DNA of 64,000 nt, taken from the UHGV virus genome UHGV-0101699. The stretch is one strand, 5' to 3'. The notes beneath the pieces are model-generated. The model searched no databases and had not been told where the DNA came from. It saw nothing but the letters and a program-made list of their open reading frames with translations. The DNA comes from a virus. Below are positions 1-64,000 of the stretch, piece after piece. The translations under genes were made by a program, and so were the position numbers. Within the stretch, counting starts at the first letter, position 1. Each line of letters begins with the position of its first letter.

Positions 1-1045
1 ACACAAGGCATTCAGTTTGGTCAGGTCAAATCCACCGTCTGTGTCATGAACGATTTTGCAGTAAGCAGAAACAGACTCGCCAAGGCTGTCGATTTTGCTG
101 GTCTCTGAGGTGCTGGCAGTACCCTCCATCATTGAGCCCTTGCGGATGAAGTTGCATACAACACCTTTCGCTCCCATGGACTTCAGGACGTTCTGCAGCT
201 TGATGCCTTCCTCATCGTTTTCGACGACGGCCCGGAAGCGCACGTAATTGCCGCGTATCTGCTTGTCATCCACATCGTCTTCCAGGTTTACGAATTTCGG
301 CGCCGAGGTTTCGAAATGACTGAACGAGCCGTCAGGGTTCACAATCATGTATCCCGCCAGCGAACCTACGTCCCCCCAGTTTTGGTGCGTCAGCGCGCCG
401 ACACTGATAACTCCGGGGATCACCTCCTTGTGGTTGTGGTAATGGCCGGACAGTACCAGGCGAAAGCCTATGTCTTTCAGCTCCTGCGCATCGATGCCAA
501 CATCAGGCATTGTGGGGATAGCTTTGTTGATGGCGGTATGAATCACGACGTCGTGCAGATCCCCGTCAAGCCGCGCACGAAGTGCTTTCAGGTCGCTAAT
601 TAACTCGGCATGGTTGTTTCGCCAGCTCACCATATGGACTGTGACATCACCCAATTTGATGCTGTGTGGCTTACGGCCGCAGACGATCTGTACACCAATC
701 GACTTCAGCGCCGCTGCGGCGTTAGCGCTGTAGACAGAGTCGTTTGTTTCCAGGTCATGGTTGCCGGCCAGCATAGCAACGCTGAGCCCCAGATCTTTGA
801 CGATCCACTCATAGGCATCGGAGACGTAGTTGAGTACGGTAGGGGATACGGTTCCGCGGACGTGGAATGTGTCGCCGGCCACCAGCATGTGGCTGCAGCC
901 CGCTTTTTTCATAGCTATGGCCGCTTCTTTTGTGGCCTCCAGCTGAATGGCTAGCCGAGAATTGAGACCATCTGCATCGGTCGTCGAGAATGAATCCCAT
1001 TTGTGGTAATGGGGATCGGAGATCACCCCATATGGCAACGTCATG
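1..1045 (-). CDS. SbcD/Mre11-like metallophosphoesterase nuclease, 5' part only (continues beyond window start)
   Basis: Manual minus-strand translation from the ATG at 1045 gives MTLPYGVISDPHYHKW...MLVAGDTFH...MLAGNHDLE, the calcineurin-like phosphoesterase motifs (DxH, GDxxD, GNHD) of SbcD/Mre11. The frame has no stop before position 1. Confidence 0.7.
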
Positions 1046-1157
1046 TGTATTTTCCTTTGTGGTTATTTTGATATAGATTATAAGCATGTAAAACAGGCCA
1101 ACAACCAAGTAAACACGGCACATTAGAAAATCTACAGGCTGGATATTATGGCAAAAT

Positions 1158-1178
1158 AGATAAGTAAGTACATACCTA
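1158..1178 (-). promoter_or_regulatory. copy of dispersed box (AGATAAGTAAGTACATACC) upstream of sbcD-like gene
   Basis: Motif family GTAAGTACTTAC, followed on the coding strand by a TATTTT -10-like hexamer. Confidence 0.45.
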
Positions 1179-1231
1179 TTTTATAAGGTAGAGCTAGACA
1201 CTTAAGTAAGATCTAGACTCTGGGTGTGGTC

Positions 1232-1726
1232 TCAGCGTGGGTTGCGGAAAAGCAGTTGTGTGCCAGTGGGGCTGGTATCAACAAGATGAAAGCCACGGCG
1301 CTTAAGCATTTCAGCCATTTTTGTCGATTTGACGTAACACTTTGCCATCATTGGTAGTGGTGCGTTTGAGTCAATCATATCCGACAGGAACATCGAACCA
1401 TATCCTTTACCCTGCATAGATTTGGTGATACAGAAGGTACGGAGTTCAAGACGTTGATATCCAGCCGGATCAATCTCAGGAGTAAACCAGATCAGGCCAA
1501 TTTTTTTATCGTCTGAACGACGAAGCAGGATGAAGATGAAATGGCCTGACTCACCATTAGCGTCGCGAATCTTAATGGCTTCACGCATTTGTTTTTCAAA
1601 CTTCTTCCCACCGGCTTGCGTGATGATCTCATTTGTAAAGTGACCAAGACGTGCTCCTTCCTCGAATTCATGCATCAGAAAGGGCATATCAGCCAGAGTA
1701 ATCTCTCTTGAGTAAAAATCGTCCAT
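1232..1726 (-). CDS. GNAT-family N-acetyltransferase (putative)
   Basis: 164 aa. QGKGYGS matches the Q/RxxGxG/A acetyl-CoA motif. Size and beta-alpha pattern are typical of GNAT. Confidence 0.5.
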   Translation of the reverse strand: MDDFYSREITLADMPFLMHEFEEGARLGHFTNEIITQAGGKKFEKQMREAIKIRDANGESGHFIFILLRRSDDKKIGLIWFTPEIDPAGYQRLELRTFCITKSMQGKGYGSMFLSDMIDSNAPLPMMAKCYVKSTKMAEMLKRRGFHLVDTSPTGTQLLFRNPR

Positions 1727-1801
1727 ATATCACTCCCTTGGCTTCTCAGATGCATTCTAAGCTACGCTATTTTGTATTCGCGTAAAGACCCCTTTGTTCG
1801 C

Positions 1802-2446
1802 TTAGGGTTCGTCAGAGAGCTTCTGACGCGCATTTGCGATGCTAAAAACTTCTGCTTTTGGCCGAGGGTCGACTAAATCGAGTTCTGCTTCGCTGTGATA
1901 CTCGATATCAAAGTCCCGTTTGATGTGTCTGATGTAAATCGCTGTGAGCAGGCTGTCTTCTTTCAGGAAGTGGCCATAGGATCGGCGGATCACTTCACCT
2001 ACTTTTTCGATCTTCTCTCCGCCCATACAGAGGTGATTGAATCGACTGTGCTTTCTCAGCATTTCATCAACTGGCCCAGAGTAAACCTTATCCACGACAC
2101 CGAATCGAAGGATCTTCGCAGTATCAGCTTCAACCAGGCAGACAATCTTCCCCTCGGTCAATCTGTCACGCCAGGTAACGCCTGAACGCATAGTGTTGAA
2201 GTAGGGGGTATCCAGACCGATGATCGGTTTTCGAAATGCCAGCAGCGGTACGTATCTGGCACAGCTGTTCAGGTGGAAGTTAACGCCGGCGTCACGCAAC
2301 TTGAGTCGGGTCTCGTTGATGTTGCACTTCGAGGCTATGCCACACAGGCTGCAGAGAACCTTCTCGTTGCTCAGTGTGGAGTTTGATTCTATGGTGTAGG
2401 TTCCGTCTTCCAGACGGCGTACCCAACGTGTGCGTTTTAAGTCCAT
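1802..2446 (-). CDS. hypothetical protein
   Basis: 214-aa ORF with no overlap to neighbouring genes. No motif recognised. Confidence 0.5.
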   Translation of the reverse strand: MDLKRTRWVRRLEDGTYTIESNSTLSNEKVLCSLCGIASKCNINETRLKLRDAGVNFHLNSCARYVPLLAFRKPIIGLDTPYFNTMRSGVTWRDRLTEGKIVCLVEADTAKILRFGVVDKVYSGPVDEMLRKHSRFNHLCMGGEKIEKVGEVIRRSYGHFLKEDSLLTAIYIRHIKRDFDIEYHSEAELDLVDPRPKAEVFSIANARQKLSDEP

Positions 2447-2523
2447 GTTCTCGTTTTAGTGATTGTTGACCGGAACCACGATAGCTTACTAGGCACACCT
2501 GTAATCGCAAATGCCTGTTTTAC

Positions 2524-2604
2524 TTATCCACTTATCCACTGGTTAGATCCCAATAATAAGATCCCTATACAGATCCCTATATAGATCCAAAGAGATCCCC
2601 GATC
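2524..2604. promoter_or_regulatory. origin-like region: two tandem DnaA boxes (TTATCCACT x2, 2524..2540) followed by six GATC sites in AGATCCC-type heptamers (2546..2604)
   Basis: Direct reading. Clustered Dam sites plus DnaA boxes immediately upstream of iterons and the rep gene match P1 oriR-type architecture. Confidence 0.65.
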
Positions 2605-2644
2605 GCCGCAGGCCGCGCCACGCCTGGGCTAAGGACTGATCCGT

Positions 2645-2750
2645 GTATGCTGTCAGCGGTAAACGATATGCTGTCAGCGGTACGGTATATGCTGCCAACG
2701 GTTTTGTGTATGCTATCAGCGGTAATTGACGTATGCTGTCAGCGGTTAGA
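2645..2750. repeat. 5 iterons (TATGCTGTCAGCGGT consensus, ~22 bp period) upstream of rep gene (incC-like)
   Basis: Copies at ~2646, 2667, 2687 (variant GCCAACGG), 2709 (variant GCTATCAGC) and 2733. The two-helical-turn spacing is typical of iterons. Confidence 0.8.
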
Positions 2751-2766
2751 ACCAAAAGGTATCCAC

Positions 2767-3864
2767 ATGTCCACAAGAAAGAAAAAAGAGAGCGATATCA
2801 AAGAAATACCTGAAGATAACGAAATTCTTGAGGAAGAAGCTCTCACTTTGTACACAGGTGACTTAGTTCCTAACAGCAACAATACGGTGCAGCCAATCGC
2901 TTTAATGCGTCTTGGCCTCTTTGTGCCGACACTCAAAGGAACGAAAAATAGCTCTCGCAACAAGTCCAACATGATCGACGCATCCAGAGAGCTTGTCCAG
3001 CTGGAAGTCGCGCGGTCAGAGGGTTATTCAAACATTAAAATCACCGGTCCGCGACTGGATATGGATCATGATTTCAAAACCTGGGTTGGTGTTGTTCGCT
3101 CTCTGGCTGAATACGGCGAGCCAACCGGGCGCGTAGAGCTGAGCATAACGAAGTTCGCCAAGTTCTGCGGCTACCCGTCCTCGCAGATCCGCAAAACCCT
3201 GCGAGACCGCCTGACAAACAGCCTGCTCAAGATCATGCGCACGACGCTGTCGTTCCAGCGCACTCATGAAGAGAAGAACGTCGACGACACCAACAAGATA
3301 TCCCTGTTGATGGTTCACCTCATAAACAGCGTTGATTACAACGAGAAGAAAGACTCTATTGTCTTTTATGCTGAACCTAAGCTGTCTGAGCTCTATCGCT
3401 TTGACCACAAAGTTCTGCTGCAGTTAAAGGTCATCAACAAGCTCCCGCGCAAGGAGACGGCCCAGGCGCTGTATACTTTCATCGAAAGTCTTCCTCCTAA
3501 GCCGGCACCGGTATCTCTTGCCCGGCTGCGCGCCAGGCTCAATCTGAGCACGCGCAACGTCAGCTCGCAAAACCAGACTATCAGGAACGGATTGAAGTCA
3601 CTGCAAGAGCTGGGCTATCTCGAATATAGCGAGGTTAAGCGTGGCCGTTCTGTCTACATCCAGATCCACAGTCGTAACCCAAAACTGAAAGTAACATCGA
3701 GCAAACCCGAGAAGCCAGAGGCGCCTAAGCAGGCAGAAGAAGCGAAGGGTGAAATTGATGCGAAACAGAACCTCAAAAACAAAATTTCTGAGCTGTCGCA
3801 GAACCTGACGCCAGAGAATATCAAGCTGATCGAGATACTCACCAATAGCCTCAAGTTGCTTTGA
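2767..3864 (+). CDS. repA: replication initiator protein (RepA-like, iteron-binding)
   Basis: Start moved to the ATG at 2767 (MSTRKKKESD...); the listed ORF from 2647 runs through the iterons. The 365-aa gene is flanked on both sides by iterons. Gene context identifies it rather than a motif. Confidence 0.65.
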   Translation: MSTRKKKESDIKEIPEDNEILEEEALTLYTGDLVPNSNNTVQPIALMRLGLFVPTLKGTKNSSRNKSNMIDASRELVQLEVARSEGYSNIKITGPRLDMDHDFKTWVGVVRSLAEYGEPTGRVELSITKFAKFCGYPSSQIRKTLRDRLTNSLLKIMRTTLSFQRTHEEKNVDDTNKISLLMVHLINSVDYNEKKDSIVFYAEPKLSELYRFDHKVLLQLKVINKLPRKETAQALYTFIESLPPKPAPVSLARLRARLNLSTRNVSSQNQTIRNGLKSLQELGYLEYSEVKRGRSVYIQIHSRNPKLKVTSSKPEKPEAPKQAEEAKGEIDAKQNLKNKISELSQNLTPENIKLIEILTNSLKLL

Positions 3865-4135
3865 TACGCTGTCAGCGGTTCAACATATGCTGTCAGCGGT
3901 TCTTTTGTCTCAATGTATGCTGTCAGCGGTAAAACGTATGCTGTCAGCGGTACATTTCCACTATCTGCGGTCTTTATAAATCGACATGGCTAACGTCTAA
4001 GGGCAACTGCTGCCCTATGAATGTATGCTGTCAGCGGTGAAAGATATGCTGTCAGCGGTAAAACGTATGCTGTGAACGGCACAAGGTATGCTGCCAGCGG
4101 TAATTCACTGTCAACGTATGCTGTGAGCGGTAATA
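3864..4135. repeat. 9 iterons of the same 15-mer downstream of rep gene in two groups (4+5), incA-like copy-control array
   Basis: Copies at ~3864, 3885, 3915, 3936, then 4024, 4045, 4066, 4087, 4116. Variants include TACGCTGTCAGCGGT, TATGCTGTGAACGGC and TATGCTGCCAGCGGT. Confidence 0.8.
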
Positions 4136-4315
4136 CAGCGCTGGATTAGATATCCTGAAAACGGGCGACGCAGTCGTTGCTTTGCGTCAGGCCCGTGTAG
4201 ATAACAATATGGCTTCCCCAGTGGTCACTAACCGGCTAACCCGCATGAATGCTAGGTTAGTGGTTACTAACAAATGTTATTCCATCACGCTTAAAACGCG
4301 CTGCAGAAACATCGG

Positions 4316-4528
4316 TTAGTGGATCTGCTTGAGCAAACCCCAAAGCGTTTGTGCTTTCGATGTGAGTTTCCCGGTTTCAGGATCAAACATGCGCCATTCC
4401 CTACGCTGGTGGATGATGTAACCGTCTTCGCGTTCCAGACGCTCCAGCATGTCCGGTTTTCGGAAGCCTTTCGCTCTCCAGTAGCCGCTTGTTTTCTCAA
4501 TCTCAAGACCAGTCATTGTGAGAGCCAT
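4316..4528 (-). CDS. hypothetical protein (70 aa)
   Basis: Strong SD (GTAAGGAGG, 7 nt spacer) before the ATG at 4528. The start overlaps the stop of the upstream gene as TAATG, which indicates translational coupling. Confidence 0.6.
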   Translation of the reverse strand: MALTMTGLEIEKTSGYWRAKGFRKPDMLERLEREDGYIIHQRREWRMFDPETGKLTSKAQTLWGLLKQIH

Positions 4529-4863
4529 TAACCAACCTCCTTACATCCGTCAAAAAAGAAACTTTGGTCTTTGCTATGAACGCCGTAGACGTCGTGGGAT
4601 TTGTTGTAGATAAGCTTATCCTCGCCAACGCCAACCAGTTTACCGTTTCGTTTAGCCAGATATGGAGATGAGAGAACCTCATCGCCGCGGACGACATAGA
4701 ACTGCTCTCCGCTATCAACGACCAGCGCGCCGAAGTCAGCTTTAGTAGGTCTGCTGATTTGATCATTTTTCACCTGCGATACGGTCATATCGCATTGGTA
4801 AATTCGGGTATCCGCCAGCAGAGAGAAGGAGAGGGCGGCCAGCAGTAGCGTTATTTTTCTCAT
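4528..4863 (-). CDS. secreted/periplasmic protein with N-terminal signal peptide (111 aa)
   Basis: Internal start MRKITLLLAALSFSLLADTR has n-, h- and c-regions of a Sec signal. The listed 204-aa ORF is a read-through composite. Confidence 0.5.
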   Translation of the reverse strand: MRKITLLLAALSFSLLADTRIYQCDMTVSQVKNDQISRPTKADFGALVVDSGEQFYVVRGDEVLSSPYLAKRNGKLVGVGEDKLIYNKSHDVYGVHSKDQSFFFDGCKEVG

Positions 4864-4976
4864 ACCACTATCCCTGTGTAGACCTGTGCTGTAGAGGTGA
4901 CGACCAGCACCAGTGCGAGCATGTTCACAGTGGTTCCGTTGACAGGAGACAGAGCTTTCTTGAGTGTCCCGATCAT
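4860..4976 (-). CDS. small hydrophobic peptide (38 aa, MIGTLKKALSPVNGTTVNMLALVLVVTSTAQVYTGIVV), tentative
   Basis: Own reading. Its stop overlaps the next start as ATGA. It has one predicted TM helix. It is not in the ORF track because it is short. Confidence 0.3.
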   Translation of the reverse strand: MIGTLKKALSPVNGTTVNMLALVLVVTSTAQVYTGIVV

Positions 4977-5220
4977 CAGGCAGTCCAACATAAACAGTAT
5001 TGAAAAGATGAGTAACAGGATATCTATGTATATCTTCATAATAGGTAAATACTAACTTATATATTTTGAGCTGTAAATGGCTACGGAAGAGCGCCAAGGC
5101 CTGGAATTCCCTAAGGATGGCGAGTCCAGAGCCATTCACCATAAGCAGTGGCTAAGCATCACTTTCAGTACTGGCAGATATCCAAACTAATATTCTCATG
5201 TGCTTCTCCTTTGTGGTTTA

Positions 5221-5235
5221 TGTACTTACTTATTA
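5221..5235 (-). promoter_or_regulatory. copy of dispersed box (TGTACTTACTTATTA)
   Basis: Upstream of the 4316..4976 minus-strand gene cluster. Confidence 0.4.
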
Positions 5236-5398
5236 TTCTGATCGAGAGAAGGGGAGCAATCGTCCTGTTCAGGTGATGGCTCATCTATTAGAGCAATGAC
5301 CTCGCGCAGCTGAGCGGCCCATTCAGGCTCAGGTAAGCCTTGGGCGATTTCTGCGTCGATAACATCGAGCGCGGCATTGGCCGCATCCCAGAGCCTCT

Positions 5399-6133
5399 TC
5401 ACTTTGATTCTCCCTTCTCTAGCAAACTTTTAATGTCAATCTGTAGGTTGTCTGGCCCTTCGATCACGTCGGACATCCCAGCTCTCATTGCGGCGCCAGA
5501 TACGTATGCCTCAATTTCCGCCTTGCCTGACGATACGATTTTATCCATCGACTCCTGCATCAACCTGGTGGAGAAAGAAAGATTAGATGGCAAATTGGCC
5601 GTAGCTGCGCGCAAAGATGCATACACATCCTCCAGCTCACGCTTCCCTGCTCTGCCCTTCTTAACCAGCTCTCCTAAACGAGCAACTTCGTCCATAATCC
5701 GTTCAATTTCTTTAGATGCCGTTGCCTCAATTTGAGACTCGAACTTGTCACGAATGCTCTTCTGTTCTGCAATATCAGGGAGACGTTCTGCATCTCCTGA
5801 ACTGCGGTAAGAAATTGTGCAAGGCACCCCATCGCCAACGCCGAAGCTGCTGACCATTGCTGCCCACTGGGCCTGGCTGAGTCGAATTTCTACGATCGGT
5901 CTGCGCTTATAGGTGCTTCTTCTAGGGGTCGGATGCTCACGATCCATCGTCATTTCTGCTTCGTATACACCGATCTCAATGTATTCGTGGTGTTTCAGCT
6001 CCGAATCGAATAGACGAATGCCGGTTGTATGTACCCGGCTGGTTTTGACAAGACCGAATGCCGGGTGCGACTGGATGGTTTCGCCATGTTTGTTTGTGCT
6101 AGTTATCGGATTTTCAATTCTACGATTGCTCAT
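5399..6133 (-). CDS. hypothetical protein (244 aa)
   Basis: Long ORF packed between neighbours. No motif recognised. Confidence 0.5.
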   Translation of the reverse strand: MSNRRIENPITSTNKHGETIQSHPAFGLVKTSRVHTTGIRLFDSELKHHEYIEIGVYEAEMTMDREHPTPRRSTYKRRPIVEIRLSQAQWAAMVSSFGVGDGVPCTISYRSSGDAERLPDIAEQKSIRDKFESQIEATASKEIERIMDEVARLGELVKKGRAGKRELEDVYASLRAATANLPSNLSFSTRLMQESMDKIVSSGKAEIEAYVSGAAMRAGMSDVIEGPDNLQIDIKSLLEKGESK

Positions 6134-6134
6134 A

Positions 6135-6368
6135 TCATCCTCTGTATTCGATAAACGCTAGGGGAAGCTGTTCAACGCTGTAACCGTTTTGCAGCTCGTT
6201 GGTAAAGACACGCTCAACCACTCGTCTGTCTGGGTTGAACATGTAATTTCCGGGATACTTCGTTTTGAATACATTTCCGTCTTTCACCAGCCACCAGGCG
6301 TCCACGATGGCTACCCGGTAACTACGTGGCACTGTCACATTTGACGTTGGGATTGGGATTAATTCCAT
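6135..6368 (-). CDS. hypothetical protein (77 aa from ATG at 6368; track uses upstream TTG)
   Basis: The ATG at 6368 follows a stretch of the track ORF that is better read as non-coding and contains the AACCAAGTTGTT palindrome. Confidence 0.4.
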   Translation of the reverse strand: MELIPIPTSNVTVPRSYRVAIVDAWWLVKDGNVFKTKYPGNYMFNPDRRVVERVFTNELQNGYSVEQLPLAFIEYRG

Positions 6369-6415
6369 ATTAGTAACCAAGTTGTTTTCTTATTGGTGAT
6401 AATACCCATAAAAAA

Positions 6416-6436
6416 ACGGCGTCCAATGGACGCCGT
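6416..6436 (-). terminator. rho-independent terminator hairpin ACGGCGTCC-aat-GGACGCCGT, T-run on minus strand
   Basis: 9-bp GC-rich stem followed on the minus strand by TTTTTTT. Lies downstream of the 6451..7281 gene. Confidence 0.75.
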
Positions 6437-6450
6437 AACTTTGTTGAGGG

Positions 6451-7281
6451 CTATTTAATAGTAATGAAAGGAGTGTTTGCGCCCTGTGTCATGTATTGAG
6501 GCAACTGACCATTCCACTTATTGATAGCTTCAAGTTCCATGACATTAGGGTTCTGGCGTAGTGCTTCACCGCGTAATTTAATCGCATCAGCTTCTGCTTG
6601 AGCGCGTTTGCGGATAGCATCAGCTTCACCTTCCGCTTGTTCGCGTAGCATGTTTGCTTCAGCTTTACGTTGCTCGACTTCCTGCTGGCGCTGGAGAGTC
6701 TTCTGGTTCGCGGTAACTTTGGCATTGATGGATTCAATGACAGTGTCAGGGTAGTCAGGTTTCCCTACCCACGACAGACTCAAGACTTCTATGCCTACCG
6801 GTGTCATTTCTTTCTGAATATCTTTGAGTGCATTATCGAGTAGTGCAGCTTTTCCACCGTCAATGAAAGCATCCGTGGTCATGCGGCTAGCAAGTCTGTT
6901 TAAAGAGTCGGCAATCTTCTGGCGAAGATCAGTGTCGGTAATATCATCAACACCTTTCCGATAAGTTTGGAAAACCGTGGTTACCTTGTCGCGATTGACC
7001 AGGTACGCAACACCGATTTTGTGGCCAATTGCAGTACCGTCACTCATTTGAAAAGTGAAAGGTTCATCGTATGTTTTCATCTGCTTAAATGTGGGGAATA
7101 CGTAGAGTTCGGTATTGATGCCCGTCCACTGACGGCCCACGCCAACAACCTCCCCAATTCCCTTGTCTTCGCCTAGTTTGTTGACCTTAATGCCAACGTA
7201 ACCTGGCTCTACACGATCACAACCACTAAGGCCCATCGTACAAATCGCAGCCAGTACTATCGCCAATATACCTTTCTTCAT
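6451..7281 (-). CDS. SPFH/band-7 (HflC/HflK/prohibitin-like) lipoprotein
   Basis: Lipobox LSGC after a signal peptide. The SPFH core is followed by a charged coiled-coil (EQRKAEANMLREQAEGEADAIRKRAQAEADAIKLR), typical of the family. Confidence 0.7.
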   Translation of the reverse strand: MKKGILAIVLAAICTMGLSGCDRVEPGYVGIKVNKLGEDKGIGEVVGVGRQWTGINTELYVFPTFKQMKTYDEPFTFQMSDGTAIGHKIGVAYLVNRDKVTTVFQTYRKGVDDITDTDLRQKIADSLNRLASRMTTDAFIDGGKAALLDNALKDIQKEMTPVGIEVLSLSWVGKPDYPDTVIESINAKVTANQKTLQRQQEVEQRKAEANMLREQAEGEADAIRKRAQAEADAIKLRGEALRQNPNVMELEAINKWNGQLPQYMTQGANTPFITIK

Positions 7282-7484
7282 TACTTATTCTCCTGAGATT
7301 TTTTGAGTGAGTTGATATACCGGCGTCCTGCGATGAGACCTACAACTGGGAACCCAAAAGCCATAAAAAGGCCGATTAACAGAGCCACATCGCTTTTAGC
7401 CGAAACAAGCGAAGGGACCAGCAATCCGTAAACAAAAGCGACTGATAACACAGTCAAAACCGCCATCAGATAACCTTTAATCAT
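7282..7484 (-). CDS. small 2-TM membrane protein, probable NfeD-like partner of the SPFH protein
   Basis: 67 aa with two hydrophobic helices. Its stop abuts the SPFH gene start. SPFH genes are usually paired with an NfeD-type membrane protein. Confidence 0.5.
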
Positions 7485-7514
7485 GTGTGTCCTTACGTTG
7501 TTTTGTTTTCAAAT

Positions 7515-7533
7515 GATAAGTAAGTACTTATAT
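7515..7533 (-). promoter_or_regulatory. copy of dispersed box (GATAAGTAAGTACTTATAT)
   Basis: About 30 bp upstream of the 7484 start, just after the recA terminator. Confidence 0.5.
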
Positions 7534-7551
7534 ATTTTCAAGTATCAAAAT

Positions 7552-7570
7552 AGGCGTCCAATGGACGCCT
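7552..7570 (-). terminator. terminator hairpin AGGCGTCC-aat-GGACGCCT downstream of recA
   Basis: Same stem sequence as the 6416 hairpin. Followed by TATTTTGAT on the minus strand. Confidence 0.7.
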
Positions 7571-7575
7571 TTACG

Positions 7576-9921
7576 TTACTCGATGGTTTCTGTAGTGCCA
7601 GAAGACAGGTCTTTAGCTCGACGTTCGTCGATGGCCTGTAGCGCCGCAATGATCTCAGGAAGGGGCTTATCACGATACATGTCGACTATCTGCGATTTGG
7701 TGTACTTCTTGTCGCCAATCTCTACGCGGCCGCTGGCATTCTTTGGCAGGTATCCTTCTTCGAGCATGTGCTCAACCAGTGACTCGATAACGTCCAGACC
7801 GCGGGTCGGGTCGAAGTAGAATTTCCATGAGCATTTGCCGAATGGCGGTGCCACTTTGTTTTTGATGCACTCGGCGCCAACGTCCTGACCGATCTTATCT
7901 TTGCCATCCTTCATGACAGAAGCGCCAAGACGAATACGTACTGAGGCGTAGAACTTCGGAGAATCACCACCAGGGGAGGTGGTCGGATCGCCAAACATCA
8001 CGCCGATTTTTGTACGAACCTGGTTAAGGAAAATAATGCAGGCATTGTACTTGCGCGCCCATAGCGCCAGCGTTGGAAAGTTGGCGCTCGTGGCGCGAGC
8101 CAGGGCCGTATTATCGTTCATGTTTAGCTGATCTTTATCCTTCGCTGTACCTTCCGCCATTTTGTCGAACTTCTCGGCTTTGGAGTTTGGCACCATTGAC
8201 GCAAGGGAGTCGGCTACGATGCAAATAGGGGCGTCTGCGGGGATCAGCTCTTCGTCTCGCACCAGTTTCAGGATGGTGCCGATCAGCTCAACCGATTCTT
8301 CGAATGTGTCCGGCTGCTTATAGACCCACTGGCCGTCATCCTCATCCGCATTCAGCCCGTTTGCCACCGCCAGACCAACGTCAAAGCTGTTTTCGTGGTC
8401 GAGGAATACAGCCAGACCCTCCTGTTTCTGAGCGGAGACCATGGCGGCCGTCGCCAGGAATGTGTTGTGGCTGATAATCCCGTTAGACCAGAAAGAGTGT
8501 GTTTCCGGCATCGCTACGTCGAACGTTGGTGCTTCACCTTCCTCAATAGCCACGACTTCGTCGTAGAACAAGTTAGAGTCAATTACCGCTGCCAGTTGTG
8601 CAAACAGATGCTCGTTAAAACGATTCTTTCTGCCAATGAAGGAGACATAGATTTCTCGCAGTTTGTCTATTCCGACACGATCGCCGCGGCCAATAACGTG
8701 ATCTACCAGAACGTAGTCTTTACGAGAGGTCTTGGTGAGTGACTCGTAGAGTGATTTCACTAAGCCGCTGATGTGCGGAACGTAGCCTAAATAAGTGCGG
8801 TCAAAACTAATGTCCCGTTTGGTTGCCACTGCTAAACGAGCCGGAGACTCGAACCCAATCGTTGACAGGAAAAGGTCGTAGTTAGAGCCACTGAATGACA
8901 GCCGGTAATATATGTTTTTATAACCTGCGACGTGTTTTTCAGAGATAGTTGACGTAATCCCCAGATTCAGGAGCATGAGGCGAATTTGCTGTAGCAGCAG
9001 CCCACTCGCGCTCACAACCTCAATGCAGCGACCATCATTGACGTGGCATTCCAGCTCAAAGTAGCCGCGAAGGAATGCAATTTGAGCCTCGCTATTGGCG
9101 CGACGCACACTCAACGGAACCTGCTTGCCAGCAGCTTTCTCATACTCCAGACCATATTCTTTAAAAAGCAGCGAACGCACCTCTTTGCTAAACAGCACAT
9201 GGTCTTCCGAGCCGTTATGTTTTCTCGTAACTGGCATCTTGTCTGATACCAGCGAAATGAGGCGGTAGTACTCATCCTTGATGAATGGATCTGTGTTAGA
9301 AAAATGCACAGAATTTTCAGAGGCCACGTATCCGTCAGCAATTAAATAGCCCATCAGTTTTGCGATATTGGCATCCAAGTGCTGATCGCCGAATTGATGT
9401 GTGCCAACCATTGAAGGAATCGTGTCGCCTACACTGATTTTTTCAGCATACCGCCAGACGATATTGCCTAAGTCGTCAACCACACGAATTGGGTGACGGA
9501 ACGTAGCCTCGATGTAACCCCCTGATGCCAGCTTAATGCGCTTGAATTTGCGACGGTTGTTCCATGTCAGGTGTGAGGTCTTCTCTATCACGCCATTTTC
9601 ATTGATGAGTCCAACGTTATGCTCTACATCGCGAGTAGTGCATGTTGCTTTGTGCCCCTCAATCTCAAACAGTTCTTTCACTGTTACCATTCCACGCTCC
9701 GTCAGCAGCATGGTGTCTGCGGTAACACATTTCCCCGCACTTGGCGGCCCAAAGATCTCAACGATACGTCCGCTTGGGAAACCGCCGTCATAGCGCCCGG
9801 AGATGGCTTTATTCAGCGGAGGGAAGCCGGAATCAATCCAGTGTGAAACCTTTTGGATCTCGTCATTGCTGCCGATTTTCTTTTTTAATGCCATTGCCAG
9901 TGCTGATTTTCCTTTTGCCAT
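7576..9921 (-). CDS. recA: RecA-family recombinase interrupted by a 422-aa intein at the P-loop
   Basis: Exteins align along their full length with E. coli RecA (GRIVEIFGPPSAGK|TFLA; IFLNQVRTKIGVMFGDPTTSPGGDSPKFYASVRIRLG; KNKVAPPF). The intein lies between GK and T. Confidence 0.85.
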   Translation of the reverse strand: MAKGKSALAMALKKKIGSNDEIQKVSHWIDSGFPPLNKAISGRYDGGFPSGRIVEIFGPPSAGKCVTADTMLLTERGMVTVKELFEIEGHKATCTTRDVEHNVGLINENGVIEKTSHLTWNNRRKFKRIKLASGGYIEATFRHPIRVVDDLGNIVWRYAEKISVGDTIPSMVGTHQFGDQHLDANIAKLMGYLIADGYVASENSVHFSNTDPFIKDEYYRLISLVSDKMPVTRKHNGSEDHVLFSKEVRSLLFKEYGLEYEKAAGKQVPLSVRRANSEAQIAFLRGYFELECHVNDGRCIEVVSASGLLLQQIRLMLLNLGITSTISEKHVAGYKNIYYRLSFSGSNYDLFLSTIGFESPARLAVATKRDISFDRTYLGYVPHISGLVKSLYESLTKTSRKDYVLVDHVIGRGDRVGIDKLREIYVSFIGRKNRFNEHLFAQLAAVIDSNLFYDEVVAIEEGEAPTFDVAMPETHSFWSNGIISHNTFLATAAMVSAQKQEGLAVFLDHENSFDVGLAVANGLNADEDDGQWVYKQPDTFEESVELIGTILKLVRDEELIPADAPICIVADSLASMVPNSKAEKFDKMAEGTAKDKDQLNMNDNTALARATSANFPTLALWARKYNACIIFLNQVRTKIGVMFGDPTTSPGGDSPKFYASVRIRLGASVMKDGKDKIGQDVGAECIKNKVAPPFGKCSWKFYFDPTRGLDVIESLVEHMLEEGYLPKNASGRVEIGDKKYTKSQIVDMYRDKPLPEIIAALQAIDERRAKDLSSGTTETIE
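8464..9729 (-). mobile_element. LAGLIDADG-type intein (homing endonuclease domain) inserted in recA Walker A
   Basis: It begins with Cys (GK|CVTADTML) and ends with ...IISHN|T. Two LAGLIDADG motifs are present (KLMGYLIADGYV, IAFLRGYFELECHV). The codon boundaries were checked against the nucleotide sequence. Confidence 0.8.
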
Positions 9922-9923
9922 TC

Positions 9924-10190
9924 TTAGGCTCCTTTTGTCTCGTTGATGCGTTTGGAAGCGGCGGCTTCATCAAACTTTATTGCGTCGTGGTTGAGGTGTT
10001 TGGCCATGCGGGAGAGGATCTTGACGACCTGTTCGCTAATCAGCCCGTACTCTCGTTCTGTCACGCTCATGCCGGCCGCGCCGAGAATGCGCGGTAGTGC
10101 AACAACGGCATGTTCTCCATGGAAGAAGACAATCTCCTTAGCCAGCATCGTAGGCGTGGTCGTATTGCCGTTGATGAGTGATTTCAACAT
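9924..10190 (-). CDS. hypothetical protein (88 aa)
   Basis: Packed between recA and the exonuclease gene. Confidence 0.45.
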   Translation of the reverse strand: MLKSLINGNTTTPTMLAKEIVFFHGEHAVVALPRILGAAGMSVTEREYGLISEQVVKILSRMAKHLNHDAIKFDEAAASKRINETKGA

Positions 10191-11134
10191 CAGCAGTACC
10201 TCTCAAAAGGCAAAACGAACACATCCAGATCTTCCAGGAATGACCGGAAGTTCAGCTCATGGCAGAGCAGTTCGAAGGCTTTCAAATCACGTGCGCCTTT
10301 TATCTTTTCAATTTCGCTGGGTGGGAACTTGGTATCGATGAGGTTCATCAGCGTCATGTTGCGTTTGAAGGCTTCCAGCATCCGGCAGCCGGTCTTCTCG
10401 TTGAAGGCATTTTTGGCCAGTTTGTTGAATGCCGTTTTGTATCGGCCTTTATTGATGACGATCGAGCCGTCGTTAATGCCGCGCACCATAGCGGCGACGC
10501 TTCCCCATTCGTGCAGCAGCTCCTTGGCGCCACCGTCACCAATCCCGCCTACACCTTTGATGTTGTCGGAGGTATCCCCCTGCAGAGCTTTGGCTTCGAG
10601 GAAAGCACGAGGAGTAGGCAGACCGATCAGCTCTGGGAACTGCTCAAAGTTCACCTGCTTGTGTTTGGCGTCTTCACGAAGGCTCACCCAGCTGACTTTT
10701 TCTCGAACCAGCTGCAGCCAGTCGCCGTCGCCGGTGAGCAGGTAGATATGATCGACCGTTGGTTGTGGCGCAAGACGACCAACCAGCATCCCCGCCAGGT
10801 CATCGGCCTCGGCGTCTTTGGCGATCAGCTGGTTGACGCCAAGGGCGGCCATCATTTTCAGGATATAAGGCTTCTGGACTGCAAAGCCTTCTTTCATCTT
10901 CTTCATTTCCGGATCTTCATCGCGATTTGCTTTGTATTCCGGGTAATAGTCGCGACGCTTGTCGCTAAAGCCGTCCCACAGGATCATGGGGCGAGCGTGA
11001 AGAATGGACGCATAGCGACGAACGTTTTTGACGAAGCCAAACACCGCCTGAACTTCCATTTCGCCGTTATGTAATTTGTCAGATTGCTGGTGGTAATAGC
11101 CCAGGCTGTTACCGTCCACAAAGAGATAATTCAC
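10190..11134 (-). CDS. 5'-3' exonuclease / flap endonuclease (FEN, PolI 5' nuclease family)
   Basis: Start reassigned to the GTG at 11134, preceded by GGAAGGAG. The N-terminus MNYLFVDGNSLGYYHQ and the H3TH motif IKGVGGIGDGGAKELL are typical. The track start at 11185 would place the terminator hairpin inside the coding sequence. Confidence 0.85.
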   Translation of the reverse strand: MNYLFVDGNSLGYYHQQSDKLHNGEMEVQAVFGFVKNVRRYASILHARPMILWDGFSDKRRDYYPEYKANRDEDPEMKKMKEGFAVQKPYILKMMAALGVNQLIAKDAEADDLAGMLVGRLAPQPTVDHIYLLTGDGDWLQLVREKVSWVSLREDAKHKQVNFEQFPELIGLPTPRAFLEAKALQGDTSDNIKGVGGIGDGGAKELLHEWGSVAAMVRGINDGSIVINKGRYKTAFNKLAKNAFNEKTGCRMLEAFKRNMTLMNLIDTKFPPSEIEKIKGARDLKAFELLCHELNFRSFLEDLDVFVLPFERYC

Positions 11135-11157
11135 CGGAAAACTCCTTCCAAAAAGTA

Positions 11158-11175
11158 AGGCGTCCGTAGACGCCT
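11158..11175 (-). terminator. terminator hairpin AGGCGTC-cgta-GACGCCT
   Basis: Variant of the same stem family. Followed by TTACTTTTTGG on the minus strand. Lies downstream of the SSB gene. Confidence 0.65.
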
Positions 11176-11194
11176 TAACAGTCATGGCCTGTGA

Positions 11195-12253
11195 TTAAAG
11201 CGATTCTAATTCCGCCAGCAGATCGTCAAGACCCTCATCGTCATTAGAAGTGCTGGTCGCGGCTGCAGTGGTAGTGGCGGCAGCAGCTGATGCTTTAACT
11301 TCTTCCGGCTCTGGTACGAACTCAGCTTCTGCGGCACGTAAGATCTCTTCGTCTACCAGAGATGTTTTTGCTGGTTCCGGGGTAGAGGTCGTGGCTACAG
11401 CGGCTGCACCTTCCGTATGGCCAGTGATGGTGCCAAAACCAGGCAGAGTAGCTGCGCTGGCAGCAGCTGGTGAGGAAATAGCAGCGGTGGCGGCGGCAGG
11501 TGCAGCAATACCAATGAGACGCCCCATGGTGCGAACGGTGGACAGCAGACGAGTTTCATCAGCCTGATTGGCGTAAGCGATCAGGTCATGCTGGGTCGAC
11601 CACAGTTTTTCAGGGATATCGCCCTTGTAGACTTTACGTTTTGGGGATACGTCGTACTTGGTATCGCGACCGGAGCCGGTGCGTTTGATCAGGAACGCAT
11701 AGCCTTCTTCTTTGCTTAACGGGTTGCCGATATCATCTGCGATATCCTCAGACATCACTTTGCAGATATCGTCGAACACAGTGGACGGGAGCTCAATCAG
11801 CTGACATTTTTCTGCGTCGCCAAAGTCTTCACGAGCTGAAAGTACGCCATTGACCAGGTAGCGTGGAGTAGCGCGCATTTGACCGATACGCTCTTCCATT
11901 GCCTTGTTGCCTTTGTAGCGAGCGCGACCTTCCATCACCATCTCACACAGCTGGCACGCACGATTGTGGGTGTGCTGTTCGCAGATATAGGCAGTGGTAA
12001 CTTCTTTGCCCTCCTCATTCTGATGCTTAACGTAGTGCATACCGAAAGTCTGGAAGAACACACCGTTCTGATCCTCCTTGTTGGGGAAGATGCGCAGATA
12101 GTTATTACCGTCTTTCAGACGGGTTAGGTCGACGTTGTTGCCTCGTTTGGAAGCAATATCGCCGCGGGTCTTGTTAAGCAGATCAAGTAATGACTTAGAC
12201 ATGTATTTCTCCTTGTTGTGATTATGGCCATGGGCGCTTTTCGCTTGGGGCAT
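11195..12253 (-). CDS. ssDNA-binding protein, T4 gp32-like
   Basis: LRIFPNKEDQNGVFF matches T4 gp32 IRFLPSKNDEQAPFA. A His/Cys cluster (CEQHTH...CQLC) matches the gp32 zinc site. There is an Ala/Thr-rich linker and an acidic C-tail DDEGLDDLLAELESL. Confidence 0.65.
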   Translation of the reverse strand: MPQAKSAHGHNHNKEKYMSKSLLDLLNKTRGDIASKRGNNVDLTRLKDGNNYLRIFPNKEDQNGVFFQTFGMHYVKHQNEEGKEVTTAYICEQHTHNRACQLCEMVMEGRARYKGNKAMEERIGQMRATPRYLVNGVLSAREDFGDAEKCQLIELPSTVFDDICKVMSEDIADDIGNPLSKEEGYAFLIKRTGSGRDTKYDVSPKRKVYKGDIPEKLWSTQHDLIAYANQADETRLLSTVRTMGRLIGIAAPAAATAAISSPAAASAATLPGFGTITGHTEGAAAVATTSTPEPAKTSLVDEEILRAAEAEFVPEPEEVKASAAAATTTAAATSTSNDDEGLDDLLAELESL

Positions 12254-12290
12254 TCGCTTGTTCGTGGCTCTTAAAAGCGTACATAATAAT

Positions 12291-12314
12291 AGATCAGTAC
12301 TTACTTACTATCTA
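12291..12314 (-). promoter_or_regulatory. copy of dispersed box (AGATCAGTACTTACTTACTATCTA) upstream of SSB gene
   Basis: On the coding strand the box is followed directly by TATTAT. Confidence 0.5.
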
Positions 12315-12321
12315 TCAAAAA

Positions 12322-12753
12322 TTATCGGGTGGGTGTGAAGCGTTCGGCACCCAGTCGTTCAATCTCTACGATGGCCATTTTCGAGGCCTGCACGATCATG
12401 TCTCTACGGTGAGAGAAGGCGGTGACAGCGTGCTTATAGATGTCAGCGATCAGACGTGCGTCATCCAGTTTTTGGCGCTTCGCAAGGTATTGTGGGCTTG
12501 TGCGAACCTTAGCTTCCAGTACTGATTCATTGAACTTTATTCCGTTCATACTCAAGTTCTTACGTTCAATGTCGTAAATTTTTGCCTCTATGGCATCGAG
12601 GGATAGTTTAGCATCTGCAACCTCTCGTTCCGCGCGCGCTAGTCTTGCGCCGTACTCCATCAACAGCCTCGGTTGCTGCCGCCAAACCTCTTCCAGATTG
12701 TCGCGATCGAACTCCAGATCGGTCATGATTTTTTCGTAAATTTCGGTGCTCAT
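12322..12753 (-). CDS. hypothetical protein (143 aa)
   Basis: ORF adjacent to the SSB gene. No motif recognised. Confidence 0.5.
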   Translation of the reverse strand: MSTEIYEKIMTDLEFDRDNLEEVWRQQPRLLMEYGARLARAEREVADAKLSLDAIEAKIYDIERKNLSMNGIKFNESVLEAKVRTSPQYLAKRQKLDDARLIADIYKHAVTAFSHRRDMIVQASKMAIVEIERLGAERFTPTR

Positions 12754-13102
12754 TTTGTTATGTATCCGCTTACTAATTTATATCAATAGTACCATGAAGA
12801 AATCAGCTGGTGGAGCATGTGTCGTGAAGATGAGAGGGGGTAGGTTGGGTAGAGACGTTTATGTGGCGACGCTGTGAAAAGGAAAATAAATGTTGCACAA
12901 ACAGAAAGGCCATGCGTTAATGATTGCGTCGGTTTGCAAGACAGACCTTATGAAAGCAGTTTTAGTAAAGCAGTCCGAAGTTCAGGTGTTATCCAAAGAT
13001 TACCCTTCTCCGTGAGTCTCCTCCTAAGTGCCCAAGTAAGTACCAATCTCTCAGACCAATTTCGCCGCGTTGTGTGGCTCTCAAATAATGAAGGTAATCT
13101 CT

Positions 13103-13318
13103 ATGTCTAACAAAATGACTGGTTTAGTAAAATGGTTTAACGCTGATAAAGGCTTCGGTTTTATTACCCCAGCAGACGGCAGCAAAGACGTGTTCGTACA
13201 TTTCTCTGCCATCCAGAGCAACAACTTCCGTACCCTGGAAGAAGGCCAAAAAGTTGAGTTCTCTATTGAGAACGGTGCTAAAGGCCCTGCTGCTTCAAAC
13301 GTAGTTACGTTGAGCTAA
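13103..13318 (+). CDS. cspA: cold-shock protein CspA family
   Basis: [64 protein letters not shown] is near-identical in pattern to E. coli CspA. A long untranslated leader precedes it. Confidence 0.9.
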
Positions 13319-13446
13319 TTTCATTTCGGTAATCTATCCGCTGCGATAACGATGACGGCCTGAGCCTGAGTAGTCAGTTTGGAAGGATTATTGGAAGGAG
13401 TTAAAGGTCGTTAGATCTGGACGGCTTCTCTACTAACTCCATGAGA

Positions 13447-13475
13447 AAACCCGCCATATGGCGGGGTTCTTTATG
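13447..13475 (+). terminator. rho-independent terminator (CCCGCCATATGGCGGG + T-run) after cspA
   Basis: Perfect palindromic GC stem followed by TTCTTTAT. Confidence 0.75.
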
Positions 13476-13896
13476 CTACTTTTCTACCGAAAATGTTTGA
13501 TAGAGTGACTCTGGTCTGCCTCTTAAGCCGGTATCTTCTGACGTCGCCTATCTTGCTCACCTCCATGAACTCCTTGGCCACCTTCAGGACAAGACGGGCA
13601 CGGAACGCTTTAAATGAAGCCAGCTCTTCTTCTGGTTTGTCAGATTCATAAATCTCCAGAAGATATTGGCACGCCTTTGGATCTTGCGTTTTTAAAGCCA
13701 GCGCACGCGCGCATTTCCGTAATCGACAAATAGGGTCGGCGCCATCCTGCTTTGCAAACGCCAATGCCAGATCGAGCGTGACAGGGCAGTCAATGATTTC
13801 CCAGAACTGGGATCGCAGAGTGGCTTCAATCGCCTTCTCCTGAAACTCCTGTGGTATTGCTGTGAGCTCTTGAGCAATTTTATCCGCTGCGCTCAT
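13471..13896 (-). CDS. hypothetical protein (start at second ATG, MSAADKIAQ...)
   Basis: The second ATG carries the conserved AAAGGAAAACAC-ATG context. Its start overlaps the dnaE C-part stop. Confidence 0.5.
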   Translation of the reverse strand: MSAADKIAQELTAIPQEFQEKAIEATLRSQFWEIIDCPVTLDLALAFAKQDGADPICRLRKCARALALKTQDPKACQYLLEIYESDKPEEELASFKAFRARLVLKVAKEFMEVSKIGDVRRYRLKRQTRVTLSNIFGRKVA

Positions 13897-13910
13897 GTGT
13901 TTTCCTTTAC

Positions 13911-15080
13911 TCATTTGTTAATAGTCTCCGCAACCTCTGCCAGAATGGCTTCCAGCTTTTCTCCTTCCTCTGGACGGAAGTACAAAATATTCGGGTTAAA
14001 TCCATAGAACACGGTCACGTCCAGGTCTGGCAGATATTCTTTGCGCCCAACAAGATCGGATGGCTTGCTCTTGTTATTAAACAGCGATGTCGCCCGGCTG
14101 CCGCACGTCAGCACGTAAGTTGGACGAACCAGATTTATCTCTTCCCGCATAAAGTCGATAAACTGGCCGATCTCATCTTTGGTGTAGTCTTTTTCCTTAT
14201 CCTTTACCTTTTTACACACGCCTGTGACATACAAATCACCCATACGCAGGTCACCAGAAACCAGCAACTTGGCTTTGAAGTCATCGTAGCCGTTCTCCAT
14301 GAAGTAGCCGGTACGTGCATCATTGCCATTGGCGTTGTCGAGTATGACCATAATTTTTGGCTTAATGCCGATGCTTGGTCGTATCAACTCATCGCCCAGA
14401 CCCATTTCTGCGGCCATGCGAGTCATCAGCACATTGACCTCTGCAGAGCGTTTTGGGTTCATTTCAAATGGGCGTGAAGCTTTCACCGCATCGATCACCA
14501 GATTGCCCATCAGCTCTGCCTGATCGCGCAGACGTTCCGGATCGGTCGCCGGCATACTGCCAGGTTCAATAGAGGCGAATGCACCAACCTTTTGTAGAGA
14601 CTCACGTACTCGGCTGTTACAGGCTCGCTTCTCGACCGCTTCCTCAAATTGCTCAAGTGACTCGAATTTGCCGCCAACTTTCTCACGCGCTCTCATGATG
14701 GCCTGGCAACCATTCTCAGAGCAGCCTTTCACAGCAGAGAATGGCGCATACAGAACCTGGCTGCCGTCTTCCAGCGTGCGGATCTCAATTCGGTTAGATG
14801 ACACGTTAACGTCTGGTGGCAATACGCGAATGCCATAGGTCAGCGCATCCTTAACCAGCCCCTGGTGCTTATCCTCGCCCAGAATGGTGAGAGCAGCAGC
14901 GAAGAACTCAGCAGGGTAATGTGTCTTTAACCACATAGACTGATAGCTGATCAGCGAGTAGGCAACGGAGTGTGATTTGTTGAAGGCATATCCACCGAAC
15001 TTCTCAAAGGCGTCCCATACTTCTTGGGCTTTCTCAGGGCTAAGACCTTCCTGCTCGGAAATAACTTTGGCAATTTTCAT
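13911..15080 (-). CDS. dnaE: DNA polymerase III alpha (DnaE-type), C-terminal part (fingers tip, beta-binding, OB, C-terminus)
   Basis: GYAFNKSHSVAYSLISYQSMWLKTHYPAEFFAA is the hallmark DnaE segment. Alignment with E. coli DnaE places the split between KNG and INAE. Confidence 0.8.
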   Translation of the reverse strand: MKIAKVISEQEGLSPEKAQEVWDAFEKFGGYAFNKSHSVAYSLISYQSMWLKTHYPAEFFAAALTILGEDKHQGLVKDALTYGIRVLPPDVNVSSNRIEIRTLEDGSQVLYAPFSAVKGCSENGCQAIMRAREKVGGKFESLEQFEEAVEKRACNSRVRESLQKVGAFASIEPGSMPATDPERLRDQAELMGNLVIDAVKASRPFEMNPKRSAEVNVLMTRMAAEMGLGDELIRPSIGIKPKIMVILDNANGNDARTGYFMENGYDDFKAKLLVSGDLRMGDLYVTGVCKKVKDKEKDYTKDEIGQFIDFMREEINLVRPTYVLTCGSRATSLFNNKSKPSDLVGRKEYLPDLDVTVFYGFNPNILYFRPEEGEKLEAILAEVAETINK

Positions 15081-15796
15081 GTGTTTTTCCCGTCATTAGC
15101 TTCAAACGCTAGCTTTTTTAAGATATTTGCGATTTGAGTGTTAGAGATGCCGAATTTTTCTCGCAACTTTTCATAGGTTGCGCCAGCCTTGCGCAAGGCG
15201 ACCACCTCAGCTCTTGCTTCAGCATCCAGTTTTTTGGATGCTCTTGAGACAACGATCGGCCCACCAACTCGTGCCCATTTCTTCCCGGTGACGATATGGT
15301 GAATGTAAAGCTCAGTTAAACCATATTCGGCCGCGAGGTCTTTGTTCAGAGCGCCTTCTGACTTTTTAATGCGAATAGCAATGACGACTTCGTTGGTTAG
15401 CTTGGCGTTGTAGCGCCTCTCACCAAACTCAACGGTATCGTGTGCAATGGCGTCAGCCATGTTGTCGACTTGAGTGCCATACGCGAGATTGGAGGGCGCA
15501 TTGTTTGATGGTCTTCCGTCAAGATGACGAATAAGTAAGCCTTCTGGTCGTTCTCCGTGGAATGCAGTTGCTACCAGATAATGGACTGTGCGGTCGCATT
15601 TGACGCCGTTGACGCTTAGTTTCACGCCCAGATGTCCAAAATCATTGATTACGCGAGGTTTGAGGATTTGCCCCTTCTTCACCCATTCGCCCCCATTGGG
15701 GGCTGTTCGTATAACATCTAAAGAGCGAATGCGACCTAAACTGGATGCTTCGTAATAACCTTCAAACTCAGGAATGGATTTCCAAATTTCTTCCAC
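15077..15796 (-). mobile_element. free-standing HNH homing endonuclease gene inserted within dnaE (NUMOD4 + HNH_3 type)
   Basis: EEIWKSIPEFEGYYEASSLGRIRS (NUMOD4-like) and HYLVATAFHGERPEGLLIRHLDGRPSNN (HNH). It sits exactly between the two dnaE parts with ATGA/TGA overlaps. The probable start is a GTG with a GGAG SD. Confidence 0.8.
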
Positions 15797-15798
15797 CG

Positions 15799-18162
15799 TC
15801 AAACTCCAAAATCAACAATATCAGCGTTATCACCAATCGCTTCGTCATAGGTTCTGCGTTTGCCGTCAGAGCACATCAGCTTGGCCTTTTTGTGGACTTC
15901 TACTGTGCTTCCGTTTTCAAGTGACAGTGTCACCCAACCTGCTTGCGCTCGTTCTACAAAATCGCTGCCGATCGCTTTCATCTTATCCATGTTCTTTTTA
16001 CCGATAGCGGAACGCAGAGCGTCAGCCTCAGCCATAGAGAATCCAGCGAGTACGCGAGAGCTTTTCATGATCTGCTCTTGATAGAGTAAAACGCCGTTGG
16101 TTTCTTTAGTTGCTTCCTCAAGACGCGGATGAATTGAATGTGGAGCCATAAAACCTTTTGCCACGGAGACATAGTCGTCCAACATGCCTGACTGAATTGG
16201 ACCTGGTCTGAAAAGCGCAGTTGTGGCCACAATGGTTTTGAAGCTCATTGGCTCGATACCACCACCCAGATCTTTGAGTAGCTTCCTCATGGGGCCGGAC
16301 TCAAGCTGGAACACACCTTGCGTATACCCCGCGGCGAATCCATCAAGTACTTTGCGATCATCCAGTGGGATGGCATCGAGGTTGACGTCCTTACCGGTGC
16401 TCTCTTTGATGTAACGTTTTGCGCTATCCAGCAGATCGAGAGTGGCCAGGCCCAGAACGTCCAGTTTGATCAGCCCCATGGCCTCGCAGTATCGTTTATC
16501 GAATGCGATGCAACGCGCGTCTCCACGTCGCTCTACAGGGGTACGTTCCGTCAGAGGTACGCCAGCAACAATCATCCCTGCAGCATGGCGGCCGAAGCCA
16601 CGCATCAGGTTTTGCAACTTGCTCGCCGCCTTAAATGCGTCCGGATGTTTGGTGGCGTACTTGTCCAGGCTGGCCAGCTGCTCGCGCAGCTCCGACAGAG
16701 ATAAACTGTCATCCTCCAGGGTCTTTAGCTCCTTGGAAACAGCCATATCCGCCGCATCAACTCCATAAATACGCGCTGTGTCGCGCAGTGCGGAAGCGGC
16801 GCCCAGATAAGTGAAGTTCGGAATGCCTGCAACATACTCTTCGCCATATCGGGCATTCAGATACTCGATCACCTCATGGCGCCGCGCCTGGCTAAAGTCC
16901 AAATCCGCATCCGGCAAGTCGAGACGTTCAGGGTTAATGAAACGTTCGAACAGAAGACCATGACGGATTGGGTCAACGTTAGTAATGCCGATGCACCATG
17001 CCACCAGAGAGCCGGCGGATGAACCACGACCTGGCCCGACAGGAATACCAGTCTCGCGACTATGATTCATCAGATCGCGAACCATCAGGAAATAACCGCA
17101 GAATCCCAGGCGAGTGAGCGTTTCCATTTCATACTTGAGGCGATCGACGTAAATGCGGTGCTCGGAAGCTGGTGGCGTGTAGCCAAATTCTTTGTTGCTG
17201 AGACGTTTTCGAAGCCCTGCGACAGCCAGTTTCATCAACGTTGCAGGCTCATCGTCTGCCATTTTTGGCAGCGCCGGCGCCATCTCGTGCCAGCGCCATT
17301 CGCACGCCTTAACAATGGAGTCCTGCGTTGTAGAAGCCATGGCGGCAGACACAGATACGCCCATCCGGACAGAAAACTCTTTCAGAGCCTGCAGCAGATG
17401 ACGGCGACCATTTATTGCATTGTCGCGCTGGTGGGGGATACGCAGCCGGTGTGGCTGATCGACTTTGATATTGTTCATCACCATGTGGGCGATGTCTTTG
17501 ATGTCAGCGTCATCAACCCCTTCGTAATAAGCTGGGTAAAACGCAACGGGCTCGATTTTCAGTGCGCTTGCCACTTTCATGGCTCGCACGTTGATCTGGT
17601 CATAGAATGGCGTAGGGTGTGGATATACGACGCTGTAGAAATTATCGCGTCCACCGGCAGTAATCAGCGCACTAATAATTTTAGCGAAGTCCGGGCGCTG
17701 GAATACGCTGCCGATATCCGAAGTCAGTAACAGTATATTGCCTTTAGCGTATGTAGCCGCCAACTGGTCGAGCGCCAGGCGTGGCACGAAGTAAAACTGC
17801 TCGCGGGTATTGGCTAAAGTCATTAGTTCGCAAATGTCGCGATAACCTTGCTCGTTTTTAATCAGTGCGGTGAAGCAGTAGTTACGTCCACGCTCCAATG
17901 ATTCCATACATCCATTAGACTCTTTAGCCAGTTTAGCCCGGTACTCGTATGTTGGATCGTCGACAACATTCAGCTTAACACCACAGATCACCGCCATCTC
18001 ATCGCCAGCTGCTCGTTGCAGGGGGATAACGCTGGCGATATTCATCGTGTCAGCAGAGATAACCGCGGTATAGCCAGCCTCCTTTGCCACCTTTACTGCG
18101 TGCTCTGCTTTCAGTGCTGATTCTCCCAGGGAAAAATCAGTCCTGACCATCAGTGCTTTCAT
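15799..18162 (-). CDS. dnaE: DNA polymerase III alpha (DnaE-type), N-terminal part (PHP, palm, thumb, fingers)
   Basis: PHP-domain N-terminus. The last ~45 aa (WVTLSLENG...DFGV) have no DnaE counterpart, so they are read-through after the split point. Confidence 0.8.
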   Translation of the reverse strand: MKALMVRTDFSLGESALKAEHAVKVAKEAGYTAVISADTMNIASVIPLQRAAGDEMAVICGVKLNVVDDPTYEYRAKLAKESNGCMESLERGRNYCFTALIKNEQGYRDICELMTLANTREQFYFVPRLALDQLAATYAKGNILLLTSDIGSVFQRPDFAKIISALITAGGRDNFYSVVYPHPTPFYDQINVRAMKVASALKIEPVAFYPAYYEGVDDADIKDIAHMVMNNIKVDQPHRLRIPHQRDNAINGRRHLLQALKEFSVRMGVSVSAAMASTTQDSIVKACEWRWHEMAPALPKMADDEPATLMKLAVAGLRKRLSNKEFGYTPPASEHRIYVDRLKYEMETLTRLGFCGYFLMVRDLMNHSRETGIPVGPGRGSSAGSLVAWCIGITNVDPIRHGLLFERFINPERLDLPDADLDFSQARRHEVIEYLNARYGEEYVAGIPNFTYLGAASALRDTARIYGVDAADMAVSKELKTLEDDSLSLSELREQLASLDKYATKHPDAFKAASKLQNLMRGFGRHAAGMIVAGVPLTERTPVERRGDARCIAFDKRYCEAMGLIKLDVLGLATLDLLDSAKRYIKESTGKDVNLDAIPLDDRKVLDGFAAGYTQGVFQLESGPMRKLLKDLGGGIEPMSFKTIVATTALFRPGPIQSGMLDDYVSVAKGFMAPHSIHPRLEEATKETNGVLLYQEQIMKSSRVLAGFSMAEADALRSAIGKKNMDKMKAIGSDFVERAQAGWVTLSLENGSTVEVHKKAKLMCSDGKRRTYDEAIGDNADIVDFGV

Positions 18163-18340
18163 GTGTTTTTACCTTCTGTTTTTTCTTAATTTTGTCGTTG
18201 GGGAAGCCGACGAACTTCCCGTATATCGAAATCGCAACTCCTTTGGCTGCCTGGTGGCAGTCAGGCCTGTGAGCGCATGACAAACAGGCCGCGCCAGTTT
18301 CAGAAGCTGCGATAAGAGATCCAAAACAACCTTTACGCAC
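18137..18340 (-). CDS. small Cys-rich protein (67 aa), tentative
   Basis: Possible Zn ribbon (CLSCAHRPDC). Overlaps the dnaE start by 26 nt. Confidence 0.3.
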   Translation of the reverse strand: MRKGCFGSLIAASETGAACLSCAHRPDCHQAAKGVAISIYGKFVGFPNDKIKKKQKVKTHESTDGQD

Positions 18341-18342
18341 GA

Positions 18343-19575
18343 TTAACCGAAGATTTTCTGAACCACTTCACGCGCCGCTTGCGCAGAGGTGGAGGGGAGT
18401 TTATTGATGAATGACTTCTCGATGCCGGCTGCGAAATCACCTCGCATCATTCCGATTTTTGCGGACAGAAGCAGCTCACGCGGGCCGATTGGTTGGCTGA
18501 TCAGGTGTTGCTCATACCCGTCTCGTACCAGATTGGCGAACTTAACCATTTTTTCGGCGTATTCACGGATGATTCCCGCTTCAACCAGCATGTTCACCTC
18601 AGCACCAGGCTTCATGTACTTGACGTGAGATACGATGCCAAAGCGAGAGAAGTTAGCCGCGTTCTGGATGTTCGTTCCTTGATAAAGCCCCGTTTCATCC
18701 CCTGAACCATTAGTGTTGCCTGTACCGATGAAGGCGAAGCGCTTATGCGGCGCCACGCGACGCCAGTCAGGTGTCGCTTCTTTGATTACGAGTGGTTCGC
18801 CTTCCAGAACTGGCTGGTAGATCCCCAGAATCTGCGGGAATGCAAAATCGTATTCGTCTGCCAGATAGACCCAACCGTTCTTCATCGCCAGCGACAGAAG
18901 CCCAGGTTCAAAGTAGGTTGTGCCTTCTCGCGCCAGAATCTGGCCCGTAATATGGGCTTCCTCAGTTGATGCCGTATGCTGTGAGCGGATAACCGGGCGA
19001 TTCAGGAGCGCGCAAAGCTGGGTTGGCAGAGAGGTTTTCCCCGTACCAGCATGACCCCACAGATAACCAGGAATGCCGATCTCCAGCATCATGAAGATGT
19101 CTTTAATCAGATCGAAGTCGCCGTATACATAGCCGGCTTTCACTTCTGGCACGAACTCCGGATATGGCGTGTTGATGTTGACCGTCACCTGAAGGGGTTT
19201 GCCTCGGGGCGTGCCAAGTTCCTTGATAGTCAGGCCAAGCAGCTCGTGCGCGGCGACAAGCTCAGTTTTGTATTCGACTGTCCCTGCATAGCCAGGGTGG
19301 GAACTGATATCCGCGATTTTGCCGTCTGCGCCAGCCTTCTCAGAGCGTTTATTCTTTAACGCTTCAATGGCCTTTGGAGACAGCGTTGGTTCCCCGGGGA
19401 ATGCTGTGGTGTACATTTTCACTACGTCATCCACACCAAGCCCTTTGGCTTCTTCCGGAATTCCTTCGCACCGACCCATCGAAATGTGGGATTTGAGGTG
19501 ATGGAAGGATTTTCCGCACCATTTGCAGGTGACGGCATCAGAGTGGGCGTTTTGTGGTAGCGCAGTCGCGGTCAT
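18343..19575 (-). CDS. AAA+ ATPase, MoxR/CobS-like
   Basis: Walker A GHAGTGKTSL. N-terminal CxxC...C zinc motif. Paired with a downstream vWA protein in the CobS/CobT arrangement. Confidence 0.7.
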   Translation of the reverse strand: MTATALPQNAHSDAVTCKWCGKSFHHLKSHISMGRCEGIPEEAKGLGVDDVVKMYTTAFPGEPTLSPKAIEALKNKRSEKAGADGKIADISSHPGYAGTVEYKTELVAAHELLGLTIKELGTPRGKPLQVTVNINTPYPEFVPEVKAGYVYGDFDLIKDIFMMLEIGIPGYLWGHAGTGKTSLPTQLCALLNRPVIRSQHTASTEEAHITGQILAREGTTYFEPGLLSLAMKNGWVYLADEYDFAFPQILGIYQPVLEGEPLVIKEATPDWRRVAPHKRFAFIGTGNTNGSGDETGLYQGTNIQNAANFSRFGIVSHVKYMKPGAEVNMLVEAGIIREYAEKMVKFANLVRDGYEQHLISQPIGPRELLLSAKIGMMRGDFAAGIEKSFINKLPSTSAQAAREVVQKIFG

Positions 19576-19637
19576 GTGTTTTTCCTTACTTGTTGTCGTT
19601 TCTGGGCTCTATTCTATACAAATGTATCAGGCTTTAT

Positions 19638-19655
19638 AGTAACTAGTTACTTATT
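19638..19655 (-). promoter_or_regulatory. variant box (AGTAACTAGTTACTTATT) upstream of AAA+ ATPase gene
   Basis: Palindromic variant GTAACTAGTTAC. Confidence 0.4.
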
Positions 19656-19671
19656 TTATAGGGCGCAAGGT

Positions 19672-21952
19672 TTACTCTAAAATGATACGAGATAACTCGC
19701 TGACAACTGACGTACCCAACTCTTCGACCTTATTCACTAGCGCATAGTTTTTGTAATACCGGCGCGGCGCGTCCGTAAGAATGCCAATGGCCAACAGGTT
19801 GATGTCACTTGTGTTTTCGATGTCATTCGTTACAGAGCGCAGATGGTTACTAAAGCCATCCCCCGCAGCGCATGGGGCGCCGTCGCTCTGCACAATCATG
19901 ATCTTCTTGTCTTCCATACGCCCTGCAAACAGAGAAGCCAGCTGTGCGATGCTCTCGCCATCCACGTTGTTTAGCAGGGGGAAAGTCTCCGCCACACAGC
20001 CCATACGAGCACGTATCTCTGGGGAGTTCGCTTTTTCATGCCAGTTTTTAATAATCGGCAGCATAAGCGCTTCAAAGCGGCTAAACCCACGTTTCGACAT
20101 AGTTGCTACATCCGGATTGCCATACGTAGTGAAGCCGGTAATGACGTTCGGAACGTGGATACGATCTAGGGCGTCAGCCAGTGTGTATGCGGATGCCAGC
20201 GCGAGCTCGATTTTTCGGCCGCCCATTGAACCTGACAAATCGATGACCTGTTGAACGCACGCGTTCACGGCCTTGTGGTCTTCTTTTCTCCGGAATACCC
20301 GATCGTCATTCATCGACAGTCGGTAAAGACTCGCCCCATGTACGCGTCCACGACGCTGGCCAGGGATGAACTGAACACGGTTACGACTGGCGATCGCGCG
20401 CTCCAGGTCTTTGGCCAAGGTAGATGACACCGAGGAAGACAGATGTCTCTCCACCTTCATCACAAACAGTTTTCTGCCCTCTGGAACAATGCGGTAGCGA
20501 TCTACGGGAGAATACATAGGGATTGCGCCAAAAGCTTTTCTGGCGCGCTTAATATGCTCTTCTGCCTCGTCAATTGGCCCCAGAAAGTCGTAGGAGCGAT
20601 TGTATGGCCGGTAATCAGATAGTGACGCGCTGGCCAGCTCCGACTTGATCGCCGACGCCAGCGCATCTTCGGTTGAAGAACCTATCTCTTCATCGACGTT
20701 TTCTAATGCCTTGAGAGCATCATCAAGAGACATATCGTCAGCGTGTGGGGCAAAGCCGGCATCGCTTTCATCCGAGGTGTCCCGACCCCCTTCATCCTTC
20801 TCCTTGCCACCGTCTTTATCTGCCTTGCCTTCACCGTCTTCGACAGCTTCGCTGTCATCAGAGGAGCTGCCATGCCTGTCCTCTGAGCCATCATCCGTGG
20901 ACGGACTGTAATCCCCTTCATCATCTACTTCTTCCCCTACATCCGAGCCCAGAGATGTAACAGGATCATCAGCTGTCGTTTCTTCGCTGTCAGGCAAGTC
21001 GTCAACATTTTCATGGCCTAAATCGCCATCTTCAGGTTTACTTTCTGTATCATTTATTACTTCATCACTGTTAGGTATGTGCTTACTTATCGATTTGTCT
21101 GATTTTTCATCATCTTCATCGTCAGAGCTAAACCCATCAGGAGTGCTTTCGAGCCCCTCTTCGTCACAAACCTCAGTATCGTCTCCAGCAGCCGGCTCAT
21201 CCGAACTGTCTTCTTCTGGTTCGGTCTTTTTGGTTACAGAGGATTCAAGCTCAGGTAACGGGCCTTCTGGCATCTCAGTCATTTCACGCAGGATCTTCGC
21301 CATTGCTGCAGCAACCTTGACGCAATCCTCAGTGCTATCCATACGACGAACAGCTTCATCGACGCCAAACTCTTTCAGTACGGCAATAGGTTTATCGATG
21401 AGGTGCCAGTGCTCCTCCATGAAATCAACAAAAGTTGGTTGGCCATCCCACGCCCGTAGAACCGGACAGAGGAAGAACTTTAGAAACAACTCGCGTTGAT
21501 CCCCGCGGCACATCGCTACCGCCTTTTTAATGTGGGGATTAAAATATTTATCAATCATTAGGTTACGTGTGGACAATAGGTTCCGCCGGCTGCCGGTGAA
21601 CACTTCACTCATGCGACGTTCGATGTAGACGTCTTCCAGGGCGTTCCAGAGTCCGAATGCCTTTGTGTTGCGCATTTTCTTGACGACTTTTTCGTCTGTG
21701 AAAAGGAGATGGCCAACCTCGTGATCAAGGAATCCACGTATGGCATTCATAAGCGCAGGGCTTGCGTCATCTGGTATGGATGGGATGTTAACCATGACTG
21801 GCTCACCCTTTTTATTGTAGCGAACGTATGCTGTGTCTCCGCATTCAGCTACAGGAATATTCTTGCCCGAAAGAAGACCAACGACGCGTTTTACGGAATC
21901 GCGGAAGTCCTGTACCTCTTTGAGTACAGTTTTGCTGGGTTTGGTTGCCATG
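19672..21952 (-). CDS. von Willebrand factor A domain protein, CobT-like, with ~190-aa Asp/Glu/Ser-rich low-complexity region
   Basis: Start reassigned to MATKPSK at 21952, which has the conserved TAAGGAAAAACAC-ATG context. C-terminal vWA MIDAS motif VIDLSGSMGG. Confidence 0.7.
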
Positions 21953-22068
21953 TGTTTTTCCTTATCGAGTAAACAAATTGTTTTCAGATATAAGAAAATA
22001 ACACTGCGCGAACAGGGGAGGAAGCAATTCGCGCAGGGGATCAATGAGTTATAGGCGGGTTATAAATT

Positions 22069-22281
22069 TTAGTTGATTCGAACCGCGAAAGAGAGGTCGC
22101 CAGTATTGATCAGCGTGAAAGAGCCATTTTCCAGGGAAAACCGGAAAACAGTAGCGTCGCGCGCTCTAACGTTTACCTGGTGATTTGGTAACTCAGATAG
22201 TACTTCTGCAGCCTCCAGGTGTGTCAGCGCGAAAACATTGCCTACATTCAGAGCAAGTAAATTAGATGACAATTTTTCCAT
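22069..22281 (-). CDS. hypothetical protein (~70 aa)
   Basis: The track start is a TTG. An internal ATG with an AGGA SD is more plausible. Confidence 0.35.
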   Translation of the reverse strand: MEKLSSNLLALNVGNVFALTHLEAAEVLSELPNHQVNVRARDATVFRFSLENGSFTLINTGDLSFAVRIN

Positions 22282-22507
22282 TAATAGCATCCTAATCAAC
22301 AGGTTTCATTTGGAGGTGATGGTACTACCTATTGATATAAAAGTTAATAAAAATGTATCGTAATGTCTTAAACAAAAATAATCAAAAAAATCAACAGAAG
22401 TACCGGATTTTACTAATTTATACCTTATTTCGTGTGATTTATGTGCGATAATTGCCTACAAATAGCCGGATGTAAGACTTTACAATAATAACCGTTGCTG
22501 TAATATC

Positions 22508-22528
22508 GGTAAGTACTTACCATACAAT
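22508..22528 (+). promoter_or_regulatory. perfect palindrome GGTAAGTACTTACC abutting -10 TACAAT, putative operator/promoter of the regulator gene
   Basis: Best copy of the dispersed box. It lies 27 bp upstream of the ATG at 22555, with SD AGGA. Confidence 0.6.
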
Positions 22529-22554
22529 AAGATCACACGAGGATAGTAACTACA

Positions 22555-22935
22555 ATGACAATGGCCGATGAGAAGACCGCTCGTTACGTCGCCTACATCG
22601 ATTCTTTAATCACTGTTTCGCCGAAAAGTCAGTCGGCGATCTCCCGTGAGATTGGTTACAAGAATCCCAACATTTTGTCCCTGATAAAAAAGGGAAGAAT
22701 TCCGCTGCCGGTAGAGAAAGTGCTACCACTGGCAGAAGCACTGAATGCAGACCCAGTACGTCTCATGATGATGGTTCTTGAAGACCGTCAGCCTGAGCTG
22801 GCAGATTTTTTACGAGACCAGGGCATAGCGCCGCTGACTCCGGAAGAACGTGAGGTTCTCGCAGCTTTCCGCAACCGCTTTCCGGCTCAAACTGATGGTG
22901 TTGAGCAGGTTGTGGAAGCAATTAAAAAGCTATGA
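22555..22935 (+). CDS. HTH (XRE/Cro-CI-like) transcriptional regulator, putative
   Basis: The SQSAISREIGYKNPNILSLIKKGR helix-turn-helix pattern is the only + strand gene in this block. It converges on the recombinase gene. Confidence 0.5.
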   Translation: MTMADEKTARYVAYIDSLITVSPKSQSAISREIGYKNPNILSLIKKGRIPLPVEKVLPLAEALNADPVRLMMMVLEDRQPELADFLRDQGIAPLTPEEREVLAAFRNRFPAQTDGVEQVVEAIKKL

Positions 22936-24030
22936 GAAGTTTACTCTGATCAGCTCGGTGGATAGGCGATCTCCCTTCATTTTGTGGTCAATTTCTTCTA
23001 AATCTGGTTGCTCAACAATCGACGAGATGTACGATGAGAAGCTCTCAAGGGCTTCTCGCATCTGATCCATGTAGTCATATCGGTCGTATACACGGTCGAT
23101 ACCTTCCAGACTATGATTCATGATCTTACGTGATACTTCCTGAGAAATATTAAGGGCTGGAAAGTAGCTGCGTGCCGTTCTACGCAGATCACGTGGGGTA
23201 AACGACTCCACTTCCCCAAGCTCTGGTCGCTCTAGAATCCGCCTCAACGCCTGGGCTATTGCAACCTTTGACATTGGCGTATCAGCTTTCTTTTTGTTCG
23301 ACGGGACGAGCCACTGGCTGCCGGCGCCATAAGCAATCAATTCTTCTACGCACTTCCGCATCAGTGAGCTCATCGGAAGGGTGTGCGACCGGGCCGATTT
23401 GTTGCGAGACCCTTGATTCCATACATTTAGCTTAAGGTCGAACTCGCTTACTCTGGCCCGCAGCACTTCATCTGGACGTCTGGCAGCTACGAGGCAAAGC
23501 CTTGCCGCCCATTTCGTGCCTGGACATACGTCGAAATAGTCCCAGACATTCCAGAATACCCAAACCTCTGCGTCCGTCAGGCATCGTTCCCGCGGGGCCG
23601 TCTTCGCGCCGCCGGCAACTTTGTTCAGCGACATATCATTCAGGGGCGATGTTTCGATAATTCCCTGGAAGGCACACCATCCCAGGAACTGCTTCATGAT
23701 GGAAAAAACACGGCGACCCATCACGATCTTCCCTTCAAGGATCAGCGGGTTGACCAGCTGATTCACCATTATTCTATTCAGGTTACTTACTTTTTCCTGA
23801 GCGATATGCGGGAGAACATGTATCAAAACACAATGGACAGCTATCTCGGGCCGGCGGCGAGTTATCAATAATGATAAGCGAGTGAATAACATGAATGCGT
23901 CGGCGAAAGTCAGATCGGCTCCCTGCATCGAGACCGATCTGGCATCCATCTGCGATGCCCGATCCAGATAGGTGATCGCTTCCTGTGACGTGTTTTCCGC
24001 TGCGCGTGCTCTGTCAAACGTGTTTTTCAT
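22930..24030 (-). CDS. tyrosine recombinase / integrase family protein
   Basis: C-terminal catalytic signature HTLPMSSLMRKC...FTPRDLRRTARSY...HSLEGIDRVYDRYDY (R, H-x-x-R, Y). Confidence 0.85.
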   Translation of the reverse strand: MKNTFDRARAAENTSQEAITYLDRASQMDARSVSMQGADLTFADAFMLFTRLSLLITRRRPEIAVHCVLIHVLPHIAQEKVSNLNRIMVNQLVNPLILEGKIVMGRRVFSIMKQFLGWCAFQGIIETSPLNDMSLNKVAGGAKTAPRERCLTDAEVWVFWNVWDYFDVCPGTKWAARLCLVAARRPDEVLRARVSEFDLKLNVWNQGSRNKSARSHTLPMSSLMRKCVEELIAYGAGSQWLVPSNKKKADTPMSKVAIAQALRRILERPELGEVESFTPRDLRRTARSYFPALNISQEVSRKIMNHSLEGIDRVYDRYDYMDQMREALESFSSYISSIVEQPDLEEIDHKMKGDRLSTELIRVNFS

Positions 24031-24052
24031 AATCTGGCCACTGTATGACGCT

Positions 24053-24083
24053 TTTTATACTGTGTTTATATACAGTATATTAG
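24053..24083. promoter_or_regulatory. candidate recombination core site: inverted arms TATACTGT / ACAGTATA around an 8-bp spacer
   Basis: Direct reading (CTTTTTATACTGT-GTTTATAT-ACAGTATATTAGG), immediately upstream of the recombinase start. The lox/dif-like geometry is my interpretation. Confidence 0.35.
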
Positions 24084-24379
24084 GCATTGTTTTTATTGAG
24101 ATCAACCTAAAATACCCTCTTTTGTCTAATGATTCCATACCTACCAAGTATGGAATCATAGAAAGGCCTTTTTTTGAAAATTAGTCATCAGGGCCGTGCA
24201 TTTCCCGCTTGTTTGTTTGCGACATCACCCTTGTCTTTGCGTTATGTCCCATCGTTGTCCGGTGCCAGTTTAGTCATGTTTGCGTCTATGGCTGTCTCGA
24301 TGCCGCCTGGTCTCGAAGGGGGGACTTCGTCAATTCATGATATGATAGCTTTAATGGTATAGCTATGAAGGAATCATAG

Positions 24380-24739
24380 ATGATGACCTTAAAATATTAT
24401 TTACGGCACTGCTTATGGGGATGGTGTGGTTATGGCTATCTGATCTATTTTATAGTGCGCGATATGAATGACGGACTAATTTTTCCTGCCTATGTTCCTT
24501 ATATGCCATTTGTGGTTACATATCTTGTTTTAAGCGCCGTCCTGTACCCATTCTCATATTATACTTCGGAGAAACTAGCCCTTAAGATAATGACCAAACC
24601 CTTTTGGGATCGTCACATTGGCGTGAATAGCGGTGTGTATGGCATGTTCATTATTTTGTGGTTATTTTGCCTGCCGCTTTCGGTACCGTTATTTCTCGTA
24701 TATTTATGCATACGCGCAAAGACTAGATTAAGTGCCTAA
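24380..24739 (+). CDS. small polytopic membrane protein (119 aa, 3-4 TM)
   Basis: Hydrophobicity pattern. Convergent with the toxin-like gene. Confidence 0.45.
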   Translation: MMTLKYYLRHCLWGWCGYGYLIYFIVRDMNDGLIFPAYVPYMPFVVTYLVLSAVLYPFSYYTSEKLALKIMTKPFWDRHIGVNSGVYGMFIILWLFCLPLSVPLFLVYLCIRAKTRLSA

Positions 24740-24803
24740 AAAATATGAAAATTATCGCAATATAACCACGCTACGAATGAGAAAGGCATGGAGCTGCAGG
24801 TAA

Positions 24804-25214
24804 CTACGGGTTTGTTAATTTCTGGAAGGCTGCCGCGTATTTGGCGATGTCGCTCATTTTGGCTGGATCACTGGCTGTTTTGTGTGCCTCTTTCGGGAAG
24901 ATGGCCAGCAGACTATACACGTCCTGAAACTTGGCGTGCTGGGTATAAACGAGGGCGCGGTCGCTTGTACAGTTGAACCTGTTTCGGTGACTATTTCGTT
25001 CTTGCTTGGTGAATAAGAGATGAACGTGGTAAACACGAGAGGAAACTACAGAACCAGGTTCGGTATAGGGGCCATCTTTGCCAAAAACGGCCGGATAAAA
25101 GCCGTTTTTAAAACTCACAAAGTCAGCAAGTAAGGAGGTCTTCAGATCAGGCATTACTCTGAAGACCGGCTCCAAAAATTGGGCGTAACTATCACTGTTC
25201 CATGTGACTTTCAT
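24804..25214 (-). CDS. YafO-like toxin (type II TA mRNA-interferase family), putative
   Basis: Aligns with E. coli YafO as I recall it: ADFVSFKNG/ADFISYKRDG, VYHVHL/VAHIHL, LVYTQHAKFQDVYSLLAIFPKEAHK/LVYCQGAFDEQAWLLIAILKPEPHK, and the AAF tail. Confidence 0.55.
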   Translation of the reverse strand: MKVTWNSDSYAQFLEPVFRVMPDLKTSLLADFVSFKNGFYPAVFGKDGPYTEPGSVVSSRVYHVHLLFTKQERNSHRNRFNCTSDRALVYTQHAKFQDVYSLLAIFPKEAHKTASDPAKMSDIAKYAAAFQKLTNP

Positions 25215-25223
25215 CGATCAGCC

Positions 25224-25841
25224 TTAATGGAAGGAGAAGTTTGCGAAGACGTCCTCATCAATGAGACCTGTCTGCGATTCGATAACCTCAACTTCGTTAA
25301 AGCACTGATTTAAAATCATCAGGAGGTCAGAAACCGCCAGACGGTACTCAGTGATAGCATCACTCAAACGTTTCAGGTACGGATGTGGCAGTTCGGCGTC
25401 ACGGATGAACTTGTTAACGAAGCCTTCTAAACCGCGTATGGACAGGTCAACGTTCTTCAAGTCCTCGTAACGGCTTTCACCGAAAGTATCGCGGATCTGT
25501 TCCGCACTGTAACCTGAAATGTTATGGGTCAACTGGACGTGTTTCGCCGTCAGCTCTGCGAGCCTTTGTTCAATATCCGCAAGTTGAGCTGCGGTGTCAC
25601 TCTCAGCAACCGGAATACCTTCCGTTTGCGGCAGTCTGAACTCATGGGAATCTGCAAAACCGGGCCTCGTCGACCTTGTGATGCCGCCGAAACGAGGACG
25701 CATCTTAAATTTTGTGTGTACACGCTTCGGGAATGCTTTCGGAGTGCTATTTGCATTCGAAAAGCGTGAAGCGTTAGAAGTCACGGTAGCAAGAGCATTG
25801 CTAATGACATTCATATCTTCCAAGCAATTTTCTAAATGCAT
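25224..25841 (-). CDS. hypothetical protein (205 aa) immediately upstream of, and co-oriented with, the YafO-like gene
   Basis: 10-bp gap to the toxin gene. It does not resemble the 97-aa YafN antitoxin. Confidence 0.45.
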   Translation of the reverse strand: MHLENCLEDMNVISNALATVTSNASRFSNANSTPKAFPKRVHTKFKMRPRFGGITRSTRPGFADSHEFRLPQTEGIPVAESDTAAQLADIEQRLAELTAKHVQLTHNISGYSAEQIRDTFGESRYEDLKNVDLSIRGLEGFVNKFIRDAELPHPYLKRLSDAITEYRLAVSDLLMILNQCFNEVEVIESQTGLIDEDVFANFSFH

Positions 25842-25935
25842 AAAACCTCTTTACAGCTAAATGGCTCGTACCTAAGTGTACGCTCTGTTATCAAAAGCGA
25901 CAAATCAAAACGGCCCCAAACGGAGCCGTATTGTA

Positions 25936-26181
25936 TTACAGAGTGCTTGCGAAAGCAGCAAATTCTGTGTAACCGCCGATTGGAACATCGTCCAAAAACA
26001 CCTGGGGAATGGTTTCTACCGGCTTCCCAACCATGCCACTCAGCTTTTGCTTATCGATCCCGGCAGCGACAATATCGATGTACTGATATTCGCCATATCC
26101 ATGCCCCTGCAGCTGCTTCGCCAGCTCAACTGCCCGCTTACAGAAGGAGCAATTATCTCGGCCATAAATCACACACTTCAT
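25936..26181 (-). CDS. glutaredoxin / T4 NrdC-like thioredoxin
   Basis: CSFC active site in a VIYGRDNCSFCKRA context. IPQVFLDDVPIGGYTEFAAF matches T4 nrdC MPQVFAPDGSHIGGFDQLREYF. Confidence 0.7.
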   Translation of the reverse strand: MKCVIYGRDNCSFCKRAVELAKQLQGHGYGEYQYIDIVAAGIDKQKLSGMVGKPVETIPQVFLDDVPIGGYTEFAAFASTL

Positions 26182-26564
26182 TGTTTTGCCTCGTTAAATC
26201 TTTGTTTTAAGAGATATCCTTCAAGTGGCCAGATTTTAGCGACTGCGTTCTGGCGCGCAATCTTACGACCGATCTCCGGATCAAAGTTTTCCGGGCTTGC
26301 ACAAGCTGATTCACCGGTAACGATGAATCCGTTCTCCAACACCAGTACACAAAACGTCAGTAATTTAAGCGACTCAAGATCAGCGTCGCCAGCAACTGGC
26401 ACCTCTTTGCCGGCATAGGTCCCACTTGCCAGGGCGCCAGATCTGCCATCAAAGGCCGTAAAATAATGTTCGGCGCGGATAACGCTTTGGATACGTTCTG
26501 GGGTTACTCGCGCGGCCGTTTTTCCCTTGGCCACGATTTCTTTTTCGATTTCCATGTCAGTCAT
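26178..26564 (-). CDS. hypothetical protein (128 aa)
   Basis: Overlaps the glutaredoxin start by 4 nt. Confidence 0.5.
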   Translation of the reverse strand: MTDMEIEKEIVAKGKTAARVTPERIQSVIRAEHYFTAFDGRSGALASGTYAGKEVPVAGDADLESLKLLTFCVLVLENGFIVTGESACASPENFDPEIGRKIARQNAVAKIWPLEGYLLKQRFNEAKQ

Positions 26565-26573
26565 TTTGTTTCC

Positions 26574-27350
26574 TTACAGATAAGCTTGAAGCGCCACTTT
26601 GCATAGCTCAGAGCGCACGCAATCTTCGGCCGTGAACTCAATGAGCCCTACTTGGCGAGATGGCTGGAACCGCTGCAGGGCGTCCTCAAGACCAGATTTA
26701 ACATTACCCGGCAGGTCGCATTGCGTTACATCACCATTCACGATGACTGTTACGTTCTCACCCATCCGAGTTAGGAACATCTTCATTTGTGACGCCGTCA
26801 CGTTCTGGGCCTCATCGAGGATGACCACAGCATTTTCGAACGTGCGACCGCGCATATATGCGAAAGGTGCGATCTCGACTTTGGCCACTTCTGGTTTGAG
26901 GCAGTATTCGAGAAATGAAGCGCCCAGGCGCTTCTGGAGCACATCGTAGACGGGACGAAAGAACGGAGCGAACTTCTCGGCCATATCGCCAGGCAGGAAG
27001 CCCAAATCCTCCTCTGCCTGCAGTACGGGGCGCGTAACGATAATTCGCTCTACTTCCTTATCGAGTAATCGCTGTGCCGCGACTGCCGTCGCCAGGAAGG
27101 TTTTACCGCAGCCGGCTTCGCCAGTGGCGAACGTCAGTGCTTTGCTATCAAGGGAGATAAGATAGTGGGCCTGGGCCTCATTGCGTGCCTCTATGGGGGA
27201 AGTGTCACGCTTCGGTTTTGGGGGCAGAGCAGGGGCGGCGGTGGCCAGCTCGTCTACGATAATAGTGTCGATCTCGTATCCGAGAATACGCGATTTTGAC
27301 TTAAGCGCCTGGCGAGCTGCACGTCGCGCCTGTTTACGTTTGTTTCCCAT
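26574..27350 (-). CDS. phoH: PhoH-like ATPase
   Basis: Walker A GEAGCGKTFLA. Start reassigned to MGNKRKQ, preceded by AAAGGA. Confidence 0.8.
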   Translation of the reverse strand: MGNKRKQARRAARQALKSKSRILGYEIDTIIVDELATAAPALPPKPKRDTSPIEARNEAQAHYLISLDSKALTFATGEAGCGKTFLATAVAAQRLLDKEVERIIVTRPVLQAEEDLGFLPGDMAEKFAPFFRPVYDVLQKRLGASFLEYCLKPEVAKVEIAPFAYMRGRTFENAVVILDEAQNVTASQMKMFLTRMGENVTVIVNGDVTQCDLPGNVKSGLEDALQRFQPSRQVGLIEFTAEDCVRSELCKVALQAYL

Positions 27351-27404
27351 ATTGAGTCCTTTCAAGTGAGTAACCAGACGAACTATACCTAAAAGAGAAC
27401 GCAA

Positions 27405-27427
27405 AAGTAAGTAAGTAGTTACATAAC
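27405..27427 (-). promoter_or_regulatory. copy of dispersed box (AAGTAAGTAAGTAGTTACATAAC) upstream of phoH
   Basis: Lies between the phoH start and the tRNA-Ser gene. Confidence 0.45.
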
Positions 27428-27622
27428 AACAAGAGCGCTTATGCAAGAAAAGGGGCCGAAGCCCCTTTGGATTTTGCGCTGAAAAAGTGTTGCTAAGATG
27501 CTAGAAGCTATGGTTAAAGAACGTCTGCCGTAATGTCTATCACAGCGTTGAGCGGTCTGGCCATGGTGACAGGCGGAGTCTTTTCGATAAGAAAAACAAA
27601 ACCAAACCGCTCAACGCTGTGT

Positions 27623-27710
27623 TGGCGGAGGATAATGGAATCGAACCATCATCGCTTTCGCAATGGGACGGTTTTCAAGACCGCTTGGGCGCCATGCCCT
27701 CTATCCTCCG
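27623..27710 (-). tRNA. tRNA-Ser (anticodon UGA), long variable arm, CCA encoded
   Basis: Folded by hand: 7-bp acceptor CGGAGGA/TCCTCCG, T-arm GGTTCGATTCC, anticodon loop CUUGAAA. Confidence 0.75.
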
Positions 27711-27856
27711 TTCGTTGTGACGCCAGATGCTTATCTTCTGGTTGCTTCAACGAGCTGCAATTCATCACAACGGTAAGGGCATTCAGGGAATCAGATCCGT
27801 CGCGAACAGCCAAAGAGCGCGCCTTCCTTGCTGTCGTCCAAATACCCTTACCGTTG

Positions 27857-27931
27857 TGGCGATGGTGGGTGGATTCGAACCACCGACCAGTTGATTAACA
27901 GTCAACCGCTCTACCACTGAGCTACACCATC
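27857..27931 (-). tRNA. tRNA-Asn (anticodon GUU), CCA encoded
   Basis: GATGGTGTAGCTCAGTGGTAGAGC...CTGTTAATC...GGTTCGAATCCACCCACCATCGCCA. Its acceptor stem differs from that of the host asn tRNA, so it is the phage's own tRNA. Confidence 0.8.
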
Positions 27932-28668
27932 TAAGGTTGACACCGTCAGCCTCTGTCGATTCACGGACTTGTGGGGCTGTATCGCCGATTCACCGGTGTC
28001 GTTCGCAGCAGTCCTACCGCTTTCTGCCACTTGTGCTTTACGTATTCACCAAACGCTTACAAGCCAAGATCTTCAAATACTCTCCGAGGGTTGAGGAGGG
28101 CTTTCTTTCAGATCTAATTGGATGTATGGAATCATTTAATCGTTGTGGCCACGGGGCAGTGACAACAATGGCTATAACCAGAAGGATAATGAATCCGTGA
28201 CCACAACGTTGAGACCACTGGACGGATTAATGTACTTGGCCCTACATGTCTGCCGGTTCTGCCTCTGTGATGCAAAAACCAGTGGTCTCAACGTTGCGTG
28301 CTGGCTCACCTAACCAGCCGGGTTACGTCGCCATTTTTAACCCAAAACTAAACGACATAAGTAACAGAAATGACGTAACAGGATAGACGGTCGGGCCTTT
28401 GGGAGCCGGGATGTGTTGGACATAAAACCCAACCGCCCATTCTGTTACCTCATCGGTAAGGGCACTGGTTAACCAGATGCCCTACCTGCGTTTTGCAATC
28501 ACACTCGCTTAGTGTGTCCCATTTCGGTGACGAGGCTGGAAACTGACCTCGCTGGTGTTTAGCTTTTTAGGCTACTGCCAGGTACTGATTGTCGTTTGCA
28601 GTTATCTTTAAACGTTCAAACAGTCGCGTTTCAACGAAAACAAGCCAATCATAGTTGTATCAATTTAA

Positions 28669-28684
28669 TAAGTAAATACTTACC
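28669..28684 (-). promoter_or_regulatory. copy of dispersed box (TAAGTAAATACTTACC) upstream of the ORF-free structured region and tRNA genes
   Basis: It is the only candidate promoter element reading into 27.9..28.65 kb on the minus strand. Confidence 0.4.
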
Positions 28685-28860
28685 TATTATTTCATACGTC
28701 AGTTTGATCATTTTTTGATCAGTACTGGCTTCTCATCCTGCGTCCGTTGGATTGTGGCCGTTAAACGTTTGACTCTGATCAATCGCACTTTCTTAGATCT
28801 GTAGCAGTCACCTGTTCTACGTTGTTAATACATTTTGTCGTCTATGAACGTATAAGTGAT

Positions 28861-29277
28861 TCACACAATTTTACTTATCCATCCTTCGATAACATCATAG
28901 GCCACATAGCTTTTCGCGATAACAGTTGTCGCTATTACAAAGAACCATTTATGCTTTCCCACAAATCTTTTCACCTTTTCATATTTACTCAGTGATCCCT
29001 CGTAATACTCAATCAGAGTAATCCACTGCTGAATTTGCTCTTTATAATGATTACAAAGATTTTTATTTATTTGGGCTTGCTGCAACGACCGACTCCTAGA
29101 CAACCAACCACCAGTAACTGGTGGCTTAATTTCAGGCAGTTCAGTATCAAATTTAGTACGTTGTTGGTTAAGCCGATCAACAACAACACGAAGTTCATCT
29201 GCGGTGAGATCATTACGAGCATAAATATCTTTCAGTTGAGCTAGTGTCATATGAAGCACTCTTTTGGTTGATGACAT
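28861..29277 (-). CDS. hypothetical protein with C-terminal TM helix (138 aa), AT-rich gene
   Basis: WFFVIATTVIAKSYVAY is a C-terminal hydrophobic helix. GC is low compared with the flanks. Confidence 0.45.
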   Translation of the reverse strand: MSSTKRVLHMTLAQLKDIYARNDLTADELRVVVDRLNQQRTKFDTELPEIKPPVTGGWLSRSRSLQQAQINKNLCNHYKEQIQQWITLIEYYEGSLSKYEKVKRFVGKHKWFFVIATTVIAKSYVAYDVIEGWISKIV

Positions 29278-29428
29278 TAATTATACCATCTTCAGATATG
29301 CTCTGTAGGAGTCGCCCCGTGGAGCTACAGAAATGTAAGTTACGGGCAAACTTCTTAATCAAGTCATGACAGATGATGAAGCCAAGGGCGACGCCTCCAA
29401 AAAAAGACAATACGATGTATGGAATCAT
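29213..29428 (-). CDS. small membrane protein (71 aa), AT-rich
   Basis: N-terminal TM helix IVLSFFGGVALGFIIC. Overlaps the next gene by ~65 nt, so one of the two starts is uncertain. Confidence 0.35.
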   Translation of the reverse strand: MIPYIVLSFFGGVALGFIICHDLIKKFARNLHFCSSTGRLLQSISEDGIINVINQKSASYDTSSTERYLCS

Positions 29429-29640
29429 GAGTATTCTCCTGCTTCAATCAGTTGCTCAAGCAGCTCTCGCCCCTTATTCGTTAACTGGTAGTTCTCTGCC
29501 TTTCCTTCCGGTTCGACATTGGCCACCAGGTTCATCTGTTCGAGCTTGGCTCGTGTCTTGGGTTTCCAGTTAGCGTAGAAACATGACCATTGGCTGATTT
29601 CACGCAGGGTTTCCTTCTCTCGCTTACTCAGGACGATCAT
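29425..29640 (-). CDS. small winged-helix (PadR/MarR-like) DNA-binding protein, putative
   Basis: YQLTNKGRELLEQL is a recognition-helix/wing pattern. Confidence 0.4.
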   Translation of the reverse strand: MIVLSKREKETLREISQWSCFYANWKPKTRAKLEQMNLVANVEPEGKAENYQLTNKGRELLEQLIEAGEYS

Positions 29641-29742
29641 CGCCAGTCTCCTTTAGCGTGTCAGTAATGTCGATGATGCGGTATACGCGGCCACGTCTTT
29701 CCATCAGCCCGCGCTTCACGTAATCGTTGATGCAGCTGAGCA

Positions 29743-31065
29743 TCATTCTTTATCTCCGACACGTTCTTCGGTATCGCGAAGGCATTTGGGCCACTTAAGC
29801 CGCGGATGACGCAGACTGCCATCTGGCGTGTACTCGTGAAAATTCACCTTAACAATACGGCCCATGTACTTGTCCTGGTTATGCCAGATCTCATCGAGGT
29901 AGCGATGTTTGATTCCAGAAGCGCGAACCTCGGTTCCATCTTCGAGGCGAATAACGATTTTGCCGAGCGTATGAGCAAAGCCGGCATCCGGATCTCCGGG
30001 TAGAAAGCCGATAATCTCCCCATCAGCTTCGTTTTCATCTTTTAGTTTCCACCAGCTGCGGGTGCGCTTGAACTCGTATACAGAATCCGGGTCTTTGCCC
30101 ATCTCTCCTTCTTCGTTATCGTCCAGACGCTTCATAAACCGCTCTACAAAGTCTTCATGGCTATAGATGATGTAGAAGGGGTGCATATGAATGTCAGTCG
30201 CGTAATCCTGGCCGCGTGTATTTCTGAACCAGGCCACCAACAGTGAAAGGCGCTGTTTCAGCTTCATACCGTTCTTCTGGTATTCGACTGTTTTAGCCTG
30301 TACGCGCCACTCTGGTAGGAAGAAATCGAAGATATGATAGGTTGCGCCAACCGCCTTCACGTTCTTCTTGCGTAGCGCTGAGACTGAATTGTTAAAAGAA
30401 CCTGCAGTACCTTCACCATCGAAAAAGATGTGTTTGTAGCCGGAGAGTTTGCCCAGCTCCAGCATGGCAGGTTTCAGGTGATCGAGAGATGTAATCGGGT
30501 TTCCGGTACGCGACAGAAAGTTAACCTCTTCCTCGTCCACGATCACTTCACAAATAACCCGAAGACCATCCAGTTTGAGGCTGCCTATCATTGGCCATCT
30601 GGCTTTGGGATTCGCCTTAAATGGGTACTTGTCGCCTTTTTCTTTATAGGCGGTGGACAGCTGCACCTCAAACTTTGGGATCGGGTTGGCGAATACCTTA
30701 TTGCATAGACTTATGCCGACGCCGGCTTTCGGGTCTTTCAGCAGGAACCGGCGAAATACGTCCTGACCGTCTGCACACATCGAAGCAACCAAAGACTCGA
30801 CCGCAGTAATGGCTGCGTTCCCCGTAAGCTCCCGGGCAGCCAGTTTCTCCAGCAGCTCTATCGCTTTCTGATCACTGGGTACGGACTTGCTAAGTGGATC
30901 GGCCACTTTGTATTTCTTCACCCCGAAACGAACAAATGGGTTCAGCATGAGTGACACCATTCTTTGTTCGAAGTCATCCATACTGGCCAACGCCTCTTTC
31001 TTGGCGTTCGTTCCCATTGTTTTAATGGCGTCCAGCTTATGTTTAAGCGCGATCAGCTTCTCCAT
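29743..31065 (-). CDS. ATP-dependent DNA ligase
   Basis: Adenylation motif I KLDGLR (KxDGxR). 440 aa, the size of T4-type ligases. Confidence 0.85.
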   Translation of the reverse strand: MEKLIALKHKLDAIKTMGTNAKKEALASMDDFEQRMVSLMLNPFVRFGVKKYKVADPLSKSVPSDQKAIELLEKLAARELTGNAAITAVESLVASMCADGQDVFRRFLLKDPKAGVGISLCNKVFANPIPKFEVQLSTAYKEKGDKYPFKANPKARWPMIGSLKLDGLRVICEVIVDEEEVNFLSRTGNPITSLDHLKPAMLELGKLSGYKHIFFDGEGTAGSFNNSVSALRKKNVKAVGATYHIFDFFLPEWRVQAKTVEYQKNGMKLKQRLSLLVAWFRNTRGQDYATDIHMHPFYIIYSHEDFVERFMKRLDDNEEGEMGKDPDSVYEFKRTRSWWKLKDENEADGEIIGFLPGDPDAGFAHTLGKIVIRLEDGTEVRASGIKHRYLDEIWHNQDKYMGRIVKVNFHEYTPDGSLRHPRLKWPKCLRDTEERVGDKE

Positions 31066-31532
31066 TAGTCGGTCTTCTCCTTTAAGGTTTCTTTGATAAG
31101 TTCTGAATAAATCTCGCTGGCATCCGGCAGTCTGCCAGTTTCAGCAACGGTCGAAGATTGGCGCTTCCCTTTAATTCCACTGTAGATAGATGCACTGCCT
31201 CTCTTCGGCTGCAGAGTTCTTGCTGTTCGGTTTCTTTCCTCCACCTCTTCAATGAGCGCCGGCATATCGACGAAATACAGCGACTCACCTTGCCGGATTT
31301 CCTCCACCATCATTTTCAGCGCCTGGCATTTTCCGGCCGAAATGGCGTTCGCACAGGAGGTGAACGATGACGCCGGCAGTCGCTTCTCTTTGAAGGCAAG
31401 GATCGTGTGCTGACAGACGGTGTAGCTGCAGTACGAGGCATGTCCGTTAAGCTTCACTTCCGGGCAACGCAGCGAGTAGCCGTTGAGTCCAGAGATCGAA
31501 GGGATTTTTGATAAGTCAGTTTTGGTAGCCAT
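31065..31532 (-). CDS. hypothetical Cys-rich protein (155 aa)
   Basis: Multiple Cys/His (CPEVKLNGHASYCSYTVCQH), so possibly zinc-binding. Confidence 0.45.
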   Translation of the reverse strand: MATKTDLSKIPSISGLNGYSLRCPEVKLNGHASYCSYTVCQHTILAFKEKRLPASSFTSCANAISAGKCQALKMMVEEIRQGESLYFVDMPALIEEVEERNRTARTLQPKRGSASIYSGIKGKRQSSTVAETGRLPDASEIYSELIKETLKEKTD

Positions 31533-31549
31533 TTCTCTAAACGATAATC

Positions 31550-31566
31550 TTGTACTTACTAATCAG
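31550..31566 (-). promoter_or_regulatory. copy of dispersed box (TTGTACTTACTAATCAG), 18 bp from the start codon of 31065..31532
   Basis: Followed by GATTAT, which would leave a very short leader. Confidence 0.4.
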
Positions 31567-31607
31567 TTTAAATAACTCTGTACGGGGACACAGTACATAG
31601 TCACGGC

Positions 31608-32396
31608 TTACCAGGTGGCCCAGCCGGTCATCTTGTCACTTGCGGCTTCGTATCGATAAGGGGTTAGCAGGTCGTTTGCAGCATGAACGGCGTGGGATTT
31701 TGCTTCCTGAATCAGCATAGGCATTTCATTGGCCAAACGACTGATCTTACTTGCGTATTGCGCTAAAACCCCATCACAGACGCGGCCAGCCTCAACGATC
31801 ACGTTGATTAAATCCAGATCACTACGACACAAGTCGCAGATACGCCCATAGTCCAGCTCACGAACACGCGCTATAGCCTTGTTATAATCTCCAGACATAA
31901 TCATTTCCAACAAGCCTGGTGGTGCCACCAGATCTACATGGCGCTTTTCAACATCGGGAGAGGTCATGACGCTGACGAAAGCCTCTCCTACTGTTTCGCA
32001 TTTGCTTTCTATGGCTCTTAGAGTCCCGTCCACGCTATTCTCAAGCATTTCCCTGCTTTCCATCTGGTAGCAGTTTGAGAAGATGATTTTGTCGTCATAC
32101 CAGGCGCCAAAACGCGCGACTGGCCCAATGCCAGCCTCAAGCGACGGGACGATGAACGCAACCAGAGCTACACGCTTTTGAACAGTACCAGGCATTTCAG
32201 GCGTCTTTGCGTACCACACCACCACTGACGTATGTGTCGCCCCTTCTTTGAGAGGAATGCAGGATAGCGCATTCGATATATGCTCTGATGCCGTGTTGAA
32301 TGAGGCATCGATGATGCTCTCCAGTTCGCTCACGCCAAGCTCTACGCCTGACTTCTTGATCATCTCTAAAACTGCCTGTTCGATATCTTCTTTCAT
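31608..32396 (-). CDS. hypothetical protein (262 aa)
   Basis: Long ORF with its own upstream box. Confidence 0.5.
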   Translation of the reverse strand: MKEDIEQAVLEMIKKSGVELGVSELESIIDASFNTASEHISNALSCIPLKEGATHTSVVVWYAKTPEMPGTVQKRVALVAFIVPSLEAGIGPVARFGAWYDDKIIFSNCYQMESREMLENSVDGTLRAIESKCETVGEAFVSVMTSPDVEKRHVDLVAPPGLLEMIMSGDYNKAIARVRELDYGRICDLCRSDLDLINVIVEAGRVCDGVLAQYASKISRLANEMPMLIQEAKSHAVHAANDLLTPYRYEAASDKMTGWATW

Positions 32397-32439
32397 GTGA
32401 TGTCCTCCACAACCAGAAATAAAATTATTACATGAAAAT

Positions 32440-32460
32440 ATGTAAGTAGCTACTTATCAA
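32440..32460. promoter_or_regulatory. palindromic variant (ATGTAAGTAGCTACTTATCAA) in divergent region
   Basis: TAAGTAGCTACTTA is a perfect palindrome. Confidence 0.45.
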
Positions 32461-32684
32461 AAGACAGCGAAGAGGGACATAATGGCACCAACCCAACACA
32501 GCAGTGCATAGGCCACAAGAGCGTTTAGCTCGGAGCGAAGCTATCTATCAAGACTTAACCTTACTAATGCTGTTCGTACTCTGCTAACATCTTAAAGCGC
32601 ACAGCAATGTGTCAGGGTATTGACCACCCTGATTGATAACAAACGCCATAAAATCAGAATGCGTTTTGCATAGAAGAGGAAGGT

Positions 32685-33851
32685 ATGACTTTGTGGACTG
32701 ACTCATATCAAAGTTCAATTGACTCAATCAGTAATTTTATCGACAATAATTTCACACATTATAATGAAATTCCCGAAAATTTATCTCGCCTAGATGATTC
32801 AGTGTTAGCGGATTGTATAATTGTAGTTGCATGGCGATACTTTAAAAACTTATACATTCATCGCCGAGACTCGCTTAACAAATACACTTCATATAATCAG
32901 AAATTTTTACACCAAGGCAACACCCCTAGCTTACAAGAACTAAAAGATGATAAATTTTACTTCCTAAATAAAATTCTAAGAATATTATTTGAGTACAACT
33001 TTTGGGCTTCTGATGATTTTGGCCCGCCCATGTTCTTAAGCCCTGAAATTCTAGAAAAACTGGACAAGCTAAAACCACCATCAGATTTCCAGGTTAATTT
33101 CATTTGGATCGAGCGATCTATGCCTGCGGCTTTGACAAAAGATTTATTGCTATCCGATAAATTTTCATACTTAACCAAAATTGCAGTTGACGTAGAAAAC
33201 TTCGAAAGCACCATATCTCAAAACATTGAAAATGGGCTTAAAGATGTCGAAAATAAAACGAATGAATTAAGAGAGCAAATCAATGAACTTATACAATCTT
33301 CCAACTCGTCAATACAATCCTTAGACGAATATGATTCCAAACTAAAAGAATATAAAAGTGATTATAATTTTGTTCTGTTGAGCAAAGCATTCTCAAGCTT
33401 ACGAGAAAAAAAAAGAAGAGAATTCATGTTTAATAATTTTATCGTCTTGGTTTTTTCGCTATTTCTAACTTGTATCCCCCTGATTGCCTTAGCGAATCAC
33501 ATAAAAGGCTGGTATATTGTCGAATTAAACTTGAATTCGCTTGCTTATTACTTGCCGCTACTTTCACTAGAGTTGTTAATGTTCTATTTCATGCGCCTTT
33601 ATTATATTGAAGGGAAGGCTATTAAAGCTCAATTGCTTCAGATAGATCAACGCCTTAGTCTGTGTGAGTTTATACATGATTATGTTGAGACCAAAAAGAA
33701 CTCTGGTGCTGAAAAGGAATCCTGGTCGCTTTTTGAGAAGTTGATTTTCAGCCCAATACAGGTTACCTCTGAAAATATACCGTCTTTACTGGATGGTGCA
33801 TCATCTATTGCCGAGTTAGCAGGAAAAGTATTGTCCAAAGATTCTAAATAG
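32685..33851 (+). CDS. AT-rich cargo gene: 388-aa protein with N-terminal soluble domain, coiled coil and two TM helices
   Basis: Opposite strand to its neighbours. GC is markedly lower. Own SD GAGGAAGG and own terminator. TM helices FIVLVFSLFLTCIPLIALA and LAYYLPLLSLELLMFYFM. Confidence 0.6.
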   Translation: MTLWTDSYQSSIDSISNFIDNNFTHYNEIPENLSRLDDSVLADCIIVVAWRYFKNLYIHRRDSLNKYTSYNQKFLHQGNTPSLQELKDDKFYFLNKILRILFEYNFWASDDFGPPMFLSPEILEKLDKLKPPSDFQVNFIWIERSMPAALTKDLLLSDKFSYLTKIAVDVENFESTISQNIENGLKDVENKTNELREQINELIQSSNSSIQSLDEYDSKLKEYKSDYNFVLLSKAFSSLREKKRREFMFNNFIVLVFSLFLTCIPLIALANHIKGWYIVELNLNSLAYYLPLLSLELLMFYFMRLYYIEGKAIKAQLLQIDQRLSLCEFIHDYVETKKNSGAEKESWSLFEKLIFSPIQVTSENIPSLLDGASSIAELAGKVLSKDSK

Positions 33852-33855
33852 CCAT

Positions 33856-33882
33856 GTTGGCTGCCCAAAGAGGGCAGCCAAC
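33856..33882. terminator. bidirectional hairpin GTTGGCTGCCC-aaaga-GGGCAGCCAAC
   Basis: 11-bp perfect stem between convergent genes. Confidence 0.6.
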
Positions 33883-33890
33883 AATACACT

Positions 33891-35015
33891 TCACGAATTA
33901 AACACTTTTATACCGAGAACCTTGCTCTGGAGCTCCAGCTGCTTAGAGTAGGGTTTTGCACGATAGTAGGCTTTGAGAATTTGTTCCTGGGTGGCCTCCC
34001 CGGGATCTAGCCCTTCTTCTCCAAGACAGGCTATTTTCACATTTAACCCTATACTGGCTAATCGTCTGGCGGCCGCCATTGTGTTTCGGATCGCTTGCTT
34101 CTCGCTATCCCACATCATGATGACGTTTCGCAGACCATCAGCCTTTAACGACAGAAACGCGCCCAGTTGGTCTTCTGCGTCTACAGTCGTGTTTCCGGAC
34201 AGATGCATCCCGAACGTGCCAATGGGCTCTACGTAGTCCCGGAGCGTCTCTTCGTCGAATATGGCGCGCTTAACCCCCATGACATCGAAAGCCCCTTCAC
34301 AGACGACGACGGTCTGTTTACCAACTGCGTTATGACCGTTATAGAGAAACCTCCCGGATGCCGGCAGCTGCATAGGGAAGAGATATCGGCGTTCTGCTGC
34401 GCCGGTGACGTCACGCCCCTGGAATGTCTTCATCACCCCATTCAGATCGTAAATCGGTATCAGGATGCGCATATCGAATGCCTGCCCTTTTACCTGATCG
34501 GTATATGGGTCGACATAAGCATGTTTTCCCTCGACGCAGTAACGCAGGTCAAAATATTTGGCCAGCTCCGGGGTAATGTTCCGCTCAACAAGATAGTCCG
34601 GCAGCCGACCGTCAATTGGCAGTTCATAATGCCGCGGTAAAGCCACCGGGCCTTCAAGTTCCACAGCACTGGCCAGCACAACCTCTTCTTTTTTTGGCGC
34701 CCAACCTTGAGACAAGAGTGCGTTATGTACGTACTCCTCAAAGGCACGACGAGACTTACCGCTGTAGTGTTTGAGGAAAACCAGCTTGTTAAATTGAATT
34801 TCTTCTGGGTGATCGCCGGCGAAGCATTTCCCGACGTTGTTGGTCAGGTTGAAATAGACCTTCCAGTTTGTGCTTCCGCATACCGGACATTCTTTGATAT
34901 TCACTTCGCGGCCGCGGGCGCTTACACCGCCGCGACGATAGATGATGCCTTCCATATCCAGCCATTGTTCGAAATCCAGCTCGGACAGTAACTCTTTGAG
35001 GTCACTCATTGTCAT
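33891..35015 (-). CDS. DNA primase (DnaG-like: zinc finger + TOPRIM)
   Basis: CPVCGSTNWKVYF...C zinc ribbon and TOPRIM VVCEGAFDV. A 21-codon upstream ORF (35018..35080) carries the conserved SD and overlaps the primase start as ATGA. Confidence 0.75.
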   Translation of the reverse strand: MTMSDLKELLSELDFEQWLDMEGIIYRRGGVSARGREVNIKECPVCGSTNWKVYFNLTNNVGKCFAGDHPEEIQFNKLVFLKHYSGKSRRAFEEYVHNALLSQGWAPKKEEVVLASAVELEGPVALPRHYELPIDGRLPDYLVERNITPELAKYFDLRYCVEGKHAYVDPYTDQVKGQAFDMRILIPIYDLNGVMKTFQGRDVTGAAERRYLFPMQLPASGRFLYNGHNAVGKQTVVVCEGAFDVMGVKRAIFDEETLRDYVEPIGTFGMHLSGNTTVDAEDQLGAFLSLKADGLRNVIMMWDSEKQAIRNTMAAARRLASIGLNVKIACLGEEGLDPGEATQEQILKAYYRAKPYSKQLELQSKVLGIKVFNS

Positions 35016-35161
35016 TCACCGCAGTTTTTAAAAGGCAATATCTTGATAAGCCTCGGTTTTTGAATACCATAGAGGCTCATGTGTTTTTCCTTTTGTGATT
35101 AAACAAAAGGTAATTTGGAAGGGCGTGGGGCTGTTATCCGTCTTTGCCCAACGCCTATTTT

Positions 35162-36502
35162 TTAAAGAACTTCCATGATCCGCTCGATGAAGCGCATCTG
35201 TTCGAGGTTCTGCTTAACGCGAATACTCACCCCGCCCTTCTGGTTACGAGAACCAGCAAAATAGAGTCGTGCTTCACCTTTGGCTTCTTCCTCCTCAGTC
35301 TTGTTGATAGTGATGACTAAGTCGGCAATACGGACTTTTTCGATATTGTCCGCGGCGTGCATCATAGTGGCCACTTCGGATGAGCCACCTTCACGGTTGG
35401 TCTGGGATGCCGTGATTCCTGCAACGTTGTGCTTATCGTAGAGAGCACGCAGATCGGTGTAGATAGAACGGATGTTCGCCCGGTCGTCACGGAGGTCGTA
35501 ACTGGCACGCATCAAGTCCGCATAGTCGACCACCACCATATCCGGGATCATGCCATTCGCTTTCATGCTATTGAGCATACGATCCAAATCTGCAGGCGAC
35601 ATGCTTCCTGACGGGCGCTCAACCACCCAGAGATTCCCCACCCCTTTCGTCGCGCCAATCTCCGCGAGTTTCCGGTGAACGTCGTCACGCTGCTCTACCA
35701 GCTTTGACATCTCCGTTTCAGACAGCCGCGCATCGAAGCGATCGGAGAGAATCGAGGTATGCACTTCGAGAGAAAGATACAAAACGTTGTAGCCGGCCAG
35801 CGTTGCGTTAATGGAAAACTCCCCCATCGCTGTCGATTTACCTGATTTCGCAAAACCCATGAAGAGCACCATCTCACGTTTCGCCCACCCTTTTTGATAG
35901 AGCATACGATCCAGCAGCGGAAGACCGGTGGTGATGCTGTTCGGCACGTAATCATCAGAGGCTTCATATTCACGGGCCTTGTAACGTTCCGCTGCAGAGG
36001 CGAAATAGTCATAAATGCCCGTCGCTTCGTTAGAACCGATCTGCTGCACTTTGGCCATGATGGCCATCGCTCCCTGGAAGTCGCCCTTCTCCTTCATCTC
36101 GGCCGCTTTAATCAACGCATCGTCGAACGCTACACTTTTAGCGAACGTCGCGACCTGGTCGACCATGTAAGCCGTATCAGAGAGTTTTTCCGAGAGCACT
36201 CGCTTAAACGCCGCCACAACGTCCGGGAACATCTCTTCTCTGATCGTCTTATCGCGTTTAGCACGCTTCAACATATCGAGGATGGCCGCCGATGAAGGCG
36301 CGCTCTTATACATTCTGAAATAGCCAGATACCATGTTCACCAGTATGGCGTTCGCCGCATTGGAGAATTGGTTGGGGGCAACCAGATCGCCGGCACGAGT
36401 CAGAAACTCATGATCGCGGCAAAAATACGCCGCCAGACGATTCTGGAAGTCGTCGTCGAACTCTTCAGACAACCCTCGTCCCGTGTGGCAAAGTTCGGTC
36501 AT
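35162..36502 (-). CDS. replicative DNA helicase (DnaB family)
   Basis: Walker A GFAKSGKST, ASQTNREG and RecA-like C-terminal domain motifs. The N-terminal helical domain is present. Confidence 0.8.
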   Translation of the reverse strand: MTELCHTGRGLSEEFDDDFQNRLAAYFCRDHEFLTRAGDLVAPNQFSNAANAILVNMVSGYFRMYKSAPSSAAILDMLKRAKRDKTIREEMFPDVVAAFKRVLSEKLSDTAYMVDQVATFAKSVAFDDALIKAAEMKEKGDFQGAMAIMAKVQQIGSNEATGIYDYFASAAERYKAREYEASDDYVPNSITTGLPLLDRMLYQKGWAKREMVLFMGFAKSGKSTAMGEFSINATLAGYNVLYLSLEVHTSILSDRFDARLSETEMSKLVEQRDDVHRKLAEIGATKGVGNLWVVERPSGSMSPADLDRMLNSMKANGMIPDMVVVDYADLMRASYDLRDDRANIRSIYTDLRALYDKHNVAGITASQTNREGGSSEVATMMHAADNIEKVRIADLVITINKTEEEEAKGEARLYFAGSRNQKGGVSIRVKQNLEQMRFIERIMEVL

Positions 36503-36566
36503 GTGTTTGTTATCCTTTGGTGCTTAAACAAGTTGTTTTCTAATCGTAAAAATATGGAGAAGGCAA

Positions 36567-37292
36567 TCAACACAGTCGCCGTGCTTCTTCCAGTTCTTCC
36601 GGGTAATGGGCATAGATAACGCGCTCAGGCACCAGCTCCATCAACCAGACAGCAGAGAAGATGGTGCGGATACGCTTATCACGGGTGATGTGCTTCAAAC
36701 GCTCCAGAACCCATTCAAAGTAACGTTCCTGAATTGGGTCATGCTGCATGTCTCCTAAGTGCTTAAAACTCACTACAGAGTCATCCAGACGCGTTCCCGC
36801 ACGATTGGCGAGTTTGCTTTCGAAGATCTCAATCAGTTCTGGCTGCCAAAGATGCTGAGGGCGAGGTAATTTGTCCCAGAGCCGGCGCGCAGCTGCAGAG
36901 AGAACAGTTGATATAAAATAGTCATAAGAGCAGCAATACCGATCTGCAAACTGGCGAGCTTTCCAGAGAGATGTTTTGTTCACCGCCGAAAGCTCTTGGT
37001 AAGGCAGGCGTTTCAGACCAGTGCTGAATGGCGCCGTCTCGAAATGCTCGCGGCCATGAGACAGCATGATCTGTGAGTATGCGCGCTTATAGGCTTCGGT
37101 GAACAGACAGGTTGCCATCAGCGGGTGCATGTCGCGATAGTCAAACCACTTTGTATCAAAGAGCTCAGCCTCTCCCTGGCATCGTGAAAGACCGATGTTT
37201 TCCGCAACCCACTTGTCCATAGCGACCGTGTCCCACTCTGTCATGAAGTCGTACTGGCCGTTGTTTATGGTATCAAAAAAGATCTGGCTCAT
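36567..37292 (-). CDS. hypothetical protein (241 aa)
   Basis: ORF between the helicase gene and the divergent intergenic region. Confidence 0.5.
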   Translation of the reverse strand: MSQIFFDTINNGQYDFMTEWDTVAMDKWVAENIGLSRCQGEAELFDTKWFDYRDMHPLMATCLFTEAYKRAYSQIMLSHGREHFETAPFSTGLKRLPYQELSAVNKTSLWKARQFADRYCCSYDYFISTVLSAAARRLWDKLPRPQHLWQPELIEIFESKLANRAGTRLDDSVVSFKHLGDMQHDPIQERYFEWVLERLKHITRDKRIRTIFSAVWLMELVPERVIYAHYPEELEEARRLC

Positions 37293-37302
37293 GCCCCCAC
37301 CG

Positions 37303-37324
37303 ATAGGTAACTACTTACTTAACA
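37303..37324. promoter_or_regulatory. copy of dispersed box (GATAGGTAACTACTTACTTAAC) in divergent region
   Basis: Upstream of the 36567..37292 gene. Divergent from the 37571 gene. Confidence 0.45.
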
Positions 37325-37570
37325 TTTGGCTGATCATATCGACTAGTTACTGTTTTTGGAAGTGGAAACGGAAGGGAATGTGTCTGGGAATTTGGTATAA
37401 AAAGCCTGTCTCCATATAAATAATATGTAGCTTAGTATTTATATACAAAAGCAGGCTACAAAACAGATGCCCAGAATCACATAATTTGATTTAATTCCCA
37501 GATGCTATGTTACTGACAGAACTGACTGATTAACCAAGGCTGACCATGTTAAAATCAGCGCTTTATCCTC

Positions 37571-38644
37571 GTGAGTATTATCAATATGCGCATGAACAAA
37601 CTTCCCGGATATGGTCTTCCCGAGCTGGCTTTCTGGCCTCAGCCTAAATACGAACGAAATAATTGGTCTATGTTCTGTCTGAAACTTCGTGATGATGGAA
37701 CTCTGGCTTGGTATAGGCGATATGTTGATCGAGGTATGCCAAACCTCGCCTTTGATGACGTCTACGATAGCTATCTTGATGCAAGAAAAGCGGCGGAAGA
37801 ACTAAATAAAAACATAGCTTTCAATATAGATGATCTATCTTTAACTCAGCAGCAAAGAGAATCACTACGCTTAAAAATTGATAAGGCGCTCATCTCAAAA
37901 TCGCGACTGATGGATGAGGAGCATATGATGCTAAATGAGGCCATTAGAAGACACACGAACGATCGACGTTTGTCATCAGATGAGCTAATTATCAAACCTG
38001 AAGGGTTAATCGTACGTCCCTATCTGCTAGACATACTACACGAGATGCCTTACTTGCATTGGATTTTCCTACCCACCTTCCAGACATGTTTCAGACTAAC
38101 AGAACCTAACACCTGGGAGCAAGTGCATAGCCCCAGAGCAAAATCATCCAAAATTTGCTACCAGGAACGTATCGCCAGAGGGTTTGGTTTATCAGGCACT
38201 GCACATTGGGGCAAAACAAAAGCGACTATTCGCTCAATGCTTCTGCCACGTGCCAACCAGCTACTACAACTCGCCAGCGTAAAAAGAATGCTGGATGAGG
38301 CTCTCCGGAATGGACGAAAAGTAATCGTCGTTGGCAGCTTTGTTTTCTGGTTCGAAGACATAAATCAGATAGGTTGGAGTGTTAAAGAAGCAAATGACAG
38401 CGAAATTACCTCAAGAGGCAATACGCTCTGGAAAGAAGGTACTATCATTTCAAAAAATCACGGTCGAATAGTCGTTCTACCGTATACAAAGGAAAACGGT
38501 GAGCATGTAAAAGGCTACACCAAGAACGCCCCCAACGACGGCAAAGCGATTCCGAGGCATAAGGATGAGTATGTTGAGCTGCCATTTGAAATTCTGGATG
38601 GTGACTTGATGTTCAGCCTGTTCGGTGAACTTAACTACGAATAA
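37571..38644 (+). CDS. hypothetical protein (357 aa), + strand cargo gene
   Basis: Opposite strand with its own long AT-rich leader and a terminator. No motif recognised. Confidence 0.5.
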   Translation: MSIINMRMNKLPGYGLPELAFWPQPKYERNNWSMFCLKLRDDGTLAWYRRYVDRGMPNLAFDDVYDSYLDARKAAEELNKNIAFNIDDLSLTQQQRESLRLKIDKALISKSRLMDEEHMMLNEAIRRHTNDRRLSSDELIIKPEGLIVRPYLLDILHEMPYLHWIFLPTFQTCFRLTEPNTWEQVHSPRAKSSKICYQERIARGFGLSGTAHWGKTKATIRSMLLPRANQLLQLASVKRMLDEALRNGRKVIVVGSFVFWFEDINQIGWSVKEANDSEITSRGNTLWKEGTIISKNHGRIVVLPYTKENGEHVKGYTKNAPNDGKAIPRHKDEYVELPFEILDGDLMFSLFGELNYE

Positions 38645-38661
38645 CTGTCATAGAACGTTGT

Positions 38662-38698
38662 ATTTCTAAGGCTGGCCTGCATAGACAGCCTTAGAAAT
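38662..38698. terminator. bidirectional hairpin TTTCTAAGGCTG-(11)-CAGCCTTAGAAA
   Basis: 12-bp perfect inverted repeat between convergent genes. Confidence 0.6.
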
Positions 38699-38703
38699 TT
38701 ATA

Positions 38704-39066
38704 TCAGCCTTTCTTCATCAACTCGCGCTTTATTTCGTCAGTACGCATCGTCACATCAGCAGCGGTGATCGCCTCGTTCATCTTTACGATGTCCTCTATT
38801 TCCTGCGGGGACTTCTCTGCCAGATGGAAAATGGCTGCACGTATCACATCAGAACGGGTGAACTTCTCGAAGCGAGGGATGAACTTCATCATCTCCAGTA
38901 ATTCGAAATACTCGTCTTCAAGAGACATCGTGCGGCTTTTGATTTTCTCTTTGCCACGTGTTGGACGGCCTTGTGGACGGACAGGCTGGCGCATCGGGGT
39001 GCTGCTTTTAGGTGCAGCAGCTTCCGCAGCCGGACGTTTTGCCAGATCACCCATTTTCATGGACAT
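38704..39066 (-). CDS. ribbon-helix-helix protein, ParG/CopG-like centromere-binding partner (putative)
   Basis: Disordered basic N-terminus, then an RHH pattern (RTMSLEDEYFELLEMM...RSDVIRAAIFHL). Sits directly downstream of parA with an ATGA overlap. Confidence 0.45.
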   Translation of the reverse strand: MSMKMGDLAKRPAAEAAAPKSSTPMRQPVRPQGRPTRGKEKIKSRTMSLEDEYFELLEMMKFIPRFEKFTRSDVIRAAIFHLAEKSPQEIEDIVKMNEAITAADVTMRTDEIKRELMKKG

Positions 39067-39731
39067 TATTCACCCTCCAAGGTCATTACGTATTCTACTA
39101 ATGCTTCAATCTCGGCCTCAGCCTTTTTGTCGCGCTCGGCTCCAGTCATCTCAAATATGGAACGACCCGCCTCTTCGGCATCGTCATAGACGTTGCGGTT
39201 GTAAAGATTCACCGGTACCGCCTCAATGCCAAAGGTTTCGACAATTTCTTTTGCAGCGATAATGCGCGCAGCCTGGGAAGGCAGAGACGGGCACTGGTTC
39301 ATTACAGCACGGATTTTGATTTGGTCATTCACGCTGCTAACGCTGTCGACGATGGGGTCGATGTCACGTAAGGATTTCAGATCGCGGCGTTTCGGGCGAA
39401 GCGGGATAAGGATCACGTTGGCCATCAGCATAGCCTGGCGCTGAATTTCGGAGTCGAAACCACCAGCGTCAACGACGACGTAATCGAAACGGCCGCGAAG
39501 CGAAGTGATGTGTTTGATGATGTCATCCTGGACATAGGCGAACGGGATCAGCTCCAGTTCTTCATTGTGCCGGCGGTCTTCACACCACCCTGTCGTGGTG
39601 CGCTGGATGTCGATATCAGTGATCTGGACTTTCTTTTTCTTTTTGATTTTCAGACAGGCTGCAATTTGCTGAGCAACAGTCGATTTGCCTGGGCCACCCT
39701 TGGTGCCGCCCACCACAATGATCTGAGTCAT
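39066..39731 (-). CDS. parA: ParA-family partition ATPase (small type Ib-like)
   Basis: Deviant Walker A TKGGPGKST (KGGxGKS/T) and DYVVVDAGG. 221 aa with no N-terminal HTH extension. Confidence 0.7.
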   Translation of the reverse strand: MTQIIVVGGTKGGPGKSTVAQQIAACLKIKKKKKVQITDIDIQRTTTGWCEDRRHNEELELIPFAYVQDDIIKHITSLRGRFDYVVVDAGGFDSEIQRQAMLMANVILIPLRPKRRDLKSLRDIDPIVDSVSSVNDQIKIRAVMNQCPSLPSQAARIIAAKEIVETFGIEAVPVNLYNRNVYDDAEEAGRSIFEMTGAERDKKAEAEIEALVEYVMTLEGE

Positions 39732-39915
39732 TCGTGATATCCCTACGTGTGATTTATCGTCGTATGAAACAACTTGTTTTCTTATATGCGATATAGCCTA
39801 AATGCCTACGGCTTCGGTGTAAAGGTGAAATGGTAGGTTATGTAGATACAGATAAATAAAAAATGGAGAGATTGAAAAGCTGTGGCGAGGAGGCGGCACA
39901 AAGCCGCCTGTCGAT

Positions 39916-40665
39916 TTACTGTTCGAACCAGCCGACTGGTGTTCTTGAAGAGCGCGAGATGATTAGAACAATGAACTTTTGTACATTGATCTGCACTTTA
40001 TTGGGCAACCATGAGCTCAGTTCGGGGTCGAGCAGTAGGCCACGGTTCCATGGTAAAAAACCAGTGTTCTTACCCATACCATATTCACCCAGCACGTCCT
40101 CGAACTTTTCTGTTTTGGCGTTGTAAATACGGACATCGCCGGTACGCATCAGAGGGCCAGCCCAGATCTTGGCGCCGGGAATGGTTTGGTTGTCATCGCA
40201 AACCAAATGCTCGTACCAATGAAGAAGGAAAAGATAGGTACTGTGGCACAGTCCTCGCTGACGAAGCGCTCTGACAGTTTCAACTCCAGCTACCTGATAA
40301 CTTTCAACTTCAGTGTCATTTTCAACAAAGCTATATTCACGCAGAGCTATTCTGCCTGCGATCGAATTTTTGCTATCGTCCAAAAGCCCTGAGCGGAGCA
40401 ACTCTTTGATGATTTCTTCTTCAGTAGCACCTTCATCGGCTCGATCTAGGATAAACTCGCTCAGCTGACTCTGGTCATACGCACCTACTCGCTCCATAGA
40501 GACATAAAGGCAAATGTCGTCTTCTGGGTCGATGATTTGGATTTCGGAGATTTTATAGAGAGAGGCTTCGTTGATAAGAAAGCCGAAACGAGCAACGCGA
40601 GTCTCCCCAGGGTGAGGAAACTCGCTTAGGTCTTTTGAGTATGCGCTATCTAGTGTAGGAGCCAT
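39916..40665 (-). CDS. hypothetical protein (249 aa)
   Basis: ORF with no motif recognised. Confidence 0.5.
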   Translation of the reverse strand: MAPTLDSAYSKDLSEFPHPGETRVARFGFLINEASLYKISEIQIIDPEDDICLYVSMERVGAYDQSQLSEFILDRADEGATEEEIIKELLRSGLLDDSKNSIAGRIALREYSFVENDTEVESYQVAGVETVRALRQRGLCHSTYLFLLHWYEHLVCDDNQTIPGAKIWAGPLMRTGDVRIYNAKTEKFEDVLGEYGMGKNTGFLPWNRGLLLDPELSSWLPNKVQINVQKFIVLIISRSSRTPVGWFEQ

Positions 40666-41042
40666 TTGGTAGCAGATCTATCAGCCTTTACATGACTGTC
40701 AATGCTACCATGTCCTAATACAAAGCGGCGAATAGAATGTTCGATGACCTCAGAAAATTCTTTTAAATCGCGCAACAGTTCCGGGTACTGCTTATCAGGT
40801 TTTACGACAAAACGAACACGGCCGTTCAGGAAGATAGCTTCCGCTAACGGTTTTACGCTGGCACGCGCCATCTCAACGTCGTCCTTAAAGGTAACGATGA
40901 AGCGTGTGTCTTTGAGCTCAACCGCGTCATTGTTGAGTTTACGGACTTCAATCTTGTGCTTAGCAAGCACGTGAGTCTCAATAACACTCGTACAATCACG
41001 GATTGTCTGTATAGAACGAGAAGCGTTCAGTGCGTTGTGCAT
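40650..41042 (-). CDS. hypothetical protein (130 aa)
   Basis: ORF overlapping the next gene's start by 16 nt. Confidence 0.5.
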   Translation of the reverse strand: MHNALNASRSIQTIRDCTSVIETHVLAKHKIEVRKLNNDAVELKDTRFIVTFKDDVEMARASVKPLAEAIFLNGRVRFVVKPDKQYPELLRDLKEFSEVIEHSIRRFVLGHGSIDSHVKADRSATKWLLH

Positions 41043-41258
41043 GTTTCCACCTTAGCCGTTAACAACCTAATGTCAGTGCGGCGACCCCCTGTGGGGTTTA
41101 GAGGCTACGAGTATGCGTAGCTTGAATGTGACTACACGTTATGACTGTAGTCATATCAAATCTACATCATTAAGCAGGATCATTCAACATGAGGTTGAAT
41201 GAAGCACAGTTAGATGCCGTGAATATCAAGCTCTGACGACAGATGTGAAGAAAAGAGG

Positions 41259-41335
41259 ATACGCCATAGTTTAGGTAGTGTAACGCAGCGTATCCTCTGA
41301 GGCGGGGCATAAAATGCTACCGCCCCCAATCACAA
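41259..41335 (-). terminator. tandem hairpins (GGGGCGG..CCGCCCC; GAGGATACGC..GCGTATCCTC + TTTTCTTC) downstream of lysis genes
   Basis: Read on the minus strand, two stems are followed by a T-run. Confidence 0.5.
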
Positions 41336-41538
41336 ATTCTTTCACCCAGCGTGTTGTGGATCAGGATTTCCCTCTCAGTTTCTTCTGTCAGGGCGTCGTC
41401 CTTGCTGATGTAGATAGGGTTTGCCCCATCGCAGAATTGTACGCCCACGGTCTGGGGTTTAATCACGCATCCACTTATCGCGAAGCTCGCGATGAACGGC
41501 AGAAGCATCCTTAGTCCTGACTTCATTAATCGTCTCAT
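41317..41538 (-). CDS. o-spanin (outer-membrane lipoprotein, Rz1-like)
   Basis: Signal peptide plus lipobox ISGC in a 73-aa protein with two further Cys. It overlaps the 3' end of the i-spanin gene. Confidence 0.6.
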   Translation of the reverse strand: MRRLMKSGLRMLLPFIASFAISGCVIKPQTVGVQFCDGANPIYISKDDALTEETEREILIHNTLGERICDWGR

Positions 41539-41710
41539 TTTTCACATCCACTGTGCCTTGAAGCCGTTTGTTGTTTTCTCTCTGCGCCTTTTCTTCTATG
41601 GCCCGCCGGGCAGCGCGTCCACCCCAGGTGTACGCCCCAACGAGCACAAAGAAGACGGCAGCCAAAGTCATGATGGTCGATTTGACCTTTGAAAGCAGGC
41701 TGCCGTTCAT
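41459..41710 (-). CDS. i-spanin (Rz-like: N-terminal TM, periplasmic coiled coil)
   Basis: TM helix IMTLAAVFFVLVGAY, then a charged helical region. Overlapped arrangement with the o-spanin gene. Confidence 0.55.
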   Translation of the reverse strand: MNGSLLSKVKSTIMTLAAVFFVLVGAYTWGGRAARRAIEEKAQRENNKRLQGTVDVKNETINEVRTKDASAVHRELRDKWMRD

Positions 41711-41712
41711 GG

Positions 41713-42432
41713 TTACACCACTCCTGCCTGATGCTTACGAACTTGCGACCAGGCAATAAAGCCGGCGACAACAATGGTCGCAATACCGAAGATAATGCGA
41801 ACGGTATCCCCGCTGGTGATATGTCCCTGGGCCTTATCCATCGCAACGGAGATCTGCGGCATTACGTCCGCCAGCTGCGCAATACCGATACCTGCAGTCA
41901 CCGTTGCGCCGGCTGTTTCTTTCGTGACGGGTACGGCTTTCACTGAAGTTACCGGTTTAACGACGCCGGCGCGACGCATACCTTCGTCAATAACTTCGGC
42001 CGAATACCAGCTATTGAGTGTTTTCAACGGGCCACGACCGTTCTCATGACGAATAATCGCCTCCACCAGCGGCCGCATAGTATTGTAATCATGCAGATCG
42101 ATGATCATGTCCGGCGTCACGCCTACGGCTTTAGATACCTCATTGATATAGGCGGCCGTGTTGTTTTCATGTGGCGGCGCCCAACGCTCGATGACTTCGC
42201 GGATCGTATCGATGCTGGAACCGTCTTTTGCGCGGCGCTTATCATGGTAGGTGATGAGCGTTACTGTCAGTGCTCGAATCCCCCATACGGGGTCTTTAAA
42301 AGTGCAGAACCGCGGTTCCGCCGGGTTGTTTACTAACCCTTGCCACGGCGACCCCTTATCCAGGTTACCAGGGTTATTGTTACGAATGCCTCTTGGAGTA
42401 CTCATCCTTGTTCTCCTGTTATTGCAGTCCAT
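41713..42432 (-). CDS. putative peptidoglycan hydrolase (endolysin) with C-terminal TM anchor
   Basis: Sits between the holin candidate and the spanins. It has a GIRNNNPGNL motif that I associate with phage muramidase-like proteins. C-terminal TM helix IIFGIATIVVAGFIAW. Confidence 0.4.
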   Translation of the reverse strand: MDCNNRRTRMSTPRGIRNNNPGNLDKGSPWQGLVNNPAEPRFCTFKDPVWGIRALTVTLITYHDKRRAKDGSSIDTIREVIERWAPPHENNTAAYINEVSKAVGVTPDMIIDLHDYNTMRPLVEAIIRHENGRGPLKTLNSWYSAEVIDEGMRRAGVVKPVTSVKAVPVTKETAGATVTAGIGIAQLADVMPQISVAMDKAQGHITSGDTVRIIFGIATIVVAGFIAWSQVRKHQAGVV

Positions 42433-42754
42433 TTTTCACGCCATAAGCGGCCAAACCCAAAAGCAGCACGGTGATCAGGAACGAGGTAATCTTGGAAATA
42501 ATGCCTCCAAAGAACCCGCTTGAAATCGTGTCGAGCCGATTAAGAAGTTTGTCCAGGTTGGAATGCTGAATGCTATGTTGCGCCGGAGTCATATCACCAA
42601 AGTAGGTTCGCAGCTGATCGTTGACTTCCTGGCCAATATCATCGCGAAGCTCCTTACTTAATTTTCCTACGACTTCGCGCGCAACAATTGCGGCAATGCG
42701 CTCCACCTGCTCTGGCGTCACGCCTGCCATCTCGTTTGACATGTCTTCCTCCAT
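42419..42754 (-). CDS. holin candidate / lysis-associated membrane protein (single C-terminal TM)
   Basis: First gene of the cassette, overlapping the endolysin start. Its topology is atypical for a holin. Confidence 0.3.
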   Translation of the reverse strand: MEEDMSNEMAGVTPEQVERIAAIVAREVVGKLSKELRDDIGQEVNDQLRTYFGDMTPAQHSIQHSNLDKLLNRLDTISSGFFGGIISKITSFLITVLLLGLAAYGVKNGLQ

Positions 42755-42804
42755 GAATAAGTCAAATCGGATGGCAGATTTATATCATAAATTAGAAACT
42801 TATT

Positions 42805-42824
42805 GTAGGTAAGTACTTACATAC
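42805..42824 (-). promoter_or_regulatory. copy of dispersed box (GTAGGTAAGTACTTACATAC) upstream of lysis cassette
   Basis: On the coding strand GTAAGTACTTACC is followed by TACAAT, the same arrangement as at 22508. Confidence 0.55.
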
Positions 42825-42832
42825 AAAATGGA

Positions 42833-44278
42833 TTAATTTAATTGCTCACTACTCATGGCCACGCCTGTATCGAAGGTATTCTGGTTTGTATTTATGGCGT
42901 CGCCCCCTTCTGATGAGTTAATTTTATTCTCCAGCGCTTCAACTCGTTTAATCAGGACCTTCACCGCCGCCAGCGTGTCCATCATTATCACGTTGTTGTC
43001 GAGCTGAAGGCGTTCACTGTTAACCTGCTTATTACCATCCAGGTACGAAATATTAACGTGTTTCACGTATTGCTCGTCTACTTCCTCGGCCTGCTGCGCG
43101 ATGATCCCCCGGCGGACGCGGTTCTGTTCGTCGTCGTTATAGACGAACGTCACCAGCTCCAGCGCCTTTATGCGGTCTACTGACTGCTGCCCATCAGTAG
43201 GCGTGATATCGTGCTTCAGGCGAGCGTCAGACGTCCCCAGAAACTGCACGCTACCGCGCTGGCTTCCGTAGATATTGCCGTCGGCCAGGAATTGCCAATA
43301 CTGTATTGGTTGCGAAAATCCACCAACAGAAAGAATTAGTCGGTGGTTTGTCCCTACCTGCTCTTCGAACCACATAGCCGCCTGTCCACCATCAACGTTG
43401 CCATCACTACCGCGCGTACTAAATCTTGACGTAAAACGTGGCGCTTGTAACACGGTGCCATTTGCTATGTTTCCAGGGTCAGTGTTTAATCTGGCAATGA
43501 AGGCTTGCCCGTACAGATCGCCGTACTGCGTAGCAATGCCATAAACCCCGAGACCGCCACGGACTCGCAGCCCCGGATAAACCGCTAAAGCCCCGTCTTC
43601 GGTGATAATTCGATGCGTATAATCTGCAGAGCTACCTTTGTGGTGAAAATCAATGTACGGCGTTGTGTCGCTGCTGATTTCCAGGTTTCCGGCGTCGATG
43701 GCAGTGAACTGTGTATTGCTATTCTTCCTGAGAATTTGCCCTGCAGCCGTTATAGTGGCACTGAAAGTAACCCCCTTACTGAATATCTGCGTCTGTGTGA
43801 ACGTGTTTGCTGCGCTCGTCTTCGCTGAATCTTTCAGTGAGTTCCTGAGTTCCGCGAGGTCAGATGCTTTCGCCATCCCAGATACAGCAGGAACAGTCAC
43901 AGACGTACCTGTTATAGGGTCTGTCATCGTAATGTCGCCGCTTCCGGTCAGGGCTGTAGACCATCCTTGGACAACGTTACGCCAAAGAGTAAATGCACTG
44001 GCTAGTTGGTTCGCAAAAGACGATGTGCTGGCAGTTTCTGACGTGATAATTCCATATTTCGCACCAGAAAAAGCAGTTGTTATGTTTCTCGTCAGGGTCA
44101 GTTGAGTGTCATTATTTACTGATTTGATGGCATACAGATCAGCACTTCCATTGCGATAAATGACTAAAATTGAACCCTCTTGAATACCAAGTGCGGGCTC
44201 CGACCACTTTGTTGAAATACCAGTAACCTTTGCCTGGTTTGCTGCACCCGTTACGGTGCCAACTTCATACATTGCCAT
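42833..44278 (-). CDS. side tail fiber protein with C-terminal intramolecular chaperone (peptidase S74) domain
   Basis: SDARLKHDITPTDGQQSVDRIKALELVTFVYNDDEQNRVRRGIIAQQAEEV is the autoproteolytic chaperone signature found in T5 pb1 and K1F endosialidase tails. Confidence 0.7.
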   Translation of the reverse strand: MAMYEVGTVTGAANQAKVTGISTKWSEPALGIQEGSILVIYRNGSADLYAIKSVNNDTQLTLTRNITTAFSGAKYGIITSETASTSSFANQLASAFTLWRNVVQGWSTALTGSGDITMTDPITGTSVTVPAVSGMAKASDLAELRNSLKDSAKTSAANTFTQTQIFSKGVTFSATITAAGQILRKNSNTQFTAIDAGNLEISSDTTPYIDFHHKGSSADYTHRIITEDGALAVYPGLRVRGGLGVYGIATQYGDLYGQAFIARLNTDPGNIANGTVLQAPRFTSRFSTRGSDGNVDGGQAAMWFEEQVGTNHRLILSVGGFSQPIQYWQFLADGNIYGSQRGSVQFLGTSDARLKHDITPTDGQQSVDRIKALELVTFVYNDDEQNRVRRGIIAQQAEEVDEQYVKHVNISYLDGNKQVNSERLQLDNNVIMMDTLAAVKVLIKRVEALENKINSSEGGDAINTNQNTFDTGVAMSSEQLN

Positions 44279-44330
44279 AATTACATTCCTTGTAATTTTA
44301 ATGAGCGGCTCTCAAAGAGCCGCCTGAAAC

Positions 44331-47300
44331 TTAAGCCAGAGAGATGGAGCCAGTAGTTCTGTACATCGAGACAACCCCTGTAAACCGGAACTGACCGCTA
44401 TCGCCACGATTCGGCCACTGAATGGTAATCTGGTGACGTTGACCGAAGTTTGACGCCGGGATACGGATTGAGAAGATTGATGTTTCAAAGTCCTTGCCAT
44501 CGTTTCCAGAGTCAAAAGTCCAAACGGTCGTTTCATCAACGCGAATTGTTACGTTCTGACGCCATACCTGAACAATCGCAACGGAACCATTGAACACCAT
44601 ACGCCGTTCAAAGGGCATACCGTCAATCGTTGCAATCAGGTAGCGCGTGCCGGATGAGGTATTCCCGGAAGCTGGCCAGTTTTTAACAACACGGTCGGTC
44701 ATTGTCACAACGTCACCAACAATTTTATTGGCCTGAACAGTGCCAAGCACAGTGCAGTTCTCGTTAATAGTCACGTTATTAAGCACACCAGTATTTGCGT
44801 GAACTTCACCACGAATAACTACGTTGTTGAACTGTGAACTACCGTCTTTTCCAATTCTCCAGCCACTTGAACCGTTAACGAAATTGTCAGATCGGATTTC
44901 ACCGCCAATTTTTGCATTGGTGATGGAGCCATCCTTAATCACAGCGGCATTCATGTAGGCAACGCCATTTTCCACAACAAATGGTGTGGTCGTGTTTCCG
45001 TTAGAGGTATTGATTAAGCCGAAGCGATCAGCCTGAACCAGAAACTGGCTCTGCAAATTTTTGCCATCGATACCTAAAGCGATACCAGCAGCATACTTTT
45101 TACCGTTGCTGTTGGTTTCCATTTTGACCATCCAGGTACTGTTAACGTTGCCGTTTTCGACAACCGTTTTCTTCAGCTCCTGCAGCTCGGCTGACTGGCC
45201 TCCTACCTGAGCTGTCAAATTCGTCTGCTGCTGAGACAGTGCGCTTATCGTTGTGGCCTGGGTCTGCTGAGTTGACTTAATTGCCGCCAGAGAGGTGGTG
45301 GCGTTATTCAACTCCGTCTGGTTTTTGATGTTTGCCGATGCCTGCGCGTCAATTTGCGACTGCAAGCTGGTATTCAGCGACGACTGCGTTTTCTCGTTGT
45401 TGGTGATGGTCTGCGCCATCTGATCAACCTTCGAAGACGCATCATTCACCTGGGACGTCAAAGAGGACAGCTGAGACGCCTGGGATGTCACCTGCCCTTC
45501 TACATAGGTAACACGTGAGGTAAGGCTGGTGAGCGCGGATGCGTTCGCATTAGCCGAATCCTGTGCCTCTTTTGCGTCCGTGATATCGGTGACAACAACG
45601 TCATCGATATATAGATCATACCCCGGTGTACCAGTGCCAGTTGTGCCGCGGGTAGATACCCAAAATGCGCCGCGAGTGTGGCCAGCGGCTACACGGAGCG
45701 TACCGGTGAATTTCTTCCATGCGCCTCTTGCACCCAATGCGGCTTCATTGATAGTGATTGCCGTCGGCCAGTTATTGTTGTTGGCAGCGTTTTGGGTCTG
45801 CAAACCAACGAGCGTTGACCACCCAGAGGATGGCGACTGATCTGCCGGCATCATCGCCCAGAGTTCAATGCGGAATACCGCATTTTCACGCAGAGCAATC
45901 CACTTACCGATGGTTTTATCGCTGTTTCCGCCCTCACCGGCGCTGCGGGAAACACGCAACGACTTCGTTCCGCTTCGTTTCTGAGAGCTGACGACGACCG
46001 CACGCGAGCCGCTGATCTGCTGGTTTTCGGAGTACGTCTCCAGAGAACCATCAAACCACGGGTTGCTCCCCATCGCCTGAACAGTGCTCAAAGAGTTTTT
46101 GAGCGAAGTTGTCTGGCTGCTCTGGGTTTCAATTTCTTTCTCGTTCTGCGTGACGCGGTTCGTTAATGCCGTTAACGCAGCTGCATCCGCTTTCTTCGAA
46201 ACATTTGTGTTTGTGGTCGCAAGGTCATTCTTAAGTTGCGTAACCTGGCTGCCCTGGCTGGTGATGTCATTCTCTGTCTTGGTCACACGACTATCGAGTT
46301 TAGTGATCGCGCTCGAGTTCGCCTGAGTTTCAACAGAGTCGGTCACATCGACGACATAAAAATCATCAAAGTACATCGCGCCTGCGGACAAGAAAGCAGT
46401 GAACTGAACGTCAGCAACGACATCCTTTGTCGCCTTCCAGGTCCAGGACACTTCCTGCCAGTTCGAAGTGAACGGGCCATAAGCCTTACTTGCGATTAGA
46501 CCGTTACCTTCTGCCACACGGAATTTTGTGTTGTCAGTCGACTGAATGGTGGTATTAGGGTCCTGCTTTGCCCAGATGCCAATTTTGTACGACCGATCCT
46601 TTTTGAAGGAGATCTTCTGGCCCACGCCTGCAGAACCACCCGCCGCCAGTTTGGCGGCTTTGGTGCCAAGATGTGGAACCTGCAGCGTTACCACCGTGGC
46701 AATCCCGCTCCAGCCTGTATAGCCCTCCGTACCACGCTCAAAAGACGGGTTTACGATCAGGTTCCCGGGGATCTGGCTTGCTGCATCCACGCTGGCGTTA
46801 CTGGACGCAAGGCTGTTTTCCAGTGCCGTTGTCGAGGAGCTCAGGGAGTCAATATTATCCCCCTGGGTCTTCACTGTGTTCTGGAGCGTGGTAATTGCCG
46901 ACGCGTTCGCATCAGCCTTCATCATCACACCGCCGGCGGCGCCCAGTCCCATCATTACCCCGTTCACAAACTCGACTGAGGTCGAGATGTGGGCGGTGCC
47001 GTCGCCACCGGTTGGCGCACGCAGTTCCAGACCATCGCCAGGCTTCATGCCTTTGCGGCCAAGGAGAATGTAGGCACCACGATACGGTAGAGAGTTGACG
47101 ACTTCGGATGTGCCACCAAGAGATTCCAGGGCAGACAATACTTTACCTCGGTTGCCAGTTGGCTCATCGAATGTCAGGACACAAACGTAAGTCCCACTGG
47201 CCAGTGCCTCGATATCAGCCGACATCGTGGCACCATTATTCGCGCTGCCAAAGACATCGTATGTTTTGGATGTCGCAATCACCGTTGATCCGTCGCTGTG

Positions 47301-50300
47301 TTTTGCAAAAGTGACCAGCGCCCAGCTGCGACCAGGGGTAAACAGGTTTTTGCCGCTTTCATCAAAAACCCCAGGAGTTACGCTGTTGCCATTCCCCCGT
47401 GCAGTGACAGTAAACACAGTGCGACGGTTCATCGAGGCCTGCAGGCTGGTAATGCTACTGTTCGCCGCGGTTAAATCGCCCCCCTGAGATGTCACCGTGT
47501 TCCGGAGATCCTGCAATGCAGAAGCATCAGCTTTCTTGGCAATATTGTTCTGAGCTGTCGACAGCCCGTTCTCCAACGATGTGGTGCGATTTCCGATAGA
47601 GCTAATGGAAGTGCCTTGCTGATTCACTTTCGTTGTCAGCGAATCCACAGCCGACGCACTGGCGCTATCAGACGGAGACTCGTTCCAGTCGGAAACAACG
47701 TTACCTACCTCAAACTTCGGACTGTTGATGTACACCGTCTGGTCTTTGGAGGTATTGCTCTCGATACGGCACAGAATCAGGCGCTTGGTGCCCGTGGTAG
47801 GTGTCTGTTTCCACTTAACCCAATAGCGGGCCCATGAAGTGGTCAGCGTGAACTGCGCACGACCATCAGTGTTGTTACCTTTCGCACCCTGGCTGGTCTC
47901 GATAGACGTTGTGGTGTTCGGATTGTAGAAGAACGCCGTCATCGTCTGGCCAGTAACGCCGCCTTTCGCATAGAAGCTGTAAACGTACTCACCTGCATCG
48001 ACCGGCGACTCAAGCGTGATTTCCCGCAGATCCTTGTAACCGGAGCCGGCTTTTACAGTTGCGCCAATTACCGCATTACCACGATACGTATCGCTGACAA
48101 CGTTCGACCAGCCGGTCATATCGCCGGAGTTCTTGATCAGGTTTGTACCGCCGACAGAAATTGCATCAACCTTGTTGTTCAGATTCGTGACAGAAGAACT
48201 CGTTGAGTTAATGTCTTTTTCGGTCTGGGTAACACGGTTGGTCAGTGCCGTCAGAGCATTTGCGTCCGCTTTTTGAGCAACGTTTGCATTTGTTGTTCTC
48301 AAATTGTTCTCAAGATTGGTAGTGCGTGTACCAATACTTAAGATGTTCTCCCCCTGCTGATTTACCGTAGAGGTCAGCGAATCAACCGCTTTCGCCGTGG
48401 CGTCGAGGGAATCCTGGACTTTGGAGGAGTCGGTTACGTTCCGCAGATGCCAGTCAGTCACATACCAGACGGTGCCGAATGGGCTGGACTGGTTAATTTG
48501 CAGGAATGGACGGAAGAAGCCGCGATCGACAATCCCCTGAGTAATTTTGAATCGCCAGGTTACTCGCTGCCATGTGGCCGACGCCTTGCGGTTGCCGCCG
48601 GATGACAGAGGCGCGCCCACGCTGCCGCTTGGCCTTGTTGCGGTTCCGAGATACAGGTTGAAATCAGCGGAGCCGGTACCACACGCGACGAGAGCAGACA
48701 TTTCATAGACATCCCCCAATGTCGCCGGAATAGCAGCAAAATTTGGGTGATGGTCGCGAGCCGCAATGCGTGCGACATAAGCGTATGGGCAATTGGCTGG
48801 CACGCCCTCAGACGAGCTGGAAACCACAGTGAAGCCCATCTGACTAAACTCTGGGTCAAATGTCGGGTTGCTAATCAAATCGCCACTTGTCGCATTCCCT
48901 GCGCGTACAGATGAATTAAGCGCAGTGATACTGCTATTCGCAGAGGATAAGCCCGACTCTGTTTGATCGACGCGCCCGGACAACACGCTTAAAGCGCTCT
49001 GATCCGCTTTTTTACTGACGTTGTTATTGGTCGTTGCCAGGTCATTTGTCAGTTTGGTGATGCTGTTACCCTGACTGGTGATCTGGTCACCCTGTTGGGA
49101 GACGGTCGAGTCCAGTGTCGAAATCGCATTGGCGTTAGCATCTGCTGTACTTTGCGCATTGTAGGCATCAGTTACTTCGGTAATGACCAGGTCATCAATG
49201 AGGAATGAGTTTCCCGCCTTAACGCTGCTAACGTTAGGAATAGAAATCCTCACCATTGCCTGCTTAATACCGCTCTTCGTTGATTTCAGGTAACCAGAAA
49301 CCTTCGTCCATTGAGTTGAAGAGAGATCCTTTGCCGCTTTGGTAACTGCCGGCCACTGCCAGGAGTTGTCCTGATACTGGAGCGACAAACCGATAGAGAT
49401 CTGTGCATTCTCGGCCATAGCGGTACTCTTGGCATCCCGCTTAACCCAGCATTCCATATAGAAGACTGCGTTATCGCGTACCTGGAAACCGCTGAAAATG
49501 TGATTATCGCTGTTATCAGTTGCGTTAGCGTTGTAATCATTCGGACGCGTCACACGGATGCACTTATTACCGCCATGCGAGTCATCAGTGGTCACGATAA
49601 CGCGATTATTTGATAGATTGTGGCCAACCGCGTAGCTTTCAAAAGTGCCATCAGGAAGCAGATTAGCGCCGCGTTTGGATTGCTGGTTCAGAGAGCTGCT
49701 GAGCGACGTAATGTTGCTGTTCGCCGCCGTCAGACCGGACTCCGTCTTCTCTACCCGACCTGTCAGCGTAGTGACTGCCGACTGATCGGCCTTTTTCGCG
49801 ATGTTTGCGTCAGCGGCTTCGAGGTCATTGGTCAACTTAGTGATGCTGTTGCCCTGGCTGGTGATTTTGTCACCCTGCTGTGTCACCGTGCTCGACAACG
49901 TAGACAGCGCATCGCTATTAGCCTTGATCTTCACCTCATCCGTGATATCAAAGACCTTAAATGTATCAACCCAGATTTCGGCATTAGCCGGGTGCGCGTA
50001 AAGCTTAAAGTTCTGGCCATCAGCGTTAGAGGCAGTAAGTCCAGTCTCCCAGGTAATGGTCTGCCACTCACTGGTTAGTGTGACGTTTTTATCTTCATAA
50101 TTGCTGTCGGTCTGGCCGATTTTATTCTGGCGCCGGATCAACATGTTCATCGCCCCGGACACGCCCTTGGCTTTAACCACAACACGATATTTGCGCTGAC
50201 CATTAAGCGGCAGCGGCTTGTTGTTGTTGGAGAAGATGCCTGGGCTGGTAGTGGTCGTCCGGTTCAGCTTAACCCCAGCCTTACCATCACCGAAGTTGCC

Positions 50301-53300
50301 GAAAGTGACGCCTGCCGGATACTGGGTATCCCACGCAGTTGCACCCTGCAGGAAATCGTAGTTCGGGATCAGGTTGTCACCGGCGTTTCTGGCAGCGGTC
50401 AGGGTGTTATTCAGGTTCGTGATGCTGTTACCCTGGCTGGAAATCGTATCCCCCTGCTTGGAGACCGTATTTTGCAGCGTAGACAGCGCCTGTGCATCTG
50501 CCTTATTCGCCAGATTAGCGTTGGTCTGTTCGAGGCTATTTCGCAGGTCAGTAACGCTCTGTGAGGTGCTCGTGACGCGATCACCTACGGTGCTGACGTT
50601 TGAGGTGACGGCGCTAATGGCATTCGAAAGCGCGTTCATCCCAAGAGCAGAATTCAGCTGGGCTACCTTCTCGGACAGTTTAAAACCGAGGTTAATGTAA
50701 GCCTGACCAGTCCATTGGTTCACCAGGAACTCAACCGTGCTCCAGCCAGCTTTCAGATCAAAGCTAACCGTATTCCAGCTCGCATTACCAAAGGCAACCC
50801 TAACACCGTTCACGTACACGGCGCCCGTATCATCAAAAACACGAGAACCTGGTGCCATAGTGATGGTGGTATCAGCATTGACTTTCACGAAGGCTTTGTA
50901 ATGCGCGATCACGTAACTGCCGGCGCTCGCAAAGTCCAGTTTTGCCGCGTCAGGAACCTCATCGATCGAGATTGGCGCCTTACCGTTGATATCGCTAAAG
51001 GTCGGCTCAGTGGTATTGTTCGCCAGTTGTACGTTGTATACGCTACGCACCCACATGTTCTGGCGGCCGTTAACCATCTGGTTTGACAGCGAAGTGATGC
51101 TGTTGGAGTTCGACGTAATGTCTTTTCCCTGCTGGGTCACGGTGCTGTTGAGGGTTGATAACGCATTGGACGTCGCATCAATCGCTTTCTCATTGCTCAC
51201 GTCAACGCAGAAGACGTCATCGAGATACATATAGCCGGAAGCGACACTTGCGCGCAGAGACACAACCACGCTGGCGGTTTTGGCTGGCGTATACTCGCCG
51301 CTAATAAGTGCCCAGTTAGTCGACAGCCCGGCGCCGGTGATCGGGATATCCTTTAACGGCGTCAGATCTGCGTTTCGAAGGCTAATCTTGTTGTTGCCGG
51401 CATTATTGATCGCGAAGTCAGCGGATTTGCGAACCCATGCGCCGATACGATAAGTCTTGCCAGCCTGCAGCTCGACCGTTTGATTGCAGCCTGAGTCACC
51501 GCCAGAGGCCAGTTTACCCGCCTGGATGATGTATTTCCCCGATTTGGGGTTTTGGGCCTCCAGCAGAGTCCAACCAACATACTCCCAACCTTCGAAACCA
51601 CGTTCAAAAGAGTTGTTTTTGAGCATGTTGCCGATGATCGCTTTCGAGGCATCCGCATCAGCATTGGCGTTATCCAGCGAGTTTGACAGGCTGGTGATGC
51701 TCTGGGACTGGCTGGAGATCTGATTTTCGGCAGCAGTTACGCGGTTTGTCAGATTAGTCACAGCTGAGGCGTCGGCTTTGTTCTTGATGCTGTTCTGCAT
51801 CGAAGTGATCTGCTGCCCTTGGCTGGTAATGGTGCCCTCAACAGACGATACCCGAGAGGTCAGAGCATTGGTGGCACTGGCGTTCGCCTCAATCGCCAGG
51901 GCATCAGTGACGTCAACAAAACCAACATCATCGAAGTACTGGGAACCGGTTTTGAGAGAAGACATGATCGATACGTCAACTTTACCGGTCAGCGTCGCCT
52001 TCCAGGTATCAGAGACCTCTTTCCATGTTTCATCTTTGGGCAGATTCTCCGGACGGATCGGAATCTCTTTGAGCAACGTGGCTGCGCCAATACGCAGTTT
52101 GTTGTTGCCAGGGCTGCTGATTACCGCATCCGTGGTGCAGCGCACAAAAGAGGACAGCTTGTATGTCCGCCCTTCGACGACGCTTACAGATTGCGTGATT
52201 TGCACCGTGCCAGCGGCGCAAACAAGAATTTTACTACCAGAATGGGGCGCACTCGCCTTGATAATACTGGATACGCTGTTCCCTGCAGACCACCCTGCCA
52301 GGTCACGCTCAAAGGAGGCGTTAACCAGCAAATTGCTCGGATTGCTTTTGGCAGTATCGGTATCGCTCTGGATATCGCTCAGCGAGTTATTCAGGGTGGT
52401 GATGCTTTCACTCTGGCTGCTAAGGGTTTTATCCTGCTGGGTTACGGTCGACTGCAGACCCGTGATCGCCTTGCTATTCGCAGACACACCAGACTCAACA
52501 CTTCCTACGCGATTGTCCAGCGTAGACAATGCCGCACCTTGTGATTTAAGGGTGTTGCCCTGCTCTTCAACCTTCTGGGAAATTGTCTGTACTGCACTGG
52601 CATCGGCCTTCTGGCCAAGGCTTGTTTGCAACCCGGTAATCTTGCTTGCCTGGGAAGCTTGTTCAGTGGACAGCGTATGCAGCTCTTCTGCAACAGAGGC
52701 TTTGTTTCTGTTGAATTCAGTCTGCAGGGATTCACGCGCACTCGCTTCCGCAGCATCGGCAGTGATACGAGCATTTTTCTCCTGATAGATCAGACCGGAG
52801 CGAATGTCGTCCAGATTTCCGCTTTCAGATGAACCGCGGATTTGTGCAGCCAATGTGCTGCGCGCCTGCGCTTCGGCGGTATCTGCATTCGCACGAGCCT
52901 GCTGCTCTTCCTGTAACGCGGCCATGCCTGCGCCCGGCGTCGGTCGACCAACGGCGATCCAGTCGAATAACAGGTAATTGTCCGCATCCTGACCCGAAGT
53001 GAAATCGAAGCGGAAACGACGAATCGTTGTCGAATCCCGCCACTCAATGTCGTGCAGGGTCAGAATCGCAATACCCTTGTCGTCGTATTCCGGCTCATTG
53101 ATAACCACGGAGCGACCAGCATTCCAGCCAGTTTCATCAGCGCCGATCCAGAACATTCTGGCGTTCCAGGTTGGGTTGCCAACCTTTTTAACGCGCATCT
53201 TAATGAAACGATAAGCATGGGCATCGATCGTCAATCCGTTAGGGGAACGACAGGTTGAGGTCGGATTGTTCGCTTTCAGCCAGCCATCGCTGGTGACGCT

Positions 53301-56300
53301 CATTGGCGTGTAGCCATTATCATCTTCCGTCCAGCCTTCGGCGTCCTGGTCGAAATACCAGATTTTCAGAGAGTCAAACTGTTCCCCTGTGCCAGCGGCA
53401 ATCTGCGAGATCTGTCGCGCGAGGTTTTCGTCACCGGAGGTCACAACCTCAGACAAGCTATCGATAGAGGTTTTCAGCTCATTCTTCGCGCTCAGCAGTT
53501 GGTCGGCCGCTTGCTTGGCTGCATCATTAACATCTGCAATACGGTCATTCGTCTCTTTCTGAATGGCCGCAGTCAAATCTTTGCTGGTCTGGGACAGCGA
53601 CGTTGTCAGTGATGACTGCGCTTTCTTAATCTCCTGCGACAGAGCAGCGTCGCCGTCTTTAATCGACTGTTTTGCAGCTTCAATTTGGCTGTTTACATTG
53701 GAGATGTTGGTATTGATCGTCTGGTTGACCGTATCGATATTGTCGACAATTGTCTGATTGACGGTATCAATGTCCTCTTTCAGCGACTGATTGACAGAGT
53801 CAACCTGCGCCTTAATTTCGGAGGAGGTTTGCGCAAGGTCGTTTTCAACTTGCTGAATAGACTCGTTGACTGAGTTCTGAACCTCGCCAATGGCGTTGTC
53901 TACCGCCTCCTGAGTGGCTTTGCTGTCGATTTCGTCGAGCAGCTCTTTGCCGAGTTCAGAAGATGTGATCTTGTCTTTCAGGAAAGACAATACGTCGCGA
54001 GTGGTGGCCTCTGTACCGAGGTTCGAGTTCGGCTGGCCTACCATCCCACGTTTGTTTACCGCACGAATCCAGTAATACCAGGTCTCGTTGTCACCCAGCC
54101 CAGCGTGAGTGAAAGTCGTTGTGGCGGCCTGAGCAATGAGTGTCGCGGTGTCCAGCTTATTTGTTTTGGACGCATACACGTTGATCTGCGCGAGGTCGAC
54201 TGAATCAGGGTTAACCCAATTCAATACCACGTTACGATAATCCCCCACCGCGGTCAGTGATGTGGGCGCCCCTGGCGGCGTCATCGTGCCTTTTACCTGA
54301 TAGACAGCAGTAATAATCTCGGATTTTTTGCCGCCGAAGGAAACGGAATACAGCTGGAAGTCATATCGCCCATTTTCGGCAACATTGACGATTTCATATT
54401 GTTCTTCCGTGGCGCGGGCAGATTGCCAGTTGGAGACGTTGCCCTCGTCGGAGCGGCGCCAGCTGACCCAGTATTCTGGTGATTTACCTTCCCAGGCAAG
54501 CATCAGCTTCACGGACAAGTTGCCCGGACTGGACAGATAGGTGCCTTCTGAGATGACCAGATTGCTCGGTTTGGAATATGTGGGATCAAGAACCGTCGTA
54601 TTTTCTGGAACGAGCGCGGCCCCGTTATCAATCGCCTGGTACTTAGATGCATTGTTCTGCACCACCGTGATATCAAACGACCCCGGGGTTTCACCTTGCG
54701 CGATAGCGACAACGCGCGCCCGCATTGGAACCAGGTCTGGTTCGGTGATCGTCCAGACGCCATTCGCTACTGGTTGATCGGCTGTGGCCAACGCCGTCTT
54801 GAAGGTAACTTTAGTGATGTTGTCGCCGGTCTCGTTGATGTCTCGCTCAACGATTTTGCCTTCCTGATTGATGATGCGGATGAAGCTACCGCTCTTTTTC
54901 AGAGAGACAGGTGCATCGAGGGTGATGCTGTTTTTGGTGAAAGAGACAATGCGACCGGAATTGCGTTTGCCGGCACGATATTTGTTCTGAATCAGAACGG
55001 TTTCGCCCGGCATCAGGAACGAGGCGTCCAGGCCCGCGGTAAAGGTGATCATGTCTGACTCCATACGCGCGGTATAGAGCAGCCACAAACCTACACGATG
55101 AGCCTGACCACGGCTGGTGCATCCGAACGCAACGGCCTCGGTCTTGCGCTCCCCGTATCGGGCCATCGCTTCCTGATCTTCAACATACTCAACGTTCTGC
55201 TTATAGCCGTCTTGTTTGTTGTTATAAGTGATCAGCGCTACGGACGGCCGGTCTTTTCGAGCAGAGCCTTTATAGGTAAACAGGCCATCTTTTACGTTTG
55301 CGTTGGTAAACAGCATGACAGGGTCAGACGGGCTGTCCTGCATGATATTCACCATGCCACCAGCCCAGAAAACCATGCCACGGAAAGCGCCGGCAATATC
55401 CTGAATCAGACGATAAGCGTCCTGACGACTGGTGATCTGGGTGTTGATTGCAAAGCGTTTTTCTTTGCCGCCAAAGCCATCATCAACCTCTTCGTCGCAG
55501 TAGCGACCGATCTGATAAAGCTGGCCAAGGTCAATCATTGACTCCGAAACAAATTTGCCGAGGCCATAACGAGCATTGGTCAGCAGATCGAACAGAATCC
55601 AGGCAGGGTTGGAAGACGACAGAAGCTTAAATGTTCCATCCCAAACGCCGTTATAAGTGTTCGTATTTTCATCATAATTCGAAGGCACACGGATTTTGAG
55701 GCCACGGATAAGATACGAACGTGACGGCATAGAGCTACCAAACTGCTCAGAGTTAACCTTAAGGCCAACCAGAACGGAGTTCGGGTAGTTCATTGGGGTA
55801 TCAACGATCTCACCGATAGAGTCGACCCAGGTATCGTTAAAGAGATACTGATCGTTGCTGTCGGCGGAGAGACGAAGCACGCGCACTTTATAGGCACGCC
55901 CAGGCTTTGGAAGCTGGATTTCGTAACTGCGGTAGTAGACACCAGTCTTTTTCGCAGTCAGCGTCACGTCAGAGCTGCTCTCACCTGTAGCAATCACGTC
56001 ATAGAAAGAGCCATTGCCATTGGCCAGCTGGAACTTAAACTGGACAGAAGTACCGTTTGTGTCCCCTGTTTTCTTGTCAATGCTACGCAGCGACGGGAAC
56101 TTCATGATCACTCGGACACGATCAGCGTCGTCGTTATCGATGGCGACCGTAACCGCGTTTGTGGTTTTCAGCTGTGTGTTAACGGCCTTTGGCGTTTCGA
56201 CAAAATCGAAACCAGGCATCGGGCTTTGGTCTTGCGAACCATCCCGGAAATCCCAGGTTACACCGGAATAGTTGAATGATCCGTCTTCGTTCTCCAGCGC

Positions 56301-56507
56301 CACGCCATCGATGAAGATAGATTTAGCGCCGTTAATCAACCCGCCAACAACACCTTCCCCGAGCAGATCGAGGATAGACGCCATGGCCCGCGAATTAACG
56401 GTATCATCCGCTTCAACTGGTGTACGGCTTGAGCCTGAGCTCTTTTTGCCGCCCGCTCCCGCAATCAGGAGGGGCAATCTCTTTTTCTTGAACTGATCCA
56501 TGTTCAA
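44331..56507 (-). CDS. J: central tail fiber / host-specificity protein J homolog, 4058 aa, with ~11 inserted cassette modules
   Basis: The N-terminal ~1100 aa and C-terminal ~330 aa align with lambda J (NSVLVGLKVNSEQFGSSMPSRSYLIRGLKIRVPSNY...GVWDGTFK; QFLVQADRFGLINTSNGN...NVTINENCTVLGTVQANKIVGDV). Between them are repeated units headed by A(L/I)STLxSTVTQQGDxITSQGNSITxLxNDL-type linkers. Confidence 0.9.
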   Translation of the reverse strand: MNMDQFKKKRLPLLIAGAGGKKSSGSSRTPVEADDTVNSRAMASILDLLGEGVVGGLINGAKSIFIDGVALENEDGSFNYSGVTWDFRDGSQDQSPMPGFDFVETPKAVNTQLKTTNAVTVAIDNDDADRVRVIMKFPSLRSIDKKTGDTNGTSVQFKFQLANGNGSFYDVIATGESSSDVTLTAKKTGVYYRSYEIQLPKPGRAYKVRVLRLSADSNDQYLFNDTWVDSIGEIVDTPMNYPNSVLVGLKVNSEQFGSSMPSRSYLIRGLKIRVPSNYDENTNTYNGVWDGTFKLLSSSNPAWILFDLLTNARYGLGKFVSESMIDLGQLYQIGRYCDEEVDDGFGGKEKRFAINTQITSRQDAYRLIQDIAGAFRGMVFWAGGMVNIMQDSPSDPVMLFTNANVKDGLFTYKGSARKDRPSVALITYNNKQDGYKQNVEYVEDQEAMARYGERKTEAVAFGCTSRGQAHRVGLWLLYTARMESDMITFTAGLDASFLMPGETVLIQNKYRAGKRNSGRIVSFTKNSITLDAPVSLKKSGSFIRIINQEGKIVERDINETGDNITKVTFKTALATADQPVANGVWTITEPDLVPMRARVVAIAQGETPGSFDITVVQNNASKYQAIDNGAALVPENTTVLDPTYSKPSNLVISEGTYLSSPGNLSVKLMLAWEGKSPEYWVSWRRSDEGNVSNWQSARATEEQYEIVNVAENGRYDFQLYSVSFGGKKSEIITAVYQVKGTMTPPGAPTSLTAVGDYRNVVLNWVNPDSVDLAQINVYASKTNKLDTATLIAQAATTTFTHAGLGDNETWYYWIRAVNKRGMVGQPNSNLGTEATTRDVLSFLKDKITSSELGKELLDEIDSKATQEAVDNAIGEVQNSVNESIQQVENDLAQTSSEIKAQVDSVNQSLKEDIDTVNQTIVDNIDTVNQTINTNISNVNSQIEAAKQSIKDGDAALSQEIKKAQSSLTTSLSQTSKDLTAAIQKETNDRIADVNDAAKQAADQLLSAKNELKTSIDSLSEVVTSGDENLARQISQIAAGTGEQFDSLKIWYFDQDAEGWTEDDNGYTPMSVTSDGWLKANNPTSTCRSPNGLTIDAHAYRFIKMRVKKVGNPTWNARMFWIGADETGWNAGRSVVINEPEYDDKGIAILTLHDIEWRDSTTIRRFRFDFTSGQDADNYLLFDWIAVGRPTPGAGMAALQEEQQARANADTAEAQARSTLAAQIRGSSESGNLDDIRSGLIYQEKNARITADAAEASARESLQTEFNRNKASVAEELHTLSTEQASQASKITGLQTSLGQKADASAVQTISQKVEEQGNTLKSQGAALSTLDNRVGSVESGVSANSKAITGLQSTVTQQDKTLSSQSESITTLNNSLSDIQSDTDTAKSNPSNLLVNASFERDLAGWSAGNSVSSIIKASAPHSGSKILVCAAGTVQITQSVSVVEGRTYKLSSFVRCTTDAVISSPGNNKLRIGAATLLKEIPIRPENLPKDETWKEVSDTWKATLTGKVDVSIMSSLKTGSQYFDDVGFVDVTDALAIEANASATNALTSRVSSVEGTITSQGQQITSMQNSIKNKADASAVTNLTNRVTAAENQISSQSQSITSLSNSLDNANADADASKAIIGNMLKNNSFERGFEGWEYVGWTLLEAQNPKSGKYIIQAGKLASGGDSGCNQTVELQAGKTYRIGAWVRKSADFAINNAGNNKISLRNADLTPLKDIPITGAGLSTNWALISGEYTPAKTASVVVSLRASVASGYMYLDDVFCVDVSNEKAIDATSNALSTLNSTVTQQGKDITSNSNSITSLSNQMVNGRQNMWVRSVYNVQLANNTTEPTFSDINGKAPISIDEVPDAAKLDFASAGSYVIAHYKAFVKVNADTTITMAPGSRVFDDTGAVYVNGVRVAFGNASWNTVSFDLKAGWSTVEFLVNQWTGQAYINLGFKLSEKVAQLNSALGMNALSNAISAVTSNVSTVGDRVTSTSQSVTDLRNSLEQTNANLANKADAQALSTLQNTVSKQGDTISSQGNSITNLNNTLTAARNAGDNLIPNYDFLQGATAWDTQYPAGVTFGNFGDGKAGVKLNRTTTTSPGIFSNNNKPLPLNGQRKYRVVVKAKGVSGAMNMLIRRQNKIGQTDSNYEDKNVTLTSEWQTITWETGLTASNADGQNFKLYAHPANAEIWVDTFKVFDITDEVKIKANSDALSTLSSTVTQQGDKITSQGNSITKLTNDLEAADANIAKKADQSAVTTLTGRVEKTESGLTAANSNITSLSSSLNQQSKRGANLLPDGTFESYAVGHNLSNNRVIVTTDDSHGGNKCIRVTRPNDYNANATDNSDNHIFSGFQVRDNAVFYMECWVKRDAKSTAMAENAQISIGLSLQYQDNSWQWPAVTKAAKDLSSTQWTKVSGYLKSTKSGIKQAMVRISIPNVSSVKAGNSFLIDDLVITEVTDAYNAQSTADANANAISTLDSTVSQQGDQITSQGNSITKLTNDLATTNNNVSKKADQSALSVLSGRVDQTESGLSSANSSITALNSSVRAGNATSGDLISNPTFDPEFSQMGFTVVSSSSEGVPANCPYAYVARIAARDHHPNFAAIPATLGDVYEMSALVACGTGSADFNLYLGTATRPSGSVGAPLSSGGNRKASATWQRVTWRFKITQGIVDRGFFRPFLQINQSSPFGTVWYVTDWHLRNVTDSSKVQDSLDATAKAVDSLTSTVNQQGENILSIGTRTTNLENNLRTTNANVAQKADANALTALTNRVTQTEKDINSTSSSVTNLNNKVDAISVGGTNLIKNSGDMTGWSNVVSDTYRGNAVIGATVKAGSGYKDLREITLESPVDAGEYVYSFYAKGGVTGQTMTAFFYNPNTTTSIETSQGAKGNNTDGRAQFTLTTSWARYWVKWKQTPTTGTKRLILCRIESNTSKDQTVYINSPKFEVGNVVSDWNESPSDSASASAVDSLTTKVNQQGTSISSIGNRTTSLENGLSTAQNNIAKKADASALQDLRNTVTSQGGDLTAANSSITSLQASMNRRTVFTVTARGNGNSVTPGVFDESGKNLFTPGRSWALVTFAKHSDGSTVIATSKTYDVFGSANNGATMSADIEALASGTYVCVLTFDEPTGNRGKVLSALESLGGTSEVVNSLPYRGAYILLGRKGMKPGDGLELRAPTGGDGTAHISTSVEFVNGVMMGLGAAGGVMMKADANASAITTLQNTVKTQGDNIDSLSSSTTALENSLASSNASVDAASQIPGNLIVNPSFERGTEGYTGWSGIATVVTLQVPHLGTKAAKLAAGGSAGVGQKISFKKDRSYKIGIWAKQDPNTTIQSTDNTKFRVAEGNGLIASKAYGPFTSNWQEVSWTWKATKDVVADVQFTAFLSAGAMYFDDFYVVDVTDSVETQANSSAITKLDSRVTKTENDITSQGSQVTQLKNDLATTNTNVSKKADAAALTALTNRVTQNEKEIETQSSQTTSLKNSLSTVQAMGSNPWFDGSLETYSENQQISGSRAVVVSSQKRSGTKSLRVSRSAGEGGNSDKTIGKWIALRENAVFRIELWAMMPADQSPSSGWSTLVGLQTQNAANNNNWPTAITINEAALGARGAWKKFTGTLRVAAGHTRGAFWVSTRGTTGTGTPGYDLYIDDVVVTDITDAKEAQDSANANASALTSLTSRVTYVEGQVTSQASQLSSLTSQVNDASSKVDQMAQTITNNEKTQSSLNTSLQSQIDAQASANIKNQTELNNATTSLAAIKSTQQTQATTISALSQQQTNLTAQVGGQSAELQELKKTVVENGNVNSTWMVKMETNSNGKKYAAGIALGIDGKNLQSQFLVQADRFGLINTSNGNTTTPFVVENGVAYMNAAVIKDGSITNAKIGGEIRSDNFVNGSSGWRIGKDGSSQFNNVVIRGEVHANTGVLNNVTINENCTVLGTVQANKIVGDVVTMTDRVVKNWPASGNTSSGTRYLIATIDGMPFERRMVFNGSVAIVQVWRQNVTIRVDETTVWTFDSGNDGKDFETSIFSIRIPASNFGQRHQITIQWPNRGDSGQFRFTGVVSMYRTTGSISLA

Positions 56508-56517
56508 AAAACTTCCC

Positions 56518-57129
56518 TTACAGTTGGTCTATGGTGATTGAAGAACTCACAATCTGTGAGCCAACTAAAATTTCCTCGCCGTAATTAAGCTGAACCGGGT
56601 TTCCCTGGTTGCTGGTGTTTTGAGGCCCATCGAAATAAAACGAATCCGTGTTATCAGCCTGTCTGACAGACGCATTTGATGCCTGCGGCGAAATCAGCAT
56701 GGACACACCGCCCATCATCAATGACATCCCTCCCATCATCAGCGCAGATGACGCACCCGCGGTAAGACCAAAGCCAATCGCACCGACAGCGATCATCGCG
56801 GCGCCTACGAAAGTCTGGAACCACCCAAACGCCTTACCACCGCTGCCACGTGGTACGGGAGTAATGCGGATTTTTGCGATATTTTCCGACTCGCCCATCA
56901 TCTGGTATTCGGTGTCGTCCATTGACCACTTGTGGCCCTGCTTATTTGTGACCTGGATGTGGTACTTATCGAAGTGGTTACGGTTACGCTTAATCCAGGC
57001 TTTAAAGCCCGGGCGATTCGCCTCAATCAAATCGATGGCTTGTTTGGTGTTGCGCACCTTCAATTTCCAATGGCGGCCAAAGTTCTTTGCCATCGCACCG
57101 CCGAGCTGAACATGAACTAATTCAGACAC
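56518..57129 (-). CDS. I: tail assembly protein I homolog
   Basis: Position between K and J. Gly/Ala-rich hydrophobic C-terminal half as in lambda gpI. Confidence 0.65.
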   Translation of the reverse strand: MSELVHVQLGGAMAKNFGRHWKLKVRNTKQAIDLIEANRPGFKAWIKRNRNHFDKYHIQVTNKQGHKWSMDDTEYQMMGESENIAKIRITPVPRGSGGKAFGWFQTFVGAAMIAVGAIGFGLTAGASSALMMGGMSLMMGGVSMLISPQASNASVRQADNTDSFYFDGPQNTSNQGNPVQLNYGEEILVGSQIVSSSITIDQL

Positions 57130-57914
57130 GTCTCGTCTCCCTTGAGTAAATCCCTGTGACGCAGGTGATGCGTCGTGTGCTTCTGATACATCCCACCGTA
57201 ATAAGCCCGACAGCTGAGACGGTCGATCTGGTGATGCATGATCATGCCGTCGCCGATGTATACCGCGCAGTGATCTGGCATTTTCCCGTACTGGATGAAG
57301 AAGATGTCGCCGCGCTGGGGTTCCGTCCCCGGCGCCATGCGGACAAGTCCTTCATTTCGGTAGTTCTGGTCGAGGATGTCGTTGTCCCCCGTGTACCAGG
57401 AAGGAATATGCAGGTGGGCGTTTGCATTCAGCTCAACGTCAAATTCACGCTTTAGGTAATCGCGGCACAGCATCCAGCAATCAAACACACCGAATACGTA
57501 TGGGCGCCCGAGGTAGGGCATCTCAAAACCACACGGATAAATGACGTTCATTTCGCTAAAGTGGAATGGCATATCGCTTTCCACATTTTTGCGAATTGCC
57601 AGAATCATCCACGGTAGTTCCGTCGCCTCGCACCCGGAGCGATCCGGGTCTGACGCCTCTGCGCTGCGCTCAACGTGAGAGTGCCAAATAGCGATCACTT
57701 CCCCAGCATCTTCGGCCGCAATAATGTCGCTGGCACGCATGACAAAATCCTCACGTGGCGTTTCAGAGACATTCATCGCTTCCATAAAGCGATATTTCTC
57801 ACCCTGTGTGCGCACCAGAAAGCCACACGCTTCATTCGGGTAACGTTGGATAGCGCAGCGGTAGATATCCTGCATGACTTCTGAGCCCAGCTCAGGTAAC
57901 GTCTGGTTACTCAT
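57117..57914 (-). CDS. K: tail tip assembly protein K homolog (JAB/MPN + NlpC/P60 domains)
   Basis: JAMM motif AIWHSHVERSAEASDPD. NlpC/P60 Cys-His-His (DCWMLCRDYL...H..H). Start reassigned to MSNQTL, which overlaps the gpL stop as ATGAGTAA. The listed N-terminal extension is non-coding. Confidence 0.75.
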   Translation of the reverse strand: MSNQTLPELGSEVMQDIYRCAIQRYPNEACGFLVRTQGEKYRFMEAMNVSETPREDFVMRASDIIAAEDAGEVIAIWHSHVERSAEASDPDRSGCEATELPWMILAIRKNVESDMPFHFSEMNVIYPCGFEMPYLGRPYVFGVFDCWMLCRDYLKREFDVELNANAHLHIPSWYTGDNDILDQNYRNEGLVRMAPGTEPQRGDIFFIQYGKMPDHCAVYIGDGMIMHHQIDRLSCRAYYGGMYQKHTTHHLRHRDLLKGDETCLN

Positions 57915-58608
57915 ATCGTGTCGCCCCAATAAATCCGCCAAAATGAATAACGCCATTCGCGAAGTAGTTGCGACGAGCATTACAGGCGTCGTAACGCTTG
58001 GTGCAGTAGTCGGCGCCGGCCAAAGAGGTTTGCTGGTTGTTTTTGTCGAAATATGGGCCGGTGTAGCCACACTCTGTTCCGCGATATTTCCACGGGCAGC
58101 TGTTTTTGATGATCTGACGATACGGCAGTTGAACACCCATCAGATCTAAGACGCTGGACAGCTCGAATTCGACATACTGGTGTGTCTCCAGGGTCTTCTG
58201 TTCGACGAACCACATTTCATCAGCAAAATGCTGACTTGGGTCTGCGGTCGGGTTTCCATCCGGAAAGTTCACCGCGTCCAGAAAACGTGCCAGCGTCATC
58301 TTGCGAATGATTTTGCAGCCAATCAGATCGTCATTGGCCTGCAGCTCGGCAGAAATTACACCGTCGTAGTTGGAAACCTGAATCTTTGGACGAGGAAGTG
58401 TTCCCTGACCGCTTTTATCAAAGCCAGACGCTTTAATTGGCCACGGCTCATAGGAAACTCCCTGCCAGACAATTGGCTGGCTAAGCCCGTTGGTGCCGGC
58501 ATGGAAATACAACTTGCCGCCGGAGGTTGTCACCGACATATCCAGCTCGAACAACTCAATGAGCGCAGAAGGCGATAAACTCTGAATATCAGCTCTAATA
58601 CCCATCAC
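57907..58608 (-). CDS. L: minor tail protein L homolog
   Basis: RFLDAVNF and the four-Cys cluster (C..C......C...C) match lambda gpL. Confidence 0.85.
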   Translation of the reverse strand: MMGIRADIQSLSPSALIELFELDMSVTTSGGKLYFHAGTNGLSQPIVWQGVSYEPWPIKASGFDKSGQGTLPRPKIQVSNYDGVISAELQANDDLIGCKIIRKMTLARFLDAVNFPDGNPTADPSQHFADEMWFVEQKTLETHQYVEFELSSVLDLMGVQLPYRQIIKNSCPWKYRGTECGYTGPYFDKNNQQTSLAGADYCTKRYDACNARRNYFANGVIHFGGFIGATRYE

Positions 58609-58659
58609 TTCATCCTTGAAAAACTCAACGTCACATCCTGTGACGTTGATATATAATAA

Positions 58660-58680
58660 TAGATAAGTACTTACTTATCT
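58660..58680 (-). promoter_or_regulatory. copy of dispersed box (AGATAAGTACTTACTTATCTA) between gpM and gpL genes
   Basis: Extended palindrome AGATAAGTA/TACTTATCT. Followed on the coding strand by TATTAT, then a GTCACA..TGTGAC hairpin before the ATG. Confidence 0.5.
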
Positions 58681-58691
58681 ATAGTCGCAAA

Positions 58692-59027
58692 TTAAGACTC
58701 AAAAACCTGTCTAAATGTTGCCGTAAGCACTTGATAACCTGGGTAACGTTTTACCGTATGGCTATCACAAACCACGATAATTGCTTTGCCTCTTGGGTTA
58801 GTCCAAACGAATGACTCCACCCCTGCGCGGGCAGTCAAAAAATCATCAACGTCGTTTACCACGTCATGGCTGCGGGTGAACGTGAGAGACCACTCTTCTT
58901 TAATCCGATTGAGCCCCTGCGACTGGCGCTGCTCGTAATCATCGCCGTAGTTCAGCACGGTCACGTTAGGCTTTACCGTTTTCTCAGACTCATAATCTGG
59001 ATACCAATTAAATACTTTCCTCGACAT
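58692..59027 (-). CDS. M: minor tail protein M homolog (111 aa)
   Basis: Start reassigned to MSRKVF, preceded by GGAAGTG. NVTVLNYGDDYEQRQ...FVWTNP aligns with lambda gpM VRFGDGYSQRA...FLWTPP. Confidence 0.7.
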   Translation of the reverse strand: MSRKVFNWYPDYESEKTVKPNVTVLNYGDDYEQRQSQGLNRIKEEWSLTFTRSHDVVNDVDDFLTARAGVESFVWTNPRGKAIIVVCDSHTVKRYPGYQVLTATFRQVFES

Positions 59028-59070
59028 ATCACTTCCTTGTGATGGCCGCCCGCTAAGGCGGCCGGCTTTA

Positions 59071-62000
59071 TTACCCTCTGGTGGTATGCGGATTAAGTGA
59101 ACCACCAGAACGTTTCTCTTCGGCAATCGTCTCAAGCACAATCGACTTAATTTGCCGCGCTGCACCGTTCCAGAGATTGCTCTCACTTCCACTGCTGCTC
59201 TCGCTGGTTCGTCCATCCTTGGTCACATTGATTTGAATTGAGACAGGGGACACCGCGTTACCCGTACTCTTTCCAGCCGACTCTGCAGAAAGTGTGACTG
59301 GAATGGTTCGACCATCTGGTAACGGGACGTAAGCCTCGTTCATTGAGCCCTCGCCAAACATCGCCAACTGTGGTGAGGTGGCAATTCCGCCTTTCTGATA
59401 AGCTCTCAGAGGCACAACCCCTTCCCTGCCAAAGATGCCGCCATTGGCGTGTTTCTTCACATTTGGCTTTGAGCCTGATGGCGTCGAAGACCCAGCCCAA
59501 GCGGACACTGCGGTACTGGCCAGTGACAGACCGAAATTCAGCCAACGGCTGGACGAACTCGACGACGAAGCACCTACCATGGCGAATGTAGCTGCCAGCG
59601 CCCCAGCCGCGGTAGACAGATTCCCCATACTGAGGATGCTGCTGTTAACCGCTTTGGTTTGATCTTTCGTAGCGTCAGTACCGGTGAACAATGACTTAGT
59701 CCAGTCCCAGACGCCATTCACCGCCTGGCTTAAACCGCTGGCCGCATTCTGAGACGCTTGCCCCATAGAATTTATGCCGGAGGCTGTCTCCTTAGTGGCC
59801 TCGCCGACAGATTTATCCCCATTGGCCACCGCCCCACCAGAATTACCGAGCTGAACCCCTTGATTAGCGATCGCAGACGCTACGCCATTCATGAGATTTC
59901 CACTTTGTGCATTGCCGGCGTTTGTCGTTCCCATTCCCAACATATTCATGAGAGGCAGAGTGATCTGGGTCTTCACGACCATGTTGGTGATGTCTTTAAG
60001 GATCGATGTGGCCAGACTGGAGAAGCTCATCTTCCCGTTAACAACAAAGTCAGTAAGCGTGTCGGTTAAGCCGCTAAACAGATCTGTCCAGGTGCCCTCA
60101 ATCTGCTCAGCCAGGTTCTCATACTCCAGAGCCAACTGCTGGGTCGCTGTACCTGTTTGCTTAATCAGCGCATTGTTGCCAGCGGCCACCAGCTGATTAA
60201 GCTGCTTGTTGTAAAGCGAGATGATTTTCGGGTCAGTCGCTTTATCACGCAGCTCAATCAGCGCCTTAAGATTGCGGTTGTAGGTATCCGAAAACTCGGC
60301 AGCCTTCTCCTCATGGCTTTGCATCAAGCCTGCGCTGATAATCGAATCCGATTCCGGCGCCCAAGCGCTGATCATTTGCTCGACGTTGCGGCGATTAAAC
60401 ATTTCACGGTATTCGGGGGTAGCGTTCCTCAAATCCGCGAGACGTTTTTTGGCCTGGTCAACCATCTCCTGCGAGATAAACTCGTTAGGCGTGGCGTTTG
60501 CAAGATCGGTTAGTGACTTAGTGACATCACGCAGCGACTGATCAAACGACACAGTAGCCTTTGAACTTTCGCCCATTTGCCCCATGAGCTGATCAGCTTT
60601 ATCCAGAGCCTTCTGGTAGCCGGCAGCCAGCTTCTGTTGCGCACTTTCCTCCCTCTTCGCGGCGCGTTCCGAGGCATTCGCGGTACGCTTCCCTGCCCTC
60701 TCGGCGGCAGCGGCATCCTGTTCACGAGCTTTGGTTAGTGCGGCTATGGCGGCTGCACGCTCCTTCTCACTCATCTTTTCCAGAGACGATGCAGTGGAGG
60801 CTTTCTGCAGGTTAAGCTGAGTTTTAAGCTGCTTCGGCCCAATGATAGGTTTTCCTTCAAAATCCATCATTGGTGTGCCATCAGGCAGCGTGCGCTGGTA
60901 AACCGCAGAGTCCATCTGGTTGCGCATGTACTGCGCGAGCGCTTTATCAGCAGCTTTATCTCCAGACAAACCTCCAATCCGTTTGCCATCAACGGAAAGA
61001 AGCTCTTTGCCAGTTTCTGCTGCATTGTTTCGTTCAAACTCGGCCTGTTTTAGCTCCTGAGCAATTGTCTCAAGATTCTCCTGATAACCACGAATACTGC
61101 CTTGCAGTTTACGCGCCTGCTCTGAGTTGCCCTCTTTCTTCGCTTTTTCTAGGGAATCATTAAGATTCGCTATTTGCATTTCTACAGCGTTCTTACGTGA
61201 GGACAAGGCATCAACAAGTTGCTGTGCAGGTTCCAGATAAGATTTATTTACAATCTCACTTATTGGTTTAAGTGCTTTAATTTTCTCATCATCAGACAAC
61301 GAATTATCCGACAGAATTTTTTGTCTTTTTTCCAGTGCCTCTTGACGAGCTTTCGCAAAAGTTGCTGCAAAATCTTTATTTTCATCTCTGATTTTCTCGA
61401 GTTGGGATTCAGTCGCTTCTTTTGCTAAACGTTTAGCTACAGAAATGTCTCCACGACCAATAGCCACACTAGTTTTATCGCGTTCAGTGCGCAGATCATT
61501 CAGTTCAGCCTCAATCTTCTTACGTTCAGTCTGATTAATCTTGATAGTGGTTCCGGCCATCCCTGGTCCGTAGACCATTTTTTCACCAGAATTTAGCTCC
61601 TGCTCCTTCTGAGCTATTTGGCGATCAAGACGTTCCTTGTAATCCGCCATCTGTGCCCGCTTGGCGGCTGTCATCGCCTCGGGGATTTTGCGGATCTCAT
61701 CAACGACTTTTGACGTTTCGCTGCGGAGCATAGTCATGTAAGTGATCAGCCCCGCCACTGCTGTCATTGCGGCAGTAAACACAAAGCCAATCGGGTTTGC
61801 TGCGATAAACGCAGTCAGCCCAGCGAATGCCCCTTTCAGCCCCGTAATCGCGCCACGAATGGCAAAAATGAGCGATGGGATTGGTGCCAGTCCCATGCGT
61901 GCAGCACGATTGAAACGAGTGACCGCCGTCGCTCCCAGCGTGAATGGTGTCTGGATTACAGTGGACATTTTCATGAAGGTGGAAAGCATCTGGCCGCCGG

Positions 62001-63630
62001 CGCCGACAACACCTAAAATGCCCGCTCTGAGCATTTTAAATGCCACCATTCCGGCGACAATTTTGCCCAGCGTAATAACCAACTCCTGATTCTTAGCCAA
62101 CCATTGCGCCAGCTCGCGCAGGCCATCAATCGCGGTGGTAAGCCCCTCTCCCAGTGAATTAGCGAACGAAATGCCTTCAGCGCTGTTCATTACGGCCGCC
62201 AGCTCTTTCATCCCCTTGGTCAGAGAATCAAGATATCCAGCCTGCCCCACTCGATCGGCAAACAGAGTGAAAGAGGTTTGCAGCTGCGCCAACGCACCGG
62301 TGTAGGTTTGCATCATATCTTTGGCGGCATTTTCGTTTTCCGCACGCAAACCAACAAACATCAATGAAAGAGCATGTTTCGCTTCAACGGTCCCACTGGA
62401 GACGGCTTTGGTTAGCTCACCCATCGTGATACCGGCCGCATCTGCCATGGCCTTCATCGCATTTGGAACCGCTTCACCCAATTGCTGGCGGAGCTCTTCC
62501 ATCGACACAACGCCTTTACCAGACATCTGTTGGACAGCCACCGCCGCTCGTTTAAGCAACTCACTATCGCCACCAAAACGTGCGACTGAGTCCACCAGGG
62601 CCTTTAACGAGCCATCAGTGGGATCGAGCCCAGCAGAGCGGAACTTCACAAATGAGTCGGTTAAAGACTGCATCGCAAATGGGGCGTTTTTCGCCATGTT
62701 CACGATATACTGCATGTCTTGAGCAGCGGCTTCTCCAGGATTGACTTTATCCTTGTTCAAGCCACGCAACATGACACGCATACGCTGCATTTCGGCCGCA
62801 GCCTCTACGATCGGCTTCTGCCAACCAAACAGGATGTCAGTGACCGTTCTGGCCGCATCCCCAATTTCTCCCAGAAGGAAAATATTGCCGCGTAATCCTG
62901 AGAAGACGCCATTTTCACGACCACCACCGCGATGGGGCGCAGCGGTAAATCGATCAGCGCCACCTCCGCTGCCTCCCCCGCCCGTTGTGGTTGTTCTGAC
63001 CCTGACCGGACGGCTGATCAGCTGCTGGCTTCGAATAACGCCATCCATCTGATCTTTGACTTTTTTTAACCCCTCGGCCGCCTGGCTTGTCGTTGTCCCC
63101 CAATTGCTCAGACGCTTGCTGGTCGCATTTAGTCTGGTGTTCATCCCACCAAGAGAAGTAGTGGCACCCTTGATCTCAGTGTTGAATTTACCGGCATGGT
63201 CTCCTGCGTATTTAACCCAATCAGAAAACTCATTGAGTTCCGACTGAACCTTCCGCAATGAGGCCAGGAACTTGTGCGTAGACGATGTGGCCGAATCAAC
63301 GCGATCTGTGAATGTCCGCAAATCAGTGCTGATAGCGGACAGTTCACGTTGTGCCTTTCGAGAGGTGTTGGAAACGAGCTCAAAACCGGCAGCTACGTCC
63401 TGCAGTTTGTCTGCCGTAGAATTGAGTCGTGTTTCAAGAGCGCCAAGAATGCTGGAGACCGAACCCAGAGAGCGCTCGAGGTTTTTAATTTTTTGAGCCG
63501 GTTTGGTAGCCCGCTCGCCAAATTTGGTAAGTAATTTACCCGCCCGGTCGATTGACGCCGTAAACTGTTTGTCTTCCAGCGACAGGATAAACTCTACGTT
63601 TTGTGACATTCCCTTGTCATCCTCTGCCAA
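59071..63630 (-). CDS. tail tape measure protein (1519 aa)
   Basis: Position upstream of M-L-K-I-J. Long helical N-terminal half with a Gly-rich segment and a hydrophobic core region typical of TMPs. Confidence 0.85.
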   Translation of the reverse strand: MAEDDKGMSQNVEFILSLEDKQFTASIDRAGKLLTKFGERATKPAQKIKNLERSLGSVSSILGALETRLNSTADKLQDVAAGFELVSNTSRKAQRELSAISTDLRTFTDRVDSATSSTHKFLASLRKVQSELNEFSDWVKYAGDHAGKFNTEIKGATTSLGGMNTRLNATSKRLSNWGTTTSQAAEGLKKVKDQMDGVIRSQQLISRPVRVRTTTTGGGGSGGGADRFTAAPHRGGGRENGVFSGLRGNIFLLGEIGDAARTVTDILFGWQKPIVEAAAEMQRMRVMLRGLNKDKVNPGEAAAQDMQYIVNMAKNAPFAMQSLTDSFVKFRSAGLDPTDGSLKALVDSVARFGGDSELLKRAAVAVQQMSGKGVVSMEELRQQLGEAVPNAMKAMADAAGITMGELTKAVSSGTVEAKHALSLMFVGLRAENENAAKDMMQTYTGALAQLQTSFTLFADRVGQAGYLDSLTKGMKELAAVMNSAEGISFANSLGEGLTTAIDGLRELAQWLAKNQELVITLGKIVAGMVAFKMLRAGILGVVGAGGQMLSTFMKMSTVIQTPFTLGATAVTRFNRAARMGLAPIPSLIFAIRGAITGLKGAFAGLTAFIAANPIGFVFTAAMTAVAGLITYMTMLRSETSKVVDEIRKIPEAMTAAKRAQMADYKERLDRQIAQKEQELNSGEKMVYGPGMAGTTIKINQTERKKIEAELNDLRTERDKTSVAIGRGDISVAKRLAKEATESQLEKIRDENKDFAATFAKARQEALEKRQKILSDNSLSDDEKIKALKPISEIVNKSYLEPAQQLVDALSSRKNAVEMQIANLNDSLEKAKKEGNSEQARKLQGSIRGYQENLETIAQELKQAEFERNNAAETGKELLSVDGKRIGGLSGDKAADKALAQYMRNQMDSAVYQRTLPDGTPMMDFEGKPIIGPKQLKTQLNLQKASTASSLEKMSEKERAAAIAALTKAREQDAAAAERAGKRTANASERAAKREESAQQKLAAGYQKALDKADQLMGQMGESSKATVSFDQSLRDVTKSLTDLANATPNEFISQEMVDQAKKRLADLRNATPEYREMFNRRNVEQMISAWAPESDSIISAGLMQSHEEKAAEFSDTYNRNLKALIELRDKATDPKIISLYNKQLNQLVAAGNNALIKQTGTATQQLALEYENLAEQIEGTWTDLFSGLTDTLTDFVVNGKMSFSSLATSILKDITNMVVKTQITLPLMNMLGMGTTNAGNAQSGNLMNGVASAIANQGVQLGNSGGAVANGDKSVGEATKETASGINSMGQASQNAASGLSQAVNGVWDWTKSLFTGTDATKDQTKAVNSSILSMGNLSTAAGALAATFAMVGASSSSSSSRWLNFGLSLASTAVSAWAGSSTPSGSKPNVKKHANGGIFGREGVVPLRAYQKGGIATSPQLAMFGEGSMNEAYVPLPDGRTIPVTLSAESAGKSTGNAVSPVSIQINVTKDGRTSESSSGSESNLWNGAARQIKSIVLETIAEEKRSGGSLNPHTTRG

Positions 63631-64000
63631 AAATTTGCATCAGCTGCTCTTTGGCGTCGGGGTCTGCCTTATCCATATGCGGACGGTAGACTTTATCAGT
63701 AACGACTGGCCTTCCAATCCTGAGTTGCAACCCCTCCATGAACGCCTTAACGCCATCGCCATCCGCTTGGGCGACGCGGGCGACCTGCAGATTGCGGACA
63801 TCCTCTTCCGCTCGCAGACGATCGATATTGCGGCTGAGCATCCAGAACATGGTCAACGGGACACTCAGTAGCTCTATTGGCGATACGGCGTAGTGAGCAA
63901 CTACACGACTGAAATAGAATCCGAGATCTATCGAAACGGTCTTTACCCCGGATTCATCGCGGGATATTACTTTGCCCCTTCGCCAGCCGCTTTTTCGTTC
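63617..64000 (-). CDS. tail assembly chaperone (G/GT-like), 3' part; ORF continues beyond the window end
   Basis: The frame is open from 64000 down to the stop at 63617, so the 79-aa track ORF is only the tail of it. It overlaps the TMP start. Confidence 0.4.
   Translation of the reverse strand, partial: ERKSGWRRGKVISRDESGVKTVSIDLGFYFSRVVAHYAVSPIELLSVPLTMFWMLSRNIDRLRAEEDVRNLQVARVAQADGDGVKAFMEGLQLRIGRPVVTDKVYRPHMDKADPDAKEQLMQIFGRG

Follow-up and report, generated by a model that had tools for sequence, protein, structure and literature searches.

The 64,000-nt stretch of viral DNA analysed here (the window) carries a J-type central tail fibre gene on its minus strand, at 44331..56507, with the stop codon at 44331-44333. 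Counted from a mechanically assigned TTG, the reading frame has 4058 codons and no internal stop. The ATG at codon 3 (window position 56501), annotated as the start in pJN2-26 and in RefSeq plasmids, is probably the real one, giving a product of 4056 aa and 434.9 kDa. An earlier note on this DNA had claimed a single 4058-aa ORF at 44331-56507; the frame is indeed intact, and only the strand was absent from the claim.

The gene stands last in a tape-measure-M-L-K-I-J tail-tip operon. Pfam searches on the neighbours, together with the annotation of pJN2-26 and Cyrano, gave the order TMP-M-L-K-I-J-fibre, which is of the lambda type (H-M-L-K-I-J). The upstream block (56518..63630, minus strand throughout) comprises gene I (56518-57129), gene K with JAB and NlpC/P60 domains (within 57117-58136), gene L (57907-58608), gene M (within 58692-59216) and the tape measure protein (59071-63630). 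Downstream, a gene on the same strand (42833..44278) encodes a tail fibre of 481 aa whose C-terminal domain is an intramolecular chaperone of the Peptidase_S74 type. DNA polymerase, primase, helicase and ligase are also encoded within the window. The fibre gene is 96.7-99.5% identical to that of ~110-kb IncFIB non-mobilizable Klebsiella plasmids and of the phages pJN2-26 and vB_Kpn_1825-KPC53, and the pJN2-26 annotation carries SSU5 similarity notes. Judged by these sequence matches, the host element is a ~110-kb Klebsiella phage-plasmid of the SSU5-supergroup/pKpn type, a group defined previously (PMC7969092).

Compared with p4727, a 98%-identical relative, 177 of 212 substitutions in the fibre gene (83%) fall at codon position 3, and 182 are synonymous against 30 non-synonymous. 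Because of this excess, and because many complete plasmids annotate the gene as one CDS, the pattern of substitutions identifies the ORF as a real, constrained gene. An antisense ORF (51778-52785; 335 aa, Leu/Ser-rich), which the earlier note had explained as a by-product of the repeats, does exist. Its third codon positions are common to the sense frame, so that substitutions cannot separate the two frames and its status as a by-product is only likely. Given the shared third positions and the composition of its product, it was rejected as a gene.

Lambda-J regions at both ends of the protein

Residues 22-862 match the solved lambda J structure (8iyk_J 3-837) with an E-value of 5.4e-144, and residues 3773-3971 align to lambda J 843-1035. 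Pfam analysis of the whole protein returned FNIII-A_GpJ, Phage-tail_3 and Phage_Tail_Tip, with PF24801 and PF13550 above their cut-offs. The hub region (aa 1-862, 53922..56507; like all features of the protein given below, on the minus strand) contains FNIII-A_GpJ at 103-237, Phage-tail_3 at 359-521 and further FNIII domains, and ends at the start of the helix bundle. At the other end, a Phage_Tail_Tip beta-prism fibre domain (DUF1983, PF09327; aa 3778-3907, 44787..45176) was recognised by Pfam (E 1e-42) and by alignment to lambda J. It is followed by a putative C-terminal receptor-binding domain (aa 3908-4058, 44334..44786), placed by the same alignment, in which ~64 lambda-J-like aa are followed by a group-specific distal part of ~90 aa; p4727 and 1825-KPC53 carry an alternative allele of it. 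Since both termini match J, J domains are found by Pfam and the operon order agrees, the 4056-aa protein is, by homology, a lambda gpJ relative, i.e. a tail-tip/central-fibre protein.

The earlier note's view that both J termini are conserved around some 2900 aa of additional sequence thus stands: ~2,910 aa are inserted at the point of lambda's short three-helix bundle, which spans ~50 residues (J 809-861; PMC11101478). Lambda gpJ (PDB 8iyk, 8xcj) shares the hub/FNIII N-terminus, the tip beta-prism, the proximal part of the receptor-binding domain and the operon position. It differs in its size (1132 aa), in having the ~50-residue bundle where our protein carries coiled coil and 11 lectin-type domains, 2,910 aa in all, and in the unrelated distal ~90 aa of its receptor-binding domain.

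Coiled-coil linkers and globular domains of the insert

The insert opens with a hendecad segment, after which 11 globular domains and heptad coiled-coil linkers alternate. The first stalk segment (aa 863-1054, 53346..53921) has an 11-residue period (autocorrelation 0.61 at lag 11) and ~70% identity to the J protein of the E. coli SSU5-like phage Cyrano. Modules were delimited by chopped-window BLAST and an iterated linker HMM; self-BLAST of the whole 4058-aa product returned nothing beyond the identity match. The HMM found 11 linker groups across residues 1276-3768, bracketing 10 globular domains of 151-187 aa. With one more domain upstream (D0, 1055-1240), the total of about 11 modules proposed earlier is reproduced. 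The alternation of helical linkers and beta-rich domains, also seen when the units are aligned with one another, likewise agrees with that proposal, but the linkers are not uniformly ~60 aa long, measuring 30, 64, 74 (six of them), 120 or 136 aa.

Lag-7 hydrophobic autocorrelations of 0.40-0.56 point to heptad periodicity in the linkers. L1 (aa 1241-1376, 52380..52787) is a heptad coiled coil with four copies of a 30-aa motif, L2 (aa 1548-1611, 51675..51866) a double linker with its KAD centre at 1577, and L3 (aa 1782-1811, 51075..51164) a single 30-aa linker predicted by AF2 to be helical at model residues 2-28. The 74-aa double linkers begin with L4 (aa 1963-2036, 50400..50621; KAD 2002), modelled by AF2 as one continuous 82-residue helix (model residues 173-254, pLDDT 78-88), the second half of which has a DNA repeat copy at 50411-50504. 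They continue with L5 (aa 2200-2273, 49689..49910; KAD 2239; repeat copy 49832-49925), L6 (aa 2461-2534, 48906..49127; KAD 2500; repeat copy 49049-49142), L7 (aa 2707-2780, 48168..48389; KAD 2746), L8 (aa 2953-3026, 47430..47651; KAD 2992) and L10 (aa 3400-3473, 46089..46310; KAD 3439). The KAD sites of L6 and L7 are the left and right crossover points of the D6 cassette. L9 (aa 3204-3233, 46809..46898) is again single, with a KAD at 3197 before it, and L11 (aa 3658-3777, 45177..45536) is the last coiled coil, running into the tip domain, where the lambda-J match resumes at 3773. Pfam matches to Apolipoprotein, SF-assemblin and SlyX were dismissed as below cut-off (SlyX 28.1 < 30) and due to coiled-coil composition.

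D0 (aa 1055-1240, 52788..53345) is a constant domain: each of the best 30 of the 148 representatives in which it was detected has one copy, and none has a second. A profile built from 12 homologues matched residues 488-623 of the roseophage R4C megatron (8gtc_M) in the PDB with an E-value of 4.2e-9, relating D0 to a domain named 'carbohydrate-binding domain' and described as CBM11-like in topology (PMC10276861). In scans of single domains, the CBM_4_9 family (PF02018; Pfam gathering cut-off 25.9 bits) matched D1 (aa 1377-1547, 51867..52379; 34.2 bits), D2 (aa 1612-1781, 51165..51674; 37.1 bits), D4 (aa 2037-2199, 49911..50399; 28.7 bits) and D9 (aa 3234-3399, 46311..46808; 37.9 bits), the closest solved relative of D9 being a CBM16 (2zew_A, E 2e-8). 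D5 (aa 2274-2460, 49128..49688) is probably CBM_4_9-like, at 23.1 bits, below the cut-off, and hhalign joined it to D1 with 97% probability. D6 (aa 2535-2706, 48390..48905) is probably CBM-like, through hhalign links to the D1/D2 class (91-92% probability), D7 (aa 2781-2952, 47652..48167) is a probable CBM4/22-like beta-jelly-roll, and D10 (aa 3474-3657, 45537..46088) is probably CBM-like and of the D5 class, with hhalign probabilities of 100% to D5 and 97% to D1. D6 and D7 gave no PF02018 match in the single-domain scan, nor was there one in the whole-protein scan, the sole scan covering D10. D8 (aa 3027-3203, 46899..47429) belongs to ILEI (interleukin-like EMT inducer, PF15711), scoring 41.9 bits as a single domain and 36.7 in the whole protein against a cut-off of 27. 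D3 (aa 1812-1962, 50622..51074) is a beta-sandwich that we tentatively call PA14-like, its sequence profile giving no assignment to the PA14 family.

Five domains are therefore placed by Pfam scores above cut-off (D1, D2, D4 and D9 as CBM_4_9, D8 as ILEI) and the others by profile or fold links. By these assignments, provisional for D5, D6, D7 and D10, all 11 fall into carbohydrate-binding families or folds: eight CBM4/9-like, one CBM11-like, one tentatively PA14-like and one ILEI. Two sub-threshold matches, 'Cadherin-like' for D3 (E 0.009) and 'Qn_am_d_aII' for D0 (E 0.013), were dismissed.

Turnover of cassettes

Near-identical plasmids differ in unit number by single cassettes, lost exactly and in frame. 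The D4 cassette is missing (-579 nt) in Kp1604_p2 and pRHBSTW-00472_3, D5 (-783 nt) in INF336_p4 and D6 (-738 nt) in p53374 and 48ST307. In pJN2-26 the D6 cassette is swapped, with junctions identical to those of the D6 deletion, at KAD codons. D9 and D10 of pRHBSTW-00472_3 are replaced by alleles of 50-52% identity, and a tip swap occurs at aa 3904. The points of crossover map to the KAD centre or to half-linkers of the form 'ALSTL..QQGD.ITSQGNSIT'. D5, D7 and D8 are 96-97% identical in the phiKO2-like phage 48ST307 (96% for D5), with D0 of that phage at only 49%. These comparisons show in-frame gain, loss and exchange of cassettes through recombination within conserved linkers. The sequences likewise indicate that exchange takes place both within the plasmid lineage and with unrelated phiKO2/N15-like Klebsiella phages, whose cassettes are 95-97% identical. 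A diversity-generating retroelement or invertible segment was set aside as the source of variability, the analyses made having given no sign of either and linker recombination accounting for the variation.

The earlier note had seen the linkers repeated at the DNA level at five places and proposed them as substrates for such recombination. Of these, only 49059, 49842 and 50421 have the quoted 20-mer with at most one mismatch (chance expectation 0.02 matches). The copies near 51100 and 46240 are diverged: the first (51086-51179) has 61% identity to the reference, and the second gives no match at up to three mismatches. The sites fit the proposal, as the 579- and 783-nt deletions equal the spacings of the quoted repeats. 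Long repeats, however, were overstated: copies of the 94-nt linker family are just 61-71% identical at the DNA level, and the substrates would therefore be short microhomologies.

A repetitive gene of this size might also be a product of assembly, with repeats expanded or made chimeric between co-resident prophages, or else a decaying pseudogene. Short-read assemblies often break within the family, many family matches are 'partial' proteins on 1-3 kb contigs, and the 95-97% identical cassettes of an unrelated phage-plasmid lineage could mislead assemblers if both were co-resident. Against this, at least 301 plasmid records carry the gene, this being the number among 605 matching records with a coverage of 80% or more. 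Several phage records reach that coverage too, and 17 of the 60 plasmid records among the matches listed contain the colinear 12,177-nt gene in one piece at 96.7-99.5% identity. Repeats within the gene are too diverged to collapse, and the intact frame and strong synonymous excess speak against a pseudogene. We regard either explanation as extremely improbable.

Related giant J proteins

Other giant J proteins of this architecture are known, and some are larger. The protein matches the phrog_2589 profile over its full length (4493 bits), and the family includes phiKO2 Gp21 (3433 aa), already called J-like in its 2004 GenBank record, in which cassette units are 61% identical. The earlier note's ranking of the protein among the largest phage structural proteins holds only in relative terms, since the family reaches 4797 aa in a metagenomic member. 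Protein searches with shorter queries returned only proteins below ~1000 aa, mostly fragments, and say little about lengths in the family. Giant Js of PHROG 2589, such as those of NAR688 (~4300 aa), 48ST307 (3193 aa), Kpn74 (3088 aa) and vB_KpnS-MUC-5 (3358 aa), share the order J N-terminus, D0, linker/cassette array and tip, as well as linker motifs and cassette families; the linker groups of 48ST307, NAR688 and Kpn74 are the same as here. They differ in cassette number and order, in their divergent N-termini and in their replicons, which are linear N15-like plasmid prophages, ~48-kb siphophages and chromosomal prophages. Although widespread and already catalogued, the family appears not to have been studied for its function: the searchable literature yielded no work that dissects a giant J functionally or structurally.

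Cassette units were found in phages of Klebsiella (54 records) and of K. aerogenes (2). Relatives in E. coli SSU5-like elements have no more than the first ~1036 aa in common with our protein, and their stalk is a bare coiled coil. The J protein of Cyrano (1575 aa), from the same phage-plasmid supergroup, is 70% identical over aa 1-1036, a stretch that takes in the hendecad segment, and its tip is homologous. It differs in having ~400 aa of bare coiled-coil repeats with neither globular cassettes nor D0, and the gene after J encodes a 1341-aa P1 S-like fibre instead of the 481-aa fibre found here.

Proposed function

Taken together, we consider it reasonably probable that this J-type fibre uses its lectin cassettes for multivalent glycan adhesion through the capsule, before a lambda-like tip acts at the outer membrane. 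The protein would trimerise into a beaded rod of ~150 nm displaying 33 lectin-type domains; trimer state, rod length and lateral display are extrapolated from structures predicted for the monomer on shallow alignments (pLDDT 65-69). By reversible, multivalent binding to capsule and/or O-antigen, which would be left undegraded, these domains would hold the virion on the cell while the thin fibre threads the capsule. The lambda-like tip could then engage an outer-membrane receptor and trigger tail opening, and cassette turnover would re-tune the glycans recognised. In agreement with this proposal, temperate Klebsiella phages require the capsule and are specific for its type although no depolymerases are detectable in them, and two prophages from the study concerned carry ~4200-aa gp21 homologues (PMC7784688).

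Related arrangements are known. In Gram-positive siphophages, tail proteins decorated with CBMs serve as auxiliary adhesins that attach to the host surface (PMC7291167). Their 'evolved' Dit/Tal and tail-tube proteins, including DT1/STP1 Tal, similarly have CBMs grafted onto core tail-tip proteins, but as one or two CBMs in loops or extensions and not as 11 units arrayed on coiled-coil linkers; their hosts have a different envelope, and fold class is all that relates the sequences. The R4C megatron carries its D0 homologue (8gtc_M 482-629) as a peripheral sugar-binding-type domain on a tail-tip hub protein, proposed to contact the capsule (PMC10276861). There, the insertion is at the periphery of the hub and not in an extended stalk, and the cassette array is absent. 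The general layout also resembles bacterial trimeric autotransporter adhesins such as Bartonella BadA. These have very long trimeric coiled-coil stalks with repeated beta-rich domains, and their length varies by recombination between repeats. BadA is a bacterial surface adhesin and not a virion protein, and its domain families are unrelated, so that the likeness is one of analogy only.

CBM-like beta-sandwiches also serve as purely structural bricks in phage fibres, which counts against the adhesion proposal. The insert could thus act as a spacer or ruler that lengthens the fibre through a thick capsule, its beta-sandwiches being inert beads that stabilise or register the trimer without binding glycans. 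We judge this unlikely. All 11 domains are assigned to carbohydrate-binding families, several above Pfam cut-offs and others provisionally; three different lectin superfamilies are represented, more than a pure spacer requires; and the cassettes are exchanged and diversified parts (531 units form 258 clusters at 50% identity), which is unexpected for inert beads.

If the cassettes do bind glycans, the ligands might instead be environmental. The modules would then adhere to mucins or biofilm matrix and concentrate virions, with little role in cell recognition, in analogy to Ig-like or Hoc-type mucus adherence. ILEI and PA14-type domains are known in eukaryotic proteins and microbial adhesins, a point resting here on family names and structural matches, and many carrier strains are clinical isolates of mucosal or blood origin. 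However, the domains sit on the infection-critical central fibre and not on decorations of the capsid or tail tube, the units occur solely in phages of a single capsulated genus, and their exchange among Klebsiella phage lineages suggests a host-surface target. The environmental reading thus appears quite improbable to us.

Within the proposal of adhesion to the host surface, a nearly identical cassette set is present in well over 100 plasmids from varied isolates, and this near-constancy argues against a tight match to one capsule type. The cassettes may target conserved glycans instead of a single capsule type, and the neighbouring 481-aa S74 fibre could be the main primary adhesin. A more specific reading is that the array determines, without any depolymerase, which surface polysaccharides temperate Klebsiella phages are directed to, with each cassette recognising a different capsule or O-antigen motif and turnover, exchange with unrelated phage-plasmid lineages included, re-programming host range combinatorially; this we put forward tentatively, as possible though doubtful.

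The geometry of the fibre weighs against the adhesion proposal, leaving ~150 nm between receptor-binding domain and hub for the signal and the virion to cover. Conceivably, the segmented coiled coil refolds into beta structure, shortens and so reels the virion ~150 nm to the outer membrane. A fold-switching coiled coil is described for F7 pyocin in a preprint (PMC12874032). The central fibre of F-type pyocins (F2, PDB 25vf) shares a J-like N-terminus and tip and a long coiled coil directly before the tip beta-prism, but that coiled coil has ~163 residues and no inserted domains. With a crude regular expression, the F7 pattern SxSxxMxxLxS was enriched only in L1 (8 matches against 1.4 expected); L11 (3658-3777), next to the tip, had 1 against 1.1 expected.

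Significance

The giant J family explains a recurrent break point in short-read assemblies of Klebsiella. Natural variants with single cassettes deleted or swapped offer near-isogenic test material, and the conserved linker junctions suggest a simple route to host-range engineering. Hundreds of clinical phage-plasmids have the gene, among them some with resistance genes such as KPC. Phages of the priority pathogen Klebsiella pneumoniae are generally assumed to require capsule depolymerases. The mechanism by which temperate Klebsiella phages without recognisable depolymerases depend on the capsule was left open (PMC7784688), and a fibre with 11 lectin-type domains is a testable candidate for such depolymerase-free capsule dependence.

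A lambda J-type fibre with an insert in its helix bundle

The J gene occupies 44331-56507 on the minus strand as a single uninterrupted open reading frame of 4058 codons, counted from a mechanical TTG start; in its annotated relatives the start is an ATG two codons downstream, giving a protein of 4056 amino acids and 434.9 kDa. Pfam places FNIII-A_GpJ at residues 103-237, Phage-tail_3 at 359-521 and Phage_Tail_Tip at 3778-3907. When solved structures were searched, lambda J 3-837 aligned with residues 22-862 (E = 5e-144), and lambda J 843-1035 aligns with residues 3773-3971. An earlier note had proposed a J protein with both termini conserved around a large insert, and these matches, together with the absence of any internal stop splitting the frame, bear this out. 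Between them lie about 2,910 extra residues, so the whole insertion falls at one point, inside the short three-helix bundle of lambda J (J 809-861; PMC11101478).

The neighbourhood is a canonical lambda-type tail-tip operon, with the tape measure, M, L, K (JAB and NlpC/P60) and I genes upstream and a 481-aa tail fibre directly downstream (42833-44278, minus strand) that carries a C-terminal Peptidase_S74 intramolecular chaperone domain. The remainder of the window holds SSU5-type replication genes, and this replication and recombination module (7576-36502) establishes that the element is a phage-plasmid. It comprises a UvsX-like recombinase fusion (7576-9921), a DNA polymerase (15799-18162), a CobT-like protein (19672-22044), a DNA ligase (29743-31065), a primase (33891-35015) and a DnaB helicase (35162-36502).

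Globular domains alternate with coiled-coil linkers

From residue 1276 to 3768, an iterated HMM built on the linker motif picked out 11 groups of linkers, with ten globular domains (D1-D10) of 151-187 aa each set between them. An eleventh domain, D0 (1055-1240), is preceded by a 192-residue segment (863-1054). Heptad periodicity is clear in the inter-module linkers (lag-7 autocorrelation 0.40-0.56), the commonest of which is a 74-aa double linker: two 30-aa halves, the first with the pattern A[LI]STL.STVTQQGD.ITSQGNSIT.L.N.L, are joined by about 14 spacer residues that terminate in KAD. AlphaFold2 predicted the double linker as one continuous 82-residue helix (pLDDT 78-88). With a standard rise per residue, the 1,016 linker residues would form a rod of about 150 nm if all were extended coiled coil; we also infer a trimeric state and lateral display of the domains.

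Unlike these heptad-based linkers, the stalk segment at aa 863-1054 (53346-53921, minus strand) has an 11-residue (hendecad) hydrophobic periodicity, with an autocorrelation of 0.61 at lag 11, and may be a coiled coil of another type or be prone to form a beta-prism. About 70% identity is kept across it in the E. coli SSU5-like phage Cyrano. Opposite L1/D1, an antisense frame of 335 aa (51778-52785, plus strand) encodes a Leu/Ser-rich product and is probably not a gene; it looks like a by-product of sense-strand codon composition, since the two frames have their third codon positions in common.

The giant gene is widespread and under coding constraint

An assembly artefact is very unlikely given the substitution pattern, the many colinear records and the divergence of the repeats. 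Comparison with a 98%-identical relative gives 212 substitutions: 177 are at third codon positions, and 182 are synonymous against 30 non-synonymous. The gene is matched in 605 plasmid records, 301 of which cover at least 80% of it, and the full 12,177 nt are colinear at 96.7-99.5% identity in 17 of 60 records taken from an evenly spaced listing of the matching plasmids. It is also present in several Klebsiella phage records of about 110 kb, including pJN2-26, GArcari-2022a/b, p4727 and 1825-KPC53. Over 94 nt, the DNA repeats within the gene share only 61-71% identity, too little for them to collapse in assembly.

Database homologues (P0003-P0085) are mostly partial proteins from contigs of 1-3 kb, and some stand for tens to hundreds of member sequences. 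The J family is thus a systematic break point of short-read Klebsiella assemblies; a plausible reason is that prophages living in the same cell have near-identical cassettes in common.

Cassettes are lost and exchanged in frame at the linkers

The linkers had been proposed as recombination substrates on the strength of their DNA repeats, and natural in-frame cassette variants support this, although the homologies used are short. The 20-mer cited for the repeats was found at 49059, 49842 and 50421, where it belongs to a family of four linker repeat copies spaced 783, 579 and 675 nt apart. The D4 cassette, exactly 579 nt, is absent from plasmids NZ_CP085480.1 and NZ_CP055511.1, with the crossover in a 71-nt stretch alignable to both flanking repeat copies; NZ_CP055511.1 additionally carries D9/D10 alleles at only 50-52% identity. 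D5, exactly 783 nt, is absent from LR890743.1. D6 (738 nt) is absent from NZ_CP089018.1 and phage 48ST307, the joint lying at the AAAGCGGA (K-A-D) codons at the centre of the double linkers, and in pJN2-26 those two junctions enclose another cassette, over which identity drops from 99.3% to 94.7%. At the C-terminal end, p4727 and 1825-KPC53 diverge beyond aa 3904 and so have a swapped tip. All deletions and swaps found are in frame.

In phage 48ST307, a linear plasmid prophage of phiKO2/N15-like type, the D5, D7 and D8 cassettes are 96-97% identical to those of the window gene, D0 is only 49% identical and the cassettes stand in a different order. This indicates that cassettes were recently transferred between unrelated elements.

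In LR890743.1 (K. pneumoniae INF336 plasmid 4; locus 5001-13080), the copy without D5, the reading frame ends at about aa 2743 and the alignment with the window gene goes no further than gene nt 8863. This 140-kb plasmid also has a ColRNAI replicon, and its copy may be a disrupted or rearranged gene.

A Klebsiella-centred family of giant J proteins

The window J does not represent a new kind of system: it adds one more, highly redundant member to the family of giant J proteins like phiKO2 Gp21 (3433 aa; annotated in GenBank AY374448 as 'similar to lambda J protein'). Homologues occur in NAR688 (55 kb; about 4300 aa) and in the 48.5-kb phage vB_KpnS-MUC-5 (3358 aa), the family is represented by the 3686-position profile PHROG 2589, and homologues of about 4200 aa have been mentioned in Klebsiella prophages (PMC7784688). 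With a KAD-to-KAD unit profile, a threshold of E <= 1e-3 admits 5,716 cluster representatives and one of E <= 1e-30 admits 322. Of the 148 best-scoring representatives, 43 have at least 3000 aa and five at least 4000 aa (maximum 4797 aa), with the J N-terminus in 60 and the tip domain in 64; their 531 CBM-core units form 258 clusters at 50% identity.

Among annotated phages, the units were found in 54 Klebsiella records and 2 K. aerogenes records only; phages of Acinetobacter have the linker alone in common, not the units. The match to E. coli SSU5-like plasmids is limited to the first ~2.6 kb of the gene. Cyrano J (locus 12007-16734) is 70% identical to aa 1-1036 of the window J; past this shared part, some 400 aa of undecorated coiled coil lead to the tip. 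Residues ~1130-1440 of Cyrano J consist of about ten tandem coiled-coil repeats of ~28 residues (DISAAI..EQEAR..AD.AL..QI.QL.SKV), a different way to lengthen the same fibre, without lectin domains.

P0149 (4524 aa) and P0118 (3647 aa) represent two different clusters of giant unit-bearing proteins. Their members P0252 and P0253 are recorded on Logan contigs that are both 170,119 bp long and may be one and the same; if so, one element may carry two giant fibres. Four D3-like and two D7-like domains occur in P0118, which lacks the J N-terminus.

A candidate for capsule recognition without depolymerase

The protein is demonstrably a J, built of segmented coiled coil and lectin-type domains and subject to recombinational cassette turnover. 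We infer that its trimer would form a beaded rod of about 150 nm carrying 33 lectin-type domains, which would bind capsule and/or O-antigen multivalently without degrading it. The thin fibre could then thread the capsule until the lambda-like tip reaches an outer-membrane receptor; in the receptor-binding domain the first ~64 aa are lambda J-like and the distal ~90 aa group-specific.

Such putative glycan adhesion fits the confinement of the cassettes to phages of a heavily capsulated genus. It also fits the CBM-decorated tail proteins that serve as auxiliary adhesins in Gram-positive siphophages (PMC7291167), and the finding that temperate Klebsiella phages need capsule, with capsule-type specificity, yet have no detectable depolymerases (PMC7784688). 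Weighing against it, beta-sandwich folds are generic. Many plasmids also carry almost the same set of cassettes, which fits conserved glycans as the target better than K-type matching. The primary adhesin could instead be the neighbouring fibre with the S74 chaperone domain. The RefSeq accessions of this fibre differ (WP_032443603 versus WP_048333199) between plasmids that also differ in J tip allele, which hints at co-variation of the two.

For the signal that would have to travel ~150 nm to the hub, a possible precedent is the coiled-coil-to-beta-prism switch of the F7 pyocin central fibre (PMC12874032); a crude motif scan of the window J for an F7-type switch spoke neither for nor against it.

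The observation in the earlier note is confirmed and its interpretation supported. Three aspects appear undescribed in the searchable literature, outside which the phiKO2 genome paper lies: the grouping of every one of the 11 modules with lectin-type folds (tentative for the PA14-like D3), the position of the insert within the helix bundle of lambda J, and the exact indels and swaps of cassettes at the junctions in the linkers. The giant J would be no surprise in kind to a specialist; it is a concrete candidate, easy to test, for the means by which phages of an important pathogen may recognise capsule without a depolymerase.
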